64,000 bases of DNA, taken from contig QHVT01000004.1 in the NCBI GenBank assembly GCA_003223645.1, positions 59,334 to 123,333 on the forward strand. Direction: 5' to 3'. Shown piece by piece: positions 1 through 64,000 of the stretch. The stretch comes from Acidobacteriota bacterium (GTDB taxonomy: Bacteria > Acidobacteriota > Thermoanaerobaculia > Gp7-AA8). A program made the translations under genes and the position numbers. How positions within the stretch are numbered: position 1 is the stretch's first letter; every line of letters starts with the position of its first letter. The notes under the pieces were generated by a model. The model did no database searches, was not told where the DNA came from, and saw nothing but the letters and a program-made list of their open reading frames with translations.

Positions 1-1
1 C

Positions 2-274
2 GAGGTAAACGCGGATCGTGTCGCTTGCAACAGATGTGTTACCAACGACCTCGAATCGCTCGACGGTCTGTCCGGTGAGGTCGCCGACGGGACCCGTGCT
101 CGGCTTCGGAGTCGTCGGCGCGTCGGTGATGCGGCCGCCGGAGGACGGCGTCTCGAGAATCGTTCCCGGCTTCGGGCGCGGCTTCTCCGGCTGTTGCTGC
201 TGCGTGTTCGTTTGCGCCTGTGCAGCGCCTGCGAGCAGGACGGCAGCCAGCGAGATGCGTAGGATTCGAGTCAT
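2..274 (-). CDS. Omp85/BamA-like outer-membrane assembly factor, N-terminal fragment (signal peptide + POTRA-like segment); runs off window edge
   Basis: Minus-strand ATG at ~274 translates to MTRILRISLAAVLLAGAAQAQ... (signal peptide) followed by ...ERFEVVGNTSVASDTIRVYL, a POTRA1-like motif of BamA. No stop before window start. Lies downstream of the repeat protein on the same strand. Confidence 0.4.
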   Translation of the reverse strand, partial: MTRILRISLAAVLLAGAAQAQTNTQQQQPEKPRPKPGTILETPSSGGRITDAPTTPKPSTGPVGDLTGQTVERFEVVGNTSVASDTIRVYL

Positions 275-376
275 AAAAGTCTGTCGAGACTGCGGTTTTG
301 ATGTGAGACGCGCGAGCCGGGATAGAGGTCACGCGGAAGCCTGAACACCCGGAAAACGCGGCGCATTCTACACGGG

Positions 377-2605
377 TCAGTGCCGGACGACCCGGTTCCG
401 CGGCGCGACGCCGAAGAATCGGAAGAATGCGCGCGGCGTCCCGCCGTACAGAGCTTCCGTCGCAACTCGCTCGTAGAAGGCCAGGAATCCGTCCGGTTTC
501 GCCAGCAGCGTTCCGACGCGCTCGACGTCGCTCGTCGCCGCGAGCGGCACTCGAATCCCCGATCCGACAGCCGAGTAAAACACATTGCCCGCGTCTTCCC
601 ACGCCACGATGTAGCTCGATCCCACCGCGGCGGCGCTCAACTCCTCGACTTGTGCGTTGCGGCCGGCACCGGCGCCGATTTCGCTGACGGTTCCTGCGAT
701 GCCGTCGAAGCCGACGCGACGCGCGAGAATCGCGGAAAAGAAAACGTCGCGCGACTCGCGCCATGCGACGAGGAAGTCGCGGCCGTTCGCGGCGACTGCG
801 GGCGCGCTCTCGGCGCGCTGCGACTCGGCGATCACGATCGGAACGCCGTCGAGGACCGTTCCACCGTCGCTGATTCGCGTCGCGAGAATGTTGTACTGAT
901 AGAGCGTCATCGACTGCCACAACTCGATGAATTGGTTCTCGCGCCACGCGACGAACCACGTGCCGTGCGACCACGCGACGCTGAACTGCGCGCCGGCCTG
1001 CTCGCGCGACGGGATTCGAATCACCGCGGGATCGAGCGTTCCATCCCGCTTCATCCGCTGCGCGAAGATCGCAGGCTTTTGCGCGGCCTCGTAGACGTTC
1101 CACACGAGCAGCGTCTCCGCGCCGTTCGAGCCGAGGCCGAACTCAGTGCACGACGGCACCACGACCTTTCCGCGCACGCCATCGAGGAGCGTTCCGTCGG
1201 GCGAAACGCGAGTCATCCGAAGCGGGCCGGCGTCGCCACGCATCCAGGCCACGACATAGTTGGTTCCGTCAAACGCGACCTGCGCCGGTTGACGCACGTC
1301 ATCGTCGATGAAAATCCCTTCGGCATCGAGGCGCTCTCCGTTCGCGTTCACGCGCGCAACGCGCAACTCGCTGCCTGCCGGCCAGTTGATGAATGCGGCG
1401 AGATAACCGTTGCCGTTCGTCGCGGCGCGCACCTTCGATTGAATCGGAGCGGAACGTGAGAGCAGCGTGCCGTCGCTTTGCGATTCGAGCACGCGCGCGT
1501 ACATGCGGTTCGAGTACCCGAACGAAGCCTCCGTATCGACCCACGCAACCGCCGTCGCCGAGCCGTTCGATCCGAGTGCGACGGTGCTCTCGGCGCGGTC
1601 GCTCCTGTTCAGCGAACGCCATTCGAGGAATCCGCCCTCGCGATCGACGGCCAGCGCGTGCAGCGACCGATCATTGAGTATCGTGTACGCGAACAGATAG
1701 CCGCTGCCGTACGGAGTGATCGCAGCGTTCATGAAAAGGTCCTTCGTCTTGATCGCGAGCGTCGTCGCGCCGAGCGCATTTCCGTTCGCGTCGAAGCGCT
1801 GCATCATCACGTTGTTCGCGAGAATGGCGTACACGACGAGATAGTCACCGCCGTTCGAAGCGATGAGCGGCATCGCCGTCGACAGATTCACTTCGCGCTC
1901 CGCGCCCACGACGCCGCTGCGCGAGACCGGCGCGATCACGAGCGTAAACGCGAGGCCGTTCCATCGCAGCCACGCCGCGAGAAAACCGGCACCGTTCGAT
2001 GCGACGACGATGCTCGAGTCGGTCTCGCGATTCGAAATCGGGATCCGCGCGATCAGCACATCGCCGTGCTCATCGAATAGTGTCGCGGCGAGCATGTCGC
2101 TTCCGCCGGACGGGAACGTGCTCCAAACGATGAGCGATCGATCTCCCGTCGATGCCGCCGCGTTCCATGAAAGCGCGCCGACGCCGGCCACGCGGCGCGG
2201 GCTCGCGTCGAGCACGCGTCCTTCGCGATCGATGCGCACGAATTGCATTCCGACGGATTCCACATCGAACCACGCGACCACGAAGACGCTCCCGCTCCAG
2301 ACAACCGCGGGCGGGCTGTTCGTGTACGAGCTCGGCGGACGGTCATGCCCATCCGGAACGCCGATCGCCGTCGGCTCGTCGAGCAGCCGTCCATCCGGCG
2401 AAAGGCGCGCTGCGAAAACACGTCCGTAGCCGTTTCCGCCGCGCGCGTCGCGCCATGCGATGAGAAAGTTCGTTCCGTCGCTCGCCATCTGCGGGCTCTC
2501 GCGACTGAACGGCGCGGGTCCGTACTGAACGCCGGTCAGAGGAAGTTCCTGGGCGAGGGCGAACGGAGAGAGGAGTAGTGTGAGGAGGAGAACGAACCGG
2601 GTCAC
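377..2605 (-). CDS. Secreted tandem-repeat protein with ~14 repeats of ~50 aa (putative double beta-propeller); function unknown
   Basis: 742-aa ORF with a GTG start and an N-terminal signal peptide MTRFVLLLTLLLSPFALAQ. Recurring motif xNGxxFLVAW...R...DGTLLD about 14 times (FLIAWRD, FVVAWFD, FLAAWLRW, YVVAWMRG, FLVAWRESR, YIVAWEDAG...). Confidence 0.6.
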   Translation of the reverse strand: MTRFVLLLTLLLSPFALAQELPLTGVQYGPAPFSRESPQMASDGTNFLIAWRDARGGNGYGRVFAARLSPDGRLLDEPTAIGVPDGHDRPPSSYTNSPPAVVWSGSVFVVAWFDVESVGMQFVRIDREGRVLDASPRRVAGVGALSWNAAASTGDRSLIVWSTFPSGGSDMLAATLFDEHGDVLIARIPISNRETDSSIVVASNGAGFLAAWLRWNGLAFTLVIAPVSRSGVVGAEREVNLSTAMPLIASNGGDYLVVYAILANNVMMQRFDANGNALGATTLAIKTKDLFMNAAITPYGSGYLFAYTILNDRSLHALAVDREGGFLEWRSLNRSDRAESTVALGSNGSATAVAWVDTEASFGYSNRMYARVLESQSDGTLLSRSAPIQSKVRAATNGNGYLAAFINWPAGSELRVARVNANGERLDAEGIFIDDDVRQPAQVAFDGTNYVVAWMRGDAGPLRMTRVSPDGTLLDGVRGKVVVPSCTEFGLGSNGAETLLVWNVYEAAQKPAIFAQRMKRDGTLDPAVIRIPSREQAGAQFSVAWSHGTWFVAWRENQFIELWQSMTLYQYNILATRISDGGTVLDGVPIVIAESQRAESAPAVAANGRDFLVAWRESRDVFFSAILARRVGFDGIAGTVSEIGAGAGRNAQVEELSAAAVGSSYIVAWEDAGNVFYSAVGSGIRVPLAATSDVERVGTLLAKPDGFLAFYERVATEALYGGTPRAFFRFFGVAPRNRVVRH

Positions 2606-2623
2606 GAACAGTTATTGTACACA

Positions 2624-3466
2624 ATGCCGCCACTTCTTCTTCTCCTCGCGCTCCTCTCCCTCACTCCACGCAACGGCGTGCTGCGAATCGCCGTCACCGG
2701 CGACACCGGCAAAGGCGCGGACGTCGTCGCCGAAGGGATTCGCAACGTGCACGCGAAGACGCCGCTCGACGCGATCATCCTCGCCGGCGACACGTTCTAT
2801 CCGTGCGGCGTGACGAGCGAGCGCGATCCGCGATGGAAGCTCGTGCGTCCGCTCACCACGATCGGCGTCCCGGTCTTCCCCGTCCTCGGCAATCACGACT
2901 TCTGCGGCCAGTCCGATCCCTACGCGCAGATCCGCGCGAGCGGCGTCCTCGCGAACTGGAACTTTCCCGCGCGGCAATACATGGTGCGAGGCGGCGTCGC
3001 CGACTTCGCGTTCATCGACACGACGTCGTATCTCCGCGGCAAGAGCGATCCGAAGCTCGTCGACGCGTTTCGCTCATCGACCGCGGCATGGCACGTTGTC
3101 GTCGGACATCACCCCGTCATTTCGTCCGGCTATCACGGCTACTTTCCGCGCGCCGAGGTGAAGCGGATGCGGGAGATGATCCCGTCGCTGCGCGAGTCGC
3201 ACGCGGATTTCTACATCGCCGGACACGATCATCACGAAGAGTTGATCCGCGGACGGATGCTGCATCTCATCAGCGGCGCAGGATCATCGCCCGTGCCGCC
3301 GGTCAAACTACACGTCAGCACAATCTATCCGCCGGAAATCCGGCCCGAGCGCATCGGCTTCGCGGTCGTGCAGATCGACGCGAAAGAGATTCGTGTGCGG
3401 TTTTACGACGCGAAAGGAAACCCGAAGAGCGAGTGGATCAGGACGAAGCGTTTGACACTTCGTTGA
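2624..3466 (+). CDS. Calcineurin-like metallophosphoesterase (purple acid phosphatase-like), secreted
   Basis: Motifs GDTGKG, GDTFY, GNHDF, GHHP and GHDHH. N-terminal hydrophobic signal MPPLLLLLALLSL. ATG at 2624 inside the listed ORF 2615-3466. Confidence 0.85.
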   Translation: MPPLLLLLALLSLTPRNGVLRIAVTGDTGKGADVVAEGIRNVHAKTPLDAIILAGDTFYPCGVTSERDPRWKLVRPLTTIGVPVFPVLGNHDFCGQSDPYAQIRASGVLANWNFPARQYMVRGGVADFAFIDTTSYLRGKSDPKLVDAFRSSTAAWHVVVGHHPVISSGYHGYFPRAEVKRMREMIPSLRESHADFYIAGHDHHEELIRGRMLHLISGAGSSPVPPVKLHVSTIYPPEIRPERIGFAVVQIDAKEIRVRFYDAKGNPKSEWIRTKRLTLR

Positions 3467-3496
3467 TTTGCTTTGTGTCCCTTTTGAGAGACGCCG

Positions 3497-3945
3497 GTGA
3501 CGAAAGATCACGCTGCTCTATAGTTTTAAGAGACATGGGTGATGAAAGATCACGTCGCTGCGTCGTTTTAGGCGACATGCGTGATGAAAGATCAAGTCGC
3601 TCTGTCGTTTTAAGAGACATTCGTGATGAAAGATCACGCTGCTCTCTCGTTTTGACAGACATGCGTGACGAAAGATCACGCCGCTCTCTCGTTTCCACAG
3701 ACATGCGTGACGAAAGACCACGCCGCTCTCTCGTTTCACACACCTGCGTGACGAAAGACCACGCCGCTCTCTCGTTTTCACAGACATGCGTGATGAAAGA
3801 TCACGCCGCTCTCTCGTTTCGACAGACATGCGTGACGAAAGATCACGCCGCTCTCTCGTTTCACAGACAGGCGTGACAAAAGATCACGCTGCTCTATCGC
3901 TTTAACAGAAATGCGTGATGAACGATCACGGATGAACGTCTCCAC
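3497..3945. repeat. Tandem array, ~10.5 copies of a 41-42 bp unit (gtgaYgaaagaYcacgccgctctctcgttttcacagacatgc); each unit carries a GTGAT-N5-ATCAC inverted repeat
   Basis: Direct reading shows 10 full units plus a partial one between the phosphoesterase and sulfatase genes. Units are 41 or 42 bp, so the array is not coding. Variation is scattered and there are no unique spacers. Confidence 0.9.
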
Positions 3946-4013
3946 ACGCGTAAACGATTGATGCCGAGATCAGCGTCTTTGCTCCTGGATCATGGCTTCT
4001 GCTCACGTTCAAA

Positions 4014-6068
4014 TTGCGGCAGACTCAGAAGGATATGCTGCCCGCGATGAAGCGGGTCCTCCTCCTCTTGTCGCTCGCGCTCTTCGCCTGTCATCGCGAG
4101 CGCGCGCATTCGACGTTCGCGAATGCGCCGGTGATCCTCATCTCGATCGACACGCTGCGCGCGGATCATCTGCCTCTGTACGGCTACACGGCGATCAAGA
4201 CGCCGAACATCGACGCGCTGCGGCGCGACGGCATCCTCTTCGAGAACGCGTACTCGCATTGTCCGATGACGCTGCCGTCGCACATCTCGATGCTGACCGG
4301 CATGCTTCCGACCGAGCACGAAGTGCGCAACAACCTCGGCTATCGCTTCGACGCGGCGAAGCATCCGACGCTGCCGCAGCAACTGAAAGCGCACGGCTAT
4401 GCGACCGGCGCGGCCGTGTCGTCGTACGTGCTGCGCGCGGATACGGGACTCGGCGCGGCGTTCGATTTTTACGACGATGCGATTCCCGTTTCGACCGCGG
4501 GCGCCGCGAGCCAGCATCAGCGTCCCGGCTCGGCGACGCTCGCGGTTGCGCAGCGATGGATCGGCGAGCACCAGTCGCAGCCGTTCTTTTTCTTCGTCCA
4601 CCTCTACGAGCCGCACGCGCCGTATGTGCCGTCGTACGACGGTGAGATCGAGACGTCGGACAAGCTCGTCGGCGAGTTGCTGTCGTTTCTCAAACATACC
4701 GGCATCTACGATCGCGCGCTGATCCTCCTCACGTCCGATCACGGCGAAGGTTTGTGGGAGCACGGCGAGGACCAGCACGGAATCCTGCTGTATCGCGAAG
4801 TGCTGCACGTGCCGCTGATCATCAAGTTGCCGACGTCCGCACGCGCGGGCGGTACGGTAAAACAGCCGGCAGCGCTCGCCGATCTCGCGCCGACGGTGCT
4901 GCGTCTCGTCGACGTCGAATCGAAAGGCATCGACATCGTCGACGATCCGATTCCGCCGCGCCGCATTTACAGCGAGACGTTCTATCCGCGCATTCACCTC
5001 GGATGGAGCGAGCTGCGCTCGCTCGTCGACGATCATCATCACTACATCCAGTCGCCGCGCTCCGAGCTCTACGACGTCGTCGCGGATCCACGCGAGAAAA
5101 AGGACGTCGTCGCGACGGAGCGGCGCGTGACCGCGACGATGCGCAGCGATATCGCGAAATATCCCGCCGGCATCCAAGAGCTGCAGAGCATCGATCCCGA
5201 AGACGCGAAGAAGCTCGAGGCGCTCGGCTACCTCGGCAGCGTGCGCGCGACGAAGGACAACGCGCCGCTTCCGAATCCGCGCGACATGCTGCCGTACCTC
5301 GAGCGCATCAAGGCGGGATTCAAGCTCGCGGACGAGCGACGTTACGGAGACGCAGTCGCGCTTTTTCGCGGATTGCTCAAAGAGAATCCGGGACTGTTCG
5401 ATGTCTGGGACAAGCTCGGTGAAGTGCTCGCGAGCATGGGGGAGTACGACGAAGCGATCCGCGTGTACCGCGAAGGCATGAGCCGCACGCAGCGCTTCTC
5501 TCCCGAGATGGCCCTCTCCCTCGGCGACACGTATCTGAAAGCGAATCAGCTGAATGAAGCGGAGCGCTATGCGCAGCTGGTCATCAAGTCGAACGCGTCC
5601 GGCGCGCATTCGCTGCTCGCGCGCACCGCACTCGCGCGCCGCGACTACGCGACCGCGGAACGCGAAGCCACGCTCGCGATCGGAACACAGAGCCCGCAGC
5701 CGACGACGATGTTGTTGATGGCGGACATCAAACGCGCGGAAGGCGATCTCGCGAGCGCGCTCGCGGCGACGGAAGCAGCGGCAAATCGCGCGCGCGAGCT
5801 CAACGTGCCGAAACTCTATCGCCTTGATTTTCTGCGTGGCGACATCCTCGCGCGCATGGGGCGCGTGGACGAAGCGGTGGCCGCGTATCAGCGCGAGATC
5901 GCGAACTTCCCCGAGGACACGCAGGCGTACGCGAACCTCGCGATCATCGCGTTCATCGAAGGGAAGCACGCGGAGACGAATCGCGTGCTCGAAGAAATGG
6001 TGAAGGCGAATCCGCATCCGGGTGCGCGCGCATTGGCCGCGCGCACCCGGGAGTCACTGCGGAATTAG
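4014..6068 (+). CDS. Sulfatase-family hydrolase/transferase (alkaline-phosphatase superfamily) with C-terminal TPR repeats; probable lipoprotein
   Basis: N-terminal MKRVLLLLSLALFAC lipobox-like signal, so the true start may be ATG 4047. Sulfatase-domain motifs SIDTLRADHL, CPMTLPSH, TSDHGE. C-terminal half is TPR-like (residues ~440-680). Confidence 0.8.
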   Translation: MRQTQKDMLPAMKRVLLLLSLALFACHRERAHSTFANAPVILISIDTLRADHLPLYGYTAIKTPNIDALRRDGILFENAYSHCPMTLPSHISMLTGMLPTEHEVRNNLGYRFDAAKHPTLPQQLKAHGYATGAAVSSYVLRADTGLGAAFDFYDDAIPVSTAGAASQHQRPGSATLAVAQRWIGEHQSQPFFFFVHLYEPHAPYVPSYDGEIETSDKLVGELLSFLKHTGIYDRALILLTSDHGEGLWEHGEDQHGILLYREVLHVPLIIKLPTSARAGGTVKQPAALADLAPTVLRLVDVESKGIDIVDDPIPPRRIYSETFYPRIHLGWSELRSLVDDHHHYIQSPRSELYDVVADPREKKDVVATERRVTATMRSDIAKYPAGIQELQSIDPEDAKKLEALGYLGSVRATKDNAPLPNPRDMLPYLERIKAGFKLADERRYGDAVALFRGLLKENPGLFDVWDKLGEVLASMGEYDEAIRVYREGMSRTQRFSPEMALSLGDTYLKANQLNEAERYAQLVIKSNASGAHSLLARTALARRDYATAEREATLAIGTQSPQPTTMLLMADIKRAEGDLASALAATEAAANRARELNVPKLYRLDFLRGDILARMGRVDEAVAAYQREIANFPEDTQAYANLAIIAFIEGKHAETNRVLEEMVKANPHPGARALAARTRESLRN

Positions 6069-9058
6069 AAGCGGAGCCCGAACGAGATGCGGTACTCGCG
6101 CGGATCCTGATAGGCCTCCCGGTTCGTCGGCTGGCCGAAGTTCGCGGGCAGGGTGTAATGCGTTCCCAGAACGGGCTTGGTCGTGAACGGATTGAAGGGC
6201 GTGAGAGACGCAGTCGTGCGGCGGACGTTGACGAACGTGCTGACGACCGGACCGCGCGCCGTCGACGCGTACTCGACCTTGCTCTCGTTGAACACGTTGA
6301 CGATGTCGGTCTGGACGAACAAGCGCACTTTGCCGAAGCTCGGCGACTCGTAGTTCACGGCGAGGTTCGTCGAAGTGATGTCGTCGAGGCGGAACTCGCC
6401 GCGGCCGCTGAAGTAGTACCAAACGCGCGACGGCGGCGTGACGTAGCCGGGGTTGAGCACGCCGTCGGGCAGCGTCGTGCTGCGGCGGATGTCGATCGCG
6501 GCAGTCGCCGAGTACGGCACTCCGCTGTGGTACTTCTGGAGCAGTGAGAAGTTGAAGCGGCCGAGTCCCGTCATCAGGTTGTACTGCGCCCAAACGCTCG
6601 CGCGATGGCGCATGTCGGCTTCAAGGTAACCGACCGGATGGTTCTGCTCGAAGTTCTGGTACTCCGGCGCGCAGAGACCGGTGTCGGTTCCCGGAACGGC
6701 AGCGCCGCCGTTGCAGCCTGCGAGCACGGTGGCGTTGTTGAACTGCTCGCCTTCGACGTTGCCGCGCAGCTTCGACCACGTGTAGTTGCCGCCGATGCTG
6801 AAGCGATCGTTGAACCGATAGTTCGCCTGCGTCTGCACGCCGGTGTAGTTGCGCTCGAGGTCCGCGTTGCCGGTCTCGATCACGCCCTGATCGACCGACG
6901 CCGTGCTCGGCGACGGCAGATGCACTTTGCCGGTGGTGAGGTCTTTGCGCAGGAGGTAAAAGTCGTTCCACTCCCGGCGAATCAGGTCCGCACGCACGTA
7001 GCCGCGCGTGCCGAGCTGCGCGCCGTAGCCGAGCGAGTATTCATCCATGCTCGGGGACGTGAGGTTGTCGCCGATGCGCGAGGTGTAGCCGGGGAACGAG
7101 AGCGCGTTGATGAGCGAGGTGTTGTTGATGCCGCCCTGCGAGTCGAACCACGCAAACATCTGGCGAATCACTTCCGCCGTCGGAACGATCTGGTTGGCCG
7201 GCGTGCCGGCCGGATTGATCGCCGGTCCGCGGTAGTCCCAGTAGTACGACGCGTAGCGTCCGCCGAACGACGTCGCGTCGCCGGGACCCTGGTCGACCTT
7301 CGACGCGTACTTCGCGTAGCTCGCGGTGAAGCGATGCATGCCGTCGCCGCGGAGGTCGTAGCCGATGCCGAGGCGCGGGCTGATCGCCGTGTCGTCGACC
7401 GTCTTCACCTTCGACTGGTTCTTGCCGTTGGCCTTGTCGTAGCGGATGCCGAGGTTGAAGTTCAGGTGGTTGTTGAAATCCCACTTGTCATTCACGAACA
7501 TGGAGTTGATCTGGAAGTCGGAGCCTTTGCTCTCCTCGAGCAGCGGCATGAATGCGACCTGGCCGTTCGTGGGATTCGCGCGGAAGATCAGCTGTCCGCT
7601 GCTCGTGAAATCGAAGTCGCCCCAGAGGCGATAGTTGCTGCCGGACTGGTAGTTGTCCTCGATGCGGAGCTGATGGAAGTCCTCCCATCCGGCGACGAAG
7701 CTGTGCTGTCCGAGGGACTTCGTCGAGAGGAAGTACGATCCCTTCACTTCGGACGACTTGTTGTTGCGCTCTTTCGGGCGGCAGATGCTGCCGCAGAACG
7801 TCGGCGACCAGGCGCGGAAGCTCGTGCCGGTCTCGCGCAGCAGCGTTCCCTCGATGCGATCTTTCGTTTCCGCACCGGAGCTGAAGATGTTCTTCATCTC
7901 GCTGTACTGCCCTTCGAGGAGCAGGTTGTCGCGAAGGATTCCGTTGTAGTGCAGGCCCTTGAGATTGTTGTTGCGCTGGAGCGTCGCCAGCGAGCGGAGG
8001 TCGACGACGTTGCCGAACACGTTGCCGGGGTTCGTCGTTTCGACCTTCAGGTACGACGCCACGAGATTGTGCTTCGGCGTGATCGCGCCCGTCAGCTTGA
8101 CCTCATAGCGCTTCTGGTCCGTCAGGTTGGCGTACGGAATCTTCGTTTCGACCGTTTCCTGGGAAAGGCTGGTCTTCTCTTTGCGGCCGGCGAGGAAGAA
8201 CCAGAGACGATCGGTGAGGACGCGGCCGCCGAGCGTTCCTTCGTACACGCTGCTGATGTCGTCGATGTGATCGGCTTCGCCGGAGAAGGCGGTCTTGTCC
8301 TTCCACGTGTCGTTGCGCAGGCTGTCGCGCAGCGATCCGGAAAAGTCGTTGCCGCCCGACTTCGTGATCGTGCTGACGACGCCGCCGGTGAAGCGTCCGT
8401 ATTCTGCCGAGATCGCGCCGCCGCTGAGAACGGTCGTTTCCTGAATCGCGTCCTCGATGAAGAGCGGCTGCGCCTGGCCGCGCAGGTTCTCGTTGACGAC
8501 GACGCCGTTCACGAGGAACAGGTTGTCGAACGACTGCGCGCCGGAGATCACGATCTGTTGGTTCGGACCAGCGTCATTGACGCCGGGCGCGAGGAGCGCC
8601 GCGGTGTTGATCGTGCGGTTGAGCGTCGGCAGCTCGGCGATCGCGTCGCTCGTGAAGTTCGTGCTGACCTCGGTCGTCTCGAGCGCGGCCGGCGCCGAGG
8701 CCGTGACCGTGATCGCTTCGCTGACCGTCGTCGGCTTGAGGTCCGCATCCGCGCGGCTCGTCTGCGACAAGTTCACGCGCGTCTTCTTCGTCACGTTCTG
8801 CATGCCGCTCAACTCGAATGCGACGGAGTAGTCGCCCGGCGGCAGGCCGGCGAAGTTGTACGCGCCGCCATCGGCGGTGACGGTGCTTCGTGTTCCCTGA
8901 AGGGAAGGGGAGGACAACGTGACGGTGACGCCGGGAAGGCCGGCGCCGCTGGCCGTCACTGTGCCCACGAGATTACCGGAGGTACCCTGCGCGAACGCAG
9001 CGCCTCCGATCAATAAAAGGAGGGATAACAGCGCGAAAATGCGTGTGAAAGTCTTCAT
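6065..9058 (-). CDS. TonB-dependent outer-membrane receptor with N-terminal carboxypeptidase-regulatory-like domain
   Basis: 997 aa. Signal peptide MKTFTRIFALLSLLLLIGGAAFAQG; CarbopepD_reg-like segment (GTVTASGAGLPGVTVTL...ADGGAYNFAGLPPGDYSV). Plug and barrel motifs, C-terminal ...YRISFGLRF with terminal Phe. Confidence 0.9.
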   Translation of the reverse strand: MKTFTRIFALLSLLLLIGGAAFAQGTSGNLVGTVTASGAGLPGVTVTLSSPSLQGTRSTVTADGGAYNFAGLPPGDYSVAFELSGMQNVTKKTRVNLSQTSRADADLKPTTVSEAITVTASAPAALETTEVSTNFTSDAIAELPTLNRTINTAALLAPGVNDAGPNQQIVISGAQSFDNLFLVNGVVVNENLRGQAQPLFIEDAIQETTVLSGGAISAEYGRFTGGVVSTITKSGGNDFSGSLRDSLRNDTWKDKTAFSGEADHIDDISSVYEGTLGGRVLTDRLWFFLAGRKEKTSLSQETVETKIPYANLTDQKRYEVKLTGAITPKHNLVASYLKVETTNPGNVFGNVVDLRSLATLQRNNNLKGLHYNGILRDNLLLEGQYSEMKNIFSSGAETKDRIEGTLLRETGTSFRAWSPTFCGSICRPKERNNKSSEVKGSYFLSTKSLGQHSFVAGWEDFHQLRIEDNYQSGSNYRLWGDFDFTSSGQLIFRANPTNGQVAFMPLLEESKGSDFQINSMFVNDKWDFNNHLNFNLGIRYDKANGKNQSKVKTVDDTAISPRLGIGYDLRGDGMHRFTASYAKYASKVDQGPGDATSFGGRYASYYWDYRGPAINPAGTPANQIVPTAEVIRQMFAWFDSQGGINNTSLINALSFPGYTSRIGDNLTSPSMDEYSLGYGAQLGTRGYVRADLIRREWNDFYLLRKDLTTGKVHLPSPSTASVDQGVIETGNADLERNYTGVQTQANYRFNDRFSIGGNYTWSKLRGNVEGEQFNNATVLAGCNGGAAVPGTDTGLCAPEYQNFEQNHPVGYLEADMRHRASVWAQYNLMTGLGRFNFSLLQKYHSGVPYSATAAIDIRRSTTLPDGVLNPGYVTPPSRVWYYFSGRGEFRLDDITSTNLAVNYESPSFGKVRLFVQTDIVNVFNESKVEYASTARGPVVSTFVNVRRTTASLTPFNPFTTKPVLGTHYTLPANFGQPTNREAYQDPREYRISFGLRF

Positions 9059-9145
9059 TCCTTCTCCTGATCCGATTGGGGACGATTGGTCCGGGATTGG
9101 CGCATTGTACGCCCGCCATGTTTCGGATTGGTTACGATTCAGGAG

Positions 9146-9677
9146 CTAACTGAAGAGTTCGGCGAGAGGGAGGGACCAGCCGGGAACTACGTCGCCGCCG
9201 GAGAGGGTATCGTTGATGGTGAGGCGGGTGGTGGAGGCAGGGGTGTAGACGGTGGCGCTTTGATTTCGCGGATTGATGACGATCACCATTTGCGTGCCGG
9301 CAGTGAGGTATTCGCGCACTTTCTCGTCTACTTCACTCCAAGTGTCATTCGGTGAGATGACTTCGACTGCGAGATCCGGACCGCCTGGAAAATATTTTCC
9401 GCTGCGGATCACGCGCTCGGCCCGCACAAATGACGCATCAGGTTCGCGGACTGTGTCGGGATTGCGTGAGAGCACATAACCCGTGCTGGAGGACGGAGTT
9501 TTCCCCAGTCTGTTCCGGCGAACATGATTCGAGAGATGTGTGGCAATCAGATCCGTGATGTTTCCGTGATCCCATCCCGCAGGCGACATCGTAATCAACT
9601 CTCCTCGCACGAGCTCATACCGATGCGCTCCGTCATCCGGCATCGCCAGCATCTCGTCCGCGGTCATCAACTTGGTC

Positions 9678-9688
<11 letters not shown>
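9146..9688 (-). CDS. Uma2-family (DUF820) PD-(D/E)XK-type putative endonuclease
   Basis: 180 aa. YELVRGELITMSPAG...H...PDASFV...PDLAVEVISP is the typical Uma2 pattern. Confidence 0.85.
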
Positions 9689-12107
<2,419 letters not shown>

Positions 12108-12219
12108 GGGCCTGACGTTGAGCCGCTTTGCTTCCTTTCGAAGGAAGTCACTCCGTCTCTATTGTGGCACAACGTATCCCCGCGATCCGCTCTTCCGTGC
12201 GTGATCCATGCCGCACGGT

Positions 12220-12885
12220 TCAGTGATAACGCCTCTTCATCTCGAAGATCCGATCACATCGCGCCGCCAAATCGGGATTGTGCGTGACGATGACGGACGT
12301 CAGTCCGCGCTTGCGATGGCACTCGCGCATGAGCTCGAAGACGCGTTCGCTGGTCTCGAGATCAAGATTACCGGTCGGCTCGTCCGCTAAGAACAACACG
12401 GGCTCCGCGAGCAGCGCGCGCGCGATCGCCACGCGCTGTTGTTCGCCGCCGGAAAGTTGATTCGGAAAGTGACGCGCGCGCGGCTCAAGTCCGAGCTCGC
12501 GCAACAAAGCGCCGGCGCGATCGAGCGCCTCCTCGCGTTTCATCCGCGCGATCCACCCCGGCATCGCCACGTTTTCGACGGCCGTGAATTCCGGCAGCAG
12601 GTGATGAAACTGAAACACGAAGCCGACGTTGCGATTGCGGAAGCGCGCCAGCGCGTCGCCGTTCATCGACGTGACTTCCTGCGCGCCGACGACGACGCGG
12701 CCGGAGTCGGGACGATCGAGACCGCCGAGGAGATGGAGCAGCGTGGACTTCCCGATGCCGGACGGACCGACGATCGCGAGCATCTCGCCCTTTTCCACTG
12801 AGAGATTCAGTCCGCTGAAGACAGCGACCGGCACCTCGGCGTTGCGATACGTCTTCGAGAGCTGCAGCCCTTCGAGAAACGCCAT
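12220..12885 (-). CDS. ABC transporter ATP-binding protein, LolD/MacB-type (lipoprotein-release/FtsX-partner family)
   Basis: 221 aa. Walker A GPSGIGKST, ABC signature LSGGEQQRVAIARAL, Walker B LFLADEPTGNLD. No adjacent FtsX permease. Confidence 0.85.
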   Translation of the reverse strand: MAFLEGLQLSKTYRNAEVPVAVFSGLNLSVEKGEMLAIVGPSGIGKSTLLHLLGGLDRPDSGRVVVGAQEVTSMNGDALARFRNRNVGFVFQFHHLLPEFTAVENVAMPGWIARMKREEALDRAGALLRELGLEPRARHFPNQLSGGEQQRVAIARALLAEPVLFLADEPTGNLDLETSERVFELMRECHRKRGLTSVIVTHNPDLAARCDRIFEMKRRYH

Positions 12886-12968
12886 TCGTCGCGATTATGG
12901 CACGCGGTACAATCAGGCCGCCTTTCGGTCTCCCCGCAGTCCAGCGAACAACCAATCGGAGGAAACGC

Positions 12969-15938
12969 ATGTCCATCTTCCACCGTTCGATCCTCGTCTT
13001 TCTCGCGCTGCTCGTCACCGTCACCGCCTTCGCCCAGGGTCTCACCACCGGCACGCTCATCGGCACCGCCACGAGCGAAGGCAACCCGCTCCCCGGCGTC
13101 TCCGTCACCGCATCCTCGAGCAAGCTTCAGGGAACGCGCTCGACGACCACCGGCGACGGCGGCGGCTTCGTGTTTCCCGCGCTGCCGCCGGGCGACTACA
13201 CCGTCACGTTCGAGCTCAGCGGCATGCAGAAGATCGAGAAGAAGGTGACGATCGCCGTCGCGCAAACGAGCCGCGCCGACGCCGATCTCAAAGTCGCCGC
13301 GGTCTCCGAAGCGCTGATCGTGACGGCAGCGGCGCCGCCCGCAGTCGAGACGGTCGAAATCGCGACCAACTTCACGCGCGACGAGATCAACCAGCTTCCC
13401 ACCGGCCGCACGATCGACGACGTCACGCGCCTCGCGCCCGGCGTCAACGAGGCGGGGCCGAACAATCAGATCGTCATCTCCGGCGCGAACTCGTACGACA
13501 ACCTCTTCCTCGTCGACGGCGTCATCGTCAACGAGAACCTGCGCGGACAACCGAACCCGCTCTACATCGAAGACGCAATCCAGGAGACGACAGTCCTCAG
13601 CGGCGGCATCTCCGCGGAGTTCGGACGCTTCACCGGCGGCGTGGTCAGCACGATCACGAAGTCGGGCGGCAACGACTTCTCGGGATCGATCCGCGACTCG
13701 CTGACGAATCCGAACTGGACGGAGAAGTCGGCGTTCACCGCGCAGGTCGATCCGATCGACGACGTCAACAGCTCGTATGAAGGAACGTTCGGCGGACGCA
13801 TCATCCGCGACCGCCTCTGGTTCTTCGCCGCCGGCCGCTACACGAAATCCGATCTCTCCCGGCAGACGACGCTGACCAACATCCCGTATGTCTTCGGCAG
13901 CGAGGACAAGCGGTTCGAAGCGAAGTTCACGGGACAAATCACGCCGAAGCATTCGCTCGTCGGCGCGTACATCAACAGTAAGGACATCCGCGAAAACAAC
14001 GTCAGCGGCGGACGCGTCGTCGATCTGCGCAGCCTCGCGCCGTTCAACCGCCCGCGTACGCTCTTCTCGTTCAATTACAACGGCATTCTCACCGACAAGC
14101 TGCTGCTCGAAGGTCAGCTGAGCCGGATGAACGACAAGTTCACGAACGGCGCGGAGACGCGTGATCTCATCGACGGCACGCTGCTCGTCGACGACGACGC
14201 CGGCGTGCGCGGATGGTCGCCGACGTTCTGCGGCTCGCCGTGTCCCGCGAAGCAGCGCAACAACCGCGGCTGGCTCGCGAAAGGCTCGTACTTCCTGTCA
14301 ACGAGATCGGCCGGCAATCACAGCCTCTCCAGCGGCGTCGAAGAGTTCCGCCAGCTGCGCAACGAAAACAATTTCCAGTCCGGCAGCGACTTCCGCATCC
14401 ACGGCAATTTCGTCTTCGTCAACGGACAGGAGTTCTTCACCGTCACGCCGGACAACGGACAGATCGAGTGGGACCCGGTGCCCGCGCTTTCGCAGACGTC
14501 CGACTTCGGCACGCGCTCGCTCTTCGTCAACGACCGATGGGACTTCACGAAGCACTGGAGCTTCAACGCCGGCGCGCGCTACGACAAAGCGTCCGGTGAA
14601 GATCAGGCCGGACACAAAACCGTCGACGACTCCGCGATCAGTCCGCGCCTCGCCGCGACGTACGACCTGCGCGGCGACGGACGCCAGCGCTTCGGCGCGA
14701 CGTACGGCAAGTACGTTTCCAAAGTCGATCAGGGACCGGCCGACAACACCGCCACCGCCGGCCGCTACGCGTCGTATTACTGGGACTACAAAGGACCGAT
14801 CATCAATCCGACAGGTACGCCGACGAGTCAGCTCGTGCCGATGCCCGAGTTGATCCGCCAGGTCTTCAATTGGTTCAACTCCGTAGGCGGCACGAACAAC
14901 ACCGCGCTCCTCAACAGCGTGTTCATCCCCGGCGTGACGACGCGCTTTGATCATTCGTTGAAGGCGCCAAGCATGACCGAGATGACGGTCGGGTACGCGA
15001 TGCAGTTCGGCAAGGGCTACATGCGCGTCGACGCGATTCATCGCGACTGGACGGACTTCTATGTCGTCCGCCGCAGTCTGGCGACCGGAAAAGCAACGGG
15101 ACCCGACGGCGATCTGTTCGATCAGGGCGTGATCGAAAACGCCAGTGCAGGTTTGAGCCGCGAATATCAGGGCCTGCAGCTGCAAGGCAACTATCGCTTC
15201 GCCCCCGCGCTGCTCCTCGGCGGCAATTACACGTGGTCGAAGCTGCGCGGCAACGTCGAAGGCGAGCAGCCGAGCTTCGCGACGACGTTCACCGACTTTC
15301 ACAACTATCCCGAGTACACCGATTTCGAGCAGAACCACCCCGTCGGCTACCTCGGGCCGGACATGCGCCATCGCACAAACATCTGGCTCTCGTACGACCA
15401 CGACCTCGGCTTCGGCCGCATGAACCTCACGCTCCTCGAGCGCTATCACTCCGCGCTGTCGTACTCCGCCGTCGCGACGATCGACGTGCGCAAAACATCG
15501 AGCAACGGTCCCGCGAACGGCGTCGTCAATCCGGGCTACGAAGTGCCGCCGTCGTCCGTCACGTACTACTTCAGCAAACGCGGCGCGTTCCGCGTCGATG
15601 ACATCACCTCGACGGACCTCGGCATCAACTATTACGCGCCCGCATTTCACGGCGCGCGGTTCTTCGTCGAGGCTGACGTCCTCAATCTCTTCTCCGAGGA
15701 GGGCATCGAAGATCCCGACTTCGTCAACAAGACCGTGCTGACGCGCCGCAACAACTCGTCGACCGCGCGCTGCCTGCAATCCGACGGCACGACTCGCTGC
15801 CTCGCGTTCAATCCGTTCACCGATAAGCCGGTCGAAGGTGTCCACTACCGCAAGAGCACGGCGTTCGGCCAACCGACGTCGGAGCTCGCGTACCAGACGC
15901 CGCGTACGTATCGCATTTCGATTGGTCTAAAGTTCTGA
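12969..15938 (+). CDS. TonB-dependent receptor with carboxypeptidase-regulatory-like N-terminal domain (paralog of 6065-9058)
   Basis: ATG 12969 preceded by ggagga. Signal MSIFHRSILVFLALLVTVTAFAQG. Near-identical domain order and many identical stretches to the first TBDR (QTSRADADLK, LFLVxGVxVNENLRGQ, ETTVLSGG). C-terminal ...YRISIGLKF. Confidence 0.9.
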   Translation: MSIFHRSILVFLALLVTVTAFAQGLTTGTLIGTATSEGNPLPGVSVTASSSKLQGTRSTTTGDGGGFVFPALPPGDYTVTFELSGMQKIEKKVTIAVAQTSRADADLKVAAVSEALIVTAAAPPAVETVEIATNFTRDEINQLPTGRTIDDVTRLAPGVNEAGPNNQIVISGANSYDNLFLVDGVIVNENLRGQPNPLYIEDAIQETTVLSGGISAEFGRFTGGVVSTITKSGGNDFSGSIRDSLTNPNWTEKSAFTAQVDPIDDVNSSYEGTFGGRIIRDRLWFFAAGRYTKSDLSRQTTLTNIPYVFGSEDKRFEAKFTGQITPKHSLVGAYINSKDIRENNVSGGRVVDLRSLAPFNRPRTLFSFNYNGILTDKLLLEGQLSRMNDKFTNGAETRDLIDGTLLVDDDAGVRGWSPTFCGSPCPAKQRNNRGWLAKGSYFLSTRSAGNHSLSSGVEEFRQLRNENNFQSGSDFRIHGNFVFVNGQEFFTVTPDNGQIEWDPVPALSQTSDFGTRSLFVNDRWDFTKHWSFNAGARYDKASGEDQAGHKTVDDSAISPRLAATYDLRGDGRQRFGATYGKYVSKVDQGPADNTATAGRYASYYWDYKGPIINPTGTPTSQLVPMPELIRQVFNWFNSVGGTNNTALLNSVFIPGVTTRFDHSLKAPSMTEMTVGYAMQFGKGYMRVDAIHRDWTDFYVVRRSLATGKATGPDGDLFDQGVIENASAGLSREYQGLQLQGNYRFAPALLLGGNYTWSKLRGNVEGEQPSFATTFTDFHNYPEYTDFEQNHPVGYLGPDMRHRTNIWLSYDHDLGFGRMNLTLLERYHSALSYSAVATIDVRKTSSNGPANGVVNPGYEVPPSSVTYYFSKRGAFRVDDITSTDLGINYYAPAFHGARFFVEADVLNLFSEEGIEDPDFVNKTVLTRRNNSSTARCLQSDGTTRCLAFNPFTDKPVEGVHYRKSTAFGQPTSELAYQTPRTYRISIGLKF

Positions 15939-15941
15939 TCC

Positions 15942-17336
15942 ATGCGACGCACGATCCTCGTCCTGCTCTGCTGCATCTCCGCAACTGCAGTTGCACAGAC
16001 GAGGATCGCGCTCACCGGCGCGACGCTGATCGATGGACGCGGCGGCGCGCCGGTGAACCACGCGAACGTCATCGTCGCCAACGGCAAGATCGAATGCGCG
16101 GGCGCGGACTGCGCGGTGCCGAAAGACGCGAAGGTCGTCGACGCGAAAGGCATGTGGATCACGCCCGGACTCGTCGACTCGCACGTGCACTTCTCGCAAA
16201 CCGGGTGGGCGGACGGGCGGCCGGACGCGCTCGACGTGCGCGCGCAGTATCCGTACGAGAACACGATCGCCGATCTGAAGACGCATCCCGAGCGATTCGC
16301 ACACACGTACCTCTGTTCGGGCGTAACCGGTGTGTTCGACGTCGGCGGTTACCCTTGGACGCTGCAGCTCGCGTCGCGATTCGAGAAGGACACGAGCGCC
16401 CCGCACATCAGCGCGGCGGGACCGCTGCTCTCGACGCTCGATCACTGGCTGAACCTTCCGGCCGAGCGGCAGTTCATCCATCTGAAAGACGAAGTGAGCG
16501 GCCGCGACGGCGTGAAGTACCTGGCGTCGCAAGGCGCGAAGGCGATCAAGGTCTGGTACATCGTCACCAACTCGCTGCCGGTCGATCAATCGGAGCCGTT
16601 CGTCACAGCCGCCGGCGACGAAGCGGCGAAGCGAGGACTCCCGCTCATCGTGCACGCGACCGGACTCGTCGAAGCGAAAGCAGCGCTGCGCGCTGGCGCG
16701 AAGCTGCTCGTGCACAGCGTGTGGGACCTGCACCTCGACGACGAATTCATCGCGCTCGCGAAAAAGAACGGCACGATCGTCACGCCGACGCTCACCGTCG
16801 CCGACGGCTACGGCCGCATGTTCGCGTCCGTCGTCGGCGAGATCGCGATCGTCCCCGACGATCCGAACCGCTGCGTCGACGCGCAGACGGTCGCGAAAGT
16901 GAAGGCGACGCCGAAGATGAAGGATCCGTCGATCACGGTCGCGCAGGTGCTGAACCGCGAGCAACGCACGCGCGAGCTCGCACAGATCGCGGCGGACAAC
17001 CTGATGGAGCTCGTCGACGCGGGCATTCCGATCGCCACCGGCACCGACGCCGGCAATCCGCTCACGCTGCACGGCGTGTCGATGTACGCGGAGATGGAGG
17101 CGATGCAAAAGGCCGGCATGACGCCGATGCAGGTGATCGTCTCGTCGACCGCCATCGCCGCGCGCGCCGCGCGATTCGACGACGTCACCGGCACGATCGA
17201 AAAAGGCAAAGACGCGGACCTGCTGCTGCTCGACGCCGATCCAACGCACGACGTGAAGAACTTCCGGCGCGTCCGCTTCGTCATGCGCGCCGGCGTGCTG
17301 CGCAGCATCGCGGAGCTCAGCGCGATGGCTCGATGA
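15942..17336 (+). CDS. Amidohydrolase-family metal-dependent hydrolase, secreted
   Basis: Signal MRRTILVLLCCISATAVAQT. Metal-binding HxH (DSHVHF), PGLVD motif, later HATG/TGTDAG motifs typical of the amidohydrolase superfamily. Starts 3 bp after the TBDR stop. Confidence 0.85.
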   Translation: MRRTILVLLCCISATAVAQTRIALTGATLIDGRGGAPVNHANVIVANGKIECAGADCAVPKDAKVVDAKGMWITPGLVDSHVHFSQTGWADGRPDALDVRAQYPYENTIADLKTHPERFAHTYLCSGVTGVFDVGGYPWTLQLASRFEKDTSAPHISAAGPLLSTLDHWLNLPAERQFIHLKDEVSGRDGVKYLASQGAKAIKVWYIVTNSLPVDQSEPFVTAAGDEAAKRGLPLIVHATGLVEAKAALRAGAKLLVHSVWDLHLDDEFIALAKKNGTIVTPTLTVADGYGRMFASVVGEIAIVPDDPNRCVDAQTVAKVKATPKMKDPSITVAQVLNREQRTRELAQIAADNLMELVDAGIPIATGTDAGNPLTLHGVSMYAEMEAMQKAGMTPMQVIVSSTAIAARAARFDDVTGTIEKGKDADLLLLDADPTHDVKNFRRVRFVMRAGVLRSIAELSAMAR

Positions 17337-17799
17337 GCGCGATGTGTCGCGCGCTCCACGCGCGGCCTCGCTTCTCGAGGATGCCGACCGATACCGGCAG
17401 GTGAAACCGCCGCGGTCCCGCGCTCGCGGGATTGAAGTACCACACGCCGTTCAGCGACGCGTTGAACTGCATGTGACTGTGTCCGAAGATCACGATGTCG
17501 GCTGGCGCCTTCTTCAAGGACGCGACGACGCGCGGCGCCGGCTTCTCCGGGTTCGGCAGGATGTGCGTGAGCAGCACGCGCAATCCGCCGACGTCCGCAC
17601 GCACGATCTCTTCGCCCGTGGCGTCGTCGTTGTTCCCTTGGACGAACGTCAGCGGCGCGATCGCGCGCAACGCATCGAGCACATGTTTACCGCCGATGTC
17701 GCCCGCGTGCACGATCGCGTCAACACCTTTGAACACGCTCGCAACTTCAGGACGAACGAGTCCATGCGTGTCGGAGATGACGCCGATTCGAAACCGCAT
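17317..17799 (-). CDS. YfcE/MJ0936-type metallophosphoesterase (phosphodiesterase)
   Basis: 160 aa. ISDTHG, HAGDIG, GNND, FGHSH motifs. 3' end overlaps the amidohydrolase 3' end by 20 bp (convergent). Confidence 0.85.
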   Translation of the reverse strand: MRFRIGVISDTHGLVRPEVASVFKGVDAIVHAGDIGGKHVLDALRAIAPLTFVQGNNDDATGEEIVRADVGGLRVLLTHILPNPEKPAPRVVASLKKAPADIVIFGHSHMQFNASLNGVWYFNPASAGPRRFHLPVSVGILEKRGRAWSARHIALIEPSR

Positions 17800-17816
17800 A
17801 CACTTACCCCGCCATC

Positions 17817-19112
17817 ATGACACTCGCAATTGCACTGGGGGTTCTCATGTCCACCGCCGCCGCCACGCCCTCGCTGGGCCAACGTATGGACCAGCGCATC
17901 GATGACGCCGCCGCGCGCGTCGAACAGAAGGTCATCGCCTGCCGGCGCGACATCCACGAGCATCCCGAGCTCGGCAATCGCGAAATGCGCACGGCGAAGC
18001 TCATCGCTGACCGTTTGCGCGAGCTCGGCATCGAAGTGAAAGAGAACGTCGCGCACACCGGCGTCGTCGGACTCCTGCGCGGCGGCAAACCGGGACGCGT
18101 CGTCGGACTGCGCGCGGACATGGACGCGCTCCCCGTCACCGAGCAAGTCGATCTCCCGTTCGCGTCCAAAGTGCGCACGACTTACAACGGCCAGGAAGTC
18201 GGCGTGATGCACGCCTGCGGGCACGACGCGCACGTCGCCATCCTCCTCGGCGTCGCCGAAGTCCTCTCCGGCATCCGCGATCAACTCTCCGGCACCGTCA
18301 AATTTCTCTTCCAGCCCGCCGAGGAGGGCGCGCCGCAGGGCGAAGAAGGCGGCGCGGAGCTGATGGTGAAAGAAGGCGCGCTCGAGAATCCGAAAGTCGA
18401 CGCCGTGTTCGGACTACACGTGACGTCGCGCTATCCCGTCGGCGAGATCGCATACAAGCCGGAAGGGATGATGGCCGCGGTCGACTCGTTCAAGATCATC
18501 GTCAAAGGAAAACAGACGCACGGCGCGTATCCGTGGCTCGGCGTCGATCCGATCGTCGTCGCCTCGCAGATCGTTCTCGGCCTGCAAACGATTCCGAGCA
18601 GACAAGTCGACTCGACACTCGCGCCGTCCGTCGTCACCGTCGGCGCGATCCACGGCGGTGTGCGCAACAACATCATCCCCGACAGCGTCGAAATGATCGG
18701 CACCATCCGCTCGCTCGACGCGAAGATGCGCGACGACATTCACGCCCGCATCAAACGCACCGTCGAGAACATCGCCGCGAGTGCCGGCGCGACCGCCGAG
18801 CTGACCATCACGACCGGATACCCGATCACCTACAACGATCCCACGCTCACTGAGAAAATGGCGCCGACGCTGCGCCGCGTCGCCGGCTCGAGCAACGTGC
18901 GGGTCGTCAACGCGACGTTGGGCGCGGAAGACTTCTCGTTCTTCCAGCAGAAAGTGCCGGGACTCTTTTTCTGGCTCGGCACGCGCCCGAAGAATCAGAC
19001 AGCCGAAGAAGCGGCGTCGAATCACTCGCCGCTCTTCTACGTCGACGAAAGCGGACTCGGATTAGGCGTGCGCGCGATGGCACACGTCGCCGTCGATTAC
19101 TTGCGACAGTAA
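17817..19112 (+). CDS. Peptidase M20D-family amidohydrolase (N-acyl-amino acid amidohydrolase/hippuricase-like)
   Basis: IHEHPELGNRE...HACGHD...FQPAEEG...GAIHGG motifs of M20D. Possible signal/anchor MTLAIALGVLMSTAAA. Confidence 0.9.
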   Translation: MTLAIALGVLMSTAAATPSLGQRMDQRIDDAAARVEQKVIACRRDIHEHPELGNREMRTAKLIADRLRELGIEVKENVAHTGVVGLLRGGKPGRVVGLRADMDALPVTEQVDLPFASKVRTTYNGQEVGVMHACGHDAHVAILLGVAEVLSGIRDQLSGTVKFLFQPAEEGAPQGEEGGAELMVKEGALENPKVDAVFGLHVTSRYPVGEIAYKPEGMMAAVDSFKIIVKGKQTHGAYPWLGVDPIVVASQIVLGLQTIPSRQVDSTLAPSVVTVGAIHGGVRNNIIPDSVEMIGTIRSLDAKMRDDIHARIKRTVENIAASAGATAELTITTGYPITYNDPTLTEKMAPTLRRVAGSSNVRVVNATLGAEDFSFFQQKVPGLFFWLGTRPKNQTAEEAASNHSPLFYVDESGLGLGVRAMAHVAVDYLRQ

Positions 19113-19210
19113 GTGGAGCGGCGCCCGCCCTCGGGCGCCGAATTGCGAGCGGCCCGAATCTGGCGCGTCCTTTCGGCGGCCGAGGGCGGCCGCCGCTCCA
19201 CAGCTAGGAG
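19113..19210. repeat. GC-rich palindromic element (GTGGAGCGGCGCCCGCCCTCGGGCGCCG ... CGGCGGCCGAGGGCGGCCGCCGCTCCAC); second copy at 25410-25470
   Basis: Long imperfect inverted repeat immediately after the M20 stop, between convergent genes. The same core GAGCGGCGGCCGCCCTCGGCCGCCG recurs after the ADOP permease gene. Confidence 0.7.
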
Positions 19211-19324
19211 CCTGCGCGGCAGAAACGACGATCTCAGGCGCGTTGCGCCGCTCGAAGTCGCAGGTCGTGACGTGGCGACAAGCATGCCGCGAGGCGGAGC
19301 AATCCACGCAGCCGCCCGTGGCGG

Positions 19325-20143
19325 CTAACGCGGCATCATCTGCTTGAGACGCGTGAAGTAGTCCGCGCCCGACAGCCACTGCCCGCCGTCGATCACGAGA
19401 TTCTCGCCCGTGACGTACGCGGCATAGTCGCTCAGCAGATACACCGCCGCGTTGACGATCTCCTCCATCAATGCGAAGCGCCGCACCGGAATCGTCTTGC
19501 GGATCCCTTCGACGATCGCCGGATCGGGAAACAGCCGCGACGACGCGCCCGGCGTATCGACCGGCCCCGGCGTGATGCAATTCGCACGGATTTTGTGGCG
19601 CGCCCATTCGACGGCTAGCGTGCGCATCATCGCCAGCACTCCCGCCTTCGCCGATGCCGAATGAATTACCCCCGGCCCGCCCGTCCACGCGTAATTCGCG
19701 ATCACGGAGAGCATCACCCCGCCCTTCCCGCTCGCAATCATCTTCTTCCCGACCGCACTCGAACAGTAAAACGTCCCGTTCAGCACGATCCCGATCACCG
19801 AGTTCCACCCGTTCACCGACAACTGATCCGACGGCACGACGAAATTGCCCGCGGCGTTGTTTACCAGAAAATCGATCTGCCCGAAATCCGTCGCGACCTT
19901 GTCCGCCATCGCGCCGACTGCTTCCGCATCGCGAACATCGAGCGCGTGATACGAAGCCGCATCCGCGCGCCCCGTCTCCGACCGGATCTCCTCGACCGCC
20001 TTTGCGAGGTTCTCCTCCTTGCGGCTGACGAGCACGACCCGCCCGCCCAACCGCGCAACCTCGCGCGCAATCGCGTTCCCGATCCCCGTGGCTCCGCCCG
20101 TGATGATGCCGACGCGGCCGGCGAAACTTTGTTCTGGAAGCAT
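19325..20143 (-). CDS. SDR-family oxidoreductase (2,4-dienoyl-CoA reductase / enoyl reductase-like)
   Basis: TGGATGIG Rossmann motif, NNAAG, YxxxK (SASKAGV). Confidence 0.9.
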   Translation of the reverse strand: MLPEQSFAGRVGIITGGATGIGNAIAREVARLGGRVVLVSRKEENLAKAVEEIRSETGRADAASYHALDVRDAEAVGAMADKVATDFGQIDFLVNNAAGNFVVPSDQLSVNGWNSVIGIVLNGTFYCSSAVGKKMIASGKGGVMLSVIANYAWTGGPGVIHSASAKAGVLAMMRTLAVEWARHKIRANCITPGPVDTPGASSRLFPDPAIVEGIRKTIPVRRFALMEEIVNAAVYLLSDYAAYVTGENLVIDGGQWLSGADYFTRLKQMMPR

Positions 20144-20154
20144 GCGACCTCTTT

Positions 20155-20565
20155 TCAGATGAGGATTAAGCCGGCGTCGGTGAAGTGCCGGAAGTCGCGA
20201 TCATATGTGATGAGGGGGACTCGCGCGTCAATGCACGCCTGAGCAATGAGACAGTCGCCGAGCGCTCCTTTATATCCCTGGCTCTTCAGCCACGCGCGTG
20301 TCAATCCTGCCCGTTTCCAATATCCGTCGCGAAGCGGCAGCAGCGGCAACACGCGAATCGTCGCGGATTTGTCGACCGGCAGCCGCGGGTCGCTGAGCAC
20401 CTCGCTTAGCACCGGAGGCGGTAAGAGGAGCCGACCCTGCTCAAAAAATCGCCGCAGCAGCGCGATTTTTTCGTCGAGCTTTCCTTCGAAGAACGCGTGA
20501 ACGGCGTTCGTATCCGCGGCAGCTATCGTTCTTCCAGCCGCAAGTTCTGCCACGAAATCGACCAC
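20155..20565 (-). CDS. PIN-domain protein, VapC-like toxin
   Basis: 136 aa with AADTNAV (DTN acidic motif), LITYDRDF near the C-terminus. Overlaps the upstream small ORF. Confidence 0.65.
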   Translation of the reverse strand: MVDFVAELAAGRTIAAADTNAVHAFFEGKLDEKIALLRRFFEQGRLLLPPPVLSEVLSDPRLPVDKSATIRVLPLLPLRDGYWKRAGLTRAWLKSQGYKGALGDCLIAQACIDARVPLITYDRDFRHFTDAGLILI

Positions 20566-20744
20566 TTCACCGTCCCGACGATTTCCAGTGCTCTTTCGTA
20601 AACGCCATCACGAAAAGCCTGCTCACATCGACGCATGGCTTCTACATGCGCCTGGTCCTTTTCCTCGGGCGTCAGTTGCGCCGCAAGAATCTCGTCCCAC
20701 AGGAGATCCGTTTGGCTTTTTTCTTCGACCTTCGCAGGTGCCAT
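20523..20744 (-). CDS. Small protein upstream of and overlapping the PIN gene; putative antitoxin
   Basis: ATG at ~20744 preceded by gaggga. 73 aa, acidic and helical (MAPAKVEEKSQTDLLWDEILAAQLTPEEKDQAHVEAMRR...). The longer listed ORF starts with TTG. Position and overlap fit a TA pair; the family is not recognisable. Confidence 0.4.
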   Translation of the reverse strand: MAPAKVEEKSQTDLLWDEILAAQLTPEEKDQAHVEAMRRCEQAFRDGVYERALEIVGTVKWSISWQNLRLEER

Positions 20745-20797
20745 GCGAACATTCTCCCTCGGTATCCGGTGATACGGCAAATGCAATAATCCCAATC

Positions 20798-21109
20798 ATG
20801 CGCGTCGTCGCTGCATTCCTCACCCTCGCCCTCCTCGCCTGCGGCGCGGAGAAAAAGGACCGGCCGGTGAGTGAGCCCGGCGAGAAGTTGTATGCAATGC
20901 GCGGCATCGTCCTGTCGCGCAGTGCGGAGGACAACTCGCTGAAGATCGACCACGAGGCGATTCCGGGATTCATGGAAGCGATGACGATGGACTATCCGGT
21001 GCGTGGCGCGAAGGTCGGGTCGTTGCCGGCAGACAGGAGTCGCATCGAAACGAAGCTCCACGTGACAGAACGGTCGTACTGGATCACGGACGTCAAAGCG
21101 GTCCGATGA
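20798..21109 (+). CDS. CusF-like periplasmic Cu(I)/Ag(I)-binding lipoprotein
   Basis: MRVVAAFLTLALLAC lipobox. DHEAIPGFMEAMTMDYPV matches the CusF H-x(n)-M-x-M metal-site pattern (E. coli CusF: HHDPIAAVNWPEMTMRF). Confidence 0.55.
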   Translation: MRVVAAFLTLALLACGAEKKDRPVSEPGEKLYAMRGIVLSRSAEDNSLKIDHEAIPGFMEAMTMDYPVRGAKVGSLPADRSRIETKLHVTERSYWITDVKAVR

Positions 21110-22280
21110 GCAGTGTGGTCGCGAGCGCTCCGGCCTCGATGCGCGTATTGGCTTCGACGACCGCGAGTCCGTTCGCGCCGGTCATCGACGTAAGCGAGCC
21201 GGAGCCTTGCGACGCGAGCGGCTGCGCGATCAACTCGCCATCCTTCGCGAAGATGCGCACGCGGAAGTAAACGCGTCGGTCGGCGGCGCGCAGCGGCGCG
21301 GTGAGTCGCACGCGCACTTCGGAGGGAAGGAGCGACCCTTCCTCGCCTGCGGCTTTCCGAAGGGCGGCAGCGACGAAGAGGTGAAAGGAGACGAAGCAGG
21401 AGACGGGGTTCCCCGGGAGTCCGAAACAGATCGAATCGCCGAGACGCGAGAGGACGACCGGCTTGCCGGGCTTCATCGCGACTCTCCAGAACTTCGTCTC
21501 AGCGCCGAGGGCGTCGAGCGCGTCTTTGACGAAATCGAACGCGCCGACGGAGACGCCGCCCGACGTCACGATGAAGTCGCACGACGCGGCTTCGCGCAGC
21601 GCGGCGATCGTCGCTTCGCGCGTGTCGGGCACGATGCCGAGGACGCGCGGCGTGGCGCCGGCGGCGCGGACGAGCGCAACGAGAAGCGGCGCGTTGGTGT
21701 TGACGATTTTTCCCGGCGCGCGTGACTCGGTGACGTCGATCAGCTCATCGCCCGTCGAGAGAATCGCGACCTCCGGTTTGCGTCCGACTTCGACCGAAAC
21801 TTTCTGCACGCCGGCGAGCACCGCGATCTCTGCTGCGCCGATGCGCGTGCCGCGCTTCAACACGACGTCGCCCGCGCGCATGTCCTCGCCTCTTTTGCGA
21901 ACGTTCGCGCCGCGCGCCAATGCGCTCTGCACTTCGACGAAGTCGACCCCGCCATTGGTCAGCTCGACCTGCACGACCGCATCCGCGCCTTCGGGCACAT
22001 ACGCGCCCGTCATGATGCGCATCGCCGTTCCGCTCTCGACGCGCGACGTTGCGAGATGTCCGGCGGCGATCGTCTCGATCACCCGCAACCGCCCCGGCAG
22101 ATCCTCCGCGCGCACGGCGTAGCCGTCCATCGCGCTGTTGCCCGCCTCCGGCGCGTCGAACGGCGCGATCACGTCCTCTCGCAGCACACGGCCGAACGCG
22201 TCGTCGAAACGCACGCTCTCCGCGCCGAGGATCGCCACTTCGGCAAGCACGCACGCCTGCGCTTCTTCGACTGTGAGCAC
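21093..22280 (-). CDS. moeA: Molybdopterin molybdotransferase MoeA
   Basis: DGYAVRAED, MoeA N/linker/MoCF-biosynthesis domains, GG...GD motifs. The listed ORF extends to 22433 through repeat-derived MADGGWR sequence; a GTG at ~22280 (VLTVEEAQ) is the more plausible start. Confidence 0.85.
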   Translation of the reverse strand: MLTVEEAQACVLAEVAILGAESVRFDDAFGRVLREDVIAPFDAPEAGNSAMDGYAVRAEDLPGRLRVIETIAAGHLATSRVESGTAMRIMTGAYVPEGADAVVQVELTNGGVDFVEVQSALARGANVRKRGEDMRAGDVVLKRGTRIGAAEIAVLAGVQKVSVEVGRKPEVAILSTGDELIDVTESRAPGKIVNTNAPLLVALVRAAGATPRVLGIVPDTREATIAALREAASCDFIVTSGGVSVGAFDFVKDALDALGAETKFWRVAMKPGKPVVLSRLGDSICFGLPGNPVSCFVSFHLFVAAALRKAAGEEGSLLPSEVRVRLTAPLRAADRRVYFRVRIFAKDGELIAQPLASQGSGSLTSMTGANGLAVVEANTRIEAGALATTLLIGPL

Positions 22281-22304
22281 GCCGCGATCATACGCAAGTG
22301 CCGG

Positions 22305-22355
22305 TGTAGGGCAGGCTTTCCAGCCTGCCACCAGGGGGCGGGCTGGAAAGCCCGC
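22305..22355. repeat. Palindromic element of CAGGCTTTCCAGCCTG type; second copy at 49895-49950
   Basis: gcaggctttccagcctgccaccagggggcgggctggaaagcccgc here; ggacaggctttccagcctgtcctccggggcgcaggctggaaagcctgcgc at 49895. Confidence 0.7.
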
Positions 22356-22378
22356 ATCACACCCACAATCGTTCTCTC

Positions 22379-22450
22379 CGCCATCCGCCATCCGCCATCC
22401 GCCATCCGCCATCCGCCATCCGCCATCTGCCATCTGCCATCTGCCATCTG
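22379..22450. repeat. Single-arm tandem heptamer array (GCCATCC)5(GCCATCT)5 in the moeA/padR divergent region
   Basis: Direct reading of ccatccgccatccgcc...atctgccatctgccatctg. Same heptamer as the hairpin family at 26597, 28066, 48498 and 60308. Confidence 0.9.
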
Positions 22451-22467
22451 GTCAATATAGCCACCAT

Positions 22468-22842
22468 GTGTATAATCGTCGCGTGTATAGCCAGGATGAG
22501 ATCGACTCGCTGCTTCCGCTGCCACCCGCCACGTTCCACATCCTCGTCGCGCTGAGCGACGGGGAGCGTCACGGATACGCGATCATTCAGGACGTCGAGT
22601 CGTCCACCGACGGCGAGCTGCGGCTCTCCGCCGGCACGCTCTATCGCTCGATCGCGCGCATGGTCGAGCAGGGACTGATCGCCGAGACCACGAAGAAATC
22701 CTCGCGCCGCGACGACGATCAGCGCCGCCGCTACTACCACGTCACTTCGTTCGGCACCGCCGTCGCGCGCGCCGAGATGCGCCGCCTCACCCGCCTCGTC
22801 CGCCTCGGCCGCGCCAGCGGCCTCACTCCGGAGAACGTCTGA
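22468..22842 (+). CDS. PadR-family transcriptional regulator
   Basis: LPLPPATFHILVALSDGERHGYAIIQDVE...LSAGTLYRSIARMVEQGLI is the PadR winged helix. GTG start at 22468 or 22483; a TATAAT at 22471-22476 suggests a short or leaderless transcript. Stop overlaps the next gene's ATG (TGATG). Confidence 0.8.
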   Translation: MYNRRVYSQDEIDSLLPLPPATFHILVALSDGERHGYAIIQDVESSTDGELRLSAGTLYRSIARMVEQGLIAETTKKSSRRDDDQRRRYYHVTSFGTAVARAEMRRLTRLVRLGRASGLTPENV

Positions 22843-25409
22843 TGCGCTTCTATCGCCTGCTCCTGCATCTCTATCCATCCACATTCAGCCGCGACTACGA
22901 AGACGAACTGACGGACGTCTTCCGCGAGCGCGTGCGCGGCGCGAACCTGCTGCGCGTGCTCTTCGCCGCAATGGCCGACATCGTGCCGAACGCGATCGCC
23001 GCGCATTGGGAGCTGCTCGTCTTCGATCTCCGCTTCGCATTCCGCTCGCTGATGCGCACGCCGGGCTTCGCGATGACCGCGATCCTCGTCGCCGCCCTCG
23101 GCGTCGGCGCAAACACGGTTGCGTTCTCGCTCGCCGACTTCGTCCTCTTCCGCCCGCTGCCGCTCGTGCGCGCGGACCGGCTCGTGAAAATCTGGGAAAA
23201 GCCGCCCGACGGCAGCCGCAACGAAATGTCGCCGGCGAACTATCGCGACTTCACGACCGGCGCGCGCTCGTTCAGCGGCACGGCGGCGTACTCGCACCGG
23301 ACGGCGAATCTCACCGAGCAGGGCGAGCCGAGGCGAGTGGACCTGACGCTGGCGACTCCGGAGCTCCTGCCGCTGCTCGGCGTGCAGCCGATTCTCGGAC
23401 GTACGTTCACGGCTGCGGACGCAACGTCGACGGACACGGTCGTGCTCAGCTACGGACTCTGGAAGTCGCAGTTCGGCGGCGACCGCGCGATCCTCGGCCG
23501 CGTCGTCCGCCTCGACGGCACGCCGCACACCGTCATCGGCGTGATGCCGGCATCGTTTCAGTTTCCGACTCGCGATAGCGAAGGTTGGATCCCGCTCACG
23601 TTCCGCGAAGAAAACTACCAGGATCGCACCGACACGTTTCTCGAAGTCGTCGCGCGTCTGCGCGACGGCGTATCGATCGAGCAGGCGCGCAGCGAGATCG
23701 AAGTGCGCGCGAAAAATGTCGAGCGCAAGAATCCGAAAGATAACGAAGGCCTCGGCGCGTGGGTGATGGACCTGCGCGGCGAGACGCCGCGCAACGCGCG
23801 CATGCTCGTCCTCGCGCTTTGCGGCGCAGCTGTCTGCATCCTGCTGCTTTCCTGCGCGAACCTCGCGAGCCTTTTCCTCGCGCGCGGCACGCATCGCGCG
23901 CGCGAGCTCGCCGTTCGCTCCGCGCTCGGCGCGGGACGCGAGCGCATCGTGCGGCAGCTGATGACCGAGAGTTTCGTCGTCTCCGCGATCGGCGGCATCG
24001 TCGGCATCATCGCCGCCGCACTCGCGGTGCCGCTGTTCGCGAAGCTGGTCCCGAGAACGCTGCCGGTCGCCAACTATCCGAGCATCGACCTGCGCGTCCT
24101 GGCGATGGCCATCGGCTTCGTTCTCGTCACCGGACTCGCCTTCGGCGTGTTGCCGGCGATGCGCGCGTCGCGCGGAAGCGACTTCGACGCGCTGCGCACC
24201 GGAGTACGGAGTGGCGGCGGACGGACGCAACGTTTGCGATCGGTGCTCGTCGTCATCGAGATCGTCGCGTCGGTCGTGTTGATGATCTCCTCCGGACTGC
24301 TGCTGCGCGCGGTGTGGAACATTCAAAACCGAGCGCCGGGATTCAGTGCGGACAACGTACTGGTTGTCGGCACCGCTCTGCCGATGCCGAAATACGAAAA
24401 CGTCGCGCCGCGCGCGCGCTTTTACGAACAGGTGCTGAGCGAAGTGCGCGCGCTGCCCGGCGTAAAGAGCGCCGCGTACATCACCGGCCTGCCGATGCAG
24501 ATGACCGGCGGCATCTGGGCCGTCGGCATCAACGGTCAGGAACCGATCCGCAACGGCGACTACGACGTGAGTCTTCGCTACGCGACGCCGCAGTTTTTCG
24601 CGACGTTGCAGATTCCGCTGCTGCGTGGACGCGACATCGCGAACGCCGACGATCAAACGCATCCGAGCGTCGCCGTCGTCAGCGACTCGTTCGTCAAACA
24701 GTACTGGCCGGGACAGGACCCGATCGGCAAGCAGTTCAAAGTCGCGACGATGGACCGCACGATCGTCGGCGTCGTCGGCGACTTGAAAGTGCGCGGACTC
24801 GAGCGCCAGAGCGAGCCGCAGGTGTATCTGCCGTACCAGCAGGTGAAAGACGGCGACATCATCGGATACACGCCGAAGAAGCTGGTCGTGCGCACGGCCG
24901 GTGCGACGCAATCCCTCGTCACTCCGATCCGTCACATCGTGCAGCGCGCCGATCCGGAACAGCCGCTGTCGGACATCAAAACGATGGAGACGATCCTCAG
25001 CGACGACACCGCCGCGCGCGTCACACAAGTGCGACTGCTGGGCGCGCTCGCTGCGATCGCGCTGCTCATCGCCGGCATCGGCATCCACGGACTGCTCACC
25101 TACAACGTCTCGCGACGTGTGCCCGAGATCGGCGTGCGTCGCGCGCTCGGCGCGCAAGTCAGCGGCATCGTCGCGCTCGTCGTGCGCGAAGGCGTCGTCA
25201 TGGCCACGGTCGGTGTCGCGATCGGCGCGTTGCTCGCGTACGGAGCCGCGCGCTCGATGGCCGCGCTGCTCGCGGGCATCCGCCCCGCGGATCCGCTCAC
25301 GTTCACGCTCGCGTCGTTGCTCTGCGTCGCGACCGTGCTCGTGGGTTGCGCGCGCGCGGCGCTGCGGGCCGCCCATGTTGATCCGGCCCGCGCCCTGCGC
25401 GTCGAATAG
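22842..25409 (+). CDS. ADOP-family permease (FtsX-like with MacB-type periplasmic domain), PadR-associated
   Basis: 855 aa. N-terminal MRFYRLLLHLYPSTFSRDYEDEL...FDLRFAFRSL (ADOP signature), two FtsX 4-TM modules. Confidence 0.9.
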   Translation: MRFYRLLLHLYPSTFSRDYEDELTDVFRERVRGANLLRVLFAAMADIVPNAIAAHWELLVFDLRFAFRSLMRTPGFAMTAILVAALGVGANTVAFSLADFVLFRPLPLVRADRLVKIWEKPPDGSRNEMSPANYRDFTTGARSFSGTAAYSHRTANLTEQGEPRRVDLTLATPELLPLLGVQPILGRTFTAADATSTDTVVLSYGLWKSQFGGDRAILGRVVRLDGTPHTVIGVMPASFQFPTRDSEGWIPLTFREENYQDRTDTFLEVVARLRDGVSIEQARSEIEVRAKNVERKNPKDNEGLGAWVMDLRGETPRNARMLVLALCGAAVCILLLSCANLASLFLARGTHRARELAVRSALGAGRERIVRQLMTESFVVSAIGGIVGIIAAALAVPLFAKLVPRTLPVANYPSIDLRVLAMAIGFVLVTGLAFGVLPAMRASRGSDFDALRTGVRSGGGRTQRLRSVLVVIEIVASVVLMISSGLLLRAVWNIQNRAPGFSADNVLVVGTALPMPKYENVAPRARFYEQVLSEVRALPGVKSAAYITGLPMQMTGGIWAVGINGQEPIRNGDYDVSLRYATPQFFATLQIPLLRGRDIANADDQTHPSVAVVSDSFVKQYWPGQDPIGKQFKVATMDRTIVGVVGDLKVRGLERQSEPQVYLPYQQVKDGDIIGYTPKKLVVRTAGATQSLVTPIRHIVQRADPEQPLSDIKTMETILSDDTAARVTQVRLLGALAAIALLIAGIGIHGLLTYNVSRRVPEIGVRRALGAQVSGIVALVVREGVVMATVGVAIGALLAYGAARSMAALLAGIRPADPLTFTLASLLCVATVLVGCARAALRAAHVDPARALRVE

Positions 25410-25505
25410 TGAGCGGCGGCCGCCCTCGGCCGCCGAAGGGTTCCCGGCGCCCAAGGGCGGGCGCTGCTCCACTATAGAATCGCTTTTTGCAAGGGAGCCC
25501 ATCCG

Positions 25506-26594
25506 ATGACTGCCACTCTTCCGCTCGAATCGCAGACCACGGCGACGCGCACCGATCGCATTCCGGTCGCCGTTCTCGGCGCCACCGGCTCCGTCGGGCA
25601 GCGATTCATCCAGCTCCTCGAAAACCATCCGTGGTTTCGCCTCCACGAAGTGGTCGCGTCCGAGCGCAGCGCCGGAAAAACGTACGGCGACGCCGCCGAC
25701 TGGCGACTCGACTCGCTCCTGCCGCGTGACGCGTCGAAGCTGATCGTCAAAGACCTCGGCGCCGGTCTCGAGTCGCGCCTTCTTTTCTCAGGGCTCGATT
25801 CCTCGGTTGCAGGCGAAGCCGAGGAGGAGTACGCGAATCGCGGATGCGCCGTCATCTCCAACTCGCGCAATCACCGCATGGATGACGACGTGCCGCTGCT
25901 GATTCCCGAGATCAATGCCGATCACGTCGGCGCGATCGAAGTGCAGCGGAAACGGCGGCTCGGATACATCGTCACGAACCCGAACTGCAGCGTGATGGGA
26001 CTGGCGATGGTCCTCGCGCCGCTCGAGCGCGCATTCGGCGTCGACAAGGTGCAAGTCACGACCATGCAGGCGATCTCCGGCGCGGGCTATGCCGGCGTCG
26101 CGTCGTACGCGATCCTCGACAACGTGATCCCGTTCATCGGCGGCGGCGAGGAAGACAAGATCGAGAAAGAGCCGCGCAAGATCCTCGGCAAGTGGGACGG
26201 CGCGCATCACATCGACGCGCAGATGACGATCTCCGCGCAGGTGAATCGCGTCCCGACGATCGACGGACATCTGATGACGATCTCCGTGAAGCTGCGCGAC
26301 CATGCGTCGGTTGAAGACGTGCGCGCAGCGATCGAGTCGTTCAGCGGCGAGCCGCAAGCGCTCGGACTTCCATTCGCGCCCAAACATCCGCTGCACTACA
26401 TCGACGCGCCCGACCGTCCGCAGCCGCGGCTCGATCGCGATCGCGAGCGCGGCATGGCCGTCAGCGTCGGCCGCCTCCGCCCGTGCAACGTGCTCGACCT
26501 GCGCATGGTCGCGCTCGTGCACAACACGATTCGCGGCGCCGCGGGCGCGGCGATCCTCAACGCGGAGCTGTTGCAGGCGCGGGGACTGCTGTGA
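25506..26594 (+). CDS. asd: Aspartate-semialdehyde dehydrogenase
   Basis: VLGATGSVGQRF NAD(P) motif, active-site NPNCS, SGAG. Confidence 0.9.
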   Translation: MTATLPLESQTTATRTDRIPVAVLGATGSVGQRFIQLLENHPWFRLHEVVASERSAGKTYGDAADWRLDSLLPRDASKLIVKDLGAGLESRLLFSGLDSSVAGEAEEEYANRGCAVISNSRNHRMDDDVPLLIPEINADHVGAIEVQRKRRLGYIVTNPNCSVMGLAMVLAPLERAFGVDKVQVTTMQAISGAGYAGVASYAILDNVIPFIGGGEEDKIEKEPRKILGKWDGAHHIDAQMTISAQVNRVPTIDGHLMTISVKLRDHASVEDVRAAIESFSGEPQALGLPFAPKHPLHYIDAPDRPQPRLDRDRERGMAVSVGRLRPCNVLDLRMVALVHNTIRGAAGAAILNAELLQARGLL

Positions 26595-26596
26595 GG

Positions 26597-26690
26597 CGAC
26601 GGATGGCGGATGGCAGATGGCGGATGGCAGAAGCGCCACACGGGTGGCGGGGCCATCTGCCATCTGCCATCTGCCATCGGGACGGGCGGC
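26597..26690. repeat. Hairpin element with heptamer-repeat arms: (GGATGGCR)x4 - loop agaagcgccacacgggtggcgggg - (CCATCTG)x3
   Basis: Between asd and lysC. The arms are reverse complements built from GGATGGC/GCCATCY units. Confidence 0.9.
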
Positions 26691-26694
26691 AGCG

Positions 26695-28062
26695 ATGATC
26701 GTCATCAAGTTCGGCGGCACCTCGGTCGGCGACGCGGACCGCGTCGCGAATGCGATCGAGATCGTCGCCGAGCGCAGGCAGCGCAAGCCGATCGTCGTCG
26801 TCTCCGCGCTCTCCGGCGTCACGAACAACCTCGTCGATGCGTCCGAGGCCGCGTGCTCGCAGGACCCGAAGCGCGTGCGCGAGATCATCGCCGCGGTGCG
26901 CCAGCGGCACGAAGACGTCGCGCTGCAGCTCGTGCAGCAGAAGTCCGATTTCTTCGAGTCGTTCATCAAGCAGCTCGACAAACAGATCGAGGAGATCGAC
27001 ACGATCCTGCGCGGCATCGCGCTCCTCGGCGAGATCACGCCGCGCGCGCGCGACAAAGTGATGTCGATCGGCGAGAAGCTGTCATCCGTCCTGTTCGCGT
27101 ACACGATGATGATGCGCGCGCTGCCGGGCGAGCATGTGCATTCCGAGGAAGTGATCTGGACCGATGACCGCTTCGGCGGCGCGACGCCGGACATGGCGAA
27201 GACGCGCGACGCCGCGCAGCGCGTGCTGATGCCGCTCCTCGAGCGCAATCGCATTCCGGTGATGGGCGGCTTCATCGGCCGCACCGAAGCCGGCGCGACG
27301 ACCACGCTCGGACGCAACGGATCGGATTACAGCGCCGCGATCGTCGGCGCGGCCCTCGGCGCAAGCGAAGTGCAGATCTGGACGGACGTCGACGGACTGC
27401 TCACGTGCGATCCGCGCCTCGTGCGCGGCGCGCGCGTCATCGATCGCCTGTCGTTCGACGAAGCCGCGGAGCTCGCATCGTTCGGCGCGAAGCTGCATCC
27501 GCGCACGCTCGAGCCGGCAATCGCGGAGAACGTTCCGGTGCGCGTCCTCAACACGCACAACCCCGCTTCGCAGGGGACGCTGATCACGCGCGTCGTCGAG
27601 AACGCGCCCGCCGGGCCGCGCTCGATTGCGCGCAAGAAAGGCATTGCCGTCGTGCACATCTCGTCGAACAAGATGCTCGGCGCACACGGATTTCTCGCGC
27701 GCCTCTTCGACGAATTCGAGCGGCTCGCGATCTCGGTCGATCTCATCACGACGTCCGAAGTGTCGGTGTCCGTGACGGTCGACGACACGCAGAACCTCGA
27801 CAAACTGGAAGCGCGCTTGCGCGAAGTCGCGGACGTGAACGTCGAAGCCGATCAGTGTGTCATCGCTGTCGTCGGAACGGACCTCCTCGCCGATTCCGCT
27901 GTCGGCGTGCGCGTGTTCGAGGCGCTCCGCGGCATTCGCCTGAAGATGGTCTCCCTCGGACGCTCCGGTCTCAATCTCAGCCTCGTCGTCGACAACGCCG
28001 ACGCCGATCGCGCGGTCGAGTCGATTCATCACGCGCTCTTCGAGGCGCCCGTCGCCGTATGA
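26695..28062 (+). CDS. lysC: Aspartate kinase
   Basis: MIVIKFGGTSV, VVSALSGVTN; C-terminal ACT domains. Confidence 0.9.
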   Translation: MIVIKFGGTSVGDADRVANAIEIVAERRQRKPIVVVSALSGVTNNLVDASEAACSQDPKRVREIIAAVRQRHEDVALQLVQQKSDFFESFIKQLDKQIEEIDTILRGIALLGEITPRARDKVMSIGEKLSSVLFAYTMMMRALPGEHVHSEEVIWTDDRFGGATPDMAKTRDAAQRVLMPLLERNRIPVMGGFIGRTEAGATTTLGRNGSDYSAAIVGAALGASEVQIWTDVDGLLTCDPRLVRGARVIDRLSFDEAAELASFGAKLHPRTLEPAIAENVPVRVLNTHNPASQGTLITRVVENAPAGPRSIARKKGIAVVHISSNKMLGAHGFLARLFDEFERLAISVDLITTSEVSVSVTVDDTQNLDKLEARLREVADVNVEADQCVIAVVGTDLLADSAVGVRVFEALRGIRLKMVSLGRSGLNLSLVVDNADADRAVESIHHALFEAPVAV

Positions 28063-28065
28063 GAG

Positions 28066-28150
28066 GCGGATGGCAGATGGCAGATGGCGGATGGCAGAAG
28101 AGGGTGCCGGGTGGTGGGGCCATCTGCGATCCGCCATCTGCCATCCGGGA
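28066..28150. repeat. Heptamer-armed hairpin (GGATGGCR)n - loop agaagagggtgccgggtggtgggg - (CCATCYG)n
   Basis: Between lysC and dapB. Same architecture as 26597-26690. Confidence 0.9.
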
Positions 28151-28159
28151 GGACGTGCG

Positions 28160-28798
28160 GTGAAGATCGCGCTGCACGGCTACGGCAAGATGGGACACGC
28201 CGTCGAGCGCGTCGCGAAGGAAACGGGACACGAGATCGTGCAGCCGGCCGACGCCGTGGTGCTGATCGATTTCTCTAACGCGAGCGTGCTCGATCGCGCG
28301 ATCGCGACCGCGATCGACAACCACCTCGACCTCGTCATCGGCACGACCGGCTGGAACGATCGCCTCGACGAAGTGCGCGACCGCGTGAAGAACATCGGCT
28401 GCGTCTACGCATCGAATTTTTCGCCCGGCGCAAATGCCGTGTTCGCGCTGGCGCGGCGCGCGGGAGAACTGTTCGCGCGCTTCCCGCAATACGCGGCGGG
28501 GATGGAAGAGCGGCATCACGCGCAGAAGAAAGACGCGCCGAGCGGAACGGCGCTGCGCATTGCGTCCGAGGTGCAGCAGGGAAGCGGGGGAACATTCGAT
28601 CCGCCGATCGCGGCGCTGCGCGTCGGCGCGGAATTCGGACTGCACACGCTCTACTTCGACTCGCCCGATGATCTCGTCGAGATCACGCATCGCGCGCGCG
28701 GCCGCGACGGATTCGCGCGCGGCGCGATCTTTGCGGCGGAGCTCGTGCGAGGGAAAAAGGGATTGTTTCGATTTGATGAATTGCTGGGAAGGGAATAG
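28160..28798 (+). CDS. dapB: 4-hydroxy-tetrahydrodipicolinate reductase (short form)
   Basis: GTG 28160 preceded by gggagg. VKIALHGYGKMG NAD motif, later GTTGW, HHAQKKDAPSGTA. Confidence 0.85.
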   Translation: MKIALHGYGKMGHAVERVAKETGHEIVQPADAVVLIDFSNASVLDRAIATAIDNHLDLVIGTTGWNDRLDEVRDRVKNIGCVYASNFSPGANAVFALARRAGELFARFPQYAAGMEERHHAQKKDAPSGTALRIASEVQQGSGGTFDPPIAALRVGAEFGLHTLYFDSPDDLVEITHRARGRDGFARGAIFAAELVRGKKGLFRFDELLGRE

Positions 28799-28872
28799 GA
28801 CAAATAGGACCTCTAGGACAGATAGGACGCCGATGTCCTATGCGTCCTATCTGTCCTATTCGTCCTAGTTGG
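28799..28872. repeat. Hairpin with (ATAGGAC)n / (GTCCTAT)n repeat arms
   Basis: ggacaaataggacctctaggacagataggacgccgatgtcctatgcgtcctatctgtcctattcgtcctag. A related element lies at 52193-52290. Confidence 0.9.
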
Positions 28873-28882
28873 AGTTAAACAC

Positions 28883-29764
28883 ATGTTTCGTGGCGTCGGC
28901 ACCGCACTGGTCACTCCGTTCCAATCCGACGGCACCCTCGATGAGGGCGCGCTGGCGCGTTTCGTCGATTGGCAAATCGATGAAGGCGTGAACTTTCTCG
29001 TGCCGTGCGGCACCACCGGCGAGAATCCGGCGCTGAGCGCGGAGGAACATCGCCGCGTCGTCGAGATCACGGTGCAGCGCGCGAAGGGGCGCGTGCCCGT
29101 CCTCGCCGGCGCGGGCAACAACAACACAGCGCGCGCGGTCGAGCTCGCGGAGCTCGCCATCGACCTCGGCGCCGACGGCGCGCTCACGATCACGCCGTAC
29201 TACAACAAGCCGACACCCGACGGACTGCGGCGGCACTTCGGCGCGCAGGCCGAGGCGATCGAGAAAAAGAAAAGCGGCTTCCCGATGGTCATGTACAACG
29301 TTCCCGGACGCACGGGACTGAACATGACGGCGGAGACGACGCTGCGCATGGCGCGCGAGATCCCGAACATCTGCGGCGTGAAAGAAGCGTCGGGAAACAT
29401 GGAGCAGATCCTCACGATCCTCCGCGATCGTCCCGAAGGATTCCTCGTCATCAGCGGCGACGACGCGTGGACGCTGCCGCTGCTGGCAATGGGCGGCGAC
29501 GGCGTGGTCTCGGTCGCGAGCAACGAAGTGCCGCGGCTGATGCGGCAGATGGTCGACCGTCGCGACCTCGACATTCACAATCGATTGCTGCCGCTGCTGA
29601 CCGGCAACTTCATCGAGTCGAGTCCGATCCCGGTGAAGACCGCGCTGAAGATGATGGGCATCCTCGAAAGTGATACGGTTCGTCCGCCGCTCGCGCCGAT
29701 TACCGACGCGAATCGCAAGAAACTCGAGGCGATCCTGCGCGAATGCGGCCTCTTGCCGTCATGA
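28883..29764 (+). CDS. dapA: 4-hydroxy-tetrahydrodipicolinate synthase
   Basis: ALVTPF, GTTGE, active-site Lys region (YNVP...K). Stop overlaps the dapD start (ATGA). Confidence 0.9.
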
Positions 29765-30591
29765 TCACCATCGAAGAGCGCGTGAAAGCGCTGAAGACGT
29801 ACACCGAGCGCGATCGCCCCGAGGCGGTCAAGACGATCAGTCTGCTGCTCGTCGAATTGGAGAAAGGGAACGCGCGAGCGGCCGCGCGCGACGAAGACGG
29901 CGTGTGGCGCGCGAACACGTGGGTGAAGGAAGGAATCCTCGCCGCGTTTCGCTGGGGCGTCGCCGCCGAGTTCGCGTCGGGTGCACTGTCGTTCGTCGAC
30001 AAAGACACGATCCCGCCGCGTCGCTTCAAGGCCGCCGACGGAATCCGCATCGTGCCCGGCGGCTCGTCGATCCGGCGCGGCTCATACATCGCCAGGAGCG
30101 TGGTCATGATGCCGCCCGCGTTCGTCAACGTGGGCGCGTACGTCGACGAGAAGACGATGATCGATTCTCATGCGCTGGTCGGCTCGTGCGCGCAAATCGG
30201 CAAAGGCGTGCACATTTCCGCGGCCACGCAGATCGGCGGCGTGCTCGAGCCGGTCGGAAGTCTGCCGGTCATCATCGAAGACGACGTGATGGTCGGCGGC
30301 AACTGCGGTATTTACGAAGGAACCGTCGTGCGCTCGCGCGCCGTCATCGGCGCAGGTGTCGTGCTCACGAAATCGACGCGCGTCTACGACCTGGTGCGCG
30401 GCCAGATCTATCGCGGCAGCGCCGAGCGCCCGCTGGAAATTCCGTACGCCGCGGTCGTCATTCCGGGTTCGCGTCCGGCGGAAGGCACGTTCGCCGAAGA
30501 ACACGGTCTCAATATCGCGACGCCAATCATCGTGAAGTACCGCGACGACAAAACCGACGGCGCGACGGCGCTGGAAGAAGCCCTTCGGTGA
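29761..30591 (+). CDS. dapD: Tetrahydrodipicolinate N-succinyltransferase (hexapeptide-repeat acyltransferase; DapD-like)
   Basis: Left-handed beta-helix hexapeptide repeats ([40 protein letters not shown]...). Operon context between dapA and an aminotransferase. Confidence 0.75.
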
Positions 30592-31697
30592 AAGCCGATC
30601 GCCTCGCGAACATCGAGCTCTCGCTCATCCGCCAGATCAACGCGCTCGCCACGCCCTACTCCATCAACCTCGGCATCGGCGAGCCGAATCTCGCGCCCGA
30701 TGACACGCTGCGCGAATTCGCCGCGCGCGCCGCGACGCTGCCGTGGCAATACTCCGCGAACGCGGGCACGCTGTCGCTGCGCAAGAAATTGTGCGAGGGA
30801 ACGGAGTTCGATCCGAAGACCGAGGCGTGCGTCACCGCGGGCACGCAGGAAGCGCTGTTCGCGATCTTCACCGCGTACGTGAATCCCGGCGACGAAGTGC
30901 TCGTGCCGAATCCCGGCTTCGTGTCGTACGCGACGCTCGCGCGCATCTGCGGCGCAACGCCCGTTACGTATCAGCTCGATCCGCCGGAGTGGCACATTGA
31001 CGTCGACGCGCTGCGAAAAAAGATCACGCCGAAGACGAAGCTGATCGTCGTCAACTCGCCGTCGAATCCCCTCGGCTCGGTGATCGATCGCGAGACATTG
31101 CAGGTGATCGCGGACACCGGCGTGCTCGTCGTCAGCGATGAGATCTATCGCGAGATCTGGTACGACGCGTGGCCGGCGTCGATGGTCGGCATGGGCGACA
31201 ACGTGATCCTGATGAACGGCCTCTCGAAGAGCCACGGCATGACCGGCCTGCGCCTCGGGTGGATTCTCGCGCGCGCCGATGTGATGCAGCCGATCGTCAC
31301 CGCGCATCAGTACATCGCCACGTGCGCGTCCGTTTTCTCGCAGGCGCTCGCGGAGATGATCTTCGATCATCGCGAATGGAACGAGCAGTGGCTCGCCGGC
31401 GTGCGCGAGCAGTTCGCGGCGCAGCGCGAAGCAGCGTTGTACGCGATCCGCCACGAGCTCGACACCGAGCTCGATCCGCCACGCGGCGCGTTCTACGCGT
31501 TCGTGCCGATGCCTGCGTGCAACACGGTGGAGACCGCGAAAGAGCTCGCGACCGACGCCGCGGTGCTCGTGATTCCGGGAATCGCGTTCGGGAAAATGGG
31601 ACAGGGATTCGTGCGGGTCTCGTACGCCGCGCCCGTCGATCAGATAGCGACCGGAATCGAGCGCATCGGACGATGGTTGCGCGCAAAGGAAAGATGA
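30588..31697 (+). CDS. Class I/II PLP-dependent aminotransferase, likely N-succinyl-diaminopimelate aminotransferase
   Basis: GTG start overlapping the dapD stop (GTGA). [22 protein letters not shown] (PLP lysine), fold-type I. Confidence 0.8.
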
Positions 31698-32530
31698 AGG
31701 CAGAAGGCAGAAGGCAGAAGGCAGAAATAAGAAAGCGCCGAGGCACTCGTCTCGCGGTCTTTCTCACTTCTGCCTTCTGCCTTCTGCCTTCTGCCTTCAT
31801 TGCTCTCCCAGTTCACGCCCAAACGCCCGATTACTCCCAGTGGAACCGCGTCCTCTCCACGTACTACAACCCCGCGAAAGGCATGGACTACCGTGCGCTC
31901 AAAGCGCGCGACTTCAAGACCGTGCAGTCGCTGCGACAGCAGCTCGGCAAAGTGAACGTCGCCGCGCTCGATCGCAAGTCGCAGCTCGCGTACTGGATCA
32001 ACGTCTACAACATCAACACCGTCGCTACGGTGCTCGAGGCGTATCCGGTCGACTCGATCCGCGACATCTCGACGGATCTCATCATCCGCCTCAACGTTTT
32101 CAAGAAAGAACGCATCCCGTTCGGAAACGTCCAGCTTTCACTCGACGCCGTCGAGAACGGAAAGATTCGCGAGGGCTTTCACGATCCGCGCATTCACTTC
32201 GCGATCAACTGCGCGGCGAAAACGTGTCCGCCGATCCGGATGGAGGCGTTCAGCGGCCTGAGGCTCGACGCGCAGCTCGACGATCAGGCACGCGCGTTTC
32301 TCAACGGCCCGCACGGCGTCCGCTTCGAGCGCGACGGCGGCACGCTCACCATCCACACGACGAAAATCATGGACTGGTTCAGCGACGACTTCGAAAAATG
32401 GGGCGGCGGCAAAGCGAAGTTCATTCGCAAATACGTCCCTGCCGACAAACAGAAACTGATCGACTCCGCGAAAGAGATCGAGTTCGAGTACGACGACTAC
32501 GACTGGGACCTGAACGACTGGAAGCGCTAG
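31694..32530 (+). CDS. DUF547-domain protein with signal peptide
   Basis: ATG overlaps the aminotransferase stop (ATGA) with an aaggaaag RBS. YWINVYNINTV and FAINCAAKTCPP are DUF547 hallmarks. N-terminal 40 aa are encoded by the GAAGGCA hairpin. Confidence 0.7.
   Translation: MKAEGRRQKAEIRKRRGTRLAVFLTSAFCLLPSAFIALPVHAQTPDYSQWNRVLSTYYNPAKGMDYRALKARDFKTVQSLRQQLGKVNVAALDRKSQLAYWINVYNINTVATVLEAYPVDSIRDISTDLIIRLNVFKKERIPFGNVQLSLDAVENGKIREGFHDPRIHFAINCAAKTCPPIRMEAFSGLRLDAQLDDQARAFLNGPHGVRFERDGGTLTIHTTKIMDWFSDDFEKWGGGKAKFIRKYVPADKQKLIDSAKEIEFEYDDYDWDLNDWKR
31697..31800. repeat. Hairpin with (GAAGGCA)x3 / (TGCCTTC)x3 arms
   Basis: gaaggcagaaggcagaaggcagaaataagaaagcgccgaggcactcgtctcgcggtctttctcacttctgccttctgccttctgccttc. 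Confidence 0.9.
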
Positions 32531-32640
32531 ACAAAAGCAGAAAGCAAAAGGCAGAAAGCAGAAGTGGGAGCGGCGAGACCCAAAACGCTTTCGTCTTTAC
32601 TTCTGCTTTCTGCTTTTTGCTTTCTGCTTTCTGAGCACGC
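32531..32640. repeat. Hairpin with (RGCAGAA)n / (TTCTGCY)n arms
   Basis: aaaagcagaaagcaaaaggcagaaagcagaag...cttctgctttctgctttttgctttctgctttc, following the DUF547 stop. Confidence 0.9.
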
Positions 32641-32667
32641 ATCTTTCTTGCTTAGCATTCACGTGAG

Positions 32668-33561
32668 ATGGTCGCGAAAGCACAACGGCTTCCGGTTCCG
32701 CCGCCGCAGGATTCCGTCGCCGCGTCGGAGGTCTCGCTGTATCGCAATCTGCTCAAGATCAAAGACGAACACGCGCTGCGCGATCTCGGCATCTCGTTTT
32801 ATGACGCCGAGACGACCGTGCAGTGGTCGTACAACGCCGACGCCTGGTTCCACGCCGCGTCGACGATGAAGCTGGCCGTGCTCCTCGGCGTGTTCCGCGA
32901 AGTCGATCGCGGGGAGCTCGCGCTCGATGCTCCCGTGCACGTGCGCAACCGCTTCACGAGCATCGTCAACCAGGAAGCGTTCATGCTCGACCTCGGACGC
33001 GACGCCGATCCCGACGTCTACGGGCATCTCGGCAAGACGCTCTCCGTCAAAGAGCTCGCGTATTGGATGATCACCAAGTCGAGCAATCTCGCGACGAATT
33101 TGCTCGTCGATGTCATCGGCATTCCGACGATCCAGCTCGCGCTCGACGAACTGGAGATCCACGGCATCAAAGTGCTGCGCGGCGTTGAAGACCAGCGCGC
33201 GTTCGCAGCGGGACTGAACAACGAAGTGACGGCGCACGGCTTACTGAAAATGCTGCGATTGATCGCCGAGGGGACGGCGTATTCGCAGGAAGCGTGCGAT
33301 GAAATGCTCGACATCCTTCTCGATCAGCAGTATCGCAGCGGCATTCCCGCCGGCCTCCCGAAGGCCGCGCGCGTGGCGCACAAGACCGGCAACATCTCGA
33401 CGGTACATCACGACGCCGGTATCGTGTACCTGGAAGGGAGAAAACCGTACGTGCTGGTGATCCTCACGCAGTTCCCGGCTGAGCAAGGCCGTGGTACGGC
33501 CGTCGCCGAAGTGTCGCGCGACATCTTCAACACGCTCGCCGGGGTCGTGTATGAATCATGA
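32668..33561 (+). CDS. Class-A beta-lactamase-like serine hydrolase, no signal peptide
   Basis: SxxK (ASTMK), SDN-like (KSSNLATN), KTG (HKTGNIS) motifs in class-A spacing. N-terminus is not hydrophobic. Confidence 0.75.
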   Translation: MVAKAQRLPVPPPQDSVAASEVSLYRNLLKIKDEHALRDLGISFYDAETTVQWSYNADAWFHAASTMKLAVLLGVFREVDRGELALDAPVHVRNRFTSIVNQEAFMLDLGRDADPDVYGHLGKTLSVKELAYWMITKSSNLATNLLVDVIGIPTIQLALDELEIHGIKVLRGVEDQRAFAAGLNNEVTAHGLLKMLRLIAEGTAYSQEACDEMLDILLDQQYRSGIPAGLPKAARVAHKTGNISTVHHDAGIVYLEGRKPYVLVILTQFPAEQGRGTAVAEVSRDIFNTLAGVVYES

Positions 33562-34252
33562 CGAAGCGGAACCGGGATTGAAGGTCGTCGACGCCTTCGA
33601 TCTCGATGACGAGCTGCGCTCGCTGCTGAAGCCGGGCGAACTGCTGCGCGACGAACTGGGGCGCCGCCATCGCCTGCCGCGCTATTTCTACGAAATCCCG
33701 TCGCACGAGATCGCGCTCAACATGCGTCTCACGTCGCACTTCGCGATGAACGAGCTCGTGCTCAACGACCTCCGCGAAGCGCCGCGCCTTCAGCAGTGGC
33801 CGCGCTACATCCCCTGCGCAGTGCGCATCCTCGCGAATTATCTCGAGCAGTTCCGCGCCGCGGCCGGCGCATCGGTGCACATCGCCGTCAACGGCGGCTA
33901 CCGGTCGCCGTCGCACAAGCATTCGCAGTACGCGTCGGCGCACATGTGGGGCACTGCCGCCGACGTTTACCGCATCGGATCGACGATCCTCAAAACGAGA
34001 GACGCGATCGAAAAGTACAACGAGATCGCCGAAGACGTCAGCGACGAGATTCGCGTACTCCCTTACGGTCACGACGTCGGCAAAAATGCCGACGACCACG
34101 TCCACCTCGACCTCGGCTACGTCACGCTCGTTCCGCGCGAGATCAGCGAAGACCGCATGGAACAGCCGCAGGAACACCGCCCCCGCTTCGCGTTCGAAGA
34201 GCGGCGGCGGAAGGAGCGGCGGGCGGTGGTGGCGGCGGACAGCGAGACATAG
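33551..34252 (+). CDS. Peptidase M15 family (YcbK/DUF882-like zinc D,D- or L,D-peptidase), no signal peptide
   Basis: NGGYRSPSHKHSQYASAHMWGTAADV and DHVHLDLG match the SGYR...H..G.A.D...H.D zinc site of M15. ATG overlaps the end of the bla-like gene. Confidence 0.6.
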   Translation: MNHDEAEPGLKVVDAFDLDDELRSLLKPGELLRDELGRRHRLPRYFYEIPSHEIALNMRLTSHFAMNELVLNDLREAPRLQQWPRYIPCAVRILANYLEQFRAAAGASVHIAVNGGYRSPSHKHSQYASAHMWGTAADVYRIGSTILKTRDAIEKYNEIAEDVSDEIRVLPYGHDVGKNADDHVHLDLGYVTLVPREISEDRMEQPQEHRPRFAFEERRRKERRAVVAADSET

Positions 34253-34376
34253 GTTGCGCAGTCGCGCCGTTGCGCGGTCGCGAACGGTTCTCGGCTACCG
34301 CGAGACCGCGTAACCGCGCACCTATGTCCGGCCCACCGTTTGCTTAGTTCGCTTTCCGCAGTTCCTAGGTTCCTCC

Positions 34377-35891
34377 ATGCCACCCATCGATCGCAAAGGC
34401 GAGCTCGACAGCGAAATTCGACGTTCCCGGCGGAACTGGCTGGAGATGCCGGCCATCGGGATGGAGTCGGAGTTCAATGTCTGGCTCGATGAAGTCGAGA
34501 TCAATCCCGAGCCGTACTGGAAACATCCGGGCGCGTTTATCGACCGGCCGCTGCTGAAGCGGGAAAAATCTTCCCTGCAACTGCCGACCGGAGGCGCGGT
34601 TTACTTCGACCGCGGCGTCATCGAAGTCGTCACGCCGGTCATCGAGCTCGCGCCGTCCGCCACCGCCCGGATGGTGCGCAACCTGTGGGAACAGATCGGC
34701 TTCGTGCGCGAGCAGCTCACGAAGTGGGGTGAGCAGAACGGACATACCGTTCGTCTCAAGGCCTACAGCACCCATTACAACGTCTCCTACGAGATCCCGA
34801 AGTCGCGGCAGCATGCGCGCCGCAATGTGAAAGCGCTGGCGCTCCTCCTCGCGTATCTCCTGCCCGTGCCGGTAATGATCACCGGCGCAAACCGGCGCTC
34901 GACGGGCGTCGGCGTCCGTCCGCGCGGCAATCGCATCGAGATCACGGTCGACTTCACTCCCGATCCCGGTCTCATGATCGCCACCGCCGCGCTCGTCGTC
35001 GGCATCGTGCGCGAAGTCATGAGCTGGCCGTCGTACGACCTCTCGCTCCTCGAGTCGCTGCCGCTGCCCGTGATCGCGGGCGTCATCCCCGGCAAGCACA
35101 CGACGCGCAAGGGCTGGCTGACGAAAGACTTTCACTATCCGCAGAGTCCGTACACGTCGGACATCGACGCGCCGATCTGGACGACGCAGTTCGGCGAGAA
35201 GAAATCGCTGCGGCAGATCGCGAAAGAAGTCGCGTTCTACTTCCGCTTGTCGATTCGCAAGTACTCCGACCCGTTCAGCCTGCGGCTGCTCTTCGCCATT
35301 CTCGAGGGACGCGCGCCGTCGCTGCTCGATCTCGACGAGCGTCCGAAAGCGTACGAAGACGTCGGCAATCTCTGCCGCTGGGGCGAAGTGATCGAAGAGC
35401 TGCGCGAGTTCGGATCGCACGAACGCCGCACCGAGCCGGCGATCGAGCAGTACGTGATCGAGCGGCATCACGCGCGCGAGCAGCACGAGAGCAATGAGCC
35501 GCAGCCGATTGCGCTGAAAGCGGCAAAGCCGCGCATCGACGATCTCCGTCCGCGTCCGCTGCAGACGCGAGCGGCGATCACGACGTACTACATCGAGCGG
35601 CGCCGCCCCGTCTCGCTCCTCAACGGCAACGGCGGCGACCGGCGCAGAGGACGCGACCGCCGCCGCAACCACTACGCGATTCCGTTTCCCGACCGCCGTC
35701 TCACGCGATCGGCCTACGAGCAGGTCTTCCTCAAGCTCGTCTCCGGCGGACACCTGCGCCTGGGCGACGAGGTGTACACGCCGGTCGGAATGAAGGGGTG
35801 GTATCACGCGATCTTCCGCCGCGACTCCGATGGCGCGGAAAAGCTGCTGACGATCGATCAGCTGCTGAGGAAGATGAACGACTGGATTTGA
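34377..35891 (+). CDS. Hypothetical 504-aa protein; N-terminal half resembles GCS2-type carboxylate-amine ligase (YbdK-like); C-terminal half unassigned, Arg-rich tail
   Basis: IGMESEFNVW (compare LGIELEMQV of YbdK), FDRGVIEVVTPV and YSTHYNVSY (compare HVHVG) are in the same order as GCS2 catalytic motifs. This is a low-similarity call from memory. Confidence 0.45.
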   Translation: MPPIDRKGELDSEIRRSRRNWLEMPAIGMESEFNVWLDEVEINPEPYWKHPGAFIDRPLLKREKSSLQLPTGGAVYFDRGVIEVVTPVIELAPSATARMVRNLWEQIGFVREQLTKWGEQNGHTVRLKAYSTHYNVSYEIPKSRQHARRNVKALALLLAYLLPVPVMITGANRRSTGVGVRPRGNRIEITVDFTPDPGLMIATAALVVGIVREVMSWPSYDLSLLESLPLPVIAGVIPGKHTTRKGWLTKDFHYPQSPYTSDIDAPIWTTQFGEKKSLRQIAKEVAFYFRLSIRKYSDPFSLRLLFAILEGRAPSLLDLDERPKAYEDVGNLCRWGEVIEELREFGSHERRTEPAIEQYVIERHHAREQHESNEPQPIALKAAKPRIDDLRPRPLQTRAAITTYYIERRRPVSLLNGNGGDRRRGRDRRRNHYAIPFPDRRLTRSAYEQVFLKLVSGGHLRLGDEVYTPVGMKGWYHAIFRRDSDGAEKLLTIDQLLRKMNDWI

Positions 35892-35962
35892 GGGCCTCCT
35901 GGCCTCCTGGCCTCCCAGCCTCTGAGCCTCCCAGAAACCCTTAGACGCCTGGAGGCTTGGCG
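35892..35962. repeat. Hairpin with (GGCCTCC)n / (GGAGGC)n arms between convergent genes
   Basis: gggcctcctggcctcctggcctcccagcctctgagcctcccag...cctggaggcttggcggcctggaggct. Confidence 0.85.
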
Positions 35963-35971
35963 GCCTGGAGG

Positions 35972-36208
35972 CTAATCCTGTGATCGCCGCTCGAGGTCCT
36001 CGCGCAACGCGCGTCCCGGCGTGCGGTCCTTCAATCGCGGGCGCTCGAGAATGCTCGCCAGCAAATCGGTCACGCCCCAGGCGATGAACGACACGGCGGC
36101 CATGGTGAAGAGATTCGAGACCGTTTGCAGCGGTAAGAGCAGGAACAGCGTGACGGGCACGCCGATGGCCATCACGATCACGCCGACAGTCAGTCTGATT
36201 GCGGACAC
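35972..36208 (-). CDS. Small membrane protein (2 TM), unknown function
   Basis: 78 aa with two hydrophobic segments (LTVGVIVMAIGVPVTLFLLL; AAVSFIAWGVTDLLASIL). Confidence 0.45.
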   Translation of the reverse strand: MSAIRLTVGVIVMAIGVPVTLFLLLPLQTVSNLFTMAAVSFIAWGVTDLLASILERPRLKDRTPGRALREDLERRSQD

Positions 36209-36226
36209 CGCGTTATTGAATCACAG

Positions 36227-37111
36227 CTAACGCGCGTCTGTTGCGACGTCGGTCGCGCTGCTCGCTTCGTCGACGCGGTTCTGCACGCGATTCTGAAACT
36301 CGTTCTCGAAGTTGCGCACGCGCTGCACGTACCGGCGTGTCTCGCGGAACGGCGGCACGCCGTTGAAGCGCTTCACGTTCCCCTCGCCCGCGTTATACGC
36401 CGCGATCACCGCGGTCTCGTTGCCGTTGAATCGGTCGTGCAAGTACTTCAGGTACTTCGCGCCCGCGCTGATGTTCTGCGCCGGATTGTGCAGGTCCCTC
36501 GCCCCCATCCACCGCCCCGTCTTCGGCACGAGCTGCATCAGGCCGAGCGCGCCCGCGCCCGATCGCGCCGTCGGCTTGAACTTCGACTCCGCCTGCACGA
36601 CTGCCGCGATCAGCTCCGGCCGGAGATTGTTCTTCTTCGCCTCCTGGTAAATGATCGAGCCGAACGGCACTTCCTCGTGGAAGAAGTCCTGCCGCACTTT
36701 CTCCGAGATTACGGCCAATTTTTTCGGGGCCTCGCTGACGGCCTCCAACGGCGACGACACCGCCGCCTGCACGCCGCTCGCGACGCCGCCGGCAACCTGT
36801 TTCGCGATCGACTGCGCGGCCTTGATGTCGCCCGCGAGTTGCTGATCGATCGGAACCGTTGCCGTCGCGCTCGCCGTCTGCTCGTCCTGTCCGCCGCTGC
36901 CCTGAGCCGACTGCGCCATCTTCAGCGGAACGCCGAGGCCGCCTAAGGCGAGCGATGCGCCGAGGGCGTAAGTCGCGTACTTTTTCCGGAGGCCGGCGAA
37001 TCTCTGTTTCTTCCGGGGCTTGACCGCTTCAACCTCTTTGCGCAATTGGGAGCGATCGAAGTTGTCGAGAAAACGCTCGCGAAACGGCCTGCCTGTCTTC
37101 AGTTCGCCCAT
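36227..37111 (-). CDS. Lytic transglycosylase, SLT-domain
   Basis: AESKFKPTARSGAGALGLMQLVP and AYNAGEGNV (SLT catalytic Glu and motifs). ATG at 37111 preceded by gaggga; the listed ORF extends to 37156. Confidence 0.8.
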   Translation of the reverse strand: MGELKTGRPFRERFLDNFDRSQLRKEVEAVKPRKKQRFAGLRKKYATYALGASLALGGLGVPLKMAQSAQGSGGQDEQTASATATVPIDQQLAGDIKAAQSIAKQVAGGVASGVQAAVSSPLEAVSEAPKKLAVISEKVRQDFFHEEVPFGSIIYQEAKKNNLRPELIAAVVQAESKFKPTARSGAGALGLMQLVPKTGRWMGARDLHNPAQNISAGAKYLKYLHDRFNGNETAVIAAYNAGEGNVKRFNGVPPFRETRRYVQRVRNFENEFQNRVQNRVDEASSATDVATDAR

Positions 37112-37242
37112 CGTCGTCCCTCGCTTCGGGGTATTTATTTGCAATCGAGACGCCACGATGAAGCTGCTGAGCTGTAACGACTTACCGGAATAACTTGCCG
37201 TCGACTTGGCGCAACGATTGAAATCCGCATAGAATCGGATCG

Positions 37243-37806
37243 ATGGCGAACCGTGCTTTTCTCGCAGTCGCCATGCTCCTGCTGGCCGTGCCGGTCGCGC
37301 AGGCGCAGCAGGATCGCAGCTGTGTCCGCGAACCGCTGGCGCAGCATTGCACCGACTGCAATCCCGAAATTCAAACCGAGTCCGCGCCCGCGGACCTGCC
37401 CGTGCTGCGCTACGCCGACCTCGAGTCGGAGCACAAGCTCTCCGGCCTGGCGAGCTACTACTCGACGTTCTTCGACGGCCGCAAGACCGCGAACGGCGAG
37501 ATTTATCGCAATCGGAAGTTCTCCGCCGCGCACCTCACGCTGCCCCTCGGCACGTGGATCGAAGTGACGGCGCGCGCGACCGGCAAGAAACTGCGCCTGC
37601 GCGTCAACGACCGCGGCCCCTTCGCGAAAAAGTTCTTCCTCGATCTCTCGCAGGCCGCCGCGCGCTTTCTCGGCGTCGACGTCACGGAAGATCGTCACGT
37701 CGAGGCGCACATCATCGCGCTGCCGGGCGAAGAGCCGCCGCCGGAGACGATCGATGTGACGGAGCCCGCGGCCGCCATCGCGTCCGCTACGCCAACGGGA
37801 CAGTGA
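37243..37806 (+). CDS. rlpA: Septal-ring lytic transglycosylase RlpA-like (DPBB domain) with signal peptide
   Basis: GLASYYSTFFDGRKTANGEIY...AAHLTLPLGTWIEVT...LRVNDRGPF is the RlpA double-psi beta-barrel signature. Confidence 0.85.
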   Translation: MANRAFLAVAMLLLAVPVAQAQQDRSCVREPLAQHCTDCNPEIQTESAPADLPVLRYADLESEHKLSGLASYYSTFFDGRKTANGEIYRNRKFSAAHLTLPLGTWIEVTARATGKKLRLRVNDRGPFAKKFFLDLSQAAARFLGVDVTEDRHVEAHIIALPGEEPPPETIDVTEPAAAIASATPTGQ

Positions 37807-38557
37807 AGCAGAACGCGCTTCCGGTGCCCGGCACCGAATCCACCGTCAGCGCGCCGCCGTGGCTCTCGATGACTCGCTTGGCGAGATAAAGTCCGTAGCC
37901 CGGTCCGCCGCCGCGCGCTTTATCGAGCTTGCTCACGCCACCGAGGTCGAAGACCTGGCTGACGTAGCGCGGATCGATGCCGATGCCGTTGTCGCGGATG
38001 CACAACTTCACGTTCGCGGCTTCGGTCGAGCAGTCGATGGCGAGATGACGCTCCCCTTTTTCGCGGTCGGTAAAGAAGAGCGCGTTGCCGACGATCGCGC
38101 CGATCGCCTCGCGCATCTTTTCCGGATCCACGATCACGGTCGGCATTTGATCCGGCATGTCGACTTTCACGCCGCCTTCTTCGATCTGGAAGTTGTACTT
38201 GAGGATCACTTCCTCGACGATCTCGCGCAGCGGCGTCGGCTTGCGCGCGTTCGGTCGCGCGAGCAGCTTCACCATGCCCGACATGTCGTCGAGCACGCGC
38301 TTCATGTTCTGCGCGCTGGAGCGCACGCGCTGGAGAAAATCCTGTCCTTCTTCATCGAGCTTGGCGTTGTAGTCCGTGAGCAGCAGCTCGCTGAAGCCGT
38401 CGATCGCGAAGATCGGCGATTTCAGGTCGTGCGACAGCACGCTGAAGAACCGGACGAGCTCCTCGTGCGATACGGAAGCCTCGGCCGCCTGAGACGGTTC
38501 CACTGTCGTGATGCAAGCCTCCTGCGGGCCGCGAACTGCAACGGTTGAGCCATTCAC
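37787..38557 (-). CDS. Soluble sensor histidine kinase (HisKA + HATPase_c), no transmembrane or obvious sensor domain
   Basis: H-box SHDLKSP, N/G1/G2 boxes (NALFFT, DNGIGI, GGPGYGLYL). Confidence 0.85.
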   Translation of the reverse strand: MNGSTVAVRGPQEACITTVEPSQAAEASVSHEELVRFFSVLSHDLKSPIFAIDGFSELLLTDYNAKLDEEGQDFLQRVRSSAQNMKRVLDDMSGMVKLLARPNARKPTPLREIVEEVILKYNFQIEEGGVKVDMPDQMPTVIVDPEKMREAIGAIVGNALFFTDREKGERHLAIDCSTEAANVKLCIRDNGIGIDPRYVSQVFDLGGVSKLDKARGGGPGYGLYLAKRVIESHGGALTVDSVPGTGSAFCFTVPLA

Positions 38558-39222
38558 TGTTTGCGGAATGCCGCGATCTGTCCCTCGCCCGCGATCGTTC
38601 CTTCGCCGTCATCGCCGGCGACGAGCGCCGTTTTCGGAGGAATGCCGAGGCCCAACTCCACGTCCGGCAAAGACATGAGACGCCGCAGCGCATCGTCATG
38701 CTGCGGATCGAAGCCCGTGTCGATGACGGTGTGCGCGAGCCAAGCGAGGGCGGGGAGGAACGTGCCGCCGCGCATGTCGCGCGTAAAGATCCCGAAACAC
38801 GAAGCCGCCGCGCCGATCGCCGCGATGACCGTGCCGTTCGCGGCCGCGTCGCGCATCGCGATGTCGGTCGGCGACTCGCGAATCGTCGCGAGCAGATTGT
38901 TCGTCACGCCGCCGCCGAGGTAGATCATCCCCGCCGACAAAATCGTGTTGAGATTTTTCTGGCGACGACTGTCGCGACCGCGATAGATCGGAACGTTGAT
39001 CACTTCGAGCGAGGGATCGATCTTCTGAAAGTACGCGCCGAGATGCTGCGCGTATTCGGGCGACCCGGACGCGGTCGGAAGAAACGCGATCGTGCGCCGG
39101 TCGGCCGGCATGCGCGCGACGAGCAGCTCATCGATCTCGCGCGTCTCGCCGAAGGAAAACTCGCCGCCGCCGATCAGCGCGAGCGTGGTCACCGGTGTCG
39201 ACAGACGGACCGCGAGTTTCAT
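38554..39222 (-). CDS. Peptidase S51 family (dipeptidase E/cyanophycinase-like)
   Basis: ATG at 39222 (MKLAVRLSTPVTTLALIGGGEF...). S51 GGG and Ser-nucleophile region. The upstream part of the listed ORF overlaps the SDR gene and is not coding. The 3' end overlaps the HK start by 4 bp. Confidence 0.65.
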   Translation of the reverse strand: MKLAVRLSTPVTTLALIGGGEFSFGETREIDELLVARMPADRRTIAFLPTASGSPEYAQHLGAYFQKIDPSLEVINVPIYRGRDSRRQKNLNTILSAGMIYLGGGVTNNLLATIRESPTDIAMRDAAANGTVIAAIGAAASCFGIFTRDMRGGTFLPALAWLAHTVIDTGFDPQHDDALRRLMSLPDVELGLGIPPKTALVAGDDGEGTIAGEGQIAAFRKQ

Positions 39223-39235
39223 ACGCTGCAAGTGT

Positions 39236-39856
39236 ATGGCACCGGTCGCGATCATTCCCGGCGGCACTTCCGGCCTCGGCGCCGCAATCGCCGCGCTCCT
39301 GCGCGGGCGCGACATCGCCGTCGTCACGGTCTCGCGTCGCGAGACAGCGCACGTCGCCGGCGATGCGTCGCATGAAGACACCGTGAAGCGCGCGATCGCC
39401 GCGGCGGAGAAACTCGGCGAGATCACGCTGCTCATCAACTGCGCCGGCGTCGGCGGATTCGGTCCCGTCGGAACGTACGACCAAGAAAACGTACGGCGGA
39501 TCATCGACGCGAACCTCACGTCAACGATTCTCTTCTGCGACGCGCTTTTCCCGCGCTTCGCGCGCGACGGCGGCACGATCGTCAACGTGTTGTCGACCGC
39601 GGCGCTCATCGCGAAAAAAGACGAGAGCGTCTACTGCGCGGCGAAGTGGGGCGCGCGCGGATACACCGAGGTGCTGAAAGCGGAGGCGAAAGGGACGAAG
39701 GCGCGCGTCATCTCCGTCGCGCCGGGCGGGATGCAGACGCCGTTCTGGGAATCGCCGCGCGAGGGATTCATGGACCCGCGCGAGATCGCGAAGATCATCG
39801 TCGACGCGATCGACCGTCCGGTGAACGTCAACGCGATCGTGATCGAACGAAACTAG
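39236..39856 (+). CDS. SDR-family oxidoreductase (short, ~206 aa)
   Basis: IIPGGTSGLGAAIA Rossmann motif, NCAG, YCAAK catalytic Tyr/Lys. Confidence 0.8.
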   Translation: MAPVAIIPGGTSGLGAAIAALLRGRDIAVVTVSRRETAHVAGDASHEDTVKRAIAAAEKLGEITLLINCAGVGGFGPVGTYDQENVRRIIDANLTSTILFCDALFPRFARDGGTIVNVLSTAALIAKKDESVYCAAKWGARGYTEVLKAEAKGTKARVISVAPGGMQTPFWESPREGFMDPREIAKIIVDAIDRPVNVNAIVIERN

Positions 39857-40866
39857 CCGGAACGGCCGGCAGCGTTGGTTGGCCAAGCCTTCTTGCCAGG
39901 CGTTCGCACGTCGGAGTGCTTTCCGCCGCGCAGATGCCTGGGCTGCATCCACGCACACTTGCCGTTCGAGTCGATCACCTTCGCGCGCACGTACAGCTCG
40001 TTGCCGCGAAAGGCGTACGTCGCGCTTGTTCCCGCCGACTCTGAAAGCACGCGTCCGTTCGCGCCGATGAACTGGATGCGATAGCGCGCGTCGTTCTTCG
40101 CGTGCACCTTCACCGTCATCGACTTCGCGTCGACGGCGTAGTCTTCCAGCTCGACGCCGGTCGACGCATAGAAGTCGCCGCGCTCGATCGCGCCGAGGAT
40201 CGCCTTCGCGCTGCGCTCGTCCGCGTGCACGACGATCCACGCCTGTCCCGGCGGACGCGGATCTTTGTCCTCCGGCTTGAAGGTGTGCGAGTCGTCGACG
40301 CCAATCGCCCAGATGCGCTTGCCCGCGGTCAACAGCTTGTCCCACATCTCCTCGACCGACGGCGGTCCCTGCATGTTCACGTACGGATGTCCGCTCGCGA
40401 TCTCGAGCAGCGTCGCGCGCTCGACTTTCAGCAGTTCGTCAGCGCCGAACGCCCAGCCGAAGTTCGGATGATTGATCGCCGGAATCGCGCCGGCCGCGCG
40501 CACCGCGTCGACGTTCTTCTGCAGGTTCTCGACGATCGTCGCACCATGCTGCGGCTTGATCGCCTCTTCGAGGCCGATCGCGCAGACGTGCAGCGGTTTC
40601 TTCGGCAATCGATCGGTGACTTCTTCGCCGGGGATCATCAGCATGCCGCCGCCGTCGACACGCGTGACTTTGTCGTGATCGGTAATCACGAGAAAGTCGT
40701 AGCCGTGCTCGCGGTACCACTTCACGGTGTCGGCGGGCGAAGAATCGCCGTCGCTCTCCAGCGTGTGCGTGTGCGTGTTGCCCTTCAGCCACGCCGCATG
40801 CAGCGGCGCACACGCGAGGAATGCGAGAATGAAAATTACAGGAGGCCCGATGCGTCGCACGTTCAT
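39853..40866 (-). CDS. PHP-domain metal-dependent phosphoesterase with signal peptide
   Basis: ATG at 40866 (MNVRRIGPPVIFILAFLACAPLHAAWLKGNTHTHTLESDGD...VITDHD). PHP His/Asp motifs. Confidence 0.8.
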   Translation of the reverse strand: MNVRRIGPPVIFILAFLACAPLHAAWLKGNTHTHTLESDGDSSPADTVKWYREHGYDFLVITDHDKVTRVDGGGMLMIPGEEVTDRLPKKPLHVCAIGLEEAIKPQHGATIVENLQKNVDAVRAAGAIPAINHPNFGWAFGADELLKVERATLLEIASGHPYVNMQGPPSVEEMWDKLLTAGKRIWAIGVDDSHTFKPEDKDPRPPGQAWIVVHADERSAKAILGAIERGDFYASTGVELEDYAVDAKSMTVKVHAKNDARYRIQFIGANGRVLSESAGTSATYAFRGNELYVRAKVIDSNGKCAWMQPRHLRGGKHSDVRTPGKKAWPTNAAGRSG

Positions 40867-41509
40867 CTTCGTTCTTACTCTACTCGTCTGCGCGCCGCTC
40901 TTTGCGCAGGAAGCGAAATCGCAGGAGATCACGCCCGCCCAACTCTGGACGATCCTCGAGGCGGGGAACAAAACCTTCGTCGCCGGCAGCATCGCGTACA
41001 CGCAGCTCAAGACCGAGCGCTCGCAGCTCGCCGCTTATCAATCGCCGCCCGTGACGATCCTCTCGTGCTCCGACAGCCGCGTGCCGCCGGAGCTGATCTT
41101 CAATCAGTCGCTCGGCACCTTGTTCGTGATTCGCAGCGCGGGCAACGTCGTCGACGACTTCGGCATCGCGTCGATCGAATACGCAATCGCGCAGGGCTAC
41201 ACGAAACTGATCGTCGTCCTCGGCCACTCCAGCTGCGGCGCCGTGGTCGCCTCACTGGGCGGCGCTGATCCGGCAACGCCAGCGCTAACCGCGCTGGCGA
41301 TGCGCATCCGCTCCTCGTTCGTCGGCATTCCGTATGACTCACGCGACCCGAAGAACGTGCAGCGGGCGGTCGAAATGAACGCGAAAGCGGCAGCAGTATC
41401 GCTGCTTGCACGCAGCAAACTGATTCGCGATGCGGTCTTGACGGAGAAGGTGAAGATTGTGACGGCGAACTACGACTTGAGCACCGGAGAGGTGAAGCGC
41501 GTCGATTGA
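40850..41509 (+). CDS. Beta-class carbonic anhydrase with signal peptide
   Basis: ggagg RBS, MRRTFIFVLTLLVCAPLFAQ signal. CSDSRV and HSSCGA zinc-ligand motifs. Confidence 0.85.
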   Translation: MRRTFIFVLTLLVCAPLFAQEAKSQEITPAQLWTILEAGNKTFVAGSIAYTQLKTERSQLAAYQSPPVTILSCSDSRVPPELIFNQSLGTLFVIRSAGNVVDDFGIASIEYAIAQGYTKLIVVLGHSSCGAVVASLGGADPATPALTALAMRIRSSFVGIPYDSRDPKNVQRAVEMNAKAAAVSLLARSKLIRDAVLTEKVKIVTANYDLSTGEVKRVD

Positions 41510-41514
41510 TCTGG

Positions 41515-41830
41515 GATTCAACGCCGGGATTCCGGGATTCATCCCATGAGCTCTGGGATCGATCCCATGATTTCTGGCATCGATCCCATGAGCTCCGGGA
41601 TCGATCCCATGATTTCTGGCATCGATCCCATGATTTCTGGCATTGATCCCATGATTTCTGGGATCGATGCCATAGATTCTGGCATCGATCCCATAGATTC
41701 TGGGATTCATGCCAGAAATTCTGGGATTCATCCCATAGATTCTGGGATTGATCCCATGAGTTCTGGGATTCATGCCAGGATTCTGGGATTCATGCCAGGA
41801 TTCTGGTATTCGTCCCAGGATTGGGATTGT
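41515..41830. repeat. Tandem array of ~14 degenerate 21-bp units (gatYcatcccatgaKttctgg) between carbonic anhydrase and sucD
   Basis: Direct reading of gatcccatgatttctggcatc gatcccatgagctccgggatc ... . Units are 21 bp (two helical turns) and the region is non-coding between convergent genes. Confidence 0.85.
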
Positions 41831-42712
41831 CTATGAGGCTCTTCCCCGCCATACCTCTTCGAGCTTCTTCCCCATGTCGCTCGGCGCCTGGACGACGTGA
41901 ATGCCGGCCGCGCTCAGCGCGTCCATTTTTTCCGCCGCCGTTCCCTTGCCGCCGCTGATGATCGCGCCGGCGTGGCCCATGCGCCGTCCCGGAGGCGCGG
42001 TCTGCCCGGCGATGAACGCGACGACCGGCTTCGTCACATTCGCTTTCACGAATGCGGCCGCGTCTTCTTCCGCCGATCCGCCGATCTCGCCGATCATGAT
42101 GATCGCTTCCGTCGCATCGTCGGCCTGGAACGCCGCGAGGCAGTCGATGAAGTTCGTGCCCGGCAGCGGATCGCCGCCGATGCCGACCGCGGTCGACTGT
42201 CCGATGGTGCGCGTCTGCCCGACCGCCTCGTACGTCAGTGTTCCGGAGCGCGACACGATCCCGATCGGTCCCGGCTTGTGAATGTGTCCCGGCATGATCC
42301 CGATCTTGGCCTGCCCCGGCGTGATGATGCCGGGACAATTCGGTCCGATGAGGCGCGATCCCGTTCCGTGCTTCTTCAGAAAATCGTGCGCCTTCATCAT
42401 GTCGTTCACCGGAATGCCCTCGGTGATGCAGACGATCAATTCGATTCCGGCGTCGGCGGCCTCCATGATCGCGTCGGCCGCGAATGGCGGCGGCACGAAG
42501 ATCAGCGAGCAGTTCGCGCCCGCTTTCTCGCGCGCTTCCTTCACGTTGTTGAAGACCGGAAATCCCTCGTGCGTCGTTCCGCCCTTGCCCGGCGTCACGC
42601 CGCCGACGACCTGCGTTCCATAGTCGCGGCACTGGATCGCGTGGAACGTCCCCTCGCGGCCGGTGATGCCTTGAACGATGACCTTCGTGTCCTTGTCAGC
42701 CCAGATCGCCAT
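41831..42712 (-). CDS. sucD: Succinyl-CoA ligase subunit alpha
   Basis: 293 aa. [11 protein letters not shown], phospho-His region SRSGTLTYE, CoA-binding motifs. Confidence 0.95.
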
Positions 42713-42720
42713 TTCATCTC

Positions 42721-42832
42721 CATGTCATCCCGAGCGTGAGCGAGGGACCTGGGCGGGTGGGGCGCGCTGCATGTTCTTCGCAGCCCCACCCACCCAGGTC
42801 CCTCGCTCACGCTCGGGATGACATCGTTTTAT
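42721..42832. mobile_element. MITE-like ~105-bp perfect palindrome (gtcatcccgagcgtgagcgagggacctgggcgggtggggc ... gccccacccacccaggtccctcgctcacgctcgggatgac), intergenic copy between sucD and sucC
   Basis: ~40-bp arms that are exact reverse complements, with a ~20-nt loop. A second copy lies at 44488-44584. Confidence 0.8.
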
Positions 42833-43992
42833 CTTCCCTTCGCAGCCGCGACGACTTTCTGTGCCGCGTCCCACATTCCGTCCGCCGTGATCAGCGGCAG
42901 CCCCGAGTCCTTCAAAATCTGCTTGCCCAACTCGACGTTCGTGCCTTCGAGACGGACAACGACCGGCACCGGCAGTCCGACTTCGCGCGACGCGCTCACG
43001 ACGCCTTCCGCGATGCGATCGCCGCGCATGATGCCGCCGAAGATGTTGATCAGGATCGCCTTCACGTTCTTGTCGCTGAGGATGATGCGGAACGCGTTCT
43101 TCACCTGTTCCGCGCTCGCGCCGCCGCCGACGTCGAGGAAGTTCGCGGGCTCGCTGCCGGCGAGCTTGATGATGTCCATCGTCGCCATTGCCAGCCCCGC
43201 GCCGTTGACCATGCAGCCGACGTTTCCGTCGAGCTTGATGTAGTTGAGTCCGAATTTCGACGCCTCGACTTCCAGCGGATCTTCTTCGTTGAGATCGCGC
43301 ATCTCAACGACGTCCTTGTGCCGGAACAGCGCGTTGTCATCGAAGTTCATCTTGCAGTCGAGCGCGAGGACGTCGCCTTCCTTCGTCAGCAGCAGCGGAT
43401 TGATCTCCGCCAGCGACGCGTCGGTCTCGATGTACGCGCGCATCAGCTTCTGCACGAAGTCGACGCATTTCTTGAACGAGTCGCCGGTGAGTCCCAGCGC
43501 GTTCGCGACCGCGCGCGCCTGGAACGGCTGCACGCCGAGAACGCTGTCGACCGCCTCGCGATGAATCGCGTTCGGATCGTGCGCGGCGACTTCTTCGATG
43601 TCCATGCCGCCCTGCGCGGAGGCCATGATCACGTTCGCGCCGCGGGCGCGGTCGAGCGTGATGCCGAGGTAGAGCTCCTTGTCGATGTTGAGCGCTTCTT
43701 CGATCAGCACCTTGTGCACGACGCGCCCCTCGGGGCCGGTCTGGTGCGTCACGAGCGTCATTCCGATCATCTTCTTCGTCAGTTCGGACGCCTCGTCGGC
43801 GTCCTTCGCGAGCTTCACTCCGCCGCCCTTGCCGCGGCCGCCCGCGTGGATCTGCGCCTTCACGACGACGCGTCCACCGAGGTCCTTCGCAGCCTGGCGA
43901 GCCTCGTCGGGAGTCGTCACCACGACGCCGCGCGGAGTCGGAACTCCGTAGCGCCGCAGGATCTCTTTTGCCTGATACTCGTGGACTTTCAT
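42829..43992 (-). CDS. sucC: Succinyl-CoA ligase subunit beta
   Basis: 387 aa. [15 protein letters not shown]-grasp, GGxGKGGGV. Confidence 0.95.
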
Positions 43993-44002
43993 AGGGGGCG
44001 CG

Positions 44003-45157
44003 TTGTATCACATCGGAGATCAAGTCGTCGTCGAGCCGACCGCGCTGGTTGCGGGCGGCGCAGCACTCGCGCGCGTAGACGGTTTTCCCATCTTCGCCGT
44101 CAACGTTTTTCCCGGCGACATCGCGCGCGTCGAGCTCGTCGAAGTGAAGAAAGGCTTCGCGCGCGCGGACCTCGTCGAGCTCATCACGCCGAGCCCGTGG
44201 CGGCGAGCGGCACCGTGTCCGATCGCGAGCGAATGCGGCGGCTGCGATTGGACGGCGCTGCGGCTCGACAAACAACTCGAGGCGAAGCGCGGGATTTTGT
44301 TCGAGTCGCTGCGGCGAATCGGGAAGATTCATGACGCGCCGGAGATCACGCTGCATCCGTCCGCGCTCAACTATCGATTGCGATCGCGATTGCATCGCGA
44401 TGGAGATGCGATCGGGTTTTATGCGATGCGCTCGAATCGGGTCGTGCCGTTGGCGGAGGAGTGTGAAGTTGTGGGAGTCAACACCGCTCATGTCATCCCG
44501 AGCGTAGCGAGGGACCTGGGTGGGAGGGGCAACGCATCGCAACCCCACCCGCCCAGGTCCCTCGCTGACGCTCGGGAGGACATCTGGGAGATCGACGGCC
44601 GCGTCATCACAGAAGGCGAGCTCTCCATCGCCGGCTATCGTCTCAACACCGACGCGTTCTTCCAGGTCAACCGCCATCTCCTTCAAACGATGTTGCAGCT
44701 CGTGCAGACGCACGCGTCAGACGTGCGCTCGAAGAAGACAGCGATCGATTTGTACGCGGGCGTCGGCTTCTTCAGCGCGCCGCTCGCGCGGATGTTCGAG
44801 CGCGTGATCGCGGTCGAGGGCTCGCCGGTGTCGGCGCGCTACGCGCGCGTCAACCTGCCGGCGAACGCGAAGGTGATCGAGGCGCCGGTCGAGCGGCACA
44901 TAGCCAAGCTGCCGCCCGCGGAGTTCGTGTTCCTCGATCCGCCACGCGCGGGGACGCGTCCGGAGGTGATCCGTGCGATCGCGGAGCGGACGAAAGAAAA
45001 GATTGCGTACCTGTCGTGCGATCCCGTAACCTTCGCGCGTGACGCGAGCCGGCTGATCGCGTCGGGTTGGCGTCTGTCGACCCTCGACCTGCTCGACCTT
45101 TTCCCCAATACCCATCACGTCGAGACGCTCTCCTCGTTCGAGCGTGCGCAAACATGA
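44003..45157 (+). CDS. 23S rRNA (uracil-5-)-methyltransferase RlmD/RumA family (TRAM + 4Fe-4S + SAM MTase), carrying an in-frame 31-codon palindromic insertion
   Basis: TRAM-like N-terminus, Cys cluster ([12 protein letters not shown]), DAFFQVN hallmark, SAM motifs ([17 protein letters not shown]). Residues ~163-193 ([31 protein letters not shown]) are encoded by the palindromic element. Confidence 0.85.
44488..44584. mobile_element. Second copy of the MITE-like palindrome, inserted in-frame inside the RlmD/RumA-like CDS
   Basis: gtcatcccgagcgtagcgagggacctgggtgggaggggcaacgcatcgcaaccccacccgcccaggtccctcgctgacgctcgggaggacat. Arms match the 42721 copy with a few substitutions. Length ~93 bp (31 codons), and the reading frame of the flanking gene is preserved. 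Confidence 0.8.
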
Positions 45158-47252
45158 TGTCCCTGCTGCCCTTGCACTGATCGGTTTGATCGCCGGACTC
45201 GCAATCGGTCCGGTTCTCGTCAATCCATTGTTCGCGGTGATCGGCCTCGTGCTGATCTCTCCGCGCGTCGGCCGCTGCGCTCTCTTCGCCGCGATCGGCA
45301 TCCTGCTGTCGCTGCATCACGCGAAGCTGCCGGCGTTCGCGGAGGATCGGTTCACGATCATCGAAGCGCCGATCGAGCACGACTGGCGTCAGCGCGGCGA
45401 TTCGTTCGCGCTGCTGTCCTCTCGTTTCTGCGCAGACGGCGTGGAGGTGAACGCGCCGATTGCGATCTACGCGCGTTTTGAACCGCAGACGATCGCGATG
45501 GAGAAGTTCGTGCGCGCGGAAGCGTTCGTGCGGCTGAACGAGCACGGTGAATATGTGGCGAGCGTGAAGGCGCAGCCGCTGCTCGCGTACGAAGAAACGC
45601 TGCCGCGATGGCAGCCGGCGGCGTGGAATCGCATTCTCGCCAATCGACTCCGCCCGCACATTCGCGAGCATCCGCTCGCCGTCGCTCTCGCCGAGGCGCT
45701 GGTCCTCGGGCGCGGCGAACTGCTCGATGATGCGCTGCGCGACAGCTACCGGCGCGGCGGCACATATCACCTGCTCGTCTTCTCGGGACTCCAGATCGCG
45801 TTTGCCGCGGCCGTGCTCGCACTGCTGCTGCGCTGGCTGCACAAGCCGCGCGCCGCCGACTGGCTGCTGCTGGTCTTCTCGATCCTCGCACCGCTTTTCA
45901 TCGGCCCGACGTCGTCCGTCTCGCGCGCGAGCATCGGCATCGGCCTTTACGCACTCTCGCGCATCTGCAAACGCCCGACGTCAATCGAGAACCTCTGGTG
46001 CGTGGCCGCGATCGCGCGCCTCCTCATCGCGCCGCACGACCTCACCGACGCCGCGTTTCATCTGACCTATGCCGGCGCCGGCGCGCTGCTGTTCATCGGC
46101 AACCACTTCTCGAAGCGCCGCTGGCTCGCCTCGATCGTCGCCGCCGAAACGGTGCTGACGCCCCTCACCCTCTTTCACTTCCACCAATTCGCCCTCGGCG
46201 GCGCACTGCTCACCTTGATCATGTCGCCGCTCATCTTCGCGATGCTCATCGTCTCCGCGCTCGCGTGCGCGTTTCCGTGCGACGCGCTCTTCGCGATCAT
46301 CGGCGCCCTTCACTCCGCGTGCGCGTTCCTCAATCGATTTGGCGCGTCCGGCTTCTTCACCAGGCCGCCTCTCGCTGCGCTCGTTCTCGGCGCGTCGTTT
46401 GCGCTGATCGCGGTCGCATTCTTCCGCGAACGCAGGCGCGCGTTCGCGATCGTGCTGGCGATGTTGATTCCGAGCGTCGCCGCGATCGTCGCGTTCAAGC
46501 GCGAGCACCGCGTCGATCATCCCCGCGTCACGTTTCTCGACGTCGGGCAAGGCGACTCGATCGTGATTCGCTCCGGCACACACAACATCCTCGTCGATGG
46601 CGGTCCATCGCGACACGTGCTGTCACTCCTTGCCGATCGCGGCATTCGCACGTTGGACGCGGCGATCCTCACGCACGCCGATCTCGATCACTGCGAAGGT
46701 CTCGTCGAAGTCATCCAGCACCTCGACGTGCGCTCGGTCTGGGTCTCGCCGCGCAGCTTCCACGGCGACTGCGCCGTGCATCTGCTCGAAGTCACGCGCG
46801 TGCCAATCCACCTGACGCGCGACGGCGACATGCTCTCGCTCGATGGCGTTCGCGTCACCGCGTTCGTCACCGATCATCAGTTCCGCCGCCACCGGTTGAA
46901 CAATGCGTCAACCGTGCTTCGCGTGGACATCGGCAAGCGCCGGGTCCTCCTCACCGCCGACATCGAGCACGAGACGGAGATCATCCTCGAAGATCGCGAT
47001 CTGCACGCGGACGTGCTGAAGGTCGCGCATCACGGCAGCAAGACCTCGACGTCGCCGAACTTCCTCGAGCTCGTCGCGCCGCGCATCGCCGTCATCTCGT
47101 GTGGCCGCCGCAACCTGTTCGGACATCCGCATCCGTCGACGCTGCGCACGTTGGCCGAGGCGAATGTGCGCACGTGGCGCACCGATCGCGACGGCTCGAT
47201 CGACGTCGACGTGCGCGGCGCGAGGTTGTACGTGAGCGCGCGAACAGATTAG
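45144..47252 (+). CDS. comEC: DNA internalization competence protein ComEC/Rec2 (DUF4131 + competence + metallo-beta-lactamase domains)
   Basis: Polytopic membrane N-region, then HADLDHCEG...VAHHGS metallo-beta-lactamase motifs. GTG start overlaps the upstream gene's end. Confidence 0.85.
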   Translation: MRKHDVPAALALIGLIAGLAIGPVLVNPLFAVIGLVLISPRVGRCALFAAIGILLSLHHAKLPAFAEDRFTIIEAPIEHDWRQRGDSFALLSSRFCADGVEVNAPIAIYARFEPQTIAMEKFVRAEAFVRLNEHGEYVASVKAQPLLAYEETLPRWQPAAWNRILANRLRPHIREHPLAVALAEALVLGRGELLDDALRDSYRRGGTYHLLVFSGLQIAFAAAVLALLLRWLHKPRAADWLLLVFSILAPLFIGPTSSVSRASIGIGLYALSRICKRPTSIENLWCVAAIARLLIAPHDLTDAAFHLTYAGAGALLFIGNHFSKRRWLASIVAAETVLTPLTLFHFHQFALGGALLTLIMSPLIFAMLIVSALACAFPCDALFAIIGALHSACAFLNRFGASGFFTRPPLAALVLGASFALIAVAFFRERRRAFAIVLAMLIPSVAAIVAFKREHRVDHPRVTFLDVGQGDSIVIRSGTHNILVDGGPSRHVLSLLADRGIRTLDAAILTHADLDHCEGLVEVIQHLDVRSVWVSPRSFHGDCAVHLLEVTRVPIHLTRDGDMLSLDGVRVTAFVTDHQFRRHRLNNASTVLRVDIGKRRVLLTADIEHETEIILEDRDLHADVLKVAHHGSKTSTSPNFLELVAPRIAVISCGRRNLFGHPHPSTLRTLAEANVRTWRTDRDGSIDVDVRGARLYVSARTD

Positions 47253-47253
47253 A

Positions 47254-47598
47254 GTGAAGGTCGAGCACGAAATGTCTGCGACGCTACTGCGGCTGGGTTT
47301 GTGGACGATGATTCTCGCGCTCGCGCTCTACGTGATCGACGAGACGTTCCCCGACCAGCCGATCGGCGACATCATCTCGACGTCACTCCTCACCCAAATC
47401 ATGCTCGTCGCCGGTGGCGCGATCGCCGCCGGCTTCCTGCTGCATTTCTTCGGGAAAGGCGCAGCCGCCGTAGGCAAAAACCGCTGCCGCGTTTGCAAGA
47501 CGCCCATCCCTCATGGCGCGATTTACTGTCGAGCGCACTTGCGCAACATATTGCACCAGGAAGACGACAAAACGCATTCGACGCGCCTGCGGCGGTGA
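47254..47598 (+). CDS. Small membrane protein with C-terminal Cys/His zinc-ribbon-like motif
   Basis: Two TM segments then CRVCKTPIPHGAIYCRAH. Stop overlaps the miaA GTG (GTGA). Confidence 0.45.
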   Translation: MKVEHEMSATLLRLGLWTMILALALYVIDETFPDQPIGDIISTSLLTQIMLVAGGAIAAGFLLHFFGKGAAAVGKNRCRVCKTPIPHGAIYCRAHLRNILHQEDDKTHSTRLRR

Positions 47599-48494
47599 AG
47601 CCGATCCTCCTCGCCGGCCCCACCGGCACCGGTAAATCATGGCTGGCAATTGAGTTAGCCAAAGCCATCGGCGGAGAGATCATCAACTACGACTCTGTTC
47701 AGATCTATCGCGGCTTCGACATCGGCAGCGCGAAACCGGCCGCCGATGAACGGCAAGCCGTTCCCCATCATCTATTTGACATCGTCGATGCCGATGAGGA
47801 GTTCAATGCCGCCGAGTACGGGAAAGTCGCACGTGTCTTGTGCAGTAAATTGCACACACCGGTGATCTTCGTCGGCGGGACGTTCTTCTACCTCCGCGCG
47901 TTTCTGAGCGGCCTGCCGGAGATGCCGGGACGGGATGAAGCGATTCGCACGCGGCTCCGTGCGATCGCGAAAACGGAACGCGGACGCGAGCGGCTGCATC
48001 GCTGGCTGTCGAAAATTGATCCGCGAAGTGGTAGAAAGATCGCGTTGGGTGACCGGCATCGCGTGGAACGAGCGTTGGAGGTTTGGCTGATCGGCGGCAG
48101 GCCGATCTCGAGCTGGGAGCGCGGCAGCGAAGACGAGCTGCCGTCGATCAAGATCGCGCTGTCGCTCGACCGTGCGCGTCTCAACGAAGTGCTCGACCGC
48201 CGCGTCGACGCGATGTTCGCCTCCGGCCTGCTCGAAGAGACGCGCGGACTGCTCGCGCGCTTCCCCGCCACCGCCCGCCCGTTCGGCACGATCGGCTACA
48301 AAGAAGCGGCAGCCGTCGTACGCGGCGAAATGGCACTGGACACCGCGATCGCGGAAACCAAACGCCGCACGCGCGCGTATGCGAAACGGCAGATGACATG
48401 GCTCAGGTCGGAGCGAAATGTGCACTGGCTCGACGCGTCTGACCGGAATGCAATGCTCGCCGCCGCGCTGCGGCTGATCGAGGTAGAGAGTTGA
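47595..48494 (+). CDS. miaA: tRNA dimethylallyltransferase
   Basis: GPTGTGKS P-loop, YDSVQIYRGFDIGSAKP, HHLFD. Confidence 0.9.
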   Translation: MKPILLAGPTGTGKSWLAIELAKAIGGEIINYDSVQIYRGFDIGSAKPAADERQAVPHHLFDIVDADEEFNAAEYGKVARVLCSKLHTPVIFVGGTFFYLRAFLSGLPEMPGRDEAIRTRLRAIAKTERGRERLHRWLSKIDPRSGRKIALGDRHRVERALEVWLIGGRPISSWERGSEDELPSIKIALSLDRARLNEVLDRRVDAMFASGLLEETRGLLARFPATARPFGTIGYKEAAAVVRGEMALDTAIAETKRRTRAYAKRQMTWLRSERNVHWLDASDRNAMLAAALRLIEVES

Positions 48495-48497
48495 GAA

Positions 48498-48660
48498 GAA
48501 GTGGATGGCGGATGGCGGATGGCCTAGGGCGGATGGCGGATGGCGGATGGCAGATGGCGGGTCGCGGATCGCGGATGGCGGGTCACAGACCGTGGTTTTC
48601 TTCCGCCATCCGCCATCTGCCATCTGCCATCCGCAATCTGCCGTCTGCCATCTGCCTCAT
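48498..48660. repeat. Largest heptamer-armed hairpin: (GGATGGCR)n left arm, central segment, (GCCATCYG)n right arm
   Basis: Direct reading. Both arms are >40 bp of GATGGCG/GATGGCA units and their complement. Confidence 0.9.
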
Positions 48661-49888
48661 CGCGCTCGTCGCCGCGAGCTGCACGACCACGACGCCCCCG
48701 CCGCCCGCGGTCACGCCGCAGGGGGAGGATCGGTATCTCATCGATCCGCGAACCGGCTCCGCGGCCGGCGATCCGCTGACGGAGCGCAAGTTCGAAGCGG
48801 CATGGGCAAACATTCTCTCCGGCGATGAAACGGAAGCGCGTCGATTGCTCGACGAGATCCGCCGGAAAAATCCCGCGTACGTTCCCGCCGCGCTCGCGCA
48901 GGCAGTCATCGACATCCACGCGAATCGCTTCGATGAAGCGCTGACCATCGCGAAAAAATACGACACGATCGCCGCGAAAGTGTACGAAGCGGAGATCGCG
49001 CTGCGCGAGAACGATGCGCGCAACGCGCTCACGCTCTATCGCGCCATCGCCGCGCAGCCCGGCGCGCCTTCGACCGCGGGCGAGCGCGTCGCGCAACTCG
49101 AGAACACGATGTACGAGCAGCTCTTCGCATCCGCGAAAACCGCGGCGGACGCGGAGTCGATCGCGCTCCTGCGCGAAGCGCTCACGTACAGACCCGCGGC
49201 GGTCGAGCCGCGCATTCTGCTCGCGCGCAGGCTCGTCACGCAGCGCGCGTTCGATGAAGCGCGGCGCGAGCTCGATCCGCTCCTCAACAGCGCCGAAGTC
49301 GACCGCCCCGAAGTGCAGGAACTGCTCGCGGAGATCGACGTCGGACGCGGCCGCTTTCAGGAAGCGATCGTGCGCTACGACCGGCTCGCGCGCCGCACCA
49401 AAGAGCCGCGCTACCAGCAGCGCCTCGACGAGATCAAGTCGGAATGGAGCAGCGCCAACATGCCCGCGGACTATCGCGCTGCGCTCGACAGCCCCGCGAT
49501 CACGCGCGCCGACTTCGCCATCCTTCTCTACTGGTCCGTCCCCTCGATCCGCTTCGCCCGCAACCTCGGCACGCCGCCGATCGCCGTCGACATCGAAGAC
49601 GTTGCCGGCCGCGACGAGATCGTCCGCGCGATCGCCATCGGCGTCTTCGACGTCGATCCCGTCACGCGACGCGTCGGCCCGACGCGCACTGTCACGGCCG
49701 AACGCCTCTCGCGCCACCTCGCGCGCGTGCTGCAACTCCGCGGCGCCGCCTGCGCGCGTGGCGTGACGATCGACAAAGTGCTCCCGGCCTGCGGCGTGAA
49801 CGACCCGCTCGCAACGATGCCGCCCGACGCGCTCGTGAGCGGACGCGATGCGAAGGCGCTGTTGGATCAAGTCGCGAAACAGCTCTAG
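48575..49888 (+). CDS. Hypothetical lipoprotein with helical/TPR-like N-terminal region
   Basis: Candidate ATG at 48575 lies inside the hairpin. The right arm encodes ...SAIRHLPSAIRNLPSAICLIALVAASC (lipobox-like VAASC). No recognisable catalytic motifs; the start is uncertain. Confidence 0.45.
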   Translation: MAGHRPWFSSAIRHLPSAIRNLPSAICLIALVAASCTTTTPPPPAVTPQGEDRYLIDPRTGSAAGDPLTERKFEAAWANILSGDETEARRLLDEIRRKNPAYVPAALAQAVIDIHANRFDEALTIAKKYDTIAAKVYEAEIALRENDARNALTLYRAIAAQPGAPSTAGERVAQLENTMYEQLFASAKTAADAESIALLREALTYRPAAVEPRILLARRLVTQRAFDEARRELDPLLNSAEVDRPEVQELLAEIDVGRGRFQEAIVRYDRLARRTKEPRYQQRLDEIKSEWSSANMPADYRAALDSPAITRADFAILLYWSVPSIRFARNLGTPPIAVDIEDVAGRDEIVRAIAIGVFDVDPVTRRVGPTRTVTAERLSRHLARVLQLRGAACARGVTIDKVLPACGVNDPLATMPPDALVSGRDAKALLDQVAKQL

Positions 49889-49949
49889 CGTCCTGGTGTG
49901 GGACAGGCTTTCCAGCCTGTCCTCCGGGGCGCAGGCTGGAAAGCCTGCG

Positions 49950-50510
49950 CTACACGAACAACGTCAACCGCGGCACCCCGAATCTCTCGCGCACCAGTCT
50001 CCGCAGATGCGCCTCTTCGGCGCGCGCGTTTCCGGCCGCGGCGCTCGCGGCTTCGGCGCGAATGTCGTCGGTCGCGAGCGACCGCGCGAGCTCGTGTTCG
50101 AGCTCGATCAATCCTTCCTCGATGCGCGCGACGCTGCGCTCCCGCGCGAGCTCGCGCACGCGCGGCGCAAACGACGGCGCGCTCGTCTCGAGCAAAGCGG
50201 CAAGTTCGTTGAGTGCCGGCTCCGCCCCTTCTTCCGGCACTGCCTCGTTCGCGCCAACCTGCAGCTCGCGCCGCTCCTTCCAGAGCTCCGTTACCGCATG
50301 CTTGCAGTAACTGAGGCTGTTCACCCTCTTCTGCCGCTCGGCCGCCTTCTCGAAGACCGAGTCGATCGCCTCGATCACGACAGGAAGCGGGATCGCGTCT
50401 TCGGCCCACTTCTTCATCAGCGCCCAGTCCTTCGCATTGAGCACGAAGGGCGTTCCACGCCGCAAAGCGAAGTGCGATTCGATCTCCTGAAAATACTCCA
50501 CGGCAGCCAT
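49950..50510 (-). CDS. Hypothetical protein (186 aa), unknown function
   Basis: Clean ORF divergent from the FHA gene; acidic helical C-terminus. No family recognised. Confidence 0.5.
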   Translation of the reverse strand: MAAVEYFQEIESHFALRRGTPFVLNAKDWALMKKWAEDAIPLPVVIEAIDSVFEKAAERQKRVNSLSYCKHAVTELWKERRELQVGANEAVPEEGAEPALNELAALLETSAPSFAPRVRELARERSVARIEEGLIELEHELARSLATDDIRAEAASAAAGNARAEEAHLRRLVRERFGVPRLTLFV

Positions 50511-50559
50511 TAGCGATCTAATTTACAATTCTCCGCCTCAACGCTCTCGGAGCCCTAGC

Positions 50560-52191
50560 ATGGAATCGGTCCCGCCTCGCGCGGAAGTCACTGTCTACTC
50601 GCCGCTGTTCTCGCCCTTTCGTCACACGCTCGACGGGAGTGCCGTGTCCATCGGAAGGGCATCCGACTGCTCGATTCCCATCAAGGATCGTTACCTCTCG
50701 CGCAAACACGCCGAGATCATCGCCGTCGGCGCGGCGTGGGTCCTCAAGGACCTCGGCAGCGCGAACGGCACGTACCTCAACGGCACGCGCGTCGAACGCG
50801 ACGAAGCGCTGAAGCCCGGCGACCGCATCCGCCTCGGCGACACCGAGATCGTCTTCGAGGCGACGGAGCGCAACACCGATCGCTTCATCGCCGTCGCCGA
50901 GTCGAAAGCCAGCGCCACGATCGCGATCCCCGTTCACGAGATCACCGACCGTCCCGAAGCCGTCGACATCGCGCGCCTGCAGACGCTCACGCTCCTCGCG
51001 CGCGAGCTGATCGAAGACCGCCCGATGGACGAGCTGTTCGGCTTCATCGTCGAGCGCGTGATGGAGCATTTGCATCCCTCGAGAGCGGCGATCGCGCTGC
51101 TTGCGTCGGACGGAAAGTCGTTCACCAAAGTCGAAGTGCGGCGGCAGGACAAGAACGACTCCAGCGAGCTGACGATCAGCCACACGCTCCTGGCCGACAT
51201 CGTCGAAGAGAAAAAAGCGCTCGCGTTCATGGACATCAGCGCGGACGACAAACTGAGCCGCGCGCAGTCGATCATCATGCAGGGCATCCACTCGATTCTC
51301 TGTGCACCGCTGATGATCGGCAACGCCGTGGTCGGCGTGCTGTATGTCGACTACCTCTTCACGCAGCGCTCGATCACCGAAGACGACGTGCGCCTCGTCG
51401 CGCAGATCGGACGCTTCGCCGCCATCAAGCTCGAGACGACGCGTCTCCGCGAAGACGCGATCCAGAAACGCATCATGGACGAGGAGCTGAAGACCGCGTC
51501 AAACATCCAGCGCCGGCTCCTTCCCGCCGCGCCGAGCGCGATTGCCGGCTACACGTTCGTCGGCCGCAACCAGCCGAGCCGCGTCGTCAGCGGCGACTAC
51601 TACGACTTTGCCGTCCGTCCGAACGGCAAGGTCTACTTCGTCATCGGCGACGTGAGCGGGAAAGGCGTGACCGCAGGAATCATGATGGCCGGCCTCCAGG
51701 TCGCATTCCGCATCTTCTCGAAGACCGATCCCGATCCGGCCACGCTGGTGACGCAGCTCAATCTCGCGCTCAAAGAGAATCTCCCGCAGTCGAAATTCGT
51801 CACGCTCTTCCTCGGACGCCTCGACACCACGACCGGCGTGATCGAGTACGTCAACGCCGGCCACACACCGCCGCTCTGGCTGCACAAACGCGGCGTCACG
51901 GAGTTGACGGAAAGCGATCTCCTCCTCGGCGTCGTCACGCGCGCCGAGTTCGTGAACCGCAAACTGCAGCTCGATGCCGGCGACTCGCTCATCCTCTTCA
52001 CCGACGGCGTGAGCGAAGCGCGCAACGCCGCCGACGCCGACCTCGGATCGAATCTCCCGCTCGGCTCGATGCACGGAGCCAGCGCGGAGCTCATCGCGCG
52101 CGCCGTCAACGAAGCCGTGATCGCGCACGTCGGCGCCGCAGAAAATCTCGAGGACGACGTCACGGTCGTCATCGTCAGCCGCTCCGCGTAG
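50560..52191 (+). CDS. FHA-GAF-PP2C (SpoIIE/RsbU-type) serine/threonine phosphatase
   Basis: N-terminal FHA (SIGRASDCSIPIKDRYLSRKHAEI...GSANGTYLNG), central GAF, C-terminal PP2C (SGDYYDF...FVIGDVSGKG...LFTDG). Confidence 0.85.
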   Translation: MESVPPRAEVTVYSPLFSPFRHTLDGSAVSIGRASDCSIPIKDRYLSRKHAEIIAVGAAWVLKDLGSANGTYLNGTRVERDEALKPGDRIRLGDTEIVFEATERNTDRFIAVAESKASATIAIPVHEITDRPEAVDIARLQTLTLLARELIEDRPMDELFGFIVERVMEHLHPSRAAIALLASDGKSFTKVEVRRQDKNDSSELTISHTLLADIVEEKKALAFMDISADDKLSRAQSIIMQGIHSILCAPLMIGNAVVGVLYVDYLFTQRSITEDDVRLVAQIGRFAAIKLETTRLREDAIQKRIMDEELKTASNIQRRLLPAAPSAIAGYTFVGRNQPSRVVSGDYYDFAVRPNGKVYFVIGDVSGKGVTAGIMMAGLQVAFRIFSKTDPDPATLVTQLNLALKENLPQSKFVTLFLGRLDTTTGVIEYVNAGHTPPLWLHKRGVTELTESDLLLGVVTRAEFVNRKLQLDAGDSLILFTDGVSEARNAADADLGSNLPLGSMHGASAELIARAVNEAVIAHVGAAENLEDDVTVVIVSRSA

Positions 52192-52192
52192 G

Positions 52193-52290
52193 ACTTTTAG
52201 GACGAATAGGACATCTAGGACAGATAGGATGTCCTAGAAGTCCTATTCGTCCTATTCGTCCTATTCGTCCTACCTGTCCTACCCCGCCTT
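52193..52290. repeat. Hairpin with (ATAGGAC)n / (GTCCTAT)n arms; second member of this family
   Basis: ggacttttaggacgaataggacatctaggacagataggatgtcctagaagtcctattcgtcctattcgtcctattcgtcctacctgtcctacc. Confidence 0.9.
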
Positions 52291-52327
52291 CATCAATTCT
52301 TCATCGCCGCTCCCTACATTGCGCCGC

Positions 52328-53701
52328 ATGAAAATTCGACTTCTTCTTTTCTCACTTCTCATCGCGACCGCGGCGCTCGCGCAGGTGCCGGGCGAAGAGC
52401 GCGCGCTCGGGTGGTTCCGCGCGTTCAACAGCGGCGACGCTCAGCAGATGGAAGCGTTCGTTCACGAGAATTACACCGCCGAGGCACAGCAGCGGATGAC
52501 CAGCGATGCGCGCAAAGAACGCTTCGAGCAGCTGCGTGCGACGCACGGAAAGTTGCGGCCGGTGAATGTGCTCGCGAGTCCGGACGGATTACAGATCGAA
52601 GCGGAATCGGACAAAGGCGAGCGCTTGTCCTTCCGCTTCACGATTGAGCCAACGTCGCATCTCATCGTCGGGGTCGGCATTCAGATCGGCGGACCTGCGA
52701 ACGGCGAAGACCGCGGACCGAAGCTCGCGCCGCTGTCGATCGCGAGAGACGCAACGCGCGAACAAGTCGCGAAAACGGTCGACGCCTACGTTCGCGACCT
52801 CGCGTCGCGCGACGAATTCTCCGGCAGCGTGCTCGTCGCGAAGAATGGCGACGTGCTCTTCGAGAACGCGTACGGACTCGCCAGCCGCCGCTACAACGTG
52901 CCGAACAAAATCACCACGCGCTTCAACGTCGGCTCGATCACGAAAGACTTCACGCGGCTCGCCATCGCGCAGCTCGCGCAGGCCGGCAAGTTGAAAGTCG
53001 ACGCGCCGGTGATCACGTACCTCCCCGACTATCCGAACAAAGAGTGGGCGCAGAAGGCCACGGTCGATCAGCTCGTGAAGCACACGTCCGGCCTCGGCGA
53101 CGTGTTCACGAAGCGCTTCTGGGACACGAACACGATGCGCTTCCGTACTCCGAAAGACTTCATCGACTTCTTCGCAGGCGATCCGCTGCAGTTCGAGCCC
53201 GGCAAGGGCCAGCGCTATTCGAACTACGGTTACGTCGTCCTCGGCGCGATCATCGAGGCCGTCTCCGGCGAAAACTATTACGACTACATTCAGAAGCACG
53301 TCTTCGACGCCGTCCCGATGCGCGCCTCCGGCTTCCTCGAATATCGCAAGCCGAACCCCGACGTTGCGCTCGGCCACACGCGCGATGACAACTCGAAGCA
53401 GTGGCTCGAGACGCGCTCGCAGTTCGAGCGCGGCATTCCGGCCGGATCGAGCTTCGCCACCGCGCGCGATCTCATGCTCTTCGATCGCGCGATGCGCGCG
53501 GGCAAGCTCGTCAACGACGCCGGCACGCGCTGGTACTACGGCGGATCACAGGACGGCGAAGACATCGCCGCCGGCGGCTCACCCGGTTGCAACGCCGGCG
53601 TCGCCAGCGGCGGCGCGTGGACCGTCGTCGTCCTCGCCAACATCGATCCGCCGATCGCCGAGAACCTCGCCGAGCACGTCTACAAAGCGCTCACTCGCTG
53701 A
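52328..53701 (+). CDS. Beta-lactamase/transpeptidase-fold serine hydrolase (class-C/esterase-like) with N-terminal extra domain and signal peptide
   Basis: Signal MKIRLLLFSLLIATAALAQ. SxxK at FNVGSITK, YxN-like and later motifs consistent with the AmpC/esterase family. Confidence 0.8.
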   Translation: MKIRLLLFSLLIATAALAQVPGEERALGWFRAFNSGDAQQMEAFVHENYTAEAQQRMTSDARKERFEQLRATHGKLRPVNVLASPDGLQIEAESDKGERLSFRFTIEPTSHLIVGVGIQIGGPANGEDRGPKLAPLSIARDATREQVAKTVDAYVRDLASRDEFSGSVLVAKNGDVLFENAYGLASRRYNVPNKITTRFNVGSITKDFTRLAIAQLAQAGKLKVDAPVITYLPDYPNKEWAQKATVDQLVKHTSGLGDVFTKRFWDTNTMRFRTPKDFIDFFAGDPLQFEPGKGQRYSNYGYVVLGAIIEAVSGENYYDYIQKHVFDAVPMRASGFLEYRKPNPDVALGHTRDDNSKQWLETRSQFERGIPAGSSFATARDLMLFDRAMRAGKLVNDAGTRWYYGGSQDGEDIAAGGSPGCNAGVASGGAWTVVVLANIDPPIAENLAEHVYKALTR

Positions 53702-54062
53702 TGCCTTCTTCGTCAAGCCACGCGCGGATCGCGCGCGTGGCTTGATCGTTCTTGAAGTTGAAGAACTTCTTCTGCACGTAAATGTCCTCGGAGAGCTTCG
53801 CGCGAAATCCCTGCGGCTCGTCGATGAGCTGCGCGAGCTGATCTCGCAGCGGCGACCGGGCGTCCATTCGCTCGACGAACAGCCGCCGATCCTCCGCTTC
53901 GCTCTCCGGCGTGCGCGCCGGAACCCGCCGGAATCGCGATGGATCACCGGGCGGATCGTCATCGAGCGGGACGTCGAGAATTTCGCCGGTCTCGAGGTCG
54001 AGGTAATGCGCCAGCGCAACGCCGAGGTACGCGACTTGAAGGCCGTCGAGGTCCAGGCTCAT
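53691..54062 (-). CDS. Hypothetical protein (124 aa)
   Basis: ATG at ~54062 at the edge of a hairpin repeat; the rest of the listed ORF upstream is repeat-derived. No family recognised. Confidence 0.4.
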   Translation of the reverse strand: MSLDLDGLQVAYLGVALAHYLDLETGEILDVPLDDDPPGDPSRFRRVPARTPESEAEDRRLFVERMDARSPLRDQLAQLIDEPQGFRAKLSEDIYVQKKFFNFKNDQATRAIRAWLDEEGISE

Positions 54063-54124
54063 GGGCTCATAGTCGCATAGGCTCATAGAAACTATGCGCC
54101 CGTGAGCCTGTGAGCCCATGCGCC
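54063..54124. repeat. Hairpin with GGCTCATAG-type repeat arms
   Basis: gggctcatagtcgcataggctcatagaaactatgcgcccgtgagcctgtgagccc, in the divergent region before murQ. Confidence 0.8.
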
Positions 54125-54148
54125 CTGTGGGTGATATCTTCGGTGACG

Positions 54149-55009
54149 ATGTCCCGCCTTGAATCGAGTCTCGACATCGATCGCGCATCCGCGCGCCAAA
54201 TCGTGCGCATCATTCAGGAACAGGACGCTCTCGTCGCGTCCGCGGTCGCGACGCAGGCGGATCGGATCGCGCACGCCATCGATCAGATTGTTGAACGCAT
54301 GCAGCACGGCGGACGCTTGTTTTACGCGGGCGCGGGGACGAGCGGCCGCATCGCGATGCTCGACGCGTCGGAGATTCCGCCGACGTACGGCGTCGATCGA
54401 TCGCTCGTGCGCGTGATCATGGCCGGCGGCGAGCGCGCATTTTTCGAAGCGGTTGAAGGAGCCGAGGATGATGAAGACGCGGCGATCGAGATCGTCACGC
54501 GCGAAGTGACGGCGGACGACGCGATCGTTGGCGTCGCTGCATCCGGCACGACGCCGTTCACGGTCGCGGCGGTGCGCAAGGCGAACATGCTCGGCGCGCT
54601 CACGATCGGACTCACGTCGATCGCCAACACGCCGCTCGCGCGCGACGTCGATATCCCGATCGTCGTCGATGTCGGACCCGAAGTAATCATGGGATCATCG
54701 CGAATGAAAAGCGGCACCGCCCAGAAAATGGTGCTGAACACGATCTCGACCGGAGTCATGATCCGCTACGGTCGCGTCTATTCGAATCTGATGATCGACA
54801 TGCCGGCAACGAACGAGAAGCTGCGCGCGCGCGCCGTCACGATGGTCGAGCTCGCGGCCGGAGTATCGCGTCCGGCAGCGGTGCAGGCGATTCGCGAGGC
54901 GGACGGCGACGTGCGGCTGGCGAGCGTGATCGCGAAGAAACGCGTCAGCGCCAGCGAAGCGCGGGAGCTGCTCGAACGAAACGAACTGCGGGAGGTTCTG
55001 GAGTCGTGA
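54149..55009 (+). CDS. murQ: N-acetylmuramic acid 6-phosphate etherase
   Basis: SIS-domain protein with GAGTSGR and the MurQ catalytic Glu region (EIVTREVTADD); ~285 aa. Confidence 0.85.
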   Translation: MSRLESSLDIDRASARQIVRIIQEQDALVASAVATQADRIAHAIDQIVERMQHGGRLFYAGAGTSGRIAMLDASEIPPTYGVDRSLVRVIMAGGERAFFEAVEGAEDDEDAAIEIVTREVTADDAIVGVAASGTTPFTVAAVRKANMLGALTIGLTSIANTPLARDVDIPIVVDVGPEVIMGSSRMKSGTAQKMVLNTISTGVMIRYGRVYSNLMIDMPATNEKLRARAVTMVELAAGVSRPAAVQAIREADGDVRLASVIAKKRVSASEARELLERNELREVLES

Positions 55010-56199
55010 ACCGCCTCGAGCGGCTGATCGCAATCGCGCGGAAGAAGGAGCGAGTGATCGTCGGCCTGATGTCCGGCACATCGGTCGACGCGATCGACGC
55101 CGTGCTCGTGCGCATCGCCGGCGACGGCCACAGCAAAGCAGTCATGGAGAAGCTGCGCTTCGACAGCTTCCCGTTTCCCGACGATATCCGCACGCGCATC
55201 AAGACGCTGTTCGATCCGAAGAAGGCGAACATCGACGAGATCTGCACGCTCGACTTCATCGTCGGCGAGATGTTCGCGGTGGCGGTGAACCGCATCATTG
55301 CCGATGCGGGGATGAAGAACGAGGAGGTCGACTTGATCGCGGCGCCGGGACAGACGATCTGGCACCATCCGCGGCCGGCCACGTTTCAATGGCAGGACCA
55401 GAGCATCGCCACGCGCGGCACGCTCGCGATCGGACAATCCGCCGTCATTGCCGAGCGCACCGGCATCACCACCATTGGCGACCTCCGCGTGCGTGACATC
55501 GCCGCAGGCGGACACGGCGCTCCGCTCGTCGCGTACTTCGACTGGGCACAGCTCCGGCATCCCAAACGATCGCGCTGCATGCAGAACATCGGCGGGATCG
55601 CGAACGTAACGCACGTCCCGCCGCGCGCGACGCTCAACGACGTGGCAGCGTTCGATACCGGGCCCGGAAACATGGTCATCGACGAACTGGTTTTCATCCT
55701 TTCCGATGCGCAGGAGTCGTACGATCGTGACGGCGAGCGCGCCGCGCGCGGCAGCGTGCGCGAGGACGTGCTCGCGTGGGGACTCAGCGAGCCGTACTTC
55801 GATCTCGATCCGCCGAAGACGACCGGACGCGAGCGATTCGGACGGCAGTACGCGCGGCGGATGATCGAGAAGTTTCCCGACGCCGCGCCGGATGATCTCG
55901 TCGCGACCGCGACCGCGCTGACCATCGAGTCGATCGCGCGCGCGTACGAACGCTGGATTTTTCCGAACGGCAACGTCGACGACGTGATCATCGCCGGCGG
56001 CGGCGCGAAAAATCCGACGCTGCTGCGGATGATGCGCGAGCGCCTGCCGCAGTGCGCGATCGAAGTCTACGAACACCTCGAGGCGAAAGAAGCGATGGCG
56101 ATGGCGCTCATCGCCAACGACTCGCTCCTCGGCCTCACCACGAACGTCGCCAGCGCCACCGGCGCGCAGCCGACGATCCTCGGCAAGATTTCGCTATGA
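55006..56199 (+). CDS. anmK: Anhydro-N-acetylmuramic acid kinase
   Basis: GLMSGTSVD, DTGPGN and the full-length AnmK fold (~397 aa). GTGA overlap with murQ. Confidence 0.9.
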   Translation: MNRLERLIAIARKKERVIVGLMSGTSVDAIDAVLVRIAGDGHSKAVMEKLRFDSFPFPDDIRTRIKTLFDPKKANIDEICTLDFIVGEMFAVAVNRIIADAGMKNEEVDLIAAPGQTIWHHPRPATFQWQDQSIATRGTLAIGQSAVIAERTGITTIGDLRVRDIAAGGHGAPLVAYFDWAQLRHPKRSRCMQNIGGIANVTHVPPRATLNDVAAFDTGPGNMVIDELVFILSDAQESYDRDGERAARGSVREDVLAWGLSEPYFDLDPPKTTGRERFGRQYARRMIEKFPDAAPDDLVATATALTIESIARAYERWIFPNGNVDDVIIAGGGAKNPTLLRMMRERLPQCAIEVYEHLEAKEAMAMALIANDSLLGLTTNVASATGAQPTILGKISL

Positions 56200-57323
56200 A
56201 GCATCTTTACGGACGCGCCTTCGTCGACGGCGCGGTTCGCGACGACATCCTCGTGCGGTACGAACACGGCGTGCTCGTCGACGTCGTGCAGACGCTACGT
56301 GTGCCGGCGGACGCGGAGCGCGTCGACGGACTGCTCGTTCCCGGCTTCATTGACGTGCACGTGCATGGCGGCGACGGCGCGGATTTCATGGACGCGCACG
56401 GCGAGTCGACGTCGCGTGTTATCGCGTTTCACGCGCGCCACGGCACGACCGCACTCGCGGCGACGACGTTGTCGGCATCGCGCGGCGATTTGCAGAACGC
56501 CGTCGAAGCGATCGCGCGCGGGTCGGTCGAGGACGGCGCGGAGATCGTGGCGATTCATCTCGAAGGACCGTTCATCAGTCCCGATCGCGCCGGCGCGCAG
56601 GACCGCCAGTCGATTCGCGGAGCGGACATTCACGAGTTGTCGGCGCTCATCGCCGAGGCGCCGCGGATGCGATGGATCGTCACGCTTGCGCCGGAATGTG
56701 AAGGCGCGCAGAGACTGATCGAACATTTTCGCGAGCGCGTGCTCTTCTCGATCGGACACACGAGCGCCGATCACGCGCTCGCCGTCGCTGCGCTGGAGTG
56801 GGGCGCGCAGCACTTCACGCACCTCTACAACGCGATGACGGGATTGCATCACCGCGATCCCGGCGTCGTCGGCGCGGCGCTCACGTCCGTCGACGCGACG
56901 GCGGAGCTGATCGCGGACGGCGTGCACGTCCATCCGGCCGCGTTGCGCGTCGCGGTCGCGGCGATGCCGCATCGCATCGCGCTCATCACCGACGCGATCC
57001 GCGCATGCGGACTCGCCGACGGCACGTACAAACTCTATGACTACGACGTCACTGTCGCCGACGGCACGGCGCGGCTCGCCGACGGCACGCTGGCCGGAAG
57101 TGTGCTCACGATGGGAAACGCGGTGAAGAACATGGTCGAGCTGGCGGGGCTGCCGATCGAGACGGTGATTCCGCTGGCCACGGAAGTGCCCGCGCGGATC
57201 GCCGCGGTCGCGGATCGGAAAGGAAAGATCGAGATGCGTTACGACGCGGACCTCGTGATGCTGAGCGAGAAATTCGAAGTGGAGCGCGTGTGGGTGCGTG
57301 GCAATGAAGTGGCACACGTTTGA
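56196..57323 (+). CDS. nagA: N-acetylglucosamine-6-phosphate deacetylase
   Basis: GFIDVHVHGG, HLEGPF, amidohydrolase metal ligands. ATGA overlap with anmK. Confidence 0.9.
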   Translation: MKHLYGRAFVDGAVRDDILVRYEHGVLVDVVQTLRVPADAERVDGLLVPGFIDVHVHGGDGADFMDAHGESTSRVIAFHARHGTTALAATTLSASRGDLQNAVEAIARGSVEDGAEIVAIHLEGPFISPDRAGAQDRQSIRGADIHELSALIAEAPRMRWIVTLAPECEGAQRLIEHFRERVLFSIGHTSADHALAVAALEWGAQHFTHLYNAMTGLHHRDPGVVGAALTSVDATAELIADGVHVHPAALRVAVAAMPHRIALITDAIRACGLADGTYKLYDYDVTVADGTARLADGTLAGSVLTMGNAVKNMVELAGLPIETVIPLATEVPARIAAVADRKGKIEMRYDADLVMLSEKFEVERVWVRGNEVAHV

Positions 57324-58026
57324 TCGCGCGGACGCGCTGTCCGAACACGCCGCCGATGTTTTCCTGAAAGCGATTCAGTCGAATCCGCGCGTCGTGCTCG
57401 GATTGCCGACCGGCCGCTCGCCGATCGGGATGTACGAGCGCGTCGTCAGCCAGTGCGCGCGCGAATACCGCTGCTTCCGCGACGTCACGACGTTCAATCT
57501 CGACGAGTACGCCGGCGTGCCGCGCGAGCATCCCGGGAGTTACTGCACCTACATGAAGCAGCACCTCTTCGATCACGTCGATCTCGATCCGAAGAACACG
57601 CACATTCCGGACGGAATGGCTGACGACCTCGACGCCGAATGCGCACGCTACGAGCAGGCCATCAAGGACGCCGGCGGCCTCGATCTCACGTTTCTCGGAC
57701 TCGGCCGCAACGGACACATCGGCTTCAACGAGCCCGGCACTCCGTTCGACGCGCGCACGCGCGTCGTCGAGCTCACGCCGTCGACGCGCGCCGCGAACGC
57801 GGAGTTTTTTTCGGGCGAGGACGTGCCGTCGCGCGCGATCACGATGGGGATCGGAACGATCCTCTCGTCGCGCGCGATCGTGCTGATCGCGTCGGGCCGT
57901 GGAAAGGTCGATGCGATCGAGCGACTGCAGTCGCATCGCATCGATCGCGCGTTCCCCGCCTCGGCGCTTTGGAACCATCCGAAAGTGACGGTTCTTTGGA
58001 CTGCGGCGGCTACGCCGCCGCTTTGA
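57304..58026 (+). CDS. nagB: Glucosamine-6-phosphate deaminase
   Basis: LGLPTGRSP, LGLGRNGHIGFNEPG motifs. Confidence 0.9.
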   Translation: MKWHTFDRADALSEHAADVFLKAIQSNPRVVLGLPTGRSPIGMYERVVSQCAREYRCFRDVTTFNLDEYAGVPREHPGSYCTYMKQHLFDHVDLDPKNTHIPDGMADDLDAECARYEQAIKDAGGLDLTFLGLGRNGHIGFNEPGTPFDARTRVVELTPSTRAANAEFFSGEDVPSRAITMGIGTILSSRAIVLIASGRGKVDAIERLQSHRIDRAFPASALWNHPKVTVLWTAAATPPL

Positions 58027-58137
58027 TGACACGCGGAGTGGTACGCGCCTCCGGCGCGCCTCCCGTCCCCCCAAAGGCGCGCCGGAGGCGCGCACCACTC
58101 CAACGGTTTGAGACGGTAGCTGACGCAGGCGTGAGTT

Positions 58138-58992
58138 TTGCCCGATGAGCACGGCGTGCGCCGCCGGCTGAAGAAAATCGCTCTCGTCCTCCTCGCGATC
58201 GTCGTCCTCGGCGTCGGCTATCGCGTCATCGGCGTCTATCGCTTCAGTGCCGGCGAATGTGTCGCGCGGCCGGCGCGTCGCTTCGCCAGCACGTATCCGA
58301 GGCACCTCATCGTGATGACGTACAACATCGAAGGGCATGCATCGCTCTTCAAGCCGCATCACATCGAAGAGATCGCGGCGACGATCAACCGGCAGCATCC
58401 AGACATCGTCGGCCTCAACGAAGTGCATCGCGGAACGTGGCAGGCGCGTTTCGCCGATCACACGAAGCAGCTCGCGAAGCTCACCGGCATGAACGTCGTG
58501 TTCGGCCGCAGCTACACGTTCATGCACGGCGACTTCGGCAACGCGATTCTCACGCGCGGCAAGATCCTGCACAGCGAAGTTCACGATCTCCCCGGCTACG
58601 GCGAGCCGCGCACGATGCTCGAGGCGATCGTCGACATCAACGGCGGCCGGATCGAGTTCTATGTCGGCCACACCTCGGCGTGGGCCTCGCTGAATTCGAA
58701 AGCGCGCGGCGTGCAGCTGCAGTGCATGAATCGATTGATCAATGCCAGCGAGTATCCGTTCATCCTCACCGGCGATCTCAACGCGCCGCCCGACAGTCCG
58801 GAGATCTCGAAGTTCCTCGACGTCAACACGCTGCAGTTCGCCGGCAATCCGAAAGTGCCGTCGCACAAAGTGATGGAGCAACGCCTCGACTACATCCTTC
58901 CAGATCCCGGATGGCATGTGCTCTGGTCGCGCGTCGCCGACGAGGGACCATCCGACCACCGGCCCGTGATCGCGGAGCTGACGCATCCATGA
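58138..58992 (+). CDS. Endonuclease/exonuclease/phosphatase (EEP) family protein with N-terminal membrane anchor
   Basis: TM LKKIALVLLAIVVLGV. EEP motifs (MTYNIEG, GLNEV, TGDLNA, SDHRPV). Confidence 0.75.
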   Translation: MPDEHGVRRRLKKIALVLLAIVVLGVGYRVIGVYRFSAGECVARPARRFASTYPRHLIVMTYNIEGHASLFKPHHIEEIAATINRQHPDIVGLNEVHRGTWQARFADHTKQLAKLTGMNVVFGRSYTFMHGDFGNAILTRGKILHSEVHDLPGYGEPRTMLEAIVDINGGRIEFYVGHTSAWASLNSKARGVQLQCMNRLINASEYPFILTGDLNAPPDSPEISKFLDVNTLQFAGNPKVPSHKVMEQRLDYILPDPGWHVLWSRVADEGPSDHRPVIAELTHP

Positions 58993-60314
58993 AGAATCAC
59001 GGAAAACACATCAAGCACATCGAGCACGTCGCCGGCACGACGTACGTCCGCTTGCCGATCATCGCGTTCATCGGCGGCCTGCTCGCGCTCATCGTCCTCA
59101 CGATCGCGTTCTGGTCGGCGAAGCGAAAGCAGGACGCGAAGCTGAACGTGAAGTCGGCGTCGGAGATCCGCACGCTTCTTCCCTCGCTCGTCGGCCTCAC
59201 GCAGTCGACGCTCGACGGCGGCAACAGCGTCCAGGTCCTGCAGAACGGCAACGGATTTTTCCCGCCGATGCTGCGCGACATCGCCGCCGCCCGCGAGAGC
59301 GTGCACGTCGAGACATACATCTGGAGCAAGAGCGCGTTCGCGACGCAGTTTGCGCAATCGCTCGCGGCGAAAGCGCGGCAGGGCGTCGAAGTGCGCGTGC
59401 TCGTCGACGCGTCCGGCGGACGCGATCTCAAGGGCGACACGCAGAAGATCCTGGAGGACGCCGGCGCAAAGGTCGCGCATTTTCATCCCATCCGCATCAG
59501 CAACCTCGGCCGTCTGAACAATCGCGATCACCGCAAGCTCGTCATCATCGACGGCCGCATCGCCTACACCGGCGGCCACGGCATTTCCGCGAACTGGACG
59601 GGCGACGCGCAGGACAAAGAGCATTGGCGCGACACGGGGCTGCGCATCAGCGGCCCGGTCGTCAATCGATTGCAGGCGTGCTTCTCCGAAAACTGGATCG
59701 AGGAGACCGGCGAGATTCCCGCGGGCGACAAGTTCTTTCCGCACATCGCGCCGGCAGGCCCCACCGAGGCGCACGTCGCGTACACGTCGCCGACCGGCAG
59801 CATGTCGTCGGTGGAGATCCTCTACTACCTCGCCATCAAATCCGCGCGGCGCGAGATCCTGATTCAGAATCCATATCTGCTGCCGAACGAGGAGGCGATC
59901 AACGCGCTCGAAGACGCGGTGAAGCGCGGCGTCGACGTGCGCATCATGGTCCCGTCGACCGACGCGACCGACAGCGCGGTCGTGCAGCACGCGAGTCATC
60001 ATCACTTCGGCACGCTGCTCAAGCGCGGGATCAAGCTGTACGAGTACAAACACACGCTGCTGCATCAGAAAGTGATCGTCGTCGACGGCATCTGGTCGTC
60101 CGTCGGCTCGACGAATTTCGACGAGCGCTCGTTCCAGCTCAACGACGAAGTGAACATCGGCCTCCTCGACGCGAACGTCGCCGCGCAGCTGCGCAGCGCG
60201 TTTCAATCCGACCTTCGTTACTGCACGCAACGCCACTTCAACGAATGGCAGAAGCGCTCGCTGTGGCACAAGTTGGAGGATGGGCTGGCATACTTGGCAC
60301 ATGCGCAGATGTAG
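58989..60314 (+). CDS. Phospholipase D-family protein, cardiolipin synthase-like (two HKD motifs)
   Basis: TM anchor, HKD1 RDHRKLVIIDG and HKD2 HQKVIVVDG...GSTNFD. ATGA overlap with the EEP gene. Confidence 0.85.
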   Translation: MKNHGKHIKHIEHVAGTTYVRLPIIAFIGGLLALIVLTIAFWSAKRKQDAKLNVKSASEIRTLLPSLVGLTQSTLDGGNSVQVLQNGNGFFPPMLRDIAAARESVHVETYIWSKSAFATQFAQSLAAKARQGVEVRVLVDASGGRDLKGDTQKILEDAGAKVAHFHPIRISNLGRLNNRDHRKLVIIDGRIAYTGGHGISANWTGDAQDKEHWRDTGLRISGPVVNRLQACFSENWIEETGEIPAGDKFFPHIAPAGPTEAHVAYTSPTGSMSSVEILYYLAIKSARREILIQNPYLLPNEEAINALEDAVKRGVDVRIMVPSTDATDSAVVQHASHHHFGTLLKRGIKLYEYKHTLLHQKVIVVDGIWSSVGSTNFDERSFQLNDEVNIGLLDANVAAQLRSAFQSDLRYCTQRHFNEWQKRSLWHKLEDGLAYLAHAQM

Positions 60315-60400
60315 ATGGCAGATGGCAGATGGCGGATGGCGGATGGCCCCACCGCCCGGCTCGCGCTCCTGCCATCTGCCATCTGCCATCCGCCATCTGC
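60308..60400. repeat. Heptamer-armed hairpin (TAGATGGCAGATGGCAGATGGCGGATGGCGGATGGC - loop - GCCATCTGCCATCTGCCATCCGCCATCTGC)
   Basis: Direct reading, between the PLD-like and GNAT genes. Confidence 0.9.
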
Positions 60401-60403
60401 ATC

Positions 60404-61264
60404 ATGGCAACCCTCCCTGTTGAAGGTCGCTGGTCCGTACGCGCGTTGTCGGAAGACGACGTGCGCCACGCGCTGGAGTTTTTGCGGCGCGATCCGCTGA
60501 TCAACGTCTATCTGATCTCGCGGATCATGGAAGAGCGCTCGCTGGCGACGCAGATCGTGCTCGTCCGCTTCAACGGCGCGATCGTGCTCGTCGCCTCGCT
60601 CGCCACGAACATGGTCCTCGGCGGCGATCCGTCGATCTCCCAGGAGCTCACCGACACCGCGATCATGCTCATCTCCGACCGCATCATCTCGCGCTCGCTG
60701 TCCGTGCGCGCGATCATCTCCCCGCGGCATCTCGTCGAAGCACTGTTCGAGCAGCTGCGGCCGCGGCTCGATCCGCCGACGGTCGTGCGTCTCAGCCAGC
60801 CGGTGTACGCCATCAAGCGGCGGCTCGACTATCCCGATTTGACGGAGTCACGCTTCTCGACGATGCGCGATCTCGACAAGCTCGTGCCGGCGTGCGCGGC
60901 GATGCACAAAGAAGAAGTCGGAATCGATCCGATGGACCGCGACCCGGTGGGATATCGCGAGCGCATTCGCGAGCTGGTGGAGAAAAAGCGCTCGGTCATC
61001 CGCGTCGTCGACGGCCGCATCGCAACGAAGTGCGAGTTCTCTGCGATCACCGGAGACGCGGCGCAGTTGATGGGCGTGTGGACGGATCCGCGTTACCGGC
61101 GCCGAGGTCTGAGCCGCGCATTGCTCGCCGAAGTGTGCGGACATTTCTTCCGCCGCGGGAAGAGCGTCACGCTGTTCGTGAACGACTTCAACAAGCCGGC
61201 AATCGCGCTGTACGAGTCGCTCGGATTTCAGCGCATCGGTGAGAATCGCGCGCTGATCTGGTGA
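60404..61264 (+). CDS. GNAT-family N-acetyltransferase with N-terminal accessory domain
   Basis: C-terminal acetyl-CoA motif (RRRGLSRALLAEVCGHF...ALYESLGFQ). Confidence 0.7.
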   Translation: MATLPVEGRWSVRALSEDDVRHALEFLRRDPLINVYLISRIMEERSLATQIVLVRFNGAIVLVASLATNMVLGGDPSISQELTDTAIMLISDRIISRSLSVRAIISPRHLVEALFEQLRPRLDPPTVVRLSQPVYAIKRRLDYPDLTESRFSTMRDLDKLVPACAAMHKEEVGIDPMDRDPVGYRERIRELVEKKRSVIRVVDGRIATKCEFSAITGDAAQLMGVWTDPRYRRRGLSRALLAEVCGHFFRRGKSVTLFVNDFNKPAIALYESLGFQRIGENRALIW

Positions 61265-61362
61265 ACCGGCGCGAGCATTGCAAAAATCAAAAGCGACGCT
61301 GTGGAAAGCGCAAACGAGCAGCGCGCCGGGCTGAGCTTCACGGTGCGGTCCGGAGGTAGGAA

Positions 61363-61596
61363 ATGCCTGAGATTGGTACAGTAAAGTGGTTCAACAACGA
61401 CAAAGGCTACGGCTTCATCAAACGAAGCACGGGCGAAGACGTATTCGTGCATCACTCTTCGATTCAGGCGTCGGGATATCGCACGCTGAATGAAGGGGAG
61501 CGCGTGGAGTTCGACGTCAAGCAGGGACCGAAGGGACTGCAGGCTGAAAACGTTCGTCGTGCGGGGCAAAGCGAGCACGCCGAAGAAGCCGTTTAG
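61363..61596 (+). CDS. cspA: Cold-shock protein (CspA family)
   Basis: [15 protein letters not shown] (RNP1), VFVHHS (RNP2); ggagg RBS. Confidence 0.95.
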
Positions 61597-61675
61597 GAAT
61601 TCGCGCGACGGGCAAGTCCGACGCGCGACAACGTTCCAAGAAGGCTAGGCCAATCGACGCAGCCGGCCGTGCCGG

Positions 61676-61854
61676 CTAGTCTTCGTTGGGTTCGCTGGGC
61701 TGGACGCGCGCGGCGAAGAACGCGCCAAGCGCTCCGCCTACGGCCACTGCAGGCAACGCCTGCCCGTGTCCCTCACGGGCGAGAAGAATCGCGGCGATGC
61801 CGCCGGCGAGCAGAATGAGCGTGCGCAGCGCGAAATCACGAATGTCGTATCGCA
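61676..61854 (-). CDS. Possible small membrane protein (59 aa); not in the ORF track (<60 aa)
   Basis: My own translation of the minus strand: MRYDIRDFALRTLILLAGGIAAILLAREGHGQALPAVAVGGALGAFFAARVQPSEPNED. Only hydrophobicity supports it. Confidence 0.25.
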
Positions 61855-61901
61855 TGGTCTGAACCGGCGGTTGGACATCCGCCTGAAACGATTGTACGCC
61901 G

Positions 61902-63854
61902 TTACATCCGCTCGGGCACCGGAATTCCCAGCAGCTCCATCGCCCCTACCATCGTCCGCCGGAAAATCTCCGCCGTCACCGCGCGCCGCTGCCGCTCCGC
62001 GTCGTCCTTCTCATTCATGATCGGATACTTGTGATAGAAGCTGTTGAATCGCTGCGCGAGGTCGAGCAGGTACTGCGTGATCACTGACAGCTCGAGCGAG
62101 TCGACGGCGCGGCGGATCGCGGCGGGCAACTCCGCGCTCGAGCGAATCAGCTCCCACATGTCGTCTGTCAGTCCCTGATTGAGCGTGAGATCGTCGACGA
62201 TGCGCTCTTCAAGGCGCGCCTCGACGCCGCGCTCCTGCATCTTGCGGAAGATGTTCTGCACGCGGACGGTCGAGTACTGCAGATACGGACCGGAGTCGCC
62301 TTCGAAGCGCAGCGCCTCATCGAAGTCGAAGGCGATGACTTTGTTGCGGCCGAAGCGGAGCATGAAGTAGCGCAACGCGGCGACCGCGACCTGGTTTCCG
62401 ATCTCGCCGGCGTTCTCGATGTCGGTGGCATTCGCCTTCACCGCGTCCGTCGCTTTGCGCTCGAGCTCATCGAGCAGATCGTCGGCCTTCACACCGAATC
62501 CCTTGCGGCCCGACATCTCCACGTACGGGCGCGTCGCGTCTTCGTCGGAAACCTCCATGCCGAGGGCTTTCGCGGTCGAGGGCGTGAGCGCGACCATCTC
62601 GTACGAAAAATGAATCGACGCCTCGGCGGCCTTGTCGCCGCCCAGCTTGTGCACGCCTTCCTTCACGACCTTCTGCAAGTACGACTGACGCGAGTCGATC
62701 ACGTTCACGACGCGCGTCGCGCCGCCGAATTTCGGCGCGGCCGGATCGCCGTCCTCGCCGTGCGTCGTCTCCCACACGATGTGGCCGTCCGGATAGGTCG
62801 AGAACTTCTGGTACTGGAACGTGCGGTCGAGGAGGCCGAGCTTCCACAGCTGATATGCGATGTCTTTGCCGGTGTACGTGACGGTGCCGTTGGAGCGCAC
62901 GAGAATCTTGTCGGGCTCCTCCATGCCGGCGAACGTCTCCGACTCGTCGAGCTTCATCACCCAGCAGCCTTTGTGCTTGCCTTCCTCCTCGAACACGAGC
63001 GCGCCCGACTGCTTCAGCAGCTCGAACGCGCGATCCCAGAAGTGCGCGTGAATGATGTCGCTCTCTTTCGGCAGCAGGTCGTACTCGATGCCCAAACGCA
63101 ACATCGTCGCGAGATGGCGCCGCACGATCGCGCGCGCCAGGGTCTTCGCGAGCACGGCCGTGTCGCCTTCCTGCTTCTCGATGCGATGCAGCGTGTCTTT
63201 GCGCCACTCCTGCGCTTCGGGGCGATCGGCGTAGTACTGCGCCATGCGCGAGTACGAATCCCAGCAGAGGTAATCGAAGCGCGGATGCGTGTCGATCAAC
63301 TGCTGCACTTCGGCGACGCTCTTTTTTTCGAGAAGCTCGAACGCGACGACGACGTCCGCGACCTGCACGCCGGTGTCGTCGATGTAGTTCTGCGTCTCCA
63401 CGCGATCGCCGAGCCACTTCGAGCAGCGCACGTACGTGTCGCCGAGGACGGCGTTGCGCAGATGACCGATGTGCGCGGCCTTGTTCGGATTGATGTTCGT
63501 GTGCTCGACGATCACGCGCTCGCCGCTCGGCTTCGCCGGCATCATCACCGTGCGGAAATGCTGCGCCGTGAACGCGCCGCGATCGAAACGAAAGTTGAGA
63601 TAGCCCGCGCCTTCGACGCTGACGCTCTCCACGAATATCGGCAGCGCGAGTCCGTTCGAAAGCTGCTCCGCGATCTCGCGCGGCTTGCGCTTGAGGACTT
63701 TCGCCAGCTCCAGCGCGACCGGCGTCGCAAGATCGCCCATGCTCAACTTCGGCGGCGCCTGCAGCACCACGCGTTCGATCGAATGACCGAAGAGCGCGAG
63801 CACGCGCGATTTCAGGGTTTCGGTGAGTTGCTCGTGAATCGTTTCGAGGATCAT
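61902..63854 (-). CDS. argS: Arginine--tRNA ligase
   Basis: Class-I HIGH motif (AAHIGHLRN), DALR anticodon-binding C-terminus ending ...GIPVPERM. ATG at 63854. Confidence 0.9.
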   Translation of the reverse strand: MILETIHEQLTETLKSRVLALFGHSIERVVLQAPPKLSMGDLATPVALELAKVLKRKPREIAEQLSNGLALPIFVESVSVEGAGYLNFRFDRGAFTAQHFRTVMMPAKPSGERVIVEHTNINPNKAAHIGHLRNAVLGDTYVRCSKWLGDRVETQNYIDDTGVQVADVVVAFELLEKKSVAEVQQLIDTHPRFDYLCWDSYSRMAQYYADRPEAQEWRKDTLHRIEKQEGDTAVLAKTLARAIVRRHLATMLRLGIEYDLLPKESDIIHAHFWDRAFELLKQSGALVFEEEGKHKGCWVMKLDESETFAGMEEPDKILVRSNGTVTYTGKDIAYQLWKLGLLDRTFQYQKFSTYPDGHIVWETTHGEDGDPAAPKFGGATRVVNVIDSRQSYLQKVVKEGVHKLGGDKAAEASIHFSYEMVALTPSTAKALGMEVSDEDATRPYVEMSGRKGFGVKADDLLDELERKATDAVKANATDIENAGEIGNQVAVAALRYFMLRFGRNKVIAFDFDEALRFEGDSGPYLQYSTVRVQNIFRKMQERGVEARLEERIVDDLTLNQGLTDDMWELIRSSAELPAAIRRAVDSLELSVITQYLLDLAQRFNSFYHKYPIMNEKDDAERQRRAVTAEIFRRTMVGAMELLGIPVPERM

Positions 63855-64000
63855 GCCGGCTCCACACAATGCGTGGTGTCATTCCACAATTTCAGGACCC
63901 AGCGATCGCCGCGCCGCAGGAACACGTTCAACGCCGCGTTGTCCTGCGCGAGATGGCGCGACGTCGCGATCGAGGCGCCAAGGAGATGCGTGGCGCCGAT
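63851..64000 (-). CDS. 3' end of an unidentified minus-strand gene whose stop overlaps the argS start (ATGA); 5' part lies outside the window
   Basis: My own translation: ...IGATHLLGASIATSRHLAQDNAALNVFLRRGDRWVLKLWNDTTHCVEPA*. Open to the window edge. Confidence 0.3.
   Translation of the reverse strand: MGATHLLGASIATSRHLAQDNAALNVFLRRGDRWVLKLWNDTTHCVEPA

What the first reader, a model, noticed from the sequence alone, without database searches (positions are those of the whole stretch)
26597..28150. Recurrent hairpin element with arms made of GGATGGC/GCCATCY heptamer tandem repeats (5 loci)
The same architecture occurs five times: 22379-22450 (single arm), 26597-26690, 28066-28150, 48498-48660 and 60308-60400. 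In each, 3-8 tandem GGATGGCR heptamers are followed by a GC-rich, itself palindromic loop (gccacacgggtggcgggg / ccgggtggtgggg / ccaccgcccgg) and then the reverse-complement heptamers. All copies sit in short gaps between co-directional genes (asd/lysC, lysC/dapB, miaA/lipoprotein, PLD/GNAT). No U-tract follows any of them. They create the spurious MADGRWQMADGGW... ORFs in the six-frame track. This is not a classical intrinsic terminator; it looks like a REP/BIME-like dispersed element or a U-less high-GC terminator/processing site. Two copies inside the lysine operon suggest transcript segmentation or differential stability.
Basis: seen in the sequence. Interest (0 to 1): 0.75.

Follow-up and report, generated by a model that had tools for sequence, protein, structure and literature searches.

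The report
Tandem-repeat-armed hairpins between genes
In this soil acidobacterium and its relatives, the short gaps between neighbouring genes are often filled by a very stable hairpin whose two ~30-base arms are each built from about four copies of a 7-9-base unit; the unit differs between sites and species, a similar pattern was reported in Xanthomonas in 2015, and its function is still unknown.

Summary
The window holds 10 hairpins and one single-arm array of the form (unit)n-loop-(reverse-complement unit)n. They use at least five unit families: RGATGGC, TAGGAC-N3, GAAGGCA/GAAAGCA, GGCTCATn and GGCCTCCn. My detector finds none in 100 shuffles of the window.

The same architecture occurs 83 times in 967 kb from 66 related Thermoanaerobaculia genomes and 0 times in 231 kb from 14 outgroup genomes. 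Typical features:
- starts about 2 nt after a stop codon and ends about 15 nt before the next start codon;
- arms of 30-34 nt whatever the unit length;
- 91% Watson-Crick pairing;
- no U-tract;
- G-rich arm first in 78 of 90 elements.

Units drift in concert on both arms. Each genome has "house" units shared between loci, although the loops are unrelated. Orthologous junctions are either empty (overlapping stop/start) or filled.

These are not intrinsic terminators, not strict REPs, not generally G-quadruplex formers, and not Chi-like. The closest precedent is the paired GGGAATC heptamer arrays of Xanthomonas (Rehm 2015), whose function is unresolved.

The best reading is simple-sequence-repeat-armed extragenic palindromes, co-transcribed as U-less stem-loops at cistron boundaries and maintained by slippage plus selection for pairing. 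The function is inferred, not shown.

The parts
22377..22448 (.). Single-arm array, (TCCGCCA)x6 then (TCTGCCA)x4, which is the reverse complement of RGATGGC. It lies in the divergent moeA/padR gap, directly upstream of a promoter-like TGGTCA-16-TATAAT site at 22449-22476.
   Evidence: no fold (z = +2.0)
26597..26680 (.). RGATGGC hairpin between asd (stop at 26594) and lysC (start at 26695). Arms have 4 units each, and the 23-nt loop contains a 6-bp mini-hairpin.
   Evidence: -70.5 kcal/mol, z = -10.0; identical in 5 assemblies
28066..28147 (.). RGATGGC hairpin between lysC (stop at 28062) and dapB (GTG at 28161). Its loop is about 70% identical to that of the 26597 copy. In most relatives lysC and dapB overlap here.
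   Evidence: -56.4 kcal/mol, z = -6.6
28794..28867 (.). TAGGAC-N3 (9-mer) hairpin between dapB and dapA. The dapB stop codon TAG lies in the first unit. The left arm has 4 units in two strains and 2 units in three others.
   Evidence: -41.6 kcal/mol, z = -6.1
31694..31800 (.). GAAGGCA hairpin with 42-nt arms (95% complementary) after the aminotransferase gene and upstream of the DUF547 gene.
   Evidence: -84.8 kcal/mol, z = -14.1
32534..32633 (.). GAAAGCA/AAAGCAG hairpin after the DUF547 gene (stop at 32530), upstream of the beta-lactamase-like gene at 32668.
   Evidence: -61.6 kcal/mol, z = -8.7
35893..35973 (.). GGCCTCCn (8-mer) hairpin with the C-rich arm first, after the gene that ends at 35891, in a convergent gap.
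   Evidence: -49.4 kcal/mol, z = -2.7, the weakest of the set
48503..48656 (.). Large RGATGGC hairpin with about 11 units against about 7, between miaA (stop at 48494) and a TPR protein gene.
   Evidence: -114 kcal/mol, z = -12.1
52189..52281 (.). TAGGAC-N3 (9-mer) hairpin after the SpoIIE/FHA/GAF phosphatase gene. The stop codon TAG at 52189-52191 lies in the first unit. A beta-lactamase-family gene follows.
   Evidence: -57.2 kcal/mol, z = -9.9
54055..54125 (.). GGCTCATn (8-mer) hairpin upstream of the SIS-domain gene. The same unit family as an orthologous-site series in relatives (AGGCTCAW).
   Evidence: -44.7 kcal/mol, z = -5.2
60295..60403 (.). RGATGGC hairpin between the PLD gene (stop codon TAG at 60312-60314, inside the 5' arm) and the GNAT gene (ATG about 5 nt after the 3' arm). 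Its loop is the reverse complement of the 26597/28066 loop type.
   Evidence: -73 kcal/mol, z = -8.8

Best explanation
These are members of a lineage-wide class of extragenic palindromes whose two arms, each about 30 nt, are short tandem arrays. The units are 6-10 nt, mostly heptamers in about four copies.

Shown:
- They occupy almost the whole spacer between a stop codon and the next gene's ribosome-binding site or start codon.
- They form very stable hairpins.
- They lack a U-tract.
- They carry the G-rich arm first.
- They are gained and lost at orthologous junctions.
- Their units evolve in concert on both arms and are shared between loci of one genome.

Inferred:
- They are co-transcribed with the flanking genes and fold in the mRNA into a U-less stem of about 30 bp.
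- That stem does not terminate like an intrinsic terminator. It acts like REP/BIME stem-loops, as a 3'->5' exonuclease barrier or processing point at cistron boundaries.
- The stem brings the stop codon and the next start codon close together, which would explain why insertion at overlapping stop/start junctions is tolerated.
- Having the G-rich arm first leaves no C-rich unstructured RNA for Rho to load on.
- The tandem structure is produced and kept uniform by replication slippage, which is known to favour heptamers.
- Complementarity is kept by selection for pairing and/or intrastrand template switching.
- "House" units spread between loci by non-reciprocal transfer (gene conversion or transposition).
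For: Architecture and excess over chance: 9 paired elements detected in the window against 0 in 100 shuffles; 83 in 967 kb of relatives against 0 in 2.9 Mb of shuffles and 0 in 231 kb of outgroups.

Stability: z = -5 to -14 for 9 of the 10 window hairpins; E35893 is weaker (z = -2.7). Arms are 91% Watson-Crick over 2592 positions.

Position: median gap of 2 nt from stop codon to 5' edge (IQR -2 to 5) and 15 nt from 3' edge to start codon; 62 of 92 are bracketed on both sides. The stop-codon anchoring also holds for minus-strand and convergent contexts.

Not a terminator: no U-tract.

Arm length is 30-34 nt for periods 6 to 10.

Non-repeat palindromes with 30-42-nt arms occupy the same post-stop niche in this genome and also form families.

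Concerted evolution at an orthologous site.

House units: rotation-Hamming distance 2.13 for same genome/different site, 2.71 for same site/different genome, 3.19 for unrelated pairs; p < 0.0005.

Empty orthologous sites are overlapping GTGA/ATGA or 13-25-nt spacers.

Unit-number polymorphism between near-identical strains.

Precedent: the same four-unit mode, proximity to the upstream ORF and convergent pairing in Xanthomonas, where most repeats are transcribed (PMC4692102).
Against: There is no direct evidence of transcription, 3' ends or processing.

There is no sense-strand RNA signature. Arm mismatches are 53 G.T/T.G against 68 A.C/C.A. Sense and antisense folding energies show no consistent bias. 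Loops show no strand skew.

Many relatives have empty junctions, so the elements are dispensable at any given site.

There is no inner-to-outer decay gradient in the arrays, so simple growth at the stem base is not supported.

Slippage plus pairing selection does not explain why unrelated loci of one genome share a unit while their loops are unrelated. It also does not explain the invariant TAGGAC core with diverse 3-nt spacers.

The Rho-avoidance reading of the G-first chirality is pure inference.
Confidence: 0.4

Rival explanations
1. Selfish or neutral DNA palindromes (MITE/REPIN-like) with no host function. Copies spread within a genome through an unknown trans-acting enzyme or through recombination. 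Only harmless insertions survive: fully self-pairing, no U-tract, no Rho-loading arm, stop and start codons kept adjacent. This would produce the observed regularities as a filter rather than as a function.
For: - Presence/absence at orthologous junctions, including sites where the genes overlap in relatives.
- Genome-specific unit families across unrelated loci.
- Copies with related loops in both orientations.
- A REP-like palindrome nested in the loop of one element.
- The strand symmetry of all measurable properties.
- Arms of about 30 nt resemble terminal inverted repeats.
Against: - No target-site duplication or conserved terminal motif was seen.
- Loops of same-unit copies are mostly unrelated, unlike typical MITE copies.
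- No transposase was identified, though only flanking ORFs were scanned.
- The asd-lysC junction is filled in most crown-group species, which suggests either a hot spot or a benefit.
Confidence: 0.3
2. U-less transcription attenuators or terminators. The long stem pauses or partially terminates RNA polymerase between cistrons. Because the stem begins at the stop codon, a closely following ribosome prevents folding, so downstream transcription would be coupled to upstream translation.
For: - The stem starts 2 nt after the stop codon.
- Elements also occur at convergent gene ends, in one case flush with both stop codons (L067 3593-3728).
- Long U-less stem-loops are reported at 3' ends in high-GC Actinobacteria (PMC13613805).
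Against: - No U-tract.
- Most copies sit inside conserved operon-like gene strings with no room for a new promoter before the next gene.
- From general knowledge, mycobacterial RNA polymerase needs a U-tract in vitro.
Confidence: 0.12
3. Arrays of binding sites for a sequence-specific DNA- or RNA-binding protein (or several), with four sites per arm.
For: - The TAGGAC-N3 family has an invariant 6-nt core with variable spacers, four cores per arm, at non-orthologous sites in two species.
- TAGGAC is absent elsewhere in the window, against 4.8 expected.
- Genome-specific house units.
- A weak shared core, T-G-n-n-R-G-W (4.8 bits against 3.7 for the null).
Against: - Several unrelated units coexist in one genome, and dozens exist across the clade.
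- Periods of 6-10 nt do not keep a helical phase.
- Arm length in nucleotides is conserved, not site number.
Confidence: 0.1
4. G-quadruplex-forming repeats, the explanation offered for the four-unit preference in Xanthomonas.
For: The 5' arms are G-rich. A four-unit mode would match four G-tracts (PMC4692102).
Against: - Only 13 of 92 units contain GGG.
- The four-unit mode holds for units such as GTTGCTG or AGTGCTG.
- Copy number scales inversely with period, so about 30 nt is the conserved quantity, not four units.
- The complementary arm competes for pairing.
Confidence: 0.03

Closest known systems
Paired GGGAATC heptamer simple-sequence repeats of Xanthomonas campestris/axonopodis (Rehm et al. 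2015, PLoS One, PMC4692102)
   Same: - Tandem heptamers with a clear mode of four units.
- About 90% intergenic and close to the end of the upstream ORF.
- 70-75 cases per genome form pairs in convergent orientation, meaning the G-rich array comes first on each strand.
[quoted passage not shown]
- Function unresolved.
   Different: - One unit family per genome there, credited to G-quadruplex formation. Here there are many unrelated units of 6-10 nt per genome and clade, and 86% lack G3 tracts.
- Arm length, not unit number, is constant here.
- Here elements are flush with the stop codon (2 nt against an average of 28 nt).
- House-unit and concerted-evolution statistics were not described there.
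REP / BIME / REPIN extragenic palindromes (E. coli, Pseudomonas; e.g. Bertels and Rainey 2011, PMC3116915)
   Same: - Dispersed, genome-specific families of hairpin-forming extragenic elements at gene 3' ends and inside operons.
- Found in both orientations, as singlets and as inverted doublets.
- The spacer between inverted copies is less conserved than the copies themselves.
- From general knowledge, they have a proposed role as mRNA 3' stabilisers.
   Different: - Each REP is itself an imperfect palindrome with a conserved 5' tetranucleotide (GTAG) and a cognate RAYT transposase.
- Here single arms are not self-complementary, no conserved flanking motif exists, and no RAYT was seen.
- The arms here are tandem repeats.
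Cyanobacterial STRR heptamers and TAACTGA direct repeats of Beggiatoaceae, cyanobacteria and Bacteroidetes (MacGregor 2015, PMC4679880)
   Same: Species-specific intergenic tandem heptamers of 2-6 copies, attributed to polymerase slippage that favours 7-nt units.
   Different: Those are direct arrays, mostly upstream of start codons; only one of 170 sets is inverted. They are not hairpin arms.
Rho-independent (intrinsic) terminators and U-less long stem-loops of high-GC bacteria
   Same: A GC-rich hairpin just downstream of a stop codon. U-less long stems are reported at actinobacterial 3' ends (PMC13613805).
   Different: Stems of 27-40 bp against 5-14 bp, no U-tract, mostly inside operon-like gene strings, and arms made of tandem repeats.

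Membership tests
Intrinsic (Rho-independent) terminator | U-rich tract immediately 3' of the hairpin | tested here: not met
   Mean of 2.2 T in the 12 nt after the 3' arm; 1 of 83 has 6 or more T and none has 8 or more. The consensus scan finds no element-associated terminator.
Intrinsic (Rho-independent) terminator | Short GC-rich stem (about 5-14 bp) with a 3-8-nt loop | tested here: not met
   Arms have a median of 31 nt and loops are 5-90 nt.
REP / REPIN | Each repeat copy is itself an imperfect palindrome | tested here: not met
   The single arm at 22377-22448 folds at -3.5 kcal/mol, z = +2.0. The units are not self-complementary.
REP / REPIN | Conserved flanking tetranucleotide (e.g. GTAG) | tested here: not met
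   No conserved position in the 20 nt flanking the 3' edge. The 5' flanks at filled sites vary.
REP / REPIN | Cognate RAYT (Y1 transposase) gene in the genome | not testable with these tools
   Only 64 kb of this genome and windows of about 20 kb from relatives are held. Scanned ORFs near the elements are housekeeping genes.
REP / REPIN | Extragenic, genome-specific, multi-copy family in both orientations | tested here: met
   Five RGATGGC loci in 64 kb. The loop type is shared by three copies, one of them inverted.
Xanthomonas-type paired heptamer SSRs (Rehm 2015) | Tandem heptamers with a mode of four units | tested here: met
   65 of 92 elements are heptamers; 95 of 130 heptamer arms have 3.5-4.75 copies.
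Xanthomonas-type paired heptamer SSRs (Rehm 2015) | Convergent pairing (G-rich array first on each strand), intergenic, next to the upstream ORF's end | tested here: met
   78 G-first against 12 C-first. The median gap from stop codon to element is 2 nt.
Xanthomonas-type paired heptamer SSRs (Rehm 2015) | G3 tracts that allow G-quadruplex formation | tested here: not met
   13 of 92 units contain GGG.
MITE | Target-site duplication flanking terminal inverted repeats | tested here: inconclusive
   Filled/empty pairs at 89-97% flank identity show no clear duplication beyond the stop/start trinucleotides, which must be duplicated to keep both genes intact.
Rfam RNA families | Match to a curated covariance model | tested here: not met
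   0 matches at gathering thresholds in the whole window.
Chi-like recombination hotspot motif | Motif over-represented and strand-skewed as singletons genome-wide | tested here: not met
   Outside the arrays, GGATGGC occurs 4 times against 8.5 expected, TAGGAC 0 against 4.8, and GGCTCAT 3 against 7.4.

The most novel reading that the evidence does not exclude
The regularities are:
- arms of about 30 nt whatever the unit length;
- sharp array edges;
- G-rich arm first in two phyla;
- genome-specific "house" units shared by loci whose loops are unrelated;
- an invariant TAGGAC core with free spacers.

The most novel reading is that these reflect a dedicated, still unknown machinery that writes or homogenises short tandem units symmetrically onto both sides of intergenic hairpins. 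Candidates would be a hairpin-directed nuclease/polymerase or a templated repeat-adding enzyme. That would make this a new type of bacterial repeat system rather than a by-product of slippage.

A softer version: copy-number changes in the arms act as a heritable, quantised rheostat for the expression ratio of adjacent cistrons.
Probability: 0.15. Interest if true: 0.85.

Novelty: new variant of a known kind. Interest (0 to 1): 0.6.

Why it matters
Heptamer simple-sequence repeats have been known since 2007 to be over-represented in many bacterial genomes, and inverted pairs of them were noted in Xanthomonas in 2015. No function or origin has been established for either.

This clade offers a natural experiment that Xanthomonas does not. 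It has dozens of unrelated units, several unit lengths, and many orthologous filled and empty junctions.

The data already show three things:
- The conserved quantity is a stem of about 30 bp placed at the stop codon, not four G-tracts.
- Units evolve in concert on both arms.
- Genomes keep house units across loci.

If the elements shape mRNA ends or operon stoichiometry, they would be a major unannotated layer of gene organisation in abundant soil Acidobacteriota. The density here, about 1-1.6 per 10 kb, extrapolates to several hundred per genome.

They also have practical consequences. They create spurious ORFs and mis-called start codons (moeA, dapB, DUF547, TPR gene). They may also break short-read assemblies: two 1.49-kb contigs end in the hairpins flanking lysC.

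Tried and rejected
- **Chance or assembly artefact.** Rejected.
- **Known RNA family.** No Rfam hit.
- **Classical terminator.** No U-tract.
- **Sense-strand RNA signature from G.U against A.C mismatches, from sense-versus-antisense energies, and from loop skew.** None found.
- **Growth by unit addition at the stem base, with older and more degenerate inner units.** Array edges are sharp on both sides and there is no gradient.
- **Constant number of units, suggesting a tetramer or G4.** Arm length in nucleotides fits better. Only 14% of units have G3.
- **Chi-like house motif.** Units are not enriched outside arrays.
- **Strong common unit consensus.** Only a weak T-G-n-n-R-G-W pattern.
- **Whole-element copy-and-paste.** Loops of same-unit copies are mostly unrelated, and ortholog loops are at the shuffle baseline.
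- **\"Six fixed positions plus variable remainder\" as a general rule.** Holds clearly only for TAGGAC-N3.
- **Target-site duplications.** Inconclusive.
- **Junction-type preference.** Co-directional 16%, convergent 4%, divergent 4%. This is confounded because all loci sample the same operon and my gene caller is crude.
- **Close strain pairs for recent gain events.** Only one pair was found, at 87% identity.
- **Taxonomic placement of the 40%-GC contig L149.** Only housekeeping genes were recognised.
- **Literature searches.** No description of this architecture was found in Acidobacteriota.
Full report
**1. Observation**

GGATGGC occurs 28 times in the window against 9.6 +/- 3.0 in dinucleotide shuffles.

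Tandem Repeats Finder and direct reading show that the architecture is not tied to that heptamer. The same layout, (unit)n, then a loop, then (reverse-complement unit)n, occurs with other units:
- TAGGAC-N3 at 28794 and 52189;
- GAAGGCA at 31694;
- GAAAGCA at 32534;
- GGCTCATn at 54055;
- GGCCTCCn at 35893.

In total the window has 10 hairpins and one true single-arm array (22377-22448).

My detector pairs TRF arrays of period 5-12 with a reverse-complement array within 90 nt. It finds 9 elements in the window and none in 100 dinucleotide shuffles.

Nine of the ten hairpins fold at -42 to -114 kcal/mol with z-scores of -5 to -14. The tenth, E35893, folds at -49 kcal/mol with z = -2.7. The single arm does not fold.

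**2. Not an artefact; organism**

The lysC protein of the window is encoded on 12 contigs from independent soil metagenome assemblies. In five of them the seven elements within reach are identical.

The exception is the TAGGAC element at 28794, whose left arm has two units instead of four in three strains. That is a VNTR-like polymorphism.

Two 1.49-kb Logan contigs (L006, L007) end in the hairpins that flank lysC, which is compatible with assembly breaks at the repeats.

Relatives found through LysC are Thermoanaerobaculia/Acidobacteriota MAGs with 56-80% LysC identity. They include contigs of 2.5-5.9 Mb and one complete chromosome.

**3. Distribution**

In 66 such loci (967 kb) the detector finds 83 paired elements, with at least one in 41 loci. 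It finds none in 14 outgroup loci (231 kb; Terriglobia, Bryobacterales, Longimicrobiales, Spirochaetota) and none in 2.9 Mb of shuffles.

Density falls with distance from the window's species, from 1.10 to 0.37 per 10 kb.

A scan of JGI metagenomes for three RGATGGC units returned many more hairpins. It also returned a 40%-GC contig from an unidentified bacterium (genes ribF, holA, glgB) with four hairpins of four different units in 10 kb. The architecture is therefore not confined to one clade.

**4. Anatomy across 92 elements (window plus relatives)**

- **Periods:** 7 nt (65 elements), 8 nt (21), 9 nt (4), 10 nt (2).
- **Pairing:** arms are 91% Watson-Crick over 2592 positions.
- **Arm length:** copy number is sharply peaked, with 95 of 130 heptamer arms at 3.5-4.75 copies. 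Copy number falls as the period rises (about 5.1, 4.3, 4.2, 3.8 and 2.8 copies for periods 6 to 10), so the conserved quantity is an arm of 30-34 nt.
- **Array edges:** sharp on both sides. Unit identity is about 0.93 inside, 0.24 in the outer flank and 0.30 in the loop, with no inner-outer gradient.
- **Position:** the 5' edge lies a median of 2 nt after the stop codon of the gene reading into the element (IQR -2 to 5; the stop codon is often inside the first unit). The 3' edge lies a median of 15 nt before the next start codon. Sixty-two of 92 elements are bracketed on both sides.
- **No U-tract** follows the 3' arm. Rfam has no match.
- **Chirality:** the G-rich arm comes first in 78 elements and the C-rich arm in 12 (p = 5e-13). 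Because the element is a palindrome, this holds on both strands.
- **No strand-specific signal:** mismatches compatible with G.U on the given strand (53) are not more frequent than those compatible on the opposite strand (68). Sense and antisense energies show no consistent bias. Loops have G 671 and C 663 on the sense strand.

**5. Evolution**

At orthologous junctions the spacer is bimodal. It is either empty (overlapping GTGA/ATGA or 4-46 nt) or filled (about 60-170 nt, or 250-400 nt when compound).

lysC and dapB overlap in most close relatives. The window and four other species carry elements of different units exactly at that junction. In one of them a REP-like palindrome, of the same family as window 42722-42824, is nested in the loop.

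At the dapA-dapD junction, elements in six species share a related 8-mer. The species-specific variant (AGGCTCAA, AGTCTCAA, AGGCTCAT, AGTCGTCA) is carried by most units on both arms, which is concerted evolution.

Units at the asd-lysC junction form a chain of one- or two-substitution neighbours that includes the window's GGATGGC.

Mean rotation-Hamming distance between heptamer units:

| Comparison | Mean distance | Within one substitution |
|---|---|---|
| Unrelated pairs | 3.19 | 6% |
| Same site, different genomes | 2.71 | 14% |
| Different sites, same genome | 2.13 | 40% |

Both of the last two differ from background with permutation p < 0.0005. Each genome therefore has house units.

The loops of same-unit elements are mostly unrelated, and ortholog loops are at the shuffle baseline (0.45 against 0.45). 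Arms keep only weak similarity (0.60 against 0.51).

Three RGATGGC copies in the window are an exception. They share a loop that is about 70% identical, one of them inverted.

**6. Context in this genome**

Other gene 3' ends carry non-repeat palindromes with arms of 30-42 nt that also begin at the stop codon and also form families. Examples are 19113-19201 with 25407-25476 and 42722-42824.

The tandem-arm hairpins are thus one of several sequence solutions for the same niche.

**7. What it is and how it probably works**

The shown facts define a class of SSR-armed extragenic palindromes.

The function is inferred. The elements lie in transcribed intercistronic or 3' space, so they should fold in the mRNA into a U-less stem of about 30 bp.

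That stem is not an intrinsic terminator. By analogy with REP/BIME stem-loops, and with the stem-loops that cap Rho-terminated transcripts (general knowledge), it should block 3'->5' exonucleases or serve as a processing site.

Three features would make such an insertion compatible with operon expression:
- The stem begins at the stop codon and ends just before the ribosome-binding site, so stop and next start stay adjacent in space.
- There is no U-tract.
- The first-transcribed arm is G-rich, so no C-rich unstructured RNA is exposed to Rho.

The tandem structure is best explained by replication slippage. The literature reports that slippage favours heptamers (Mrazek 2007, as cited in PMC4679880 and PMC4692102). 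Selection for pairing and/or template switching would keep the arms complementary.

This account does not explain the house units, the chirality shared with Xanthomonas, or the invariant TAGGAC core with free spacers. A selfish-element reading (30%) and a dedicated-machinery reading (15%) therefore stay open.

**8. Comparison with what is known**

The closest precedent is Rehm et al. 2015. They describe GGGAATC heptamer arrays in Xanthomonas with these features:
- a mode of four units;
- about 90% intergenic;
- an average of 28 nt from the upstream ORF;
- 70-75 convergent pairs per genome;
- mostly transcribed;
- no function found, and no later functional work in the library.

They credited the four-unit mode to G-quadruplexes. 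Here 86% of units lack G3 tracts, and arm length rather than unit number is constant. That argues for a stem-length explanation there too.

REP/BIME/REPIN elements share the niche and the family behaviour, but not the defining features tested: self-palindromic copies and a flanking tetranucleotide.

Cyanobacterial STRR and Beggiatoaceae TAACTGA repeats are direct arrays, not paired.

**9. Verdict**

This is a real, strongly non-random, lineage-wide feature. It is a new variant of a known but unexplained kind.

Noticed in passing
window 3497-3930: Tandem array of a 42-nt unit, 10.4 copies (super-period 125 nt), 86% matches, in the gap between the genes ending at 3466 and starting near 3990-4014. 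Each unit contains a small hairpin, GTGA-CGAAAGA-TCAC.
   Followed up: no
window 41530-41817: Tandem array of a 21-nt unit, 13.8 copies, whose unit is itself near-palindromic (GGGATTGATCCC). The whole array is self-complementary (110-nt arms, 75%) and lies between the gene ending at 41509 and the minus-strand gene at 41831-42712.
   Followed up: no
window 42722-42824; L020 about 11400-11520: REP-like perfect palindrome (42-nt arms, 98% complementary; ATGTCATCCCGAGCGTGAGCGAGGGACC...) starting 3 nt after a minus-strand stop codon. A member of the same family is nested inside the loop of a tandem-arm hairpin at the lysC-dapB junction of another species.
   Followed up: partly
window 19113-19201 and 25407-25476: Two non-repeat palindromes of one family (GTGGAGCGGCGCCCGCCCTCGGGCGCCGAA...), with arms of about 30 nt. 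Both begin within 1-3 nt of a stop codon and differ by a 24-nt loop insertion.
   Followed up: partly
window 49885-49955: Convergent gene pair separated by a hairpin pair built on GGGACAGGCTTTCCAGCCTGTCC. A related GGGCTGGAAAGCCC motif lies at 22340.
   Followed up: no
window 22449-22476: The only sigma-70-like promoter match in 21-37 kb (TGGTCA-16-TATAAT, 10 of 12) starts immediately after the 10-unit single-arm array, upstream of padR.
   Followed up: no
window 22433, 28070, 31673, 48491 (ORF starts): Gene callers and mechanical ORF lists start moeA, a dapB-frame ORF, DUF547 and the TPR gene inside the repeats, giving spurious MADGRW-type N-termini. Pfam domains begin well downstream (MoeA_N at residue 53).
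   Followed up: partly
window 26597-28150 and 31694-32633: Two genes (lysC, DUF547) are each flanked on both sides by hairpins of the same unit family, with related loops seen by alignment for the lysC pair. In L014 and L021, lysC is likewise flanked by same-unit hairpins, which suggests local copying between neighbouring junctions.
   Followed up: partly
L149 1-5000 (OFDN01001165.1): A 40%-GC contig from an unidentified bacterium (genes ribF, holA, a histidine kinase, glgB) carries four tandem-arm hairpins with four different heptamers, again starting at stop codons.
   Followed up: partly
L069 12043-12273 and 19968-20278; L070 10170-10412: In the most distant relatives some elements are much larger and lopsided (up to 23 units on one arm, loops over 80 nt), unlike the tight four-unit form of the crown group.
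   Followed up: no

What the first reader, a model, noticed from the sequence alone, without database searches (positions are those of the whole stretch)
28799..28872. A general pattern: hairpins whose arms are short tandem repeats, with a different repeat unit at each locus
Besides the GGATGGC family there are several more:
- (ATAGGAC)n/(GTCCTAT)n at 28799-28872 and 52193-52290
- (GAAGGCA)3/(TGCCTTC)3 at 31697-31800
- (RGCAGAA)n at 32531-32640
- (GGCCTCC)n/(GGAGGC)n at 35892-35962
- GGCTCATAG-type at 54063-54124
All are in intergenic regions (mostly 3' of genes, some divergent or at a gene start) and all share the architecture repeat(n)-loop-complement repeat(n). This suggests a common generating mechanism, such as slippage plus template switching or a hairpin-propagating element, rather than independent terminators. 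Ordinary terminators are not built from perfect tandem 7-mers.
Basis: seen in the sequence. Interest (0 to 1): 0.7.

Follow-up and report, generated by a model that had tools for sequence, protein, structure and literature searches.

The report
Hairpins built from inverted microsatellite arrays
This soil acidobacterium and its relatives carry, in the gaps between genes, very stable hairpins whose two arms are mirror-image runs of a 7-9 base repeat; they are a real, lineage-wide class of gained-and-lost palindromic repeat element, of a kind seen once before in Xanthomonas and not ordinary terminators.

Summary
All six listed loci, plus four GGATGGC loci, are hairpins whose arms are tandem arrays. 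My detector finds 8 strict cases in 64 kb against 0 in 100 Markov-3 nulls. Fold z-scores are -6 to -12.5 for nine loci; 35893 is weak.

Corrections:
- TAGGAC has period 9, not 7.
- GAAGGCA has 4 copies per arm, not 3.
- Units are not unique per locus. About 4 families occur, and GGCGGAT, GGCAGAT, GGCAGAA and AGCAGAA are neighbours.
- 31694-31800 probably lies inside a signal-peptide ORF.

The window is from a Thermoanaerobaculia soil bacterium. I counted 70 such hairpins in 912 kb of window plus relatives, against 2 in 1040 kb of other phyla. In the conserved asd-lysC-dapB-dapA-dapD-dapC operon each junction is either an ATGA-type overlap or holds one 70-160 nt hairpin. 57 of 96 junction hairpins are repeat-armed; the rest are REP-like palindromes. 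So they are derived insertions.

Two hairpins in one genome share a unit family 26% of the time, against 3.5% between genomes, and paralogues share loops, so sequence passes between loci. A 2-unit deletion between strains shows slippage. No U-tract, no G·U strand bias and no mirrored variants were found, so terminators and inter-arm template switching are unsupported.

The closest precedent is Xanthomonas GGGAATC inverted pairs. Function is unknown. My best guess is REP-like mRNA barriers or RNase III sites, or selfish DNA.

The parts
26600..26678 (.). Repeat-armed hairpin, unit RGATGGC (4+4 copies), 23-nt loop with an inner GCCAC/GTGGC stem. It fills the asd (stop 26592-26594) | lysC (ATG 26695) gap.
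   Evidence: Fold -70.5 kcal/mol, z -10.9. The junction is an overlap or a few nt in L001, L002, L010, L092 and L119.
28065..28147 (.). Repeat-armed hairpin, unit RGATGGC (4-5 + 4 copies). Its loop and 3' tail are homologous to those of 26600. It fills the lysC (stop 28060-28062) | dapB (GTG 28160) gap and is followed by a new GGGAGGA ribosome-binding site.
   Evidence: Fold -56.4, z -6.8. Most relatives have GTATGA stop/start overlap here.
28794..28867 (.). The finding's own locus. The hairpin is 4+4 copies of a 9-nt unit (core TAGGAC plus 3 variable nt). The dapB stop TAG 28796-28798 is the TAG of the first unit. dapA GGAG and ATG 28883 follow.
   Evidence: Fold -41.6, z -6.1. It is the only hairpin that varies among 99.8-100% identical strains: a 2-unit deletion in the 5' arm plus 3 SNPs. 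The junction is empty in L001, L093 and L119 and holds three other elements in L090, L091 and L092.
31694..31800 (.). Hairpin with (GGCAGAA)4 / (TTCTGCC)4 arms around an inner A-tract/GC-stem/T-tract core. It starts at the ATG that overlaps the dapC TGA (31695-31697). It is probably translated as an extended 42-aa signal peptide of the DUF547 protein.
   Evidence: 42-nt arms, 95%. Fold -84.8, z -12.5. The next in-frame start, 31883, lies inside the conserved mature region. The size difference from L106 and L023 is +23 codons. The gene caller reads through it.
32534..32633 (.). Hairpin with (RGCAGAA)4 arms in the DUF547 (stop 32528-32530) | beta-lactamase (ATG 32668) gap.
   Evidence: 32-nt arms, 97%. 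Fold -61.6, z -9.1. L001 has a 45-nt gap without it, while downstream CACGCA..CTTGCTTA is conserved.
35893..35962 (.). Weak, degenerate period-8 hairpin with GGCCTCCY / CCTGGAGG arms. It lies 1 nt after the stop (35889-35891) of a 504-aa protein, in a convergent gap. It is a chirality exception, with a C-rich 5' arm.
   Evidence: period 8, 4.9 copies. Fold -36.6 on +, z -1.8, and -46.3 on -.
48495..48661 (.). The largest RGATGGC hairpin, with about 11 + 7 units. It lies directly after the miaA stop (48492-48494) and before the TPR gene.
   Evidence: Fold -107.6, z -9.5. The gene caller starts the TPR ORF at an ATG inside the array.
52188..52282 (.). Second TAGGAC-N3 period-9 hairpin (4-5 + 6 units). 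The stop TAG 52189-52191 of the FHA-GAF-SpoIIE gene is the first unit. The next gene starts at ATG 52328.
   Evidence: Fold -57.2, z -11.4.
54055..54125 (.). Period-8 GGCTCATR hairpin overlapping the called starts of a minus-strand hypothetical gene (53691-54062) and the SIS-domain gene (54110-55009).
   Evidence: Fold -44.3, z -6.6. The same unit family occurs at dapA|dapD in L003, L008 and L110.
60308..60403 (.). RGATGGC hairpin (5+4 units) whose loop is the reverse complement of the 26600 and 28065 loops. The PLD-family gene stop TAG 60312-60314 lies inside a variant unit. The GNAT gene ATG 60404 follows immediately.
   Evidence: Fold -73.0, z -8.1.
22377..22448 (-). One-armed array of the same family, (GGATGGC/AGATGGC)x10 read on the minus strand, with no partner arm. 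It lies in the divergent moeA / padR region.
   Evidence: period 7, 10.3 copies, 98% matches. Unchanged in six strains. It abuts a promoter-like site at 22449-22476.

Best explanation
These are members of a lineage-wide class of non-coding palindromic repeat elements in Thermoanaerobaculia (Acidobacteriota).

Anatomy:
- Each element is an inverted pair of short tandem-repeat arrays. The period is 7 in most cases, sometimes 8 or 9, with 3-19 units per arm.
- The arrays are usually wrapped around a short GC-rich inner stem-loop.
- The 5' arm is almost always the G-rich one.

What is shown:
- They are derived insertions into gene junctions. The typical site is the gap between a stop codon and the next ribosome-binding site, within operons whose genes otherwise overlap.
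- They occupy the same niches as REP-like palindromes of the same genomes.
- They fall into families that are shared among loci within a genome but differ between species. So sequence passes between loci, by copying to new sites or by conversion.
- Each arm changes length and homogenises on its own by unit-wise replication slippage.

What is inferred:
- Selection confines survivors to positions where a stop codon is kept or supplied on the 5' side.
- Selection also keeps the arm next to the downstream start codon C-rich, so free of Shine-Dalgarno and start-codon look-alikes. That would explain the stop-codon adjacency and the chirality.
- When transcribed inside polycistronic mRNA they form 25-55 bp near-perfect stems without U-tracts. 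They would therefore act, if they act at all, as 3'-exonuclease barriers or RNase III processing sites, in the manner of REP/BIME elements, rather than as intrinsic terminators.
- Much of their abundance may be selfish or neutral.
For: Reality and lineage distribution:
- establish the hairpins in the window.
- 70 occur in 912 kb of window plus relatives, against 2 in 1040 kb of other phyla.

Derived insertions:
- Across five junctions of the syntenic asd-lysC-dapB-dapA-dapD-dapC operon in about 75 genomes, 165 junctions are 30 nt or shorter, mostly ATGA-type overlaps. 96 hold one strong hairpin.
- Of those 96, 57 are repeat-armed, 16 are the GTCATCCyGAGCG type, 6 GGGGAGAGGG, 5 GGAGTGCGGCG and 2 GGGCTTCAGCCC.
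- At dapB|dapA, seven of the closest species (88-100% DapA identity) carry four different elements or none.

Spread between loci:
- Unit-family sharing is 26% within genomes against 3.5% between genomes, p<0.0002.
- In the window and L101 the adjacent asd|lysC and lysC|dapB junctions carry the same unit within each genome (GGCRGAT, GCAGAGS); in L012 asd|lysC is a strict GGCGGTT hairpin and lysC|dapB holds a GCGGTT-type array that only the eye reads as two-armed. The units differ between genomes.
- Loops of three RGATGGC copies are 70-74% identical, one of them inverted.

Slippage:
- An 18-nt, 2-unit deletion in one arm separates strains that are 99.86% identical.
- Arms are unequal and arrays show higher-order repeats.

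Position and chirality:
- The stop codon lies -17 to +10 nt from the first core word.
- The 5' arm has G>C in 52 hairpins and G<C in 8.

Not terminators:
- No U-tracts.

Other:
- No Rfam family matches.
- No transposase gene was seen among the window's called genes and annotated long ORFs.

Precedent for the architecture and position: Xanthomonas GGGAATC arrays, with 70-75 convergent pairs, mostly 4 units, on average 28 nt after the upstream ORF (PMC4692102).
Against: - No mobilising enzyme, terminal motif or target-site duplication was identified, and junction comparisons are ambiguous. 'Propagation' is therefore inferred from family structure only.
- One case, L092, has a unit identical to the adjacent conserved dapB 3' end (8/8). 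This hints at local origin or microhomology-guided insertion.
- Loops are not conserved across families or species.
- There is no evidence of RNA-level selection. Sense RNA is more stable in 8 and antisense in 10 of 18 co-directional cases.
- Among near-identical strains, six of seven hairpins are invariant, so turnover is not fast on that scale.
- Only about 64 kb of this genome and 20 kb or less per relative were seen, nearly all around one operon.
Confidence: 0.6

Rival explanations
1. Each hairpin is a purely local mutational by-product. A short repeat next to a small pre-existing hairpin expands by slippage and is mirrored to the other side by replication template switching (inverted-repeat expansion). 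This happens independently at each locus, with no transfer between loci.
For: - Unit-wise indel between strains.
- Unequal arms and higher-order repeats.
- Inner GC-rich stems inside most loops.
- One-armed arrays exist: 22377-22448, and (TTCATCG)5 in L027.
- The L092 unit GAGTTGCT equals the conserved dapB 3' end and sits in a two-level duplication of it.
- In 31694-31800 the insertion is 69 nt, not 107 nt. Part of the hairpin may therefore be ancestral signal-peptide DNA.
- Template switching is known to homogenise and expand inverted-repeat arms (PMC8604942, PMC13100816, PMC7202029).
Against: - Units are not, in general, more similar to their own empty-site sequence than to other junctions: 0.73 against 0.75.
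- The L092 unit also occurs at another junction in L130.
- Unit families are strongly genome-specific across unlinked loci.
- Paralogues share loops and tails.
- Variant units are not mirrored between arms, and arms often fix different variants.
Confidence: 0.2
2. They are functional cis-elements recognised through the repeat unit. They would be arrays of binding sites for a protein or RNA, or G-quadruplex-forming repeats as proposed for Xanthomonas. On this view the hairpin potential is secondary.
For: - In the TAGGAC-N3 loci only the 6-nt core is conserved and the 3-nt spacers largely do not pair. That pattern looks like spaced recognition sites.
- RGATGGC has GG tracts that could form two-tetrad quadruplexes.
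- The 5'-G-rich chirality is the same as in the Xanthomonas convergent pairs.
- The one-armed array abuts a promoter-like site.
Against: - Dozens of unrelated units exist, many with a single G per unit, for example AGTCTCAA and GATTTTG.
- Several families coexist in one genome.
- Orthologous junctions are empty or hold unrelated palindromes in sister species.
- The arrays nearly always come as complementary pairs.
Confidence: 0.1
3. They are ordinary, independently evolved intrinsic transcription terminators or attenuators. They happen to be repetitive.
For: - They lie directly 3' of stop codons.
- One inner core, at 31739-31754, matches a terminator-like pattern on both strands.
- 35893 sits between convergent genes.
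Against: - There are no U-tracts after the outer stems, and none of them is flagged by the terminator scan.
- Stems are 25-55 bp.
- Seven or eight of the ten lie between co-directional genes, and five of those lie along a run of genes (asd to beta-lactamase) whose order is conserved. At the operon junctions most relatives have overlapping genes.
- One is inside an ORF.
- The genome-specific family structure is not expected for independent terminators.
Confidence: 0.05

Closest known systems
Xanthomonas GGGAATC heptamer repeats occurring as convergent inverted pairs (Rehm et al. 2015, PLoS One, PMC4692102)
   Same: - Tandem heptamers, most often 4 units.
- 70-75 cases per genome where two arrays face each other and could form a stem-loop.
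- 89-93% are intergenic.
- They lie much closer to the upstream ORF end (about 28 nt) than to the next ORF, mostly between co-oriented genes.
- The G-rich arm comes first on each strand.
- Lengths differ between species while the type is preserved.
   Different: - Xanthomonas has one unit genome-wide, with G3 tracts, and was studied as a quadruplex former.
- Here there are many unit families per lineage and several per genome, with periods 7, 8 and 9. Most units cannot form G3 quadruplexes.
- The host is a different phylum.
- Here I document insertion into overlapping operon junctions and replacement by other palindromes, which that paper does not analyse.
REP / BIME / REPIN elements (repetitive extragenic palindromes mobilised by RAYT transposases)
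   Same: - Short non-coding palindromes in many copies.
- Genome-specific families.
- They lie after stop codons and between cistrons.
- They show presence/absence between relatives.
- REP-like families (GTCATCCyGAGCG, GGAGTGCGGCG and others) occupy the very same junctions here.
   Different: - REPs are 20-40 nt imperfect palindromes of fixed sequence with a GTAG or CGTC tag (PMC3733652, title and abstract seen).
- These have arms made of tandem units and stems 2-4 times longer.
- They have no common tag, and no RAYT gene was seen in the DNA examined.
Cyanobacterial STRR heptamers and Beggiatoaceae TAACTGA repeats
   Same: Intergenic tandem heptamers that are over-represented in particular lineages, some within operons. 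The general heptamer excess among prokaryotic long-unit SSRs is attributed to polymerase slippage.
   Different: They are overwhelmingly direct arrays. There is one inverted case among 170 TAACTGA sets, and few pairs in Nostoc. TAACTGA arrays sit just upstream of start codons.
Rho-independent (intrinsic) terminators
   Same: A GC-containing hairpin immediately downstream of a stop codon.
   Different: These hairpins have no U-tract and much longer stems. They lie inside operons between genes that overlap in relatives.
Quasipalindrome template-switch mutagenesis and inverted-repeat expansion (E. coli, yeast; PMC7202029, PMC8604942, PMC13100816)
   Same: A known replication error that makes inverted-repeat arms identical and longer. 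It could create the second arm from a one-armed array.
   Different: It is a process, not an element. Its expected footprint, mirrored variants between arms, is not seen here.

Membership tests
Inverted pairs of heptamer-type SSR arrays (Xanthomonas type) | Each arm is a tandem array of at least 2-3 units of a 7-nt (here 7-9 nt) motif | tested here: met
   52 of period 7, 15 of period 8 and 3 of period 9.
Inverted pairs of heptamer-type SSR arrays (Xanthomonas type) | Two arrays of complementary units in convergent orientation within a short distance, with the G-rich array first on each strand | tested here: met
   loops of 3-90 nt. The 5' arm has G>C in 52 hairpins and G<C in 8.
Inverted pairs of heptamer-type SSR arrays (Xanthomonas type) | Intergenic, close to the end of the upstream ORF, mostly between co-oriented genes | tested here: met
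   the stop codon lies -17 to +10 nt from the first unit. 7-8 of the 10 window loci are between co-directional genes.
Inverted pairs of heptamer-type SSR arrays (Xanthomonas type) | A single genome-wide G3-tract unit (GGGAATC) able to form G-quadruplexes | tested here: not met
   dozens of units and several per genome. Most lack G3 tracts.
REP / REPIN | Multi-copy family of near-identical palindromes within a genome | tested here: inconclusive
   There are 4-5 RGATGGC copies in 64 kb with homologous loops, and family sharing within genomes. Copy numbers for a whole genome could not be obtained.
REP / REPIN | Conserved GTAG or CGTC tag at one end of a 20-40 nt imperfect palindrome | tested here: not met
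   Flanks and arm ends show no common terminal motif. GTAG occurs only where a TAG stop codon happens to lie.
REP / REPIN | A cognate RAYT (Y1 transposase) gene in the genome | not testable with these tools
   No such gene is in the window or in the gene calls around it. The rest of the genome is not available.
MITE | Terminal inverted repeats flanked by a target-site duplication of fixed length | tested here: inconclusive
   Filled and empty junctions were compared. The possible short duplications (TGG at dapB|dapA, TGA/ATGA at lysC|dapB) are not consistent, and selection for a stop and a start codon would also produce them.
Intrinsic terminator | Short GC-rich stem followed by a U-tract | tested here: not met
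   no outer hairpin is flagged. The sequences after the 3' arms lack T runs.
Intrinsic terminator | Located at the end of a transcription unit | tested here: not met
   Five window hairpins lie along a run of co-directional genes (asd to beta-lactamase) whose order is conserved. The three at asd|lysC, lysC|dapB and dapB|dapA sit at junctions that are ATGA-type overlaps or a few nt in most relatives.
Phase-variable (contingency) SSR | Copy number differs among closely related strains | tested here: inconclusive
   One of seven loci varies among strains that are 99.8-100% identical. The 10-unit one-armed array is invariant.
Phase-variable (contingency) SSR | The array lies in a promoter or reading frame so that unit changes switch a gene on or off | tested here: not met
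   Most arrays lie after stop codons. Only 22377-22448 abuts a promoter-like site.
Known structured RNA family (Rfam) | Match to a curated covariance model | tested here: not met
   no match at gathering threshold anywhere in the window.

The most novel reading that the evidence does not exclude
The hairpins may be a new kind of non-autonomous mobile element whose identity is structural rather than sequence-based. It would be a microsatellite-armed hairpin that an as yet unknown lineage-specific activity copies into stop-codon/start-codon junctions. That activity could be an enzyme that recognises hairpins, or a replication or repair pathway. Each genome would run its own rapidly diverging 'master' unit. 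Insertions would occasionally be exapted, for example as the charged-plus-hydrophobic extension of a signal peptide at 31694-31800.
Probability: 0.2. Interest if true: 0.8.

Novelty: new variant of a known kind. Interest (0 to 1): 0.55.

Why it matters
If the picture holds, a poorly studied soil lineage has repeatedly split tightly coupled, overlapping operon genes with very stable hairpins, and it tolerates this.

That has four consequences:
- It bears on how operon mRNAs are processed and how translational coupling is lost and rebuilt. One example is the new ribosome-binding site after the 28065 hairpin.
- It gives a natural system in which microsatellite dynamics and palindrome dynamics act on the same element.
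- It extends the little-noticed Xanthomonas observation into a multi-family phenomenon in another phylum. This suggests that inverted long-unit SSR pairs are a general class of bacterial repeat.
- It has practical effects on annotation. Gene callers start ORFs at ATGs inside GGATGGC arrays (moeA, TPR protein) and read through hairpins.

Tried and rejected
1. RNA-level signature. I compared fold energies of the sense and antisense strands, since G·U pairs would favour the functional strand. Sense was more stable in 8 and antisense in 10 of 18 co-directional cases, Wilcoxon p=0.55. There is no signal.
2. Inter-arm template switching. I tested whether the order of variant units is mirrored between arms, against permutations. 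Observed exceeded permuted in 19 of 62 cases, p=0.66. It is not supported.
3. Local seeding. I compared unit similarity to orthologous empty-site sequence with similarity to other junctions: 0.73 against 0.75. There is no general effect. The L092 8/8 match remains an isolated case.
4. A common loop motif across families. Only generic GC-rich hexamers such as GCGGCG were enriched. The CCGGGTGG motif is limited to a few loci.
5. Terminator scan and Rfam. Nothing was found.
6. Target-site duplications. I compared filled and empty sites by eye. The result is inconsistent.
7. An automatic arm-periodicity classifier built on RNAfold arms failed, because the arms include non-periodic inner stems. I replaced it with core-word detection.
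8. Assembly artefact. Rejected, because identical sequences occur in independent assemblies.
9. Integron attC sites and DNA-uptake sequences were considered from memory. I dropped them because the flanking genes are syntenic core genes and several unit families coexist per genome.
10. Literature searches found no description of this in Acidobacteriota.
Full report
**1. The observation**

The listed sequences are there. At 28794-28867 the window reads (NNNTAGGAC)x4, GCCGAT, (GTCCTANNN)x4. A second copy of the same design is at 52188-52282.

Tandem Repeats Finder and the inverted-repeat finder independently report complementary arrays at:
- 26600/26652
- 28065/28119
- 31696/31767
- 32534/32601
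- 35893 (5' array only; its degenerate 3' partner at about 35940-35962 was identified by eye, not by either tool)
- 48503/48605
- 54055/54098
- 60295/60369

A one-armed ten-copy array lies at 22377-22448.

I wrote a detector for this architecture. It requires a 6-mer core at least three times at a fixed period of 6-10, with its reverse complement at least three times at the same period within 100 nt. It finds 8 loci in the window and none in 100 third-order Markov simulations. 20 of the 24 periodic clusters in the window are members of such pairs.

Predicted RNA stems have -41.6 to -107.6 kcal/mol, with z-scores of -6.1 to -12.5 for nine loci. The 35893 locus is marginal, at z -1.8 on the + strand.

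Several details of the finding need correcting:
- The TAGGAC loci have period 9, with a conserved hexamer and three variable bases that mostly do not pair.
- Two loci have period 8.
- GAAGGCA occurs four times per arm.
- The units are not unique to each locus. Five loci use RGATGGC and two use TAGGAC. GGCGGAT, GGCAGAT, GGCAGAA and AGCAGAA form a one-step series.

**2. Where the window comes from, and gene context**

Using DapA (28883-29764) as a probe, the nearest genomes are soil MAGs of Thermoanaerobaculia, Acidobacteriota. Contigs that are 99.8-100% identical occur in several independent soil metagenome assemblies. This rules out an assembly artefact.

Pfam and the public gene calls give the following gene map:

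| Gene | Coordinates |
|---|---|
| asd | 25506-26594 |
| lysC | 26695-28062 |
| dapB | 28160-28798 |
| dapA | 28883-29764 |
| dapD | 29761-30591 |
| aminotransferase (dapC) | 30588-31697 |
| DUF547 | to 32530 |
| beta-lactamase | 32668-33561 |
| miaA | to 48494 |
| TPR protein | to 49888 |
| FHA-GAF-SpoIIE | 50560-52191 |
| beta-lactamase family | 52328-53701 |
| PLD family | 58989-60314 |
| GNAT | 60404-61264 |

Seven or eight of the ten hairpins fill gaps between co-directional genes. One lies in a convergent gap (35893). One overlaps two called gene starts (54055).

The upstream stop codon is 0-5 nt before the stem or inside its first unit. Over the whole catalogue it lies -17 to +10 nt from the first core word.

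None of the outer hairpins has a U-tract or is flagged by the terminator scan. No Rfam family matches. No transposase was seen among the window's called genes and annotated long ORFs.

**3. The pattern is a trait of the lineage**

I counted 70 such hairpins in 912 kb of the window plus Thermoanaerobaculia relatives. Only 2 occurred in 1040 kb of loci from other phyla fetched with the same probe.

- Periods are 7 (52 hairpins), 8 (15) and 9 (3).
- The mean energy of the more stable strand is -65 kcal/mol.
- In 52 hairpins the 5' arm has more G than C; in 8 the reverse holds. Because a palindrome reads the same on both strands, this chirality does not depend on transcription direction.

**4. They are derived, gained-and-lost insertions**

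The asd-lysC-dapB-dapA-dapD-dapC order is conserved in about 75 relatives.

Each junction is bimodal. Over five junctions:

| Junction state | Count |
|---|---|
| 30 nt or shorter, typically a stop/start overlap such as GTATGA | 165 |
| One strong hairpin | 96 |

The 96 strong hairpins break down as follows:

| Hairpin class | Count |
|---|---|
| Repeat-armed (37 strict, 20 relaxed) | 57 |
| GTCATCCyGAGCG palindrome | 16 |
| GGGGAGAGGG type | 6 |
| GGAGTGCGGCG type | 5 |
| GGGCTTCAGCCC type | 2 |
| Unclassified | 10 |

L001, one of the closest species (93% DapA identity, about 83% nucleotide identity), has none of the five hairpins that the window carries between asd and the beta-lactamase gene.

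The dapB|dapA junction shows the turnover clearly:

| Genome | State at dapB\|dapA |
|---|---|
| window | TAGGAC hairpin |
| L092 | GTTGCTGG hairpin |
| L090 | GGGGAGAGGG palindrome |
| L091 | GTCATCC palindrome |
| L001, L093, L119 | ancestral CTGGAGTAAATGATG, no hairpin |

In the filled sites the old GGAGTAAA...ATG survives downstream of the insert, and a new stop codon lies at the start of the insert. Restoring a 4-nt overlap by precise deletion is unlikely, so insertion is the economical reading.

**5. Families and spread between loci**

Two hairpins from the same genome share a unit family (one mismatch or fewer, any rotation) in 19 of 73 pairs. For hairpins from different genomes the figure is 73 of 2072 pairs. 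The permutation test gives p<0.0002.

In the window and L101, the adjacent asd|lysC and lysC|dapB junctions carry the same unit within each genome: GGCRGAT in the window and GCAGAGS in L101. In L012 asd|lysC is a strict GGCGGTT hairpin, and lysC|dapB holds a GCGGTT-type array that the detector flagged as an array only and that I read as two-armed by eye. The units differ between genomes.

The loops of 26600, 28065 and, in reverse complement, 60295 align at 70-74% identity. The 3' tails of the first two are also similar.

So sequence moves between loci, by copying or by conversion. Some hairpins are also old and orthologous, with every unit in both arms changed together:
- TAGGAC in the window against TGGGAC in L095.
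- The GGCTCAAA / GGCTCAYA / AGTCTCAA series at dapA|dapD.
- AGTGCTG at dapD|dapC in L016 and L018 (orthologous, with similar loops), with the related CGTGCTG in L027 at the same junction. The same unit also occurs in L125 and L132; in L132 it lies at a different site from the AGTGCTG hairpin that one search reports at dapD|dapC.

**6. Slippage yes, template switching not shown**

Strains that are 99.86% identical to the window differ at the dapB|dapA hairpin. The differences are an exact two-unit (18-nt) deletion in the 5' arm only, three substitutions and one 1-nt indel. Overall these strains show about 1.4 differences per kb. The other six arrays are identical.

Copy numbers of the two arms are often unequal, for example 4 vs 19, 3 vs 7 and 11 vs 7. 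Some arms show 16- or 24-nt higher-order periodicity.

The order of variant units is not mirrored between arms: observed exceeds permuted in 19 of 62 cases, p=0.66. Arms often fix different variants, for example GTGCTGA against TGTGCTG in L018. Each arm therefore homogenises on its own, and frequent palindrome correction is not visible.

Units are not generally derived from the local empty-site sequence. One case differs: the L092 unit GAGTTGCT is identical to the conserved dapB 3' end and forms a nested duplication of it.

**7. Function**

Sense and antisense transcripts fold equally well, so there is no G·U signature of RNA-level selection.

By position and shape they resemble REP/BIME elements. 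If transcribed, 25-55 bp near-perfect stems would be expected to block 3' exonucleases and to be substrates of RNase III. This is inference only.

Two regularities can be explained by purifying selection on where an insertion is tolerated. This too is inferred:
- Stop-codon adjacency. An insert upstream of a ribosome-binding site embedded in the preceding gene must supply a stop codon.
- A C-rich 3' arm. It avoids Shine-Dalgarno-like and start-codon-like sequences just before the next start.

The 31694-31800 hairpin begins at the ATG that overlaps the dapC stop, as in L023. The next in-frame start (31883) lies inside the conserved mature protein. The frame is open through the hairpin, and the size difference from relatives is 23 codons. 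The purine arm encodes a charged n-region, and the pyrimidine arm a hydrophobic h-region ending VHA|QTP. That hairpin is therefore probably translated.

**8. Comparison with known elements, and novelty**

The closest precedent is the GGGAATC heptamer repeat of Xanthomonas (PMC4692102). It shows:
- 70-75 convergent pairs per genome
- mostly four units
- 89-93% intergenic
- on average 28 nt after the upstream ORF

The elements here differ in four ways. They have many unit families and periods. Most lack quadruplex potential. They occur in another phylum. And they show documented insertion into overlapping operon junctions, alongside REP-like palindromes.

They fail the defining tests for intrinsic terminators and for tagged REPs. 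MITE features are inconclusive.

Literature searches found no description in Acidobacteriota.

I class this as a new variant of a known kind. The evidence for what it is and how it evolves is solid. The evidence for what it does is weak.

Noticed in passing
window 31694-31800 (ORF 31694-32530): The GGCAGAA hairpin appears to be translated. It gives the DUF547 protein a 42-aa leader, [42 protein letters not shown]|QTP. Relatives have 18-19 aa leaders, for example MKRAFIAAFLLLLPLAAHA|QT in L106. The purine arm encodes the charged part and the pyrimidine arm the hydrophobic part. In L027 a one-armed (TTCATCG)5 array lies in the same signal-peptide region.
   Followed up: partly
window 42722-42824: A 42-nt-arm, 98% complementary inverted repeat of the GTCATCCCGAGCGTGAGCGAGGGA type. 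It fills the gap between the two succinyl-CoA ligase subunit genes on the minus strand (42829-43992 and 41831-42712). The same family occupies lysine-operon junctions in L011, L017, L022, L023, L091, L117, L126 and others.
   Followed up: partly
window 19113-19201 and 58035-58101: Two further non-periodic long palindromes of the GTGGAGCGGCG... / GGAGTGGTACGCGCC... type. One lies directly after the peptidase M20 gene and the other after the glucosamine-6-phosphate isomerase-family (Pfam Glucosamine_iso) gene. Related GGAGTGCGGCG palindromes sit at operon junctions in L018, L027, L093 and L111.
   Followed up: partly
window 41530-41817: A 21-nt tandem repeat, about 14 copies, consensus TTCTGGGATTGATCCCATGAG. 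Each unit contains a small GGGATnnATCCC palindrome, so the array is a chain of mini-hairpins. It lies between the carbonic anhydrase gene (to 41509, +) and the succinyl-CoA ligase (CoA_binding/Succ_CoA_lig) gene at 41831-42712 (-).
   Followed up: no
window 3497-3930: A 42-nt tandem repeat, 10.4 copies at 86% match, with a 125-nt higher-order period. Each unit carries a GTGAYGAAAGATCAC palindrome. It lies between a metallophosphoesterase gene (2615-3466) and a sulfatase-TPR gene (4014-6068).
   Followed up: no
window 22377-22476: The one-armed (TCCGCCA)x10 array ends exactly at a promoter-like site, TGGTCA-16-TATAAT at 22449-22476, upstream of the padR-type gene. The gene caller starts moeA at an ATG inside the array. 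Copy number is identical in six strains.
   Followed up: partly
window 28794-28867 compared with L082, L083 and L086: This single hairpin concentrates about 5 of the roughly 30 differences between strains over 20 kb: an 18-nt deletion, 3 SNPs and 1 indel. All other hairpins are invariant.
   Followed up: yes
L026 10170-10411; L138 3347-3503; L012 dapA|dapD gap (311 nt): Extreme or composite elements. L026 has arms of 4 vs 19 units with a GTCATCC palindrome nested in the loop. L138 has a 209-nt element with at least 9 vs about 15 units. L012 has nested hairpins of two different period-8 units.
   Followed up: no
window 48512 and 22433: Public gene calls begin the TPR protein and MoeA at ATG codons inside GGATGGC arrays. 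This gives implausible MADGGW-repeat N-termini and is probably a mis-annotation caused by the repeats.
   Followed up: partly
L092 9887-9989: The hairpin unit GAGTTGCT is identical to the conserved 3' end of dapB (GATGAGTTGCTGGA). The gene end is duplicated twice (GAGTTGCTGGATTCGT x2) before the array. The same unit also forms a hairpin at dapD|dapC in L130. This could reflect local origin or microhomology-guided insertion.
   Followed up: partly

What the first reader, a model, noticed from the sequence alone, without database searches (positions are those of the whole stretch)
31694..31800. Repeat hairpins lying inside predicted 5' coding regions and encoding signal-peptide N-regions
The DUF547 gene's only available start (ATG 31694, ATGA-coupled to the aminotransferase stop with a good RBS) places the (GAAGGCA)3...(TGCCTTC)3 hairpin inside its first 35 codons. 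This yields [43 protein letters not shown], a plausible though long signal peptide. The lipoprotein at 48575 similarly begins within the heptamer hairpin (SAIRHLPSAIRNLPSAICLIALVAASC). Either these elements have been co-opted as translated leader or signal sequences, which would be a strong mRNA structure at the start of translation, or the true starts are non-canonical.
Basis: partly seen in the sequence, partly recalled or inferred. Interest (0 to 1): 0.55.

Follow-up and report, generated by a model that had tools for sequence, protein, structure and literature searches.

The report
Repeat hairpins translated as signal peptides
Two very stable DNA hairpins built from 7-base repeats sit inside the start of two genes for exported proteins, and comparison with relatives indicates that they are translated and now supply most of the export signal; this resembles a rare, previously described fate of small palindromic repeat elements.

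Summary
Window 31694-31800 is a 42-nt-arm, 95% complementary hairpin, ATG(AAGGCAG)x4...(CTGCCTT)x4CAT. As RNA it folds at about -93 kcal/mol (z = -10). It lies between the conserved ATGA stop/start overlap and the mature DUF547 domain.

About 115 of 120 orthologues carry an ordinary Sec signal peptide (MKRALLILALALPLHA|Q) that starts at the same ATGA. In the window the hairpin follows codon 2 and replaces the old n/h-region. The old c-region (IALPVHA|Q) is kept in frame.

The TPR lipoprotein shows the same pattern. Its conserved start is the TTGA-coupled TTG at 48491, not ATG 48575. That start reads stop-free through the 167-nt hairpin to the lipobox Cys at 48680.

Evidence for translation:
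- No canonical start lies downstream of either hairpin.
- At least five independent repeat insertions in these two leaders are all in frame.
- All hairpin-region indels seen at DNA level are multiples of 3, and near-identical protein alleles differ by exactly 7 aa (21 nt, three heptamers).
- Mature DUF547 remains under purifying selection.

Most other hairpins of this kind in the window are strictly intergenic. Precedents exist (Rickettsia RPE; the Yersinia RU-2/YPO1552 signal peptide), so I file this as a new variant of a known kind. Translation and export are inferred, not measured.

The parts
30588..31697 (+). Class I/II aminotransferase gene. Its TGA stop (31695-31697) overlaps the DUF547 ATG.
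   Evidence: Pfam PF00155, E = 2.5e-57. The gene is syntenic in L002, L004, L005 and L006 with the same ATGA overlap.
31694..31696 (+). DUF547 start codon (ATG of the ATGA overlap). It is base-paired with CAT 31798-31800 at the foot of the stem.
   Evidence: The ATGA columns are invariant in all 7 aligned loci, with or without the hairpin. Pairing is seen in the MFE and centroid folds.
31694..31735 (+). Purine-rich left arm, (GAAGGCA)x4.4. It encodes [14 protein letters not shown], a positively charged n-region.
31736..31758 (+). Loop containing a small internal stem. It encodes RRGTRLAV and spans the n/h boundary.
   Evidence: Substitutions among the window, L001 and L002 keep charge then hydrophobicity (LAVFL, LAAFL, MAILL).
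31759..31800 (+). Pyrimidine-rich right arm, (CTTCTGC)x4.6. It encodes [13 protein letters not shown], a hydrophobic h-region.
31799..31819 (+). Retained ancestral end of the signal peptide, IALPVHA. Predicted signal peptidase I cleavage falls after Ala42 (31819|31820).
   Evidence: It aligns with (IL)ALAIPLYA|Q of hairpin-free orthologues. Residues at -3/-1 are V/A.
31694..32530 (+). DUF547 coding sequence (278 aa). GenBank PYQ31028.1 annotates it from ATG 31673 (285 aa).
   Evidence: Pfam PF04784, E = 1.1e-24. Exact look-up. dN/dS of the mature part is 0.25-0.32 between hairpin-bearing lineages.
32533..32633 (.). Second hairpin, (AAAGCAG)n/(TTCTGCT)n, starting 2 nt after the DUF547 stop. It is intergenic and is absent in the closest relative L006.
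47595..48494 (+). miaA (IPP transferase). Its TGA stop overlaps the TTG start of the TPR lipoprotein as TTGA.
   Evidence: Pfam PF01715. The same TTGA junction occurs in 10 other loci.
48491..48493 (+). Conserved TTG start of the TPR lipoprotein (TTGA-coupled).
   Evidence: all orthologous loci examined, with or without repeats, are open from this TTG.
48495..48661 (+). 167-nt hairpin, (GGATGGC)n / (GCCATCY)n, lying inside the lipoprotein leader. It contains four in-frame ATGs (48512, 48533, 48554, 48575).
48662..48682 (+). Retained ancestral h-region end and lipobox, ALVAAS-C. The Cys codon is at 48680-48682.
   Evidence: It aligns with LAIALVLASC of hairpin-free L130 and with the lipoboxes of about 110 orthologues.
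48491..49888 (+). TPR lipoprotein coding sequence (465 aa from the TTG). GenBank PYQ31044.1 annotates it from ATG 48512 (458 aa).
   Evidence: Pfam TPR_19..
26600..26678 (.). Intergenic member of the GGATGGC hairpin family, inserted at the ancestral asd|aspartate-kinase stop/start overlap.
28065..28147 (.). Intergenic member of the same family, inserted at the ancestral aspartate-kinase|dapB ATGA overlap.
60295..60400 (.). Intergenic member of the same family in the opposite loop orientation. It ends 3 nt before ATG 60404.
28794..28867 (.). Intergenic 9-mer hairpin (TAGGACA type) upstream of dapA.
52189..52281 (.). Intergenic 9-mer hairpin. Its first unit contains the TAG stop of the SpoIIE-type phosphatase gene. 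The downstream beta-lactamase-family gene keeps its own signal peptide.

Best explanation
The hairpins belong to an abundant class of palindromic elements in this Thermoanaerobaculia-like acidobacterial genome. Each element is a run of 7-9-nt tandem repeats, a short loop, and the inverted run. Most copies sit in the tiny spacers between genes. Two copies landed just inside the 5' end of genes for exported proteins: after codon 2 of DUF547 (M-K) and after codon 3 of the TPR lipoprotein (M-R-R). They survive there because they are translated in frame as part of the cleavable signal peptide.

The proposed mechanism has four steps.
1. Translation starts at the ancestral codon that overlaps the upstream gene's stop (AUGA or UUGA). 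The ribosome terminating on the upstream ORF melts the foot of the stem and re-initiates. This step is inferred.
2. The purine-rich arm reads as a Lys/Arg/Glu/Gly/Gln-rich, net positive n-region.
3. The pyrimidine-rich arm reads as a Phe/Leu/Cys/Pro/Ser/Ala-rich hydrophobic stretch. This stretch fuses to what remains of the native h/c-region.
4. Signal peptidase I (DUF547) or the lipoprotein pathway (TPR protein) removes the leader, so the mature protein is unchanged.

What is shown: element anatomy, position relative to the conserved start, open frame, frame-preserving length variation, retention of the cleavage site and lipobox, and purifying selection on the mature protein. What is inferred: actual translation, coupling-dependent initiation, and export.
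For: 1. Ancestral state. About 115 of the 120 closest DUF547 orthologues have a 16-25-aa Sec signal peptide ending ..PLHA|Q. In hairpin-free syntenic loci (L005, L006, L007) that peptide starts at the ATGA overlap with the aminotransferase stop.
2. Window, L001 and L002 keep the same ATGA. The hairpin follows, then IALPVHA|Q, IALPIHA|Q or LFA|Q, all in frame.
3. No canonical start lies between the hairpin and the conserved Trp. ATT 31799 is deleted in L002.
4. The hairpin has identical length in three lineages that are 74-78% identical in the mature protein. The only indel is 12 nt.
5. Near-identical alleles differ by exactly 7 aa, which is three heptamers: P0005/P0274 (otherwise 100% identical), P0147/P0268 (98.7%), and P0147 against P0267 and P0272. 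At DNA level, window and L128 differ by 24-nt and 6-nt indels.
6. The TPR lipoprotein's TTGA start is conserved in all 11 loci examined. The frame is stop-free to the lipobox through three unrelated repeat insertions: the GGATGGC hairpin, an 8-mer CCTCGG/CCGAGG hairpin in L132 that the gene caller missed, and (GGGTTGCT)n direct arrays.
7. A further DUF547 allele (L004) carries a different single-arm array, (TTCATCG)x5.4, in frame in its leader.
8. The chimeric leaders keep signal-peptide features: net n-region charge +2 to +11, an uncharged stretch of 14-27 aa with mean Kyte-Doolittle hydropathy 1.4-2.6, a small residue at -1, or Cys at +1.
9. dN/dS of mature DUF547 is 0.25-0.32 between hairpin-bearing lineages, against 0.22 between hairpin-free L005 and L006, so these are not pseudogenes.
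10. By contrast, the two junction insertions between cytoplasmic-enzyme genes are 104 and 101 nt, not multiples of 3, and lie cleanly outside both ORFs.
11. Hairpins of the same GAAGGCA family lie in the predicted leaders of a BatD protein (L036) and a PQQ beta-propeller protein (L056).
Against: No expression, proteomic or export data exist. Translation is inferred only from comparative patterns.

The AUG is buried at the foot of a stem of about -90 kcal/mol, which would block ordinary 30S binding. A 42-bp near-perfect RNA duplex is also a textbook RNase III substrate (general knowledge), so the transcript could be cut rather than translated.

The leaders are unusually long (42 and 63 aa). The TPR right arm encodes Arg and His (SAIRHLPSAIRNLPS), so it contributes n-region rather than h-region. 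No signal-peptide predictor was available.

Frame-shifted alleles would be hard to find through protein databases, so the in-frame count has some ascertainment bias. L132, found independently of its gene call, was nevertheless in frame.

Only three DNA sequences carry the DUF547 hairpin. A roughly 170-nt mosaic patch means they may not be fully independent.
Confidence: 0.75

Rival explanations
1. The hairpins are untranslated intergenic elements. The two genes start downstream at a non-canonical codon, giving proteins without a working signal peptide.
For: Nine of about 11 hairpins in the window are strictly intergenic. The start codon is sequestered in a very stable stem. In-frame ATT (31799) and CTG codons exist after or within the right arm.
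Against: Only 8 residues (IALPVHAQ) in the window, and 4 (LFAQ) in L002, would precede the mature protein, yet the cleavage motif is retained. ATT 31799 is absent in L002. The orthologues' start is the upstream ATGA or TTGA, not a downstream codon. Untranslated heptamer arrays would not be expected to vary only in steps of three units or to be in frame in every independent insertion.
Confidence: 0.07
2. The insertions have inactivated or crippled the two genes. The open frames are recent accidents and the proteins are no longer made or exported.
For: The hairpin allele of DUF547 is unique among the 11 members of its 90% identity cluster and looks recently acquired through a roughly 170-nt recombination patch. 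Such a structure should depress expression.
Against: The same hairpin at the same site is kept in L001 and L002, which differ from the window and from each other by dS of about 0.6-0.7. The mature region is under purifying selection there (dN/dS 0.25-0.32), similar to the hairpin-free L005/L006 pair (0.22). The TPR hairpin allele occurs in at least 7 distinct sequences that are all open.
Confidence: 0.08
3. The heptamer arrays act as contingency (phase-variation) switches. Slippage by one or two units shifts the frame of a gene for an exported protein off, and slippage back turns it on.
For: The unit length is not a multiple of 3, the location is the 5' coding region of surface or exported proteins, and copy number is demonstrably polymorphic. 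This is the classical architecture of SSR phase variation, and enrichment of SSRs near N-termini is discussed in PMC4692102.
Against: Only in-frame (three-unit) variants were seen, and no OFF allele was found. Arrays are short (about 4 units), which predicts low slippage rates. The same elements are mostly intergenic, and the inverted second arm has no role in such a switch. This reading is compatible with, and additional to, the main explanation.
Confidence: 0.08
4. The hairpins are assembly artefacts of a metagenome-assembled genome.
For: The window matches a MAG. Palindromes and tandem repeats are hard to assemble.
Against: The same hairpin at the same site is present in independent assemblies from ENA, NCBI and JGI (L001, L002/L003, L128/L129), with lineage-specific substitutions.
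Confidence: 0.02

Closest known systems
YPAL/RU-2 palindromic mobile repeat forming part of the predicted signal peptide of Yersinia pestis YPO1552 (Delihas 2007; PMC2759123, PMC2229807)
   Same: [quoted passage not shown] Homologues elsewhere have unrelated signal peptides.
   Different: RU-2 is a 168-bp MITE of fixed sequence in enterobacteria. Here the arms are tandem 7-9-nt repeats of variable copy number in Acidobacteriota. The event recurs with unrelated elements at the same two leaders. There is comparative evidence (frame-preserving three-unit steps, conservation across lineages) that the Yersinia case lacked.
[quoted passage not shown] 2000, as summarised in PMC2229807
   Same: Palindromic repeats occur both between genes and in frame inside conserved protein genes. 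They are tolerated because the encoded peptide does not disturb function.
   Different: RPEs are 105-146-bp elements of conserved sequence inserted at internal, surface-exposed positions of cytoplasmic proteins. Here the insertions are in cleavable leaders, overlap the start codon, and consist of short tandem repeats.
Heptameric simple-sequence repeats of large, GC-rich or cyanobacterial genomes (Xanthomonas GGGAATC, Nostoc GGGGAYT, cyanobacterial STRR; PMC4692102)
   Same: The unit length is 7, about four units are preferred, and the repeats sit mostly within 0-50 bp of stop or start codons, sometimes overlapping the stop. The same (GAAGGCA)n unit occurs as direct arrays in cyanobacteria, Verrucomicrobiota, Chloroflexia and others.
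   Different: [quoted passage not shown] Here two inverted arrays form a long perfect hairpin, and two copies are inside coding sequence.
REP/BIME and REPIN elements (PMC3733652, PMC3116915)
   Same: They are short extragenic palindromes dispersed in operon spacers and are highly variable between close relatives.
   Different: REPs are 20-40-bp imperfect palindromes with a GTAG or CGTC head and are linked to RAYT transposases. The elements here have tandem-repeat arms, ATG...CAT or similar ends, and no RAYT was looked for or seen.
SSR-based phase-variable (contingency) genes
   Same: A repeat unit that is not a multiple of 3 lies in the 5' coding region of a surface or exported protein, and copy number is polymorphic.
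   Different: Only frame-preserving variants were observed, the arrays are short, and there is a second, inverted arm.

Membership tests
In-frame palindromic repeat insertions in protein genes (RPE-like / RU-2-YPO1552-like) | The element forms a long stem-loop with inverted arms. | tested here: met
   42-nt arms, 95% complementary; -93 kcal/mol, z = -10. The second element folds at -140 kcal/mol, z = -7.9.
In-frame palindromic repeat insertions in protein genes (RPE-like / RU-2-YPO1552-like) | The element belongs to a dispersed family that is also found between genes. | tested here: met
   GGATGGC-type copies at 26600, 28065 and 60295 align including the loop. GAAGGCA-type hairpins with ATGAAGGCAG...CTGCCTTCAT ends occur in 10 other Thermoanaerobaculia loci and one Pirellulales locus.
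In-frame palindromic repeat insertions in protein genes (RPE-like / RU-2-YPO1552-like) | The element lies inside a conserved ORF, in frame and without stop codons, while homologues lack it. | tested here: met
In-frame palindromic repeat insertions in protein genes (RPE-like / RU-2-YPO1552-like) | The inserted sequence is actually translated and the protein still functions. | not testable with these tools
   Only indirect support is available: indels that are multiples of 3, allele differences of 7 aa, the retained cleavage site, and dN/dS of 0.25-0.32.
Rickettsia palindromic element (RPE) family proper | Sequence homology to RPE consensus families and occurrence in Rickettsia or Wolbachia. | tested here: not met
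   The host is an acidobacterial MAG (Thermoanaerobaculia-like). The arms are tandem heptamers, unlike RPEs as described in PMC2229807. No sequence comparison with RPEs was run.
Sec (SPase I) signal peptide | A positive n-region, an uncharged hydrophobic h-region of roughly 7-15 or more residues, and small residues at -3/-1. | tested here: met
   Window DUF547 leader: net charge +7, a 23-aa uncharged stretch with mean hydropathy 1.87, and V/A at -3/-1. This was a heuristic only; no SignalP run was possible.
Lipoprotein (SPase II) signal peptide | A lipobox [LVI][ASTVI][GAS]C preceded by a hydrophobic stretch and a positive n-region. | tested here: met
   The window has ...NLPSAICLIALVAAS-C, with the Cys aligned to the lipobox Cys of about 110 orthologues. 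The -3 residue is Ala, not Leu.
REP/BIME | A 20-40-bp imperfect palindrome with a GTAG or CGTC tetranucleotide head. | tested here: not met
   The arms are 42-60 nt of tandem repeats and the ends read ATGAAGG.../GAAGAAGTGG....
Intrinsic transcription terminator | A GC-rich stem followed directly by a run of T. | tested here: not met
   The right arm is followed by ATTGCTCTCCC. Only the small loop stem (31739-31754) matches the scan, and the number of matches in the region equals that in shuffles (9 against 9.0).
Phase-variable SSR contingency locus | ON and OFF alleles that differ by repeat-unit numbers shifting the frame. | tested here: inconclusive
   Copy number varies, but only by three units (7 aa) in the four allele pairs seen. 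OFF alleles would be hard to detect in protein databases.
Known RNA families (Rfam 15) | A match at the gathering threshold. | tested here: not met
   There were no matches in the whole window.

The most novel reading that the evidence does not exclude
Purine-arm then pyrimidine-arm tandem-repeat hairpins may act as orientation-independent, portable export cassettes. Being palindromic, they read as 'charged then hydrophobic' on either strand. The GAAGGCA family also carries an ATG at both termini and has no stop codon in any frame of either arm. Insertion next to a stop/start junction could therefore replace, lengthen or create signal peptides and membrane anchors. Heptamer slippage could then switch the exported protein on and off. 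That would make these elements a recurrent source of secretome innovation and variation in Acidobacteriota, rather than merely tolerated passengers.
Probability: 0.12. Interest if true: 0.75.

Novelty: new variant of a known kind. Interest (0 to 1): 0.5.

Why it matters
The result shows how compact bacterial genomes absorb invasive palindromic repeats. Cleavable signal peptides act as 'safe harbours', and the genetic code itself turns a purine/pyrimidine hairpin into a charged-then-hydrophobic leader.

It also has practical value. Gene callers mis-start these genes or call spurious 36-86-aa proteins from the hairpins. Start-codon choice here should follow the conserved stop/start overlap.

If the leaders are confirmed experimentally, they would be a natural case of translation initiating at a codon buried in a stem of about -90 kcal/mol. 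That would be a stringent test case for termination-reinitiation coupling and ribosome helicase activity. The rule that heptamer arrays change only in steps of three units gives a simple computational signature for finding other translated repeat elements.

Tried and rejected
1. A protein-database search with a synthetic hairpin peptide returned only short hypothetical ORFs, including cyanobacterial ones. It did not recover long proteins with such leaders, so it was uninformative for generality.
2. A metagenome scan for the aminotransferase-end/ATGAARGCAGAAGGCA junction found nothing in the JGI collection. The second scan, on the TTGA junction of the TPR gene, gave 6 loci.
3. I considered the idea that the elements are selected to be stop-free 'coding cassettes' and did not adopt it. 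By eye, roughly half of the repeat units in the window and related loci contain TAG or TGA (for example TAGGACA, ACGATGA, TAGGGGT), and most copies are intergenic. This was not tested statistically.
4. The purine-arm-first order is a bias, not a rule. It holds for 12 of 12 arm pairings (11 loci) of the GAAGGCA family and most window copies, but 35893-35990, L132 and some L004 and L005 elements have the opposite order.
5. The terminator reading was rejected. There are no Rfam matches.
6. The RumA comparison could not show whether the REP-like palindrome at 44506-44566 is a clean insertion. It shows only that it lies in frame between the two conserved halves.
7. Independent insertion of the same hairpin in the window lineage was considered. 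I rejected it in favour of recombination, because the 60 nt downstream of the hairpin also switch affinity from L006 to L001.
Full report
**Observation**

Window 31694-31800 is a near-perfect palindrome: ATG(AAGGCAG)x4 AAATAAGAAAG - 23 nt - CTTTCTCA(CTTCTGC)x4 CTTCAT. The arms are 42 nt and 95% complementary. Folded as RNA, 31670-31830 gives -93.2 kcal/mol against -49.6 +/- 4.3 for dinucleotide shuffles (z = -10.1). The AUG at 31694 pairs with CAU 31798-31800 at the foot of the stem.

The ATG overlaps the TGA of a class I/II aminotransferase gene as ATGA. The ORF continues into a DUF547 domain (Pfam E = 1.1e-24). The quoted peptide [43 protein letters not shown] is exact. No in-frame ATG, GTG or TTG lies between 31694 and the conserved Trp.

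The second case, hairpin 48495-48661 built from (GGATGGC)n/(GCCATCY)n, folds at about -140 kcal/mol (z = -7.9). It also lies in an open frame leading to a TPR protein with a lipobox.

**Context**

The window (64% GC) holds about 11 hairpins of the same architecture: 4-10 copies of a 7-, 8- or 9-nt unit, a 20-35-nt loop, and the inverted array. They lie at 26600, 28065, 28794, 31694, 32533, 35893, 48495, 52189, 54055 and 60295, plus a one-armed array at 22377. Apart from the two at issue, each two-armed copy sits cleanly between a stop codon and the next start, usually beginning 0-6 nt after the stop.

The copies at 26600, 28065 and 60295 (reverse strand) align including their loops, so they are a dispersed family. 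Rfam has no match anywhere in the window, and the terminator scan is not above chance.

The window matches a MAG labelled 'Acidobacteria bacterium'. Its GenBank proteins PYQ31028.1 (DUF547, annotated from ATG 31673) and PYQ31044.1 (TPR, annotated from ATG 48512) are exact matches. The nearest named relatives are Thermoanaerobaculia.

**DUF547 orthologues**

Of the 120 closest orthologues, about 115 start with an ordinary Sec signal peptide of the type MKRALLILALALPLHA|QDLxQWNRIL. Three share a hairpin- or repeat-encoded leader: P0003 and P0005 carry the same hairpin, and P0091 has a different repeat.

The loci are syntenic: asd, aspartate kinase, dapB, dapA, dapD, aminotransferase, DUF547, class-A-like beta-lactamase. 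In the hairpin-free loci L005, L006 and L007, DUF547 starts at the same ATGA overlap.

The alignment shows the hairpin inserted directly after ATGAAG (M-K). It is followed by ATT GCT CTC CCA GTT CAC GCC CAA (IALPVHAQ), which corresponds to the end of the old h-region and the c-region. The n-region and most of the h-region have therefore been replaced by hairpin-encoded residues, while the cleavage site is retained.

In L004 a one-armed array (TTCATCG)x5.4 lies in frame in the same leader, giving MRNQIRMPSSFIVHRSSFIVLLLLATSASA|Q.

**Evidence that the hairpin is read by ribosomes**

1. Window, L001 and L002 are only 74-78% identical in the mature protein (dS about 0.6-0.7), yet their hairpins have exactly the same length. 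The only nearby indel is 12 nt. Tandem heptamers would be expected to slip in 7-nt steps.
2. Within 90% clusters, P0274 equals P0005 plus one extra EGKRQKA, which is 21 nt or three heptamers, and is otherwise 100% identical.
3. Loop substitutions keep the character of the peptide: RKRRGTRLAVFL, RKHRGTGLAAFL and RTRANTRMAILL.
4. The mature part has dN/dS of 0.25-0.32 between hairpin-bearing lineages, against 0.22 between the hairpin-free L005 and L006.
5. ATT 31799, the obvious non-canonical downstream candidate, is deleted in L002.

This hairpin is also the only one shared by the window, L001 and L002. All other hairpins in the 20-kb syntenic stretches are lineage-specific.

**TPR lipoprotein**

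About 110 of 120 orthologues have a classical lipoprotein leader such as MTRTKILILLAMTIVAAS-C. At DNA level the start is the TTG of a TTGA overlap with the miaA stop. This holds in all 11 loci examined, with or without repeats.

The window's TTG 48491 is that codon, and it is in frame and stop-free through the whole hairpin:
(M)RRSGWRMADGLGRMADGGWQMAGRGSRMAGHRPWFSSAIRHLPSAIRNLPSAICLIALVAAS-C.

Window and L128 differ here by 24-nt and 6-nt indels. Among near-identical alleles, P0147 differs from P0268 and P0272 by a 7-aa block in the right arm, and from P0267 by a 7-aa block in the left arm.

Two unrelated repeat insertions occupy the same leader in other lineages:
- L132 has an 8-mer CCTCGG/CCGAGG hairpin, in frame and stop-free, which the gene caller missed by starting after the lipobox.
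- L131 and L133-L135 have (GGGTTGCT)n direct arrays encoding LLGCWVAGLL.

**Contrast cases and further examples**

At the asd|aspartate-kinase and aspartate-kinase|dapB junctions, relatives have GTGA or ATGA overlaps. In the window, hairpins of 104 and 101 nt (not multiples of 3) are inserted exactly there. TGA is kept on the left as the stop, and (A/G)TGA is recreated on the right as the start.

A scan of species-representative genomes for (GAAGGCA)x4 hit at least 120 loci in many phyla. Most are one-armed arrays. The hairpin form was seen in 11 loci, 10 of them Thermoanaerobaculia, often with ATGAAGGCAG...CTGCCTTCAT termini.

Two of these lie in the predicted leaders of exported proteins:
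- BatD in L036: ...[23 protein letters not shown]|ND.
- A PQQ beta-propeller in L056.

The others are intergenic.

**Mechanism**

Because the arms are purine-rich then pyrimidine-rich, the genetic code turns them into K/R/E/G/Q/A followed by F/L/C/P/S/A. All chimeric leaders keep a net positive n-region (+2 to +11), an uncharged stretch of 14-27 residues (mean hydropathy 1.4-2.6), and a small -1 residue or the lipobox Cys.

The leader is removed on export, so the mature protein is untouched. This explains why such insertions survive in leaders and in spacers and are otherwise rare inside genes.

The start codon is buried in the stem, so I infer that initiation depends on the ribosome terminating at the overlapping stop (AUGA or UUGA). 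That arrangement predates the insertion. Cleavage of the long duplex by RNase III, and hence reduced expression, cannot be excluded.

**Evolutionary oddity**

Over both flanking genes the window is closest to hairpin-free L006 (93% aa, 85-97% nt). In 31690-31860 it is closest to L001 (81-95% nt) and only 54-65% identical to L006. It is also the only hairpin-bearing member of its 90% cluster. The hairpin together with the adjacent leader end seems to have moved between lineages by homologous recombination as a patch of about 170 nt.

**Comparison with the literature**

In-frame palindromic repeats are known from Rickettsia (RPE). Delihas described the RU-2/YPAL repeat as forming part of the predicted signal peptide of Y. 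pestis YPO1552, whose homologues have unrelated signal peptides (PMC2759123, PMC2229807). Heptameric SSRs close to stop and start codons are known from Xanthomonas and Nostoc (PMC4692102).

My literature searches found no description of inverted tandem-heptamer hairpins in Acidobacteriota or of their recurrent use in leaders. I therefore rate this as a new variant of a known kind, with moderate interest.

**Limits**

There are no expression or export data and no signal-peptide predictor was available. Only three DNA copies of the DUF547 hairpin allele were seen. Some ascertainment bias exists, because most alleles were found through called proteins.

Noticed in passing
window 26595-26698 and 28063-28163: Hairpins of the GGATGGC family are inserted exactly at ancestral GTGA/ATGA stop-start overlaps (asd|aspartate kinase, aspartate kinase|dapB). 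TGA is present on both sides, which resembles a 3-nt target duplication that regenerates both the stop and a new start codon.
   Followed up: partly
window 31690-31860: There is a mosaic patch. The hairpin plus about 60 nt downstream resembles distant L001 (81-95% nt), while both flanks resemble hairpin-free L006 (85-97%). This suggests transfer of the hairpin-bearing leader by homologous recombination.
   Followed up: partly
window 44506-44566 (inside ORF 44003-45157): A REP-like palindrome (AGCGAGGGACCTGGG...CCCAGGTCCCTCGCT), related to the one at 42722-42824, lies in frame inside a RumA-like RNA uracil-5-methyltransferase ORF, between the two halves that align to E. coli RumA. This is an RPE-like situation.
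   Followed up: partly
window 42722-42824: A 103-nt perfect-ended palindrome, ATGTCATCCCGAGCG...CGCTCGGGATGACAT, sits between the sucC stop and the sucD start on the minus strand.
   Followed up: no
window 3497-3930: A tandem array of a 42-nt unit (GTGACGAAAGATCACGCCGCTCTCTCGTTTTAACAGACATGC), 10.4 copies and 86% matches, lies between a metallophosphoesterase gene and a sulfatase-TPR gene.
   Followed up: no
window 41530-41817: A tandem array of a 21-nt unit, 13.8 copies, each containing the palindrome TGGGATCGATCCCA, lies between a carbonic anhydrase gene and sucD.
   Followed up: no
window 22314-22352 and 49904-49947: Two copies of a GGCTTTCCAGCC(TG)...(CA)GGCTGGAAAGCC hairpin make up another small repeat family. 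The first lies next to a one-armed (TCCGCCA)x10 array (22377-22448) in the moeA 5' region, where the long ORF from ATG 22433 probably over-extends the gene.
   Followed up: no
loci L008-L127 (genome scan): Exact (GAAGGCA)x4 arrays occur in cyanobacteria, Verrucomicrobiota, Chloroflexia, Bacteroidota, Planctomycetota, Nitrospirota and Acidobacteriota. Most are one-armed. In every hairpin form found, the purine arm comes first (12 of 12 arm pairings in 11 loci).
   Followed up: partly
L132 1347-1500; P0150, P0152, P0155-P0160 gene calls: Automatic gene calls for the TPR lipoprotein often start at or after the lipobox because the caller does not read through the repeat. The conserved TTGA start upstream is in frame in the loci inspected (L132-L134). 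Hairpins elsewhere are called as 36-86-aa 'hypothetical proteins'.
   Followed up: yes
window 32533-32633: A hairpin lies directly after the DUF547 stop. It is absent in the 93%-identical relative L006, which has a 33-nt spacer there, so intergenic hairpins turn over very fast.
   Followed up: partly
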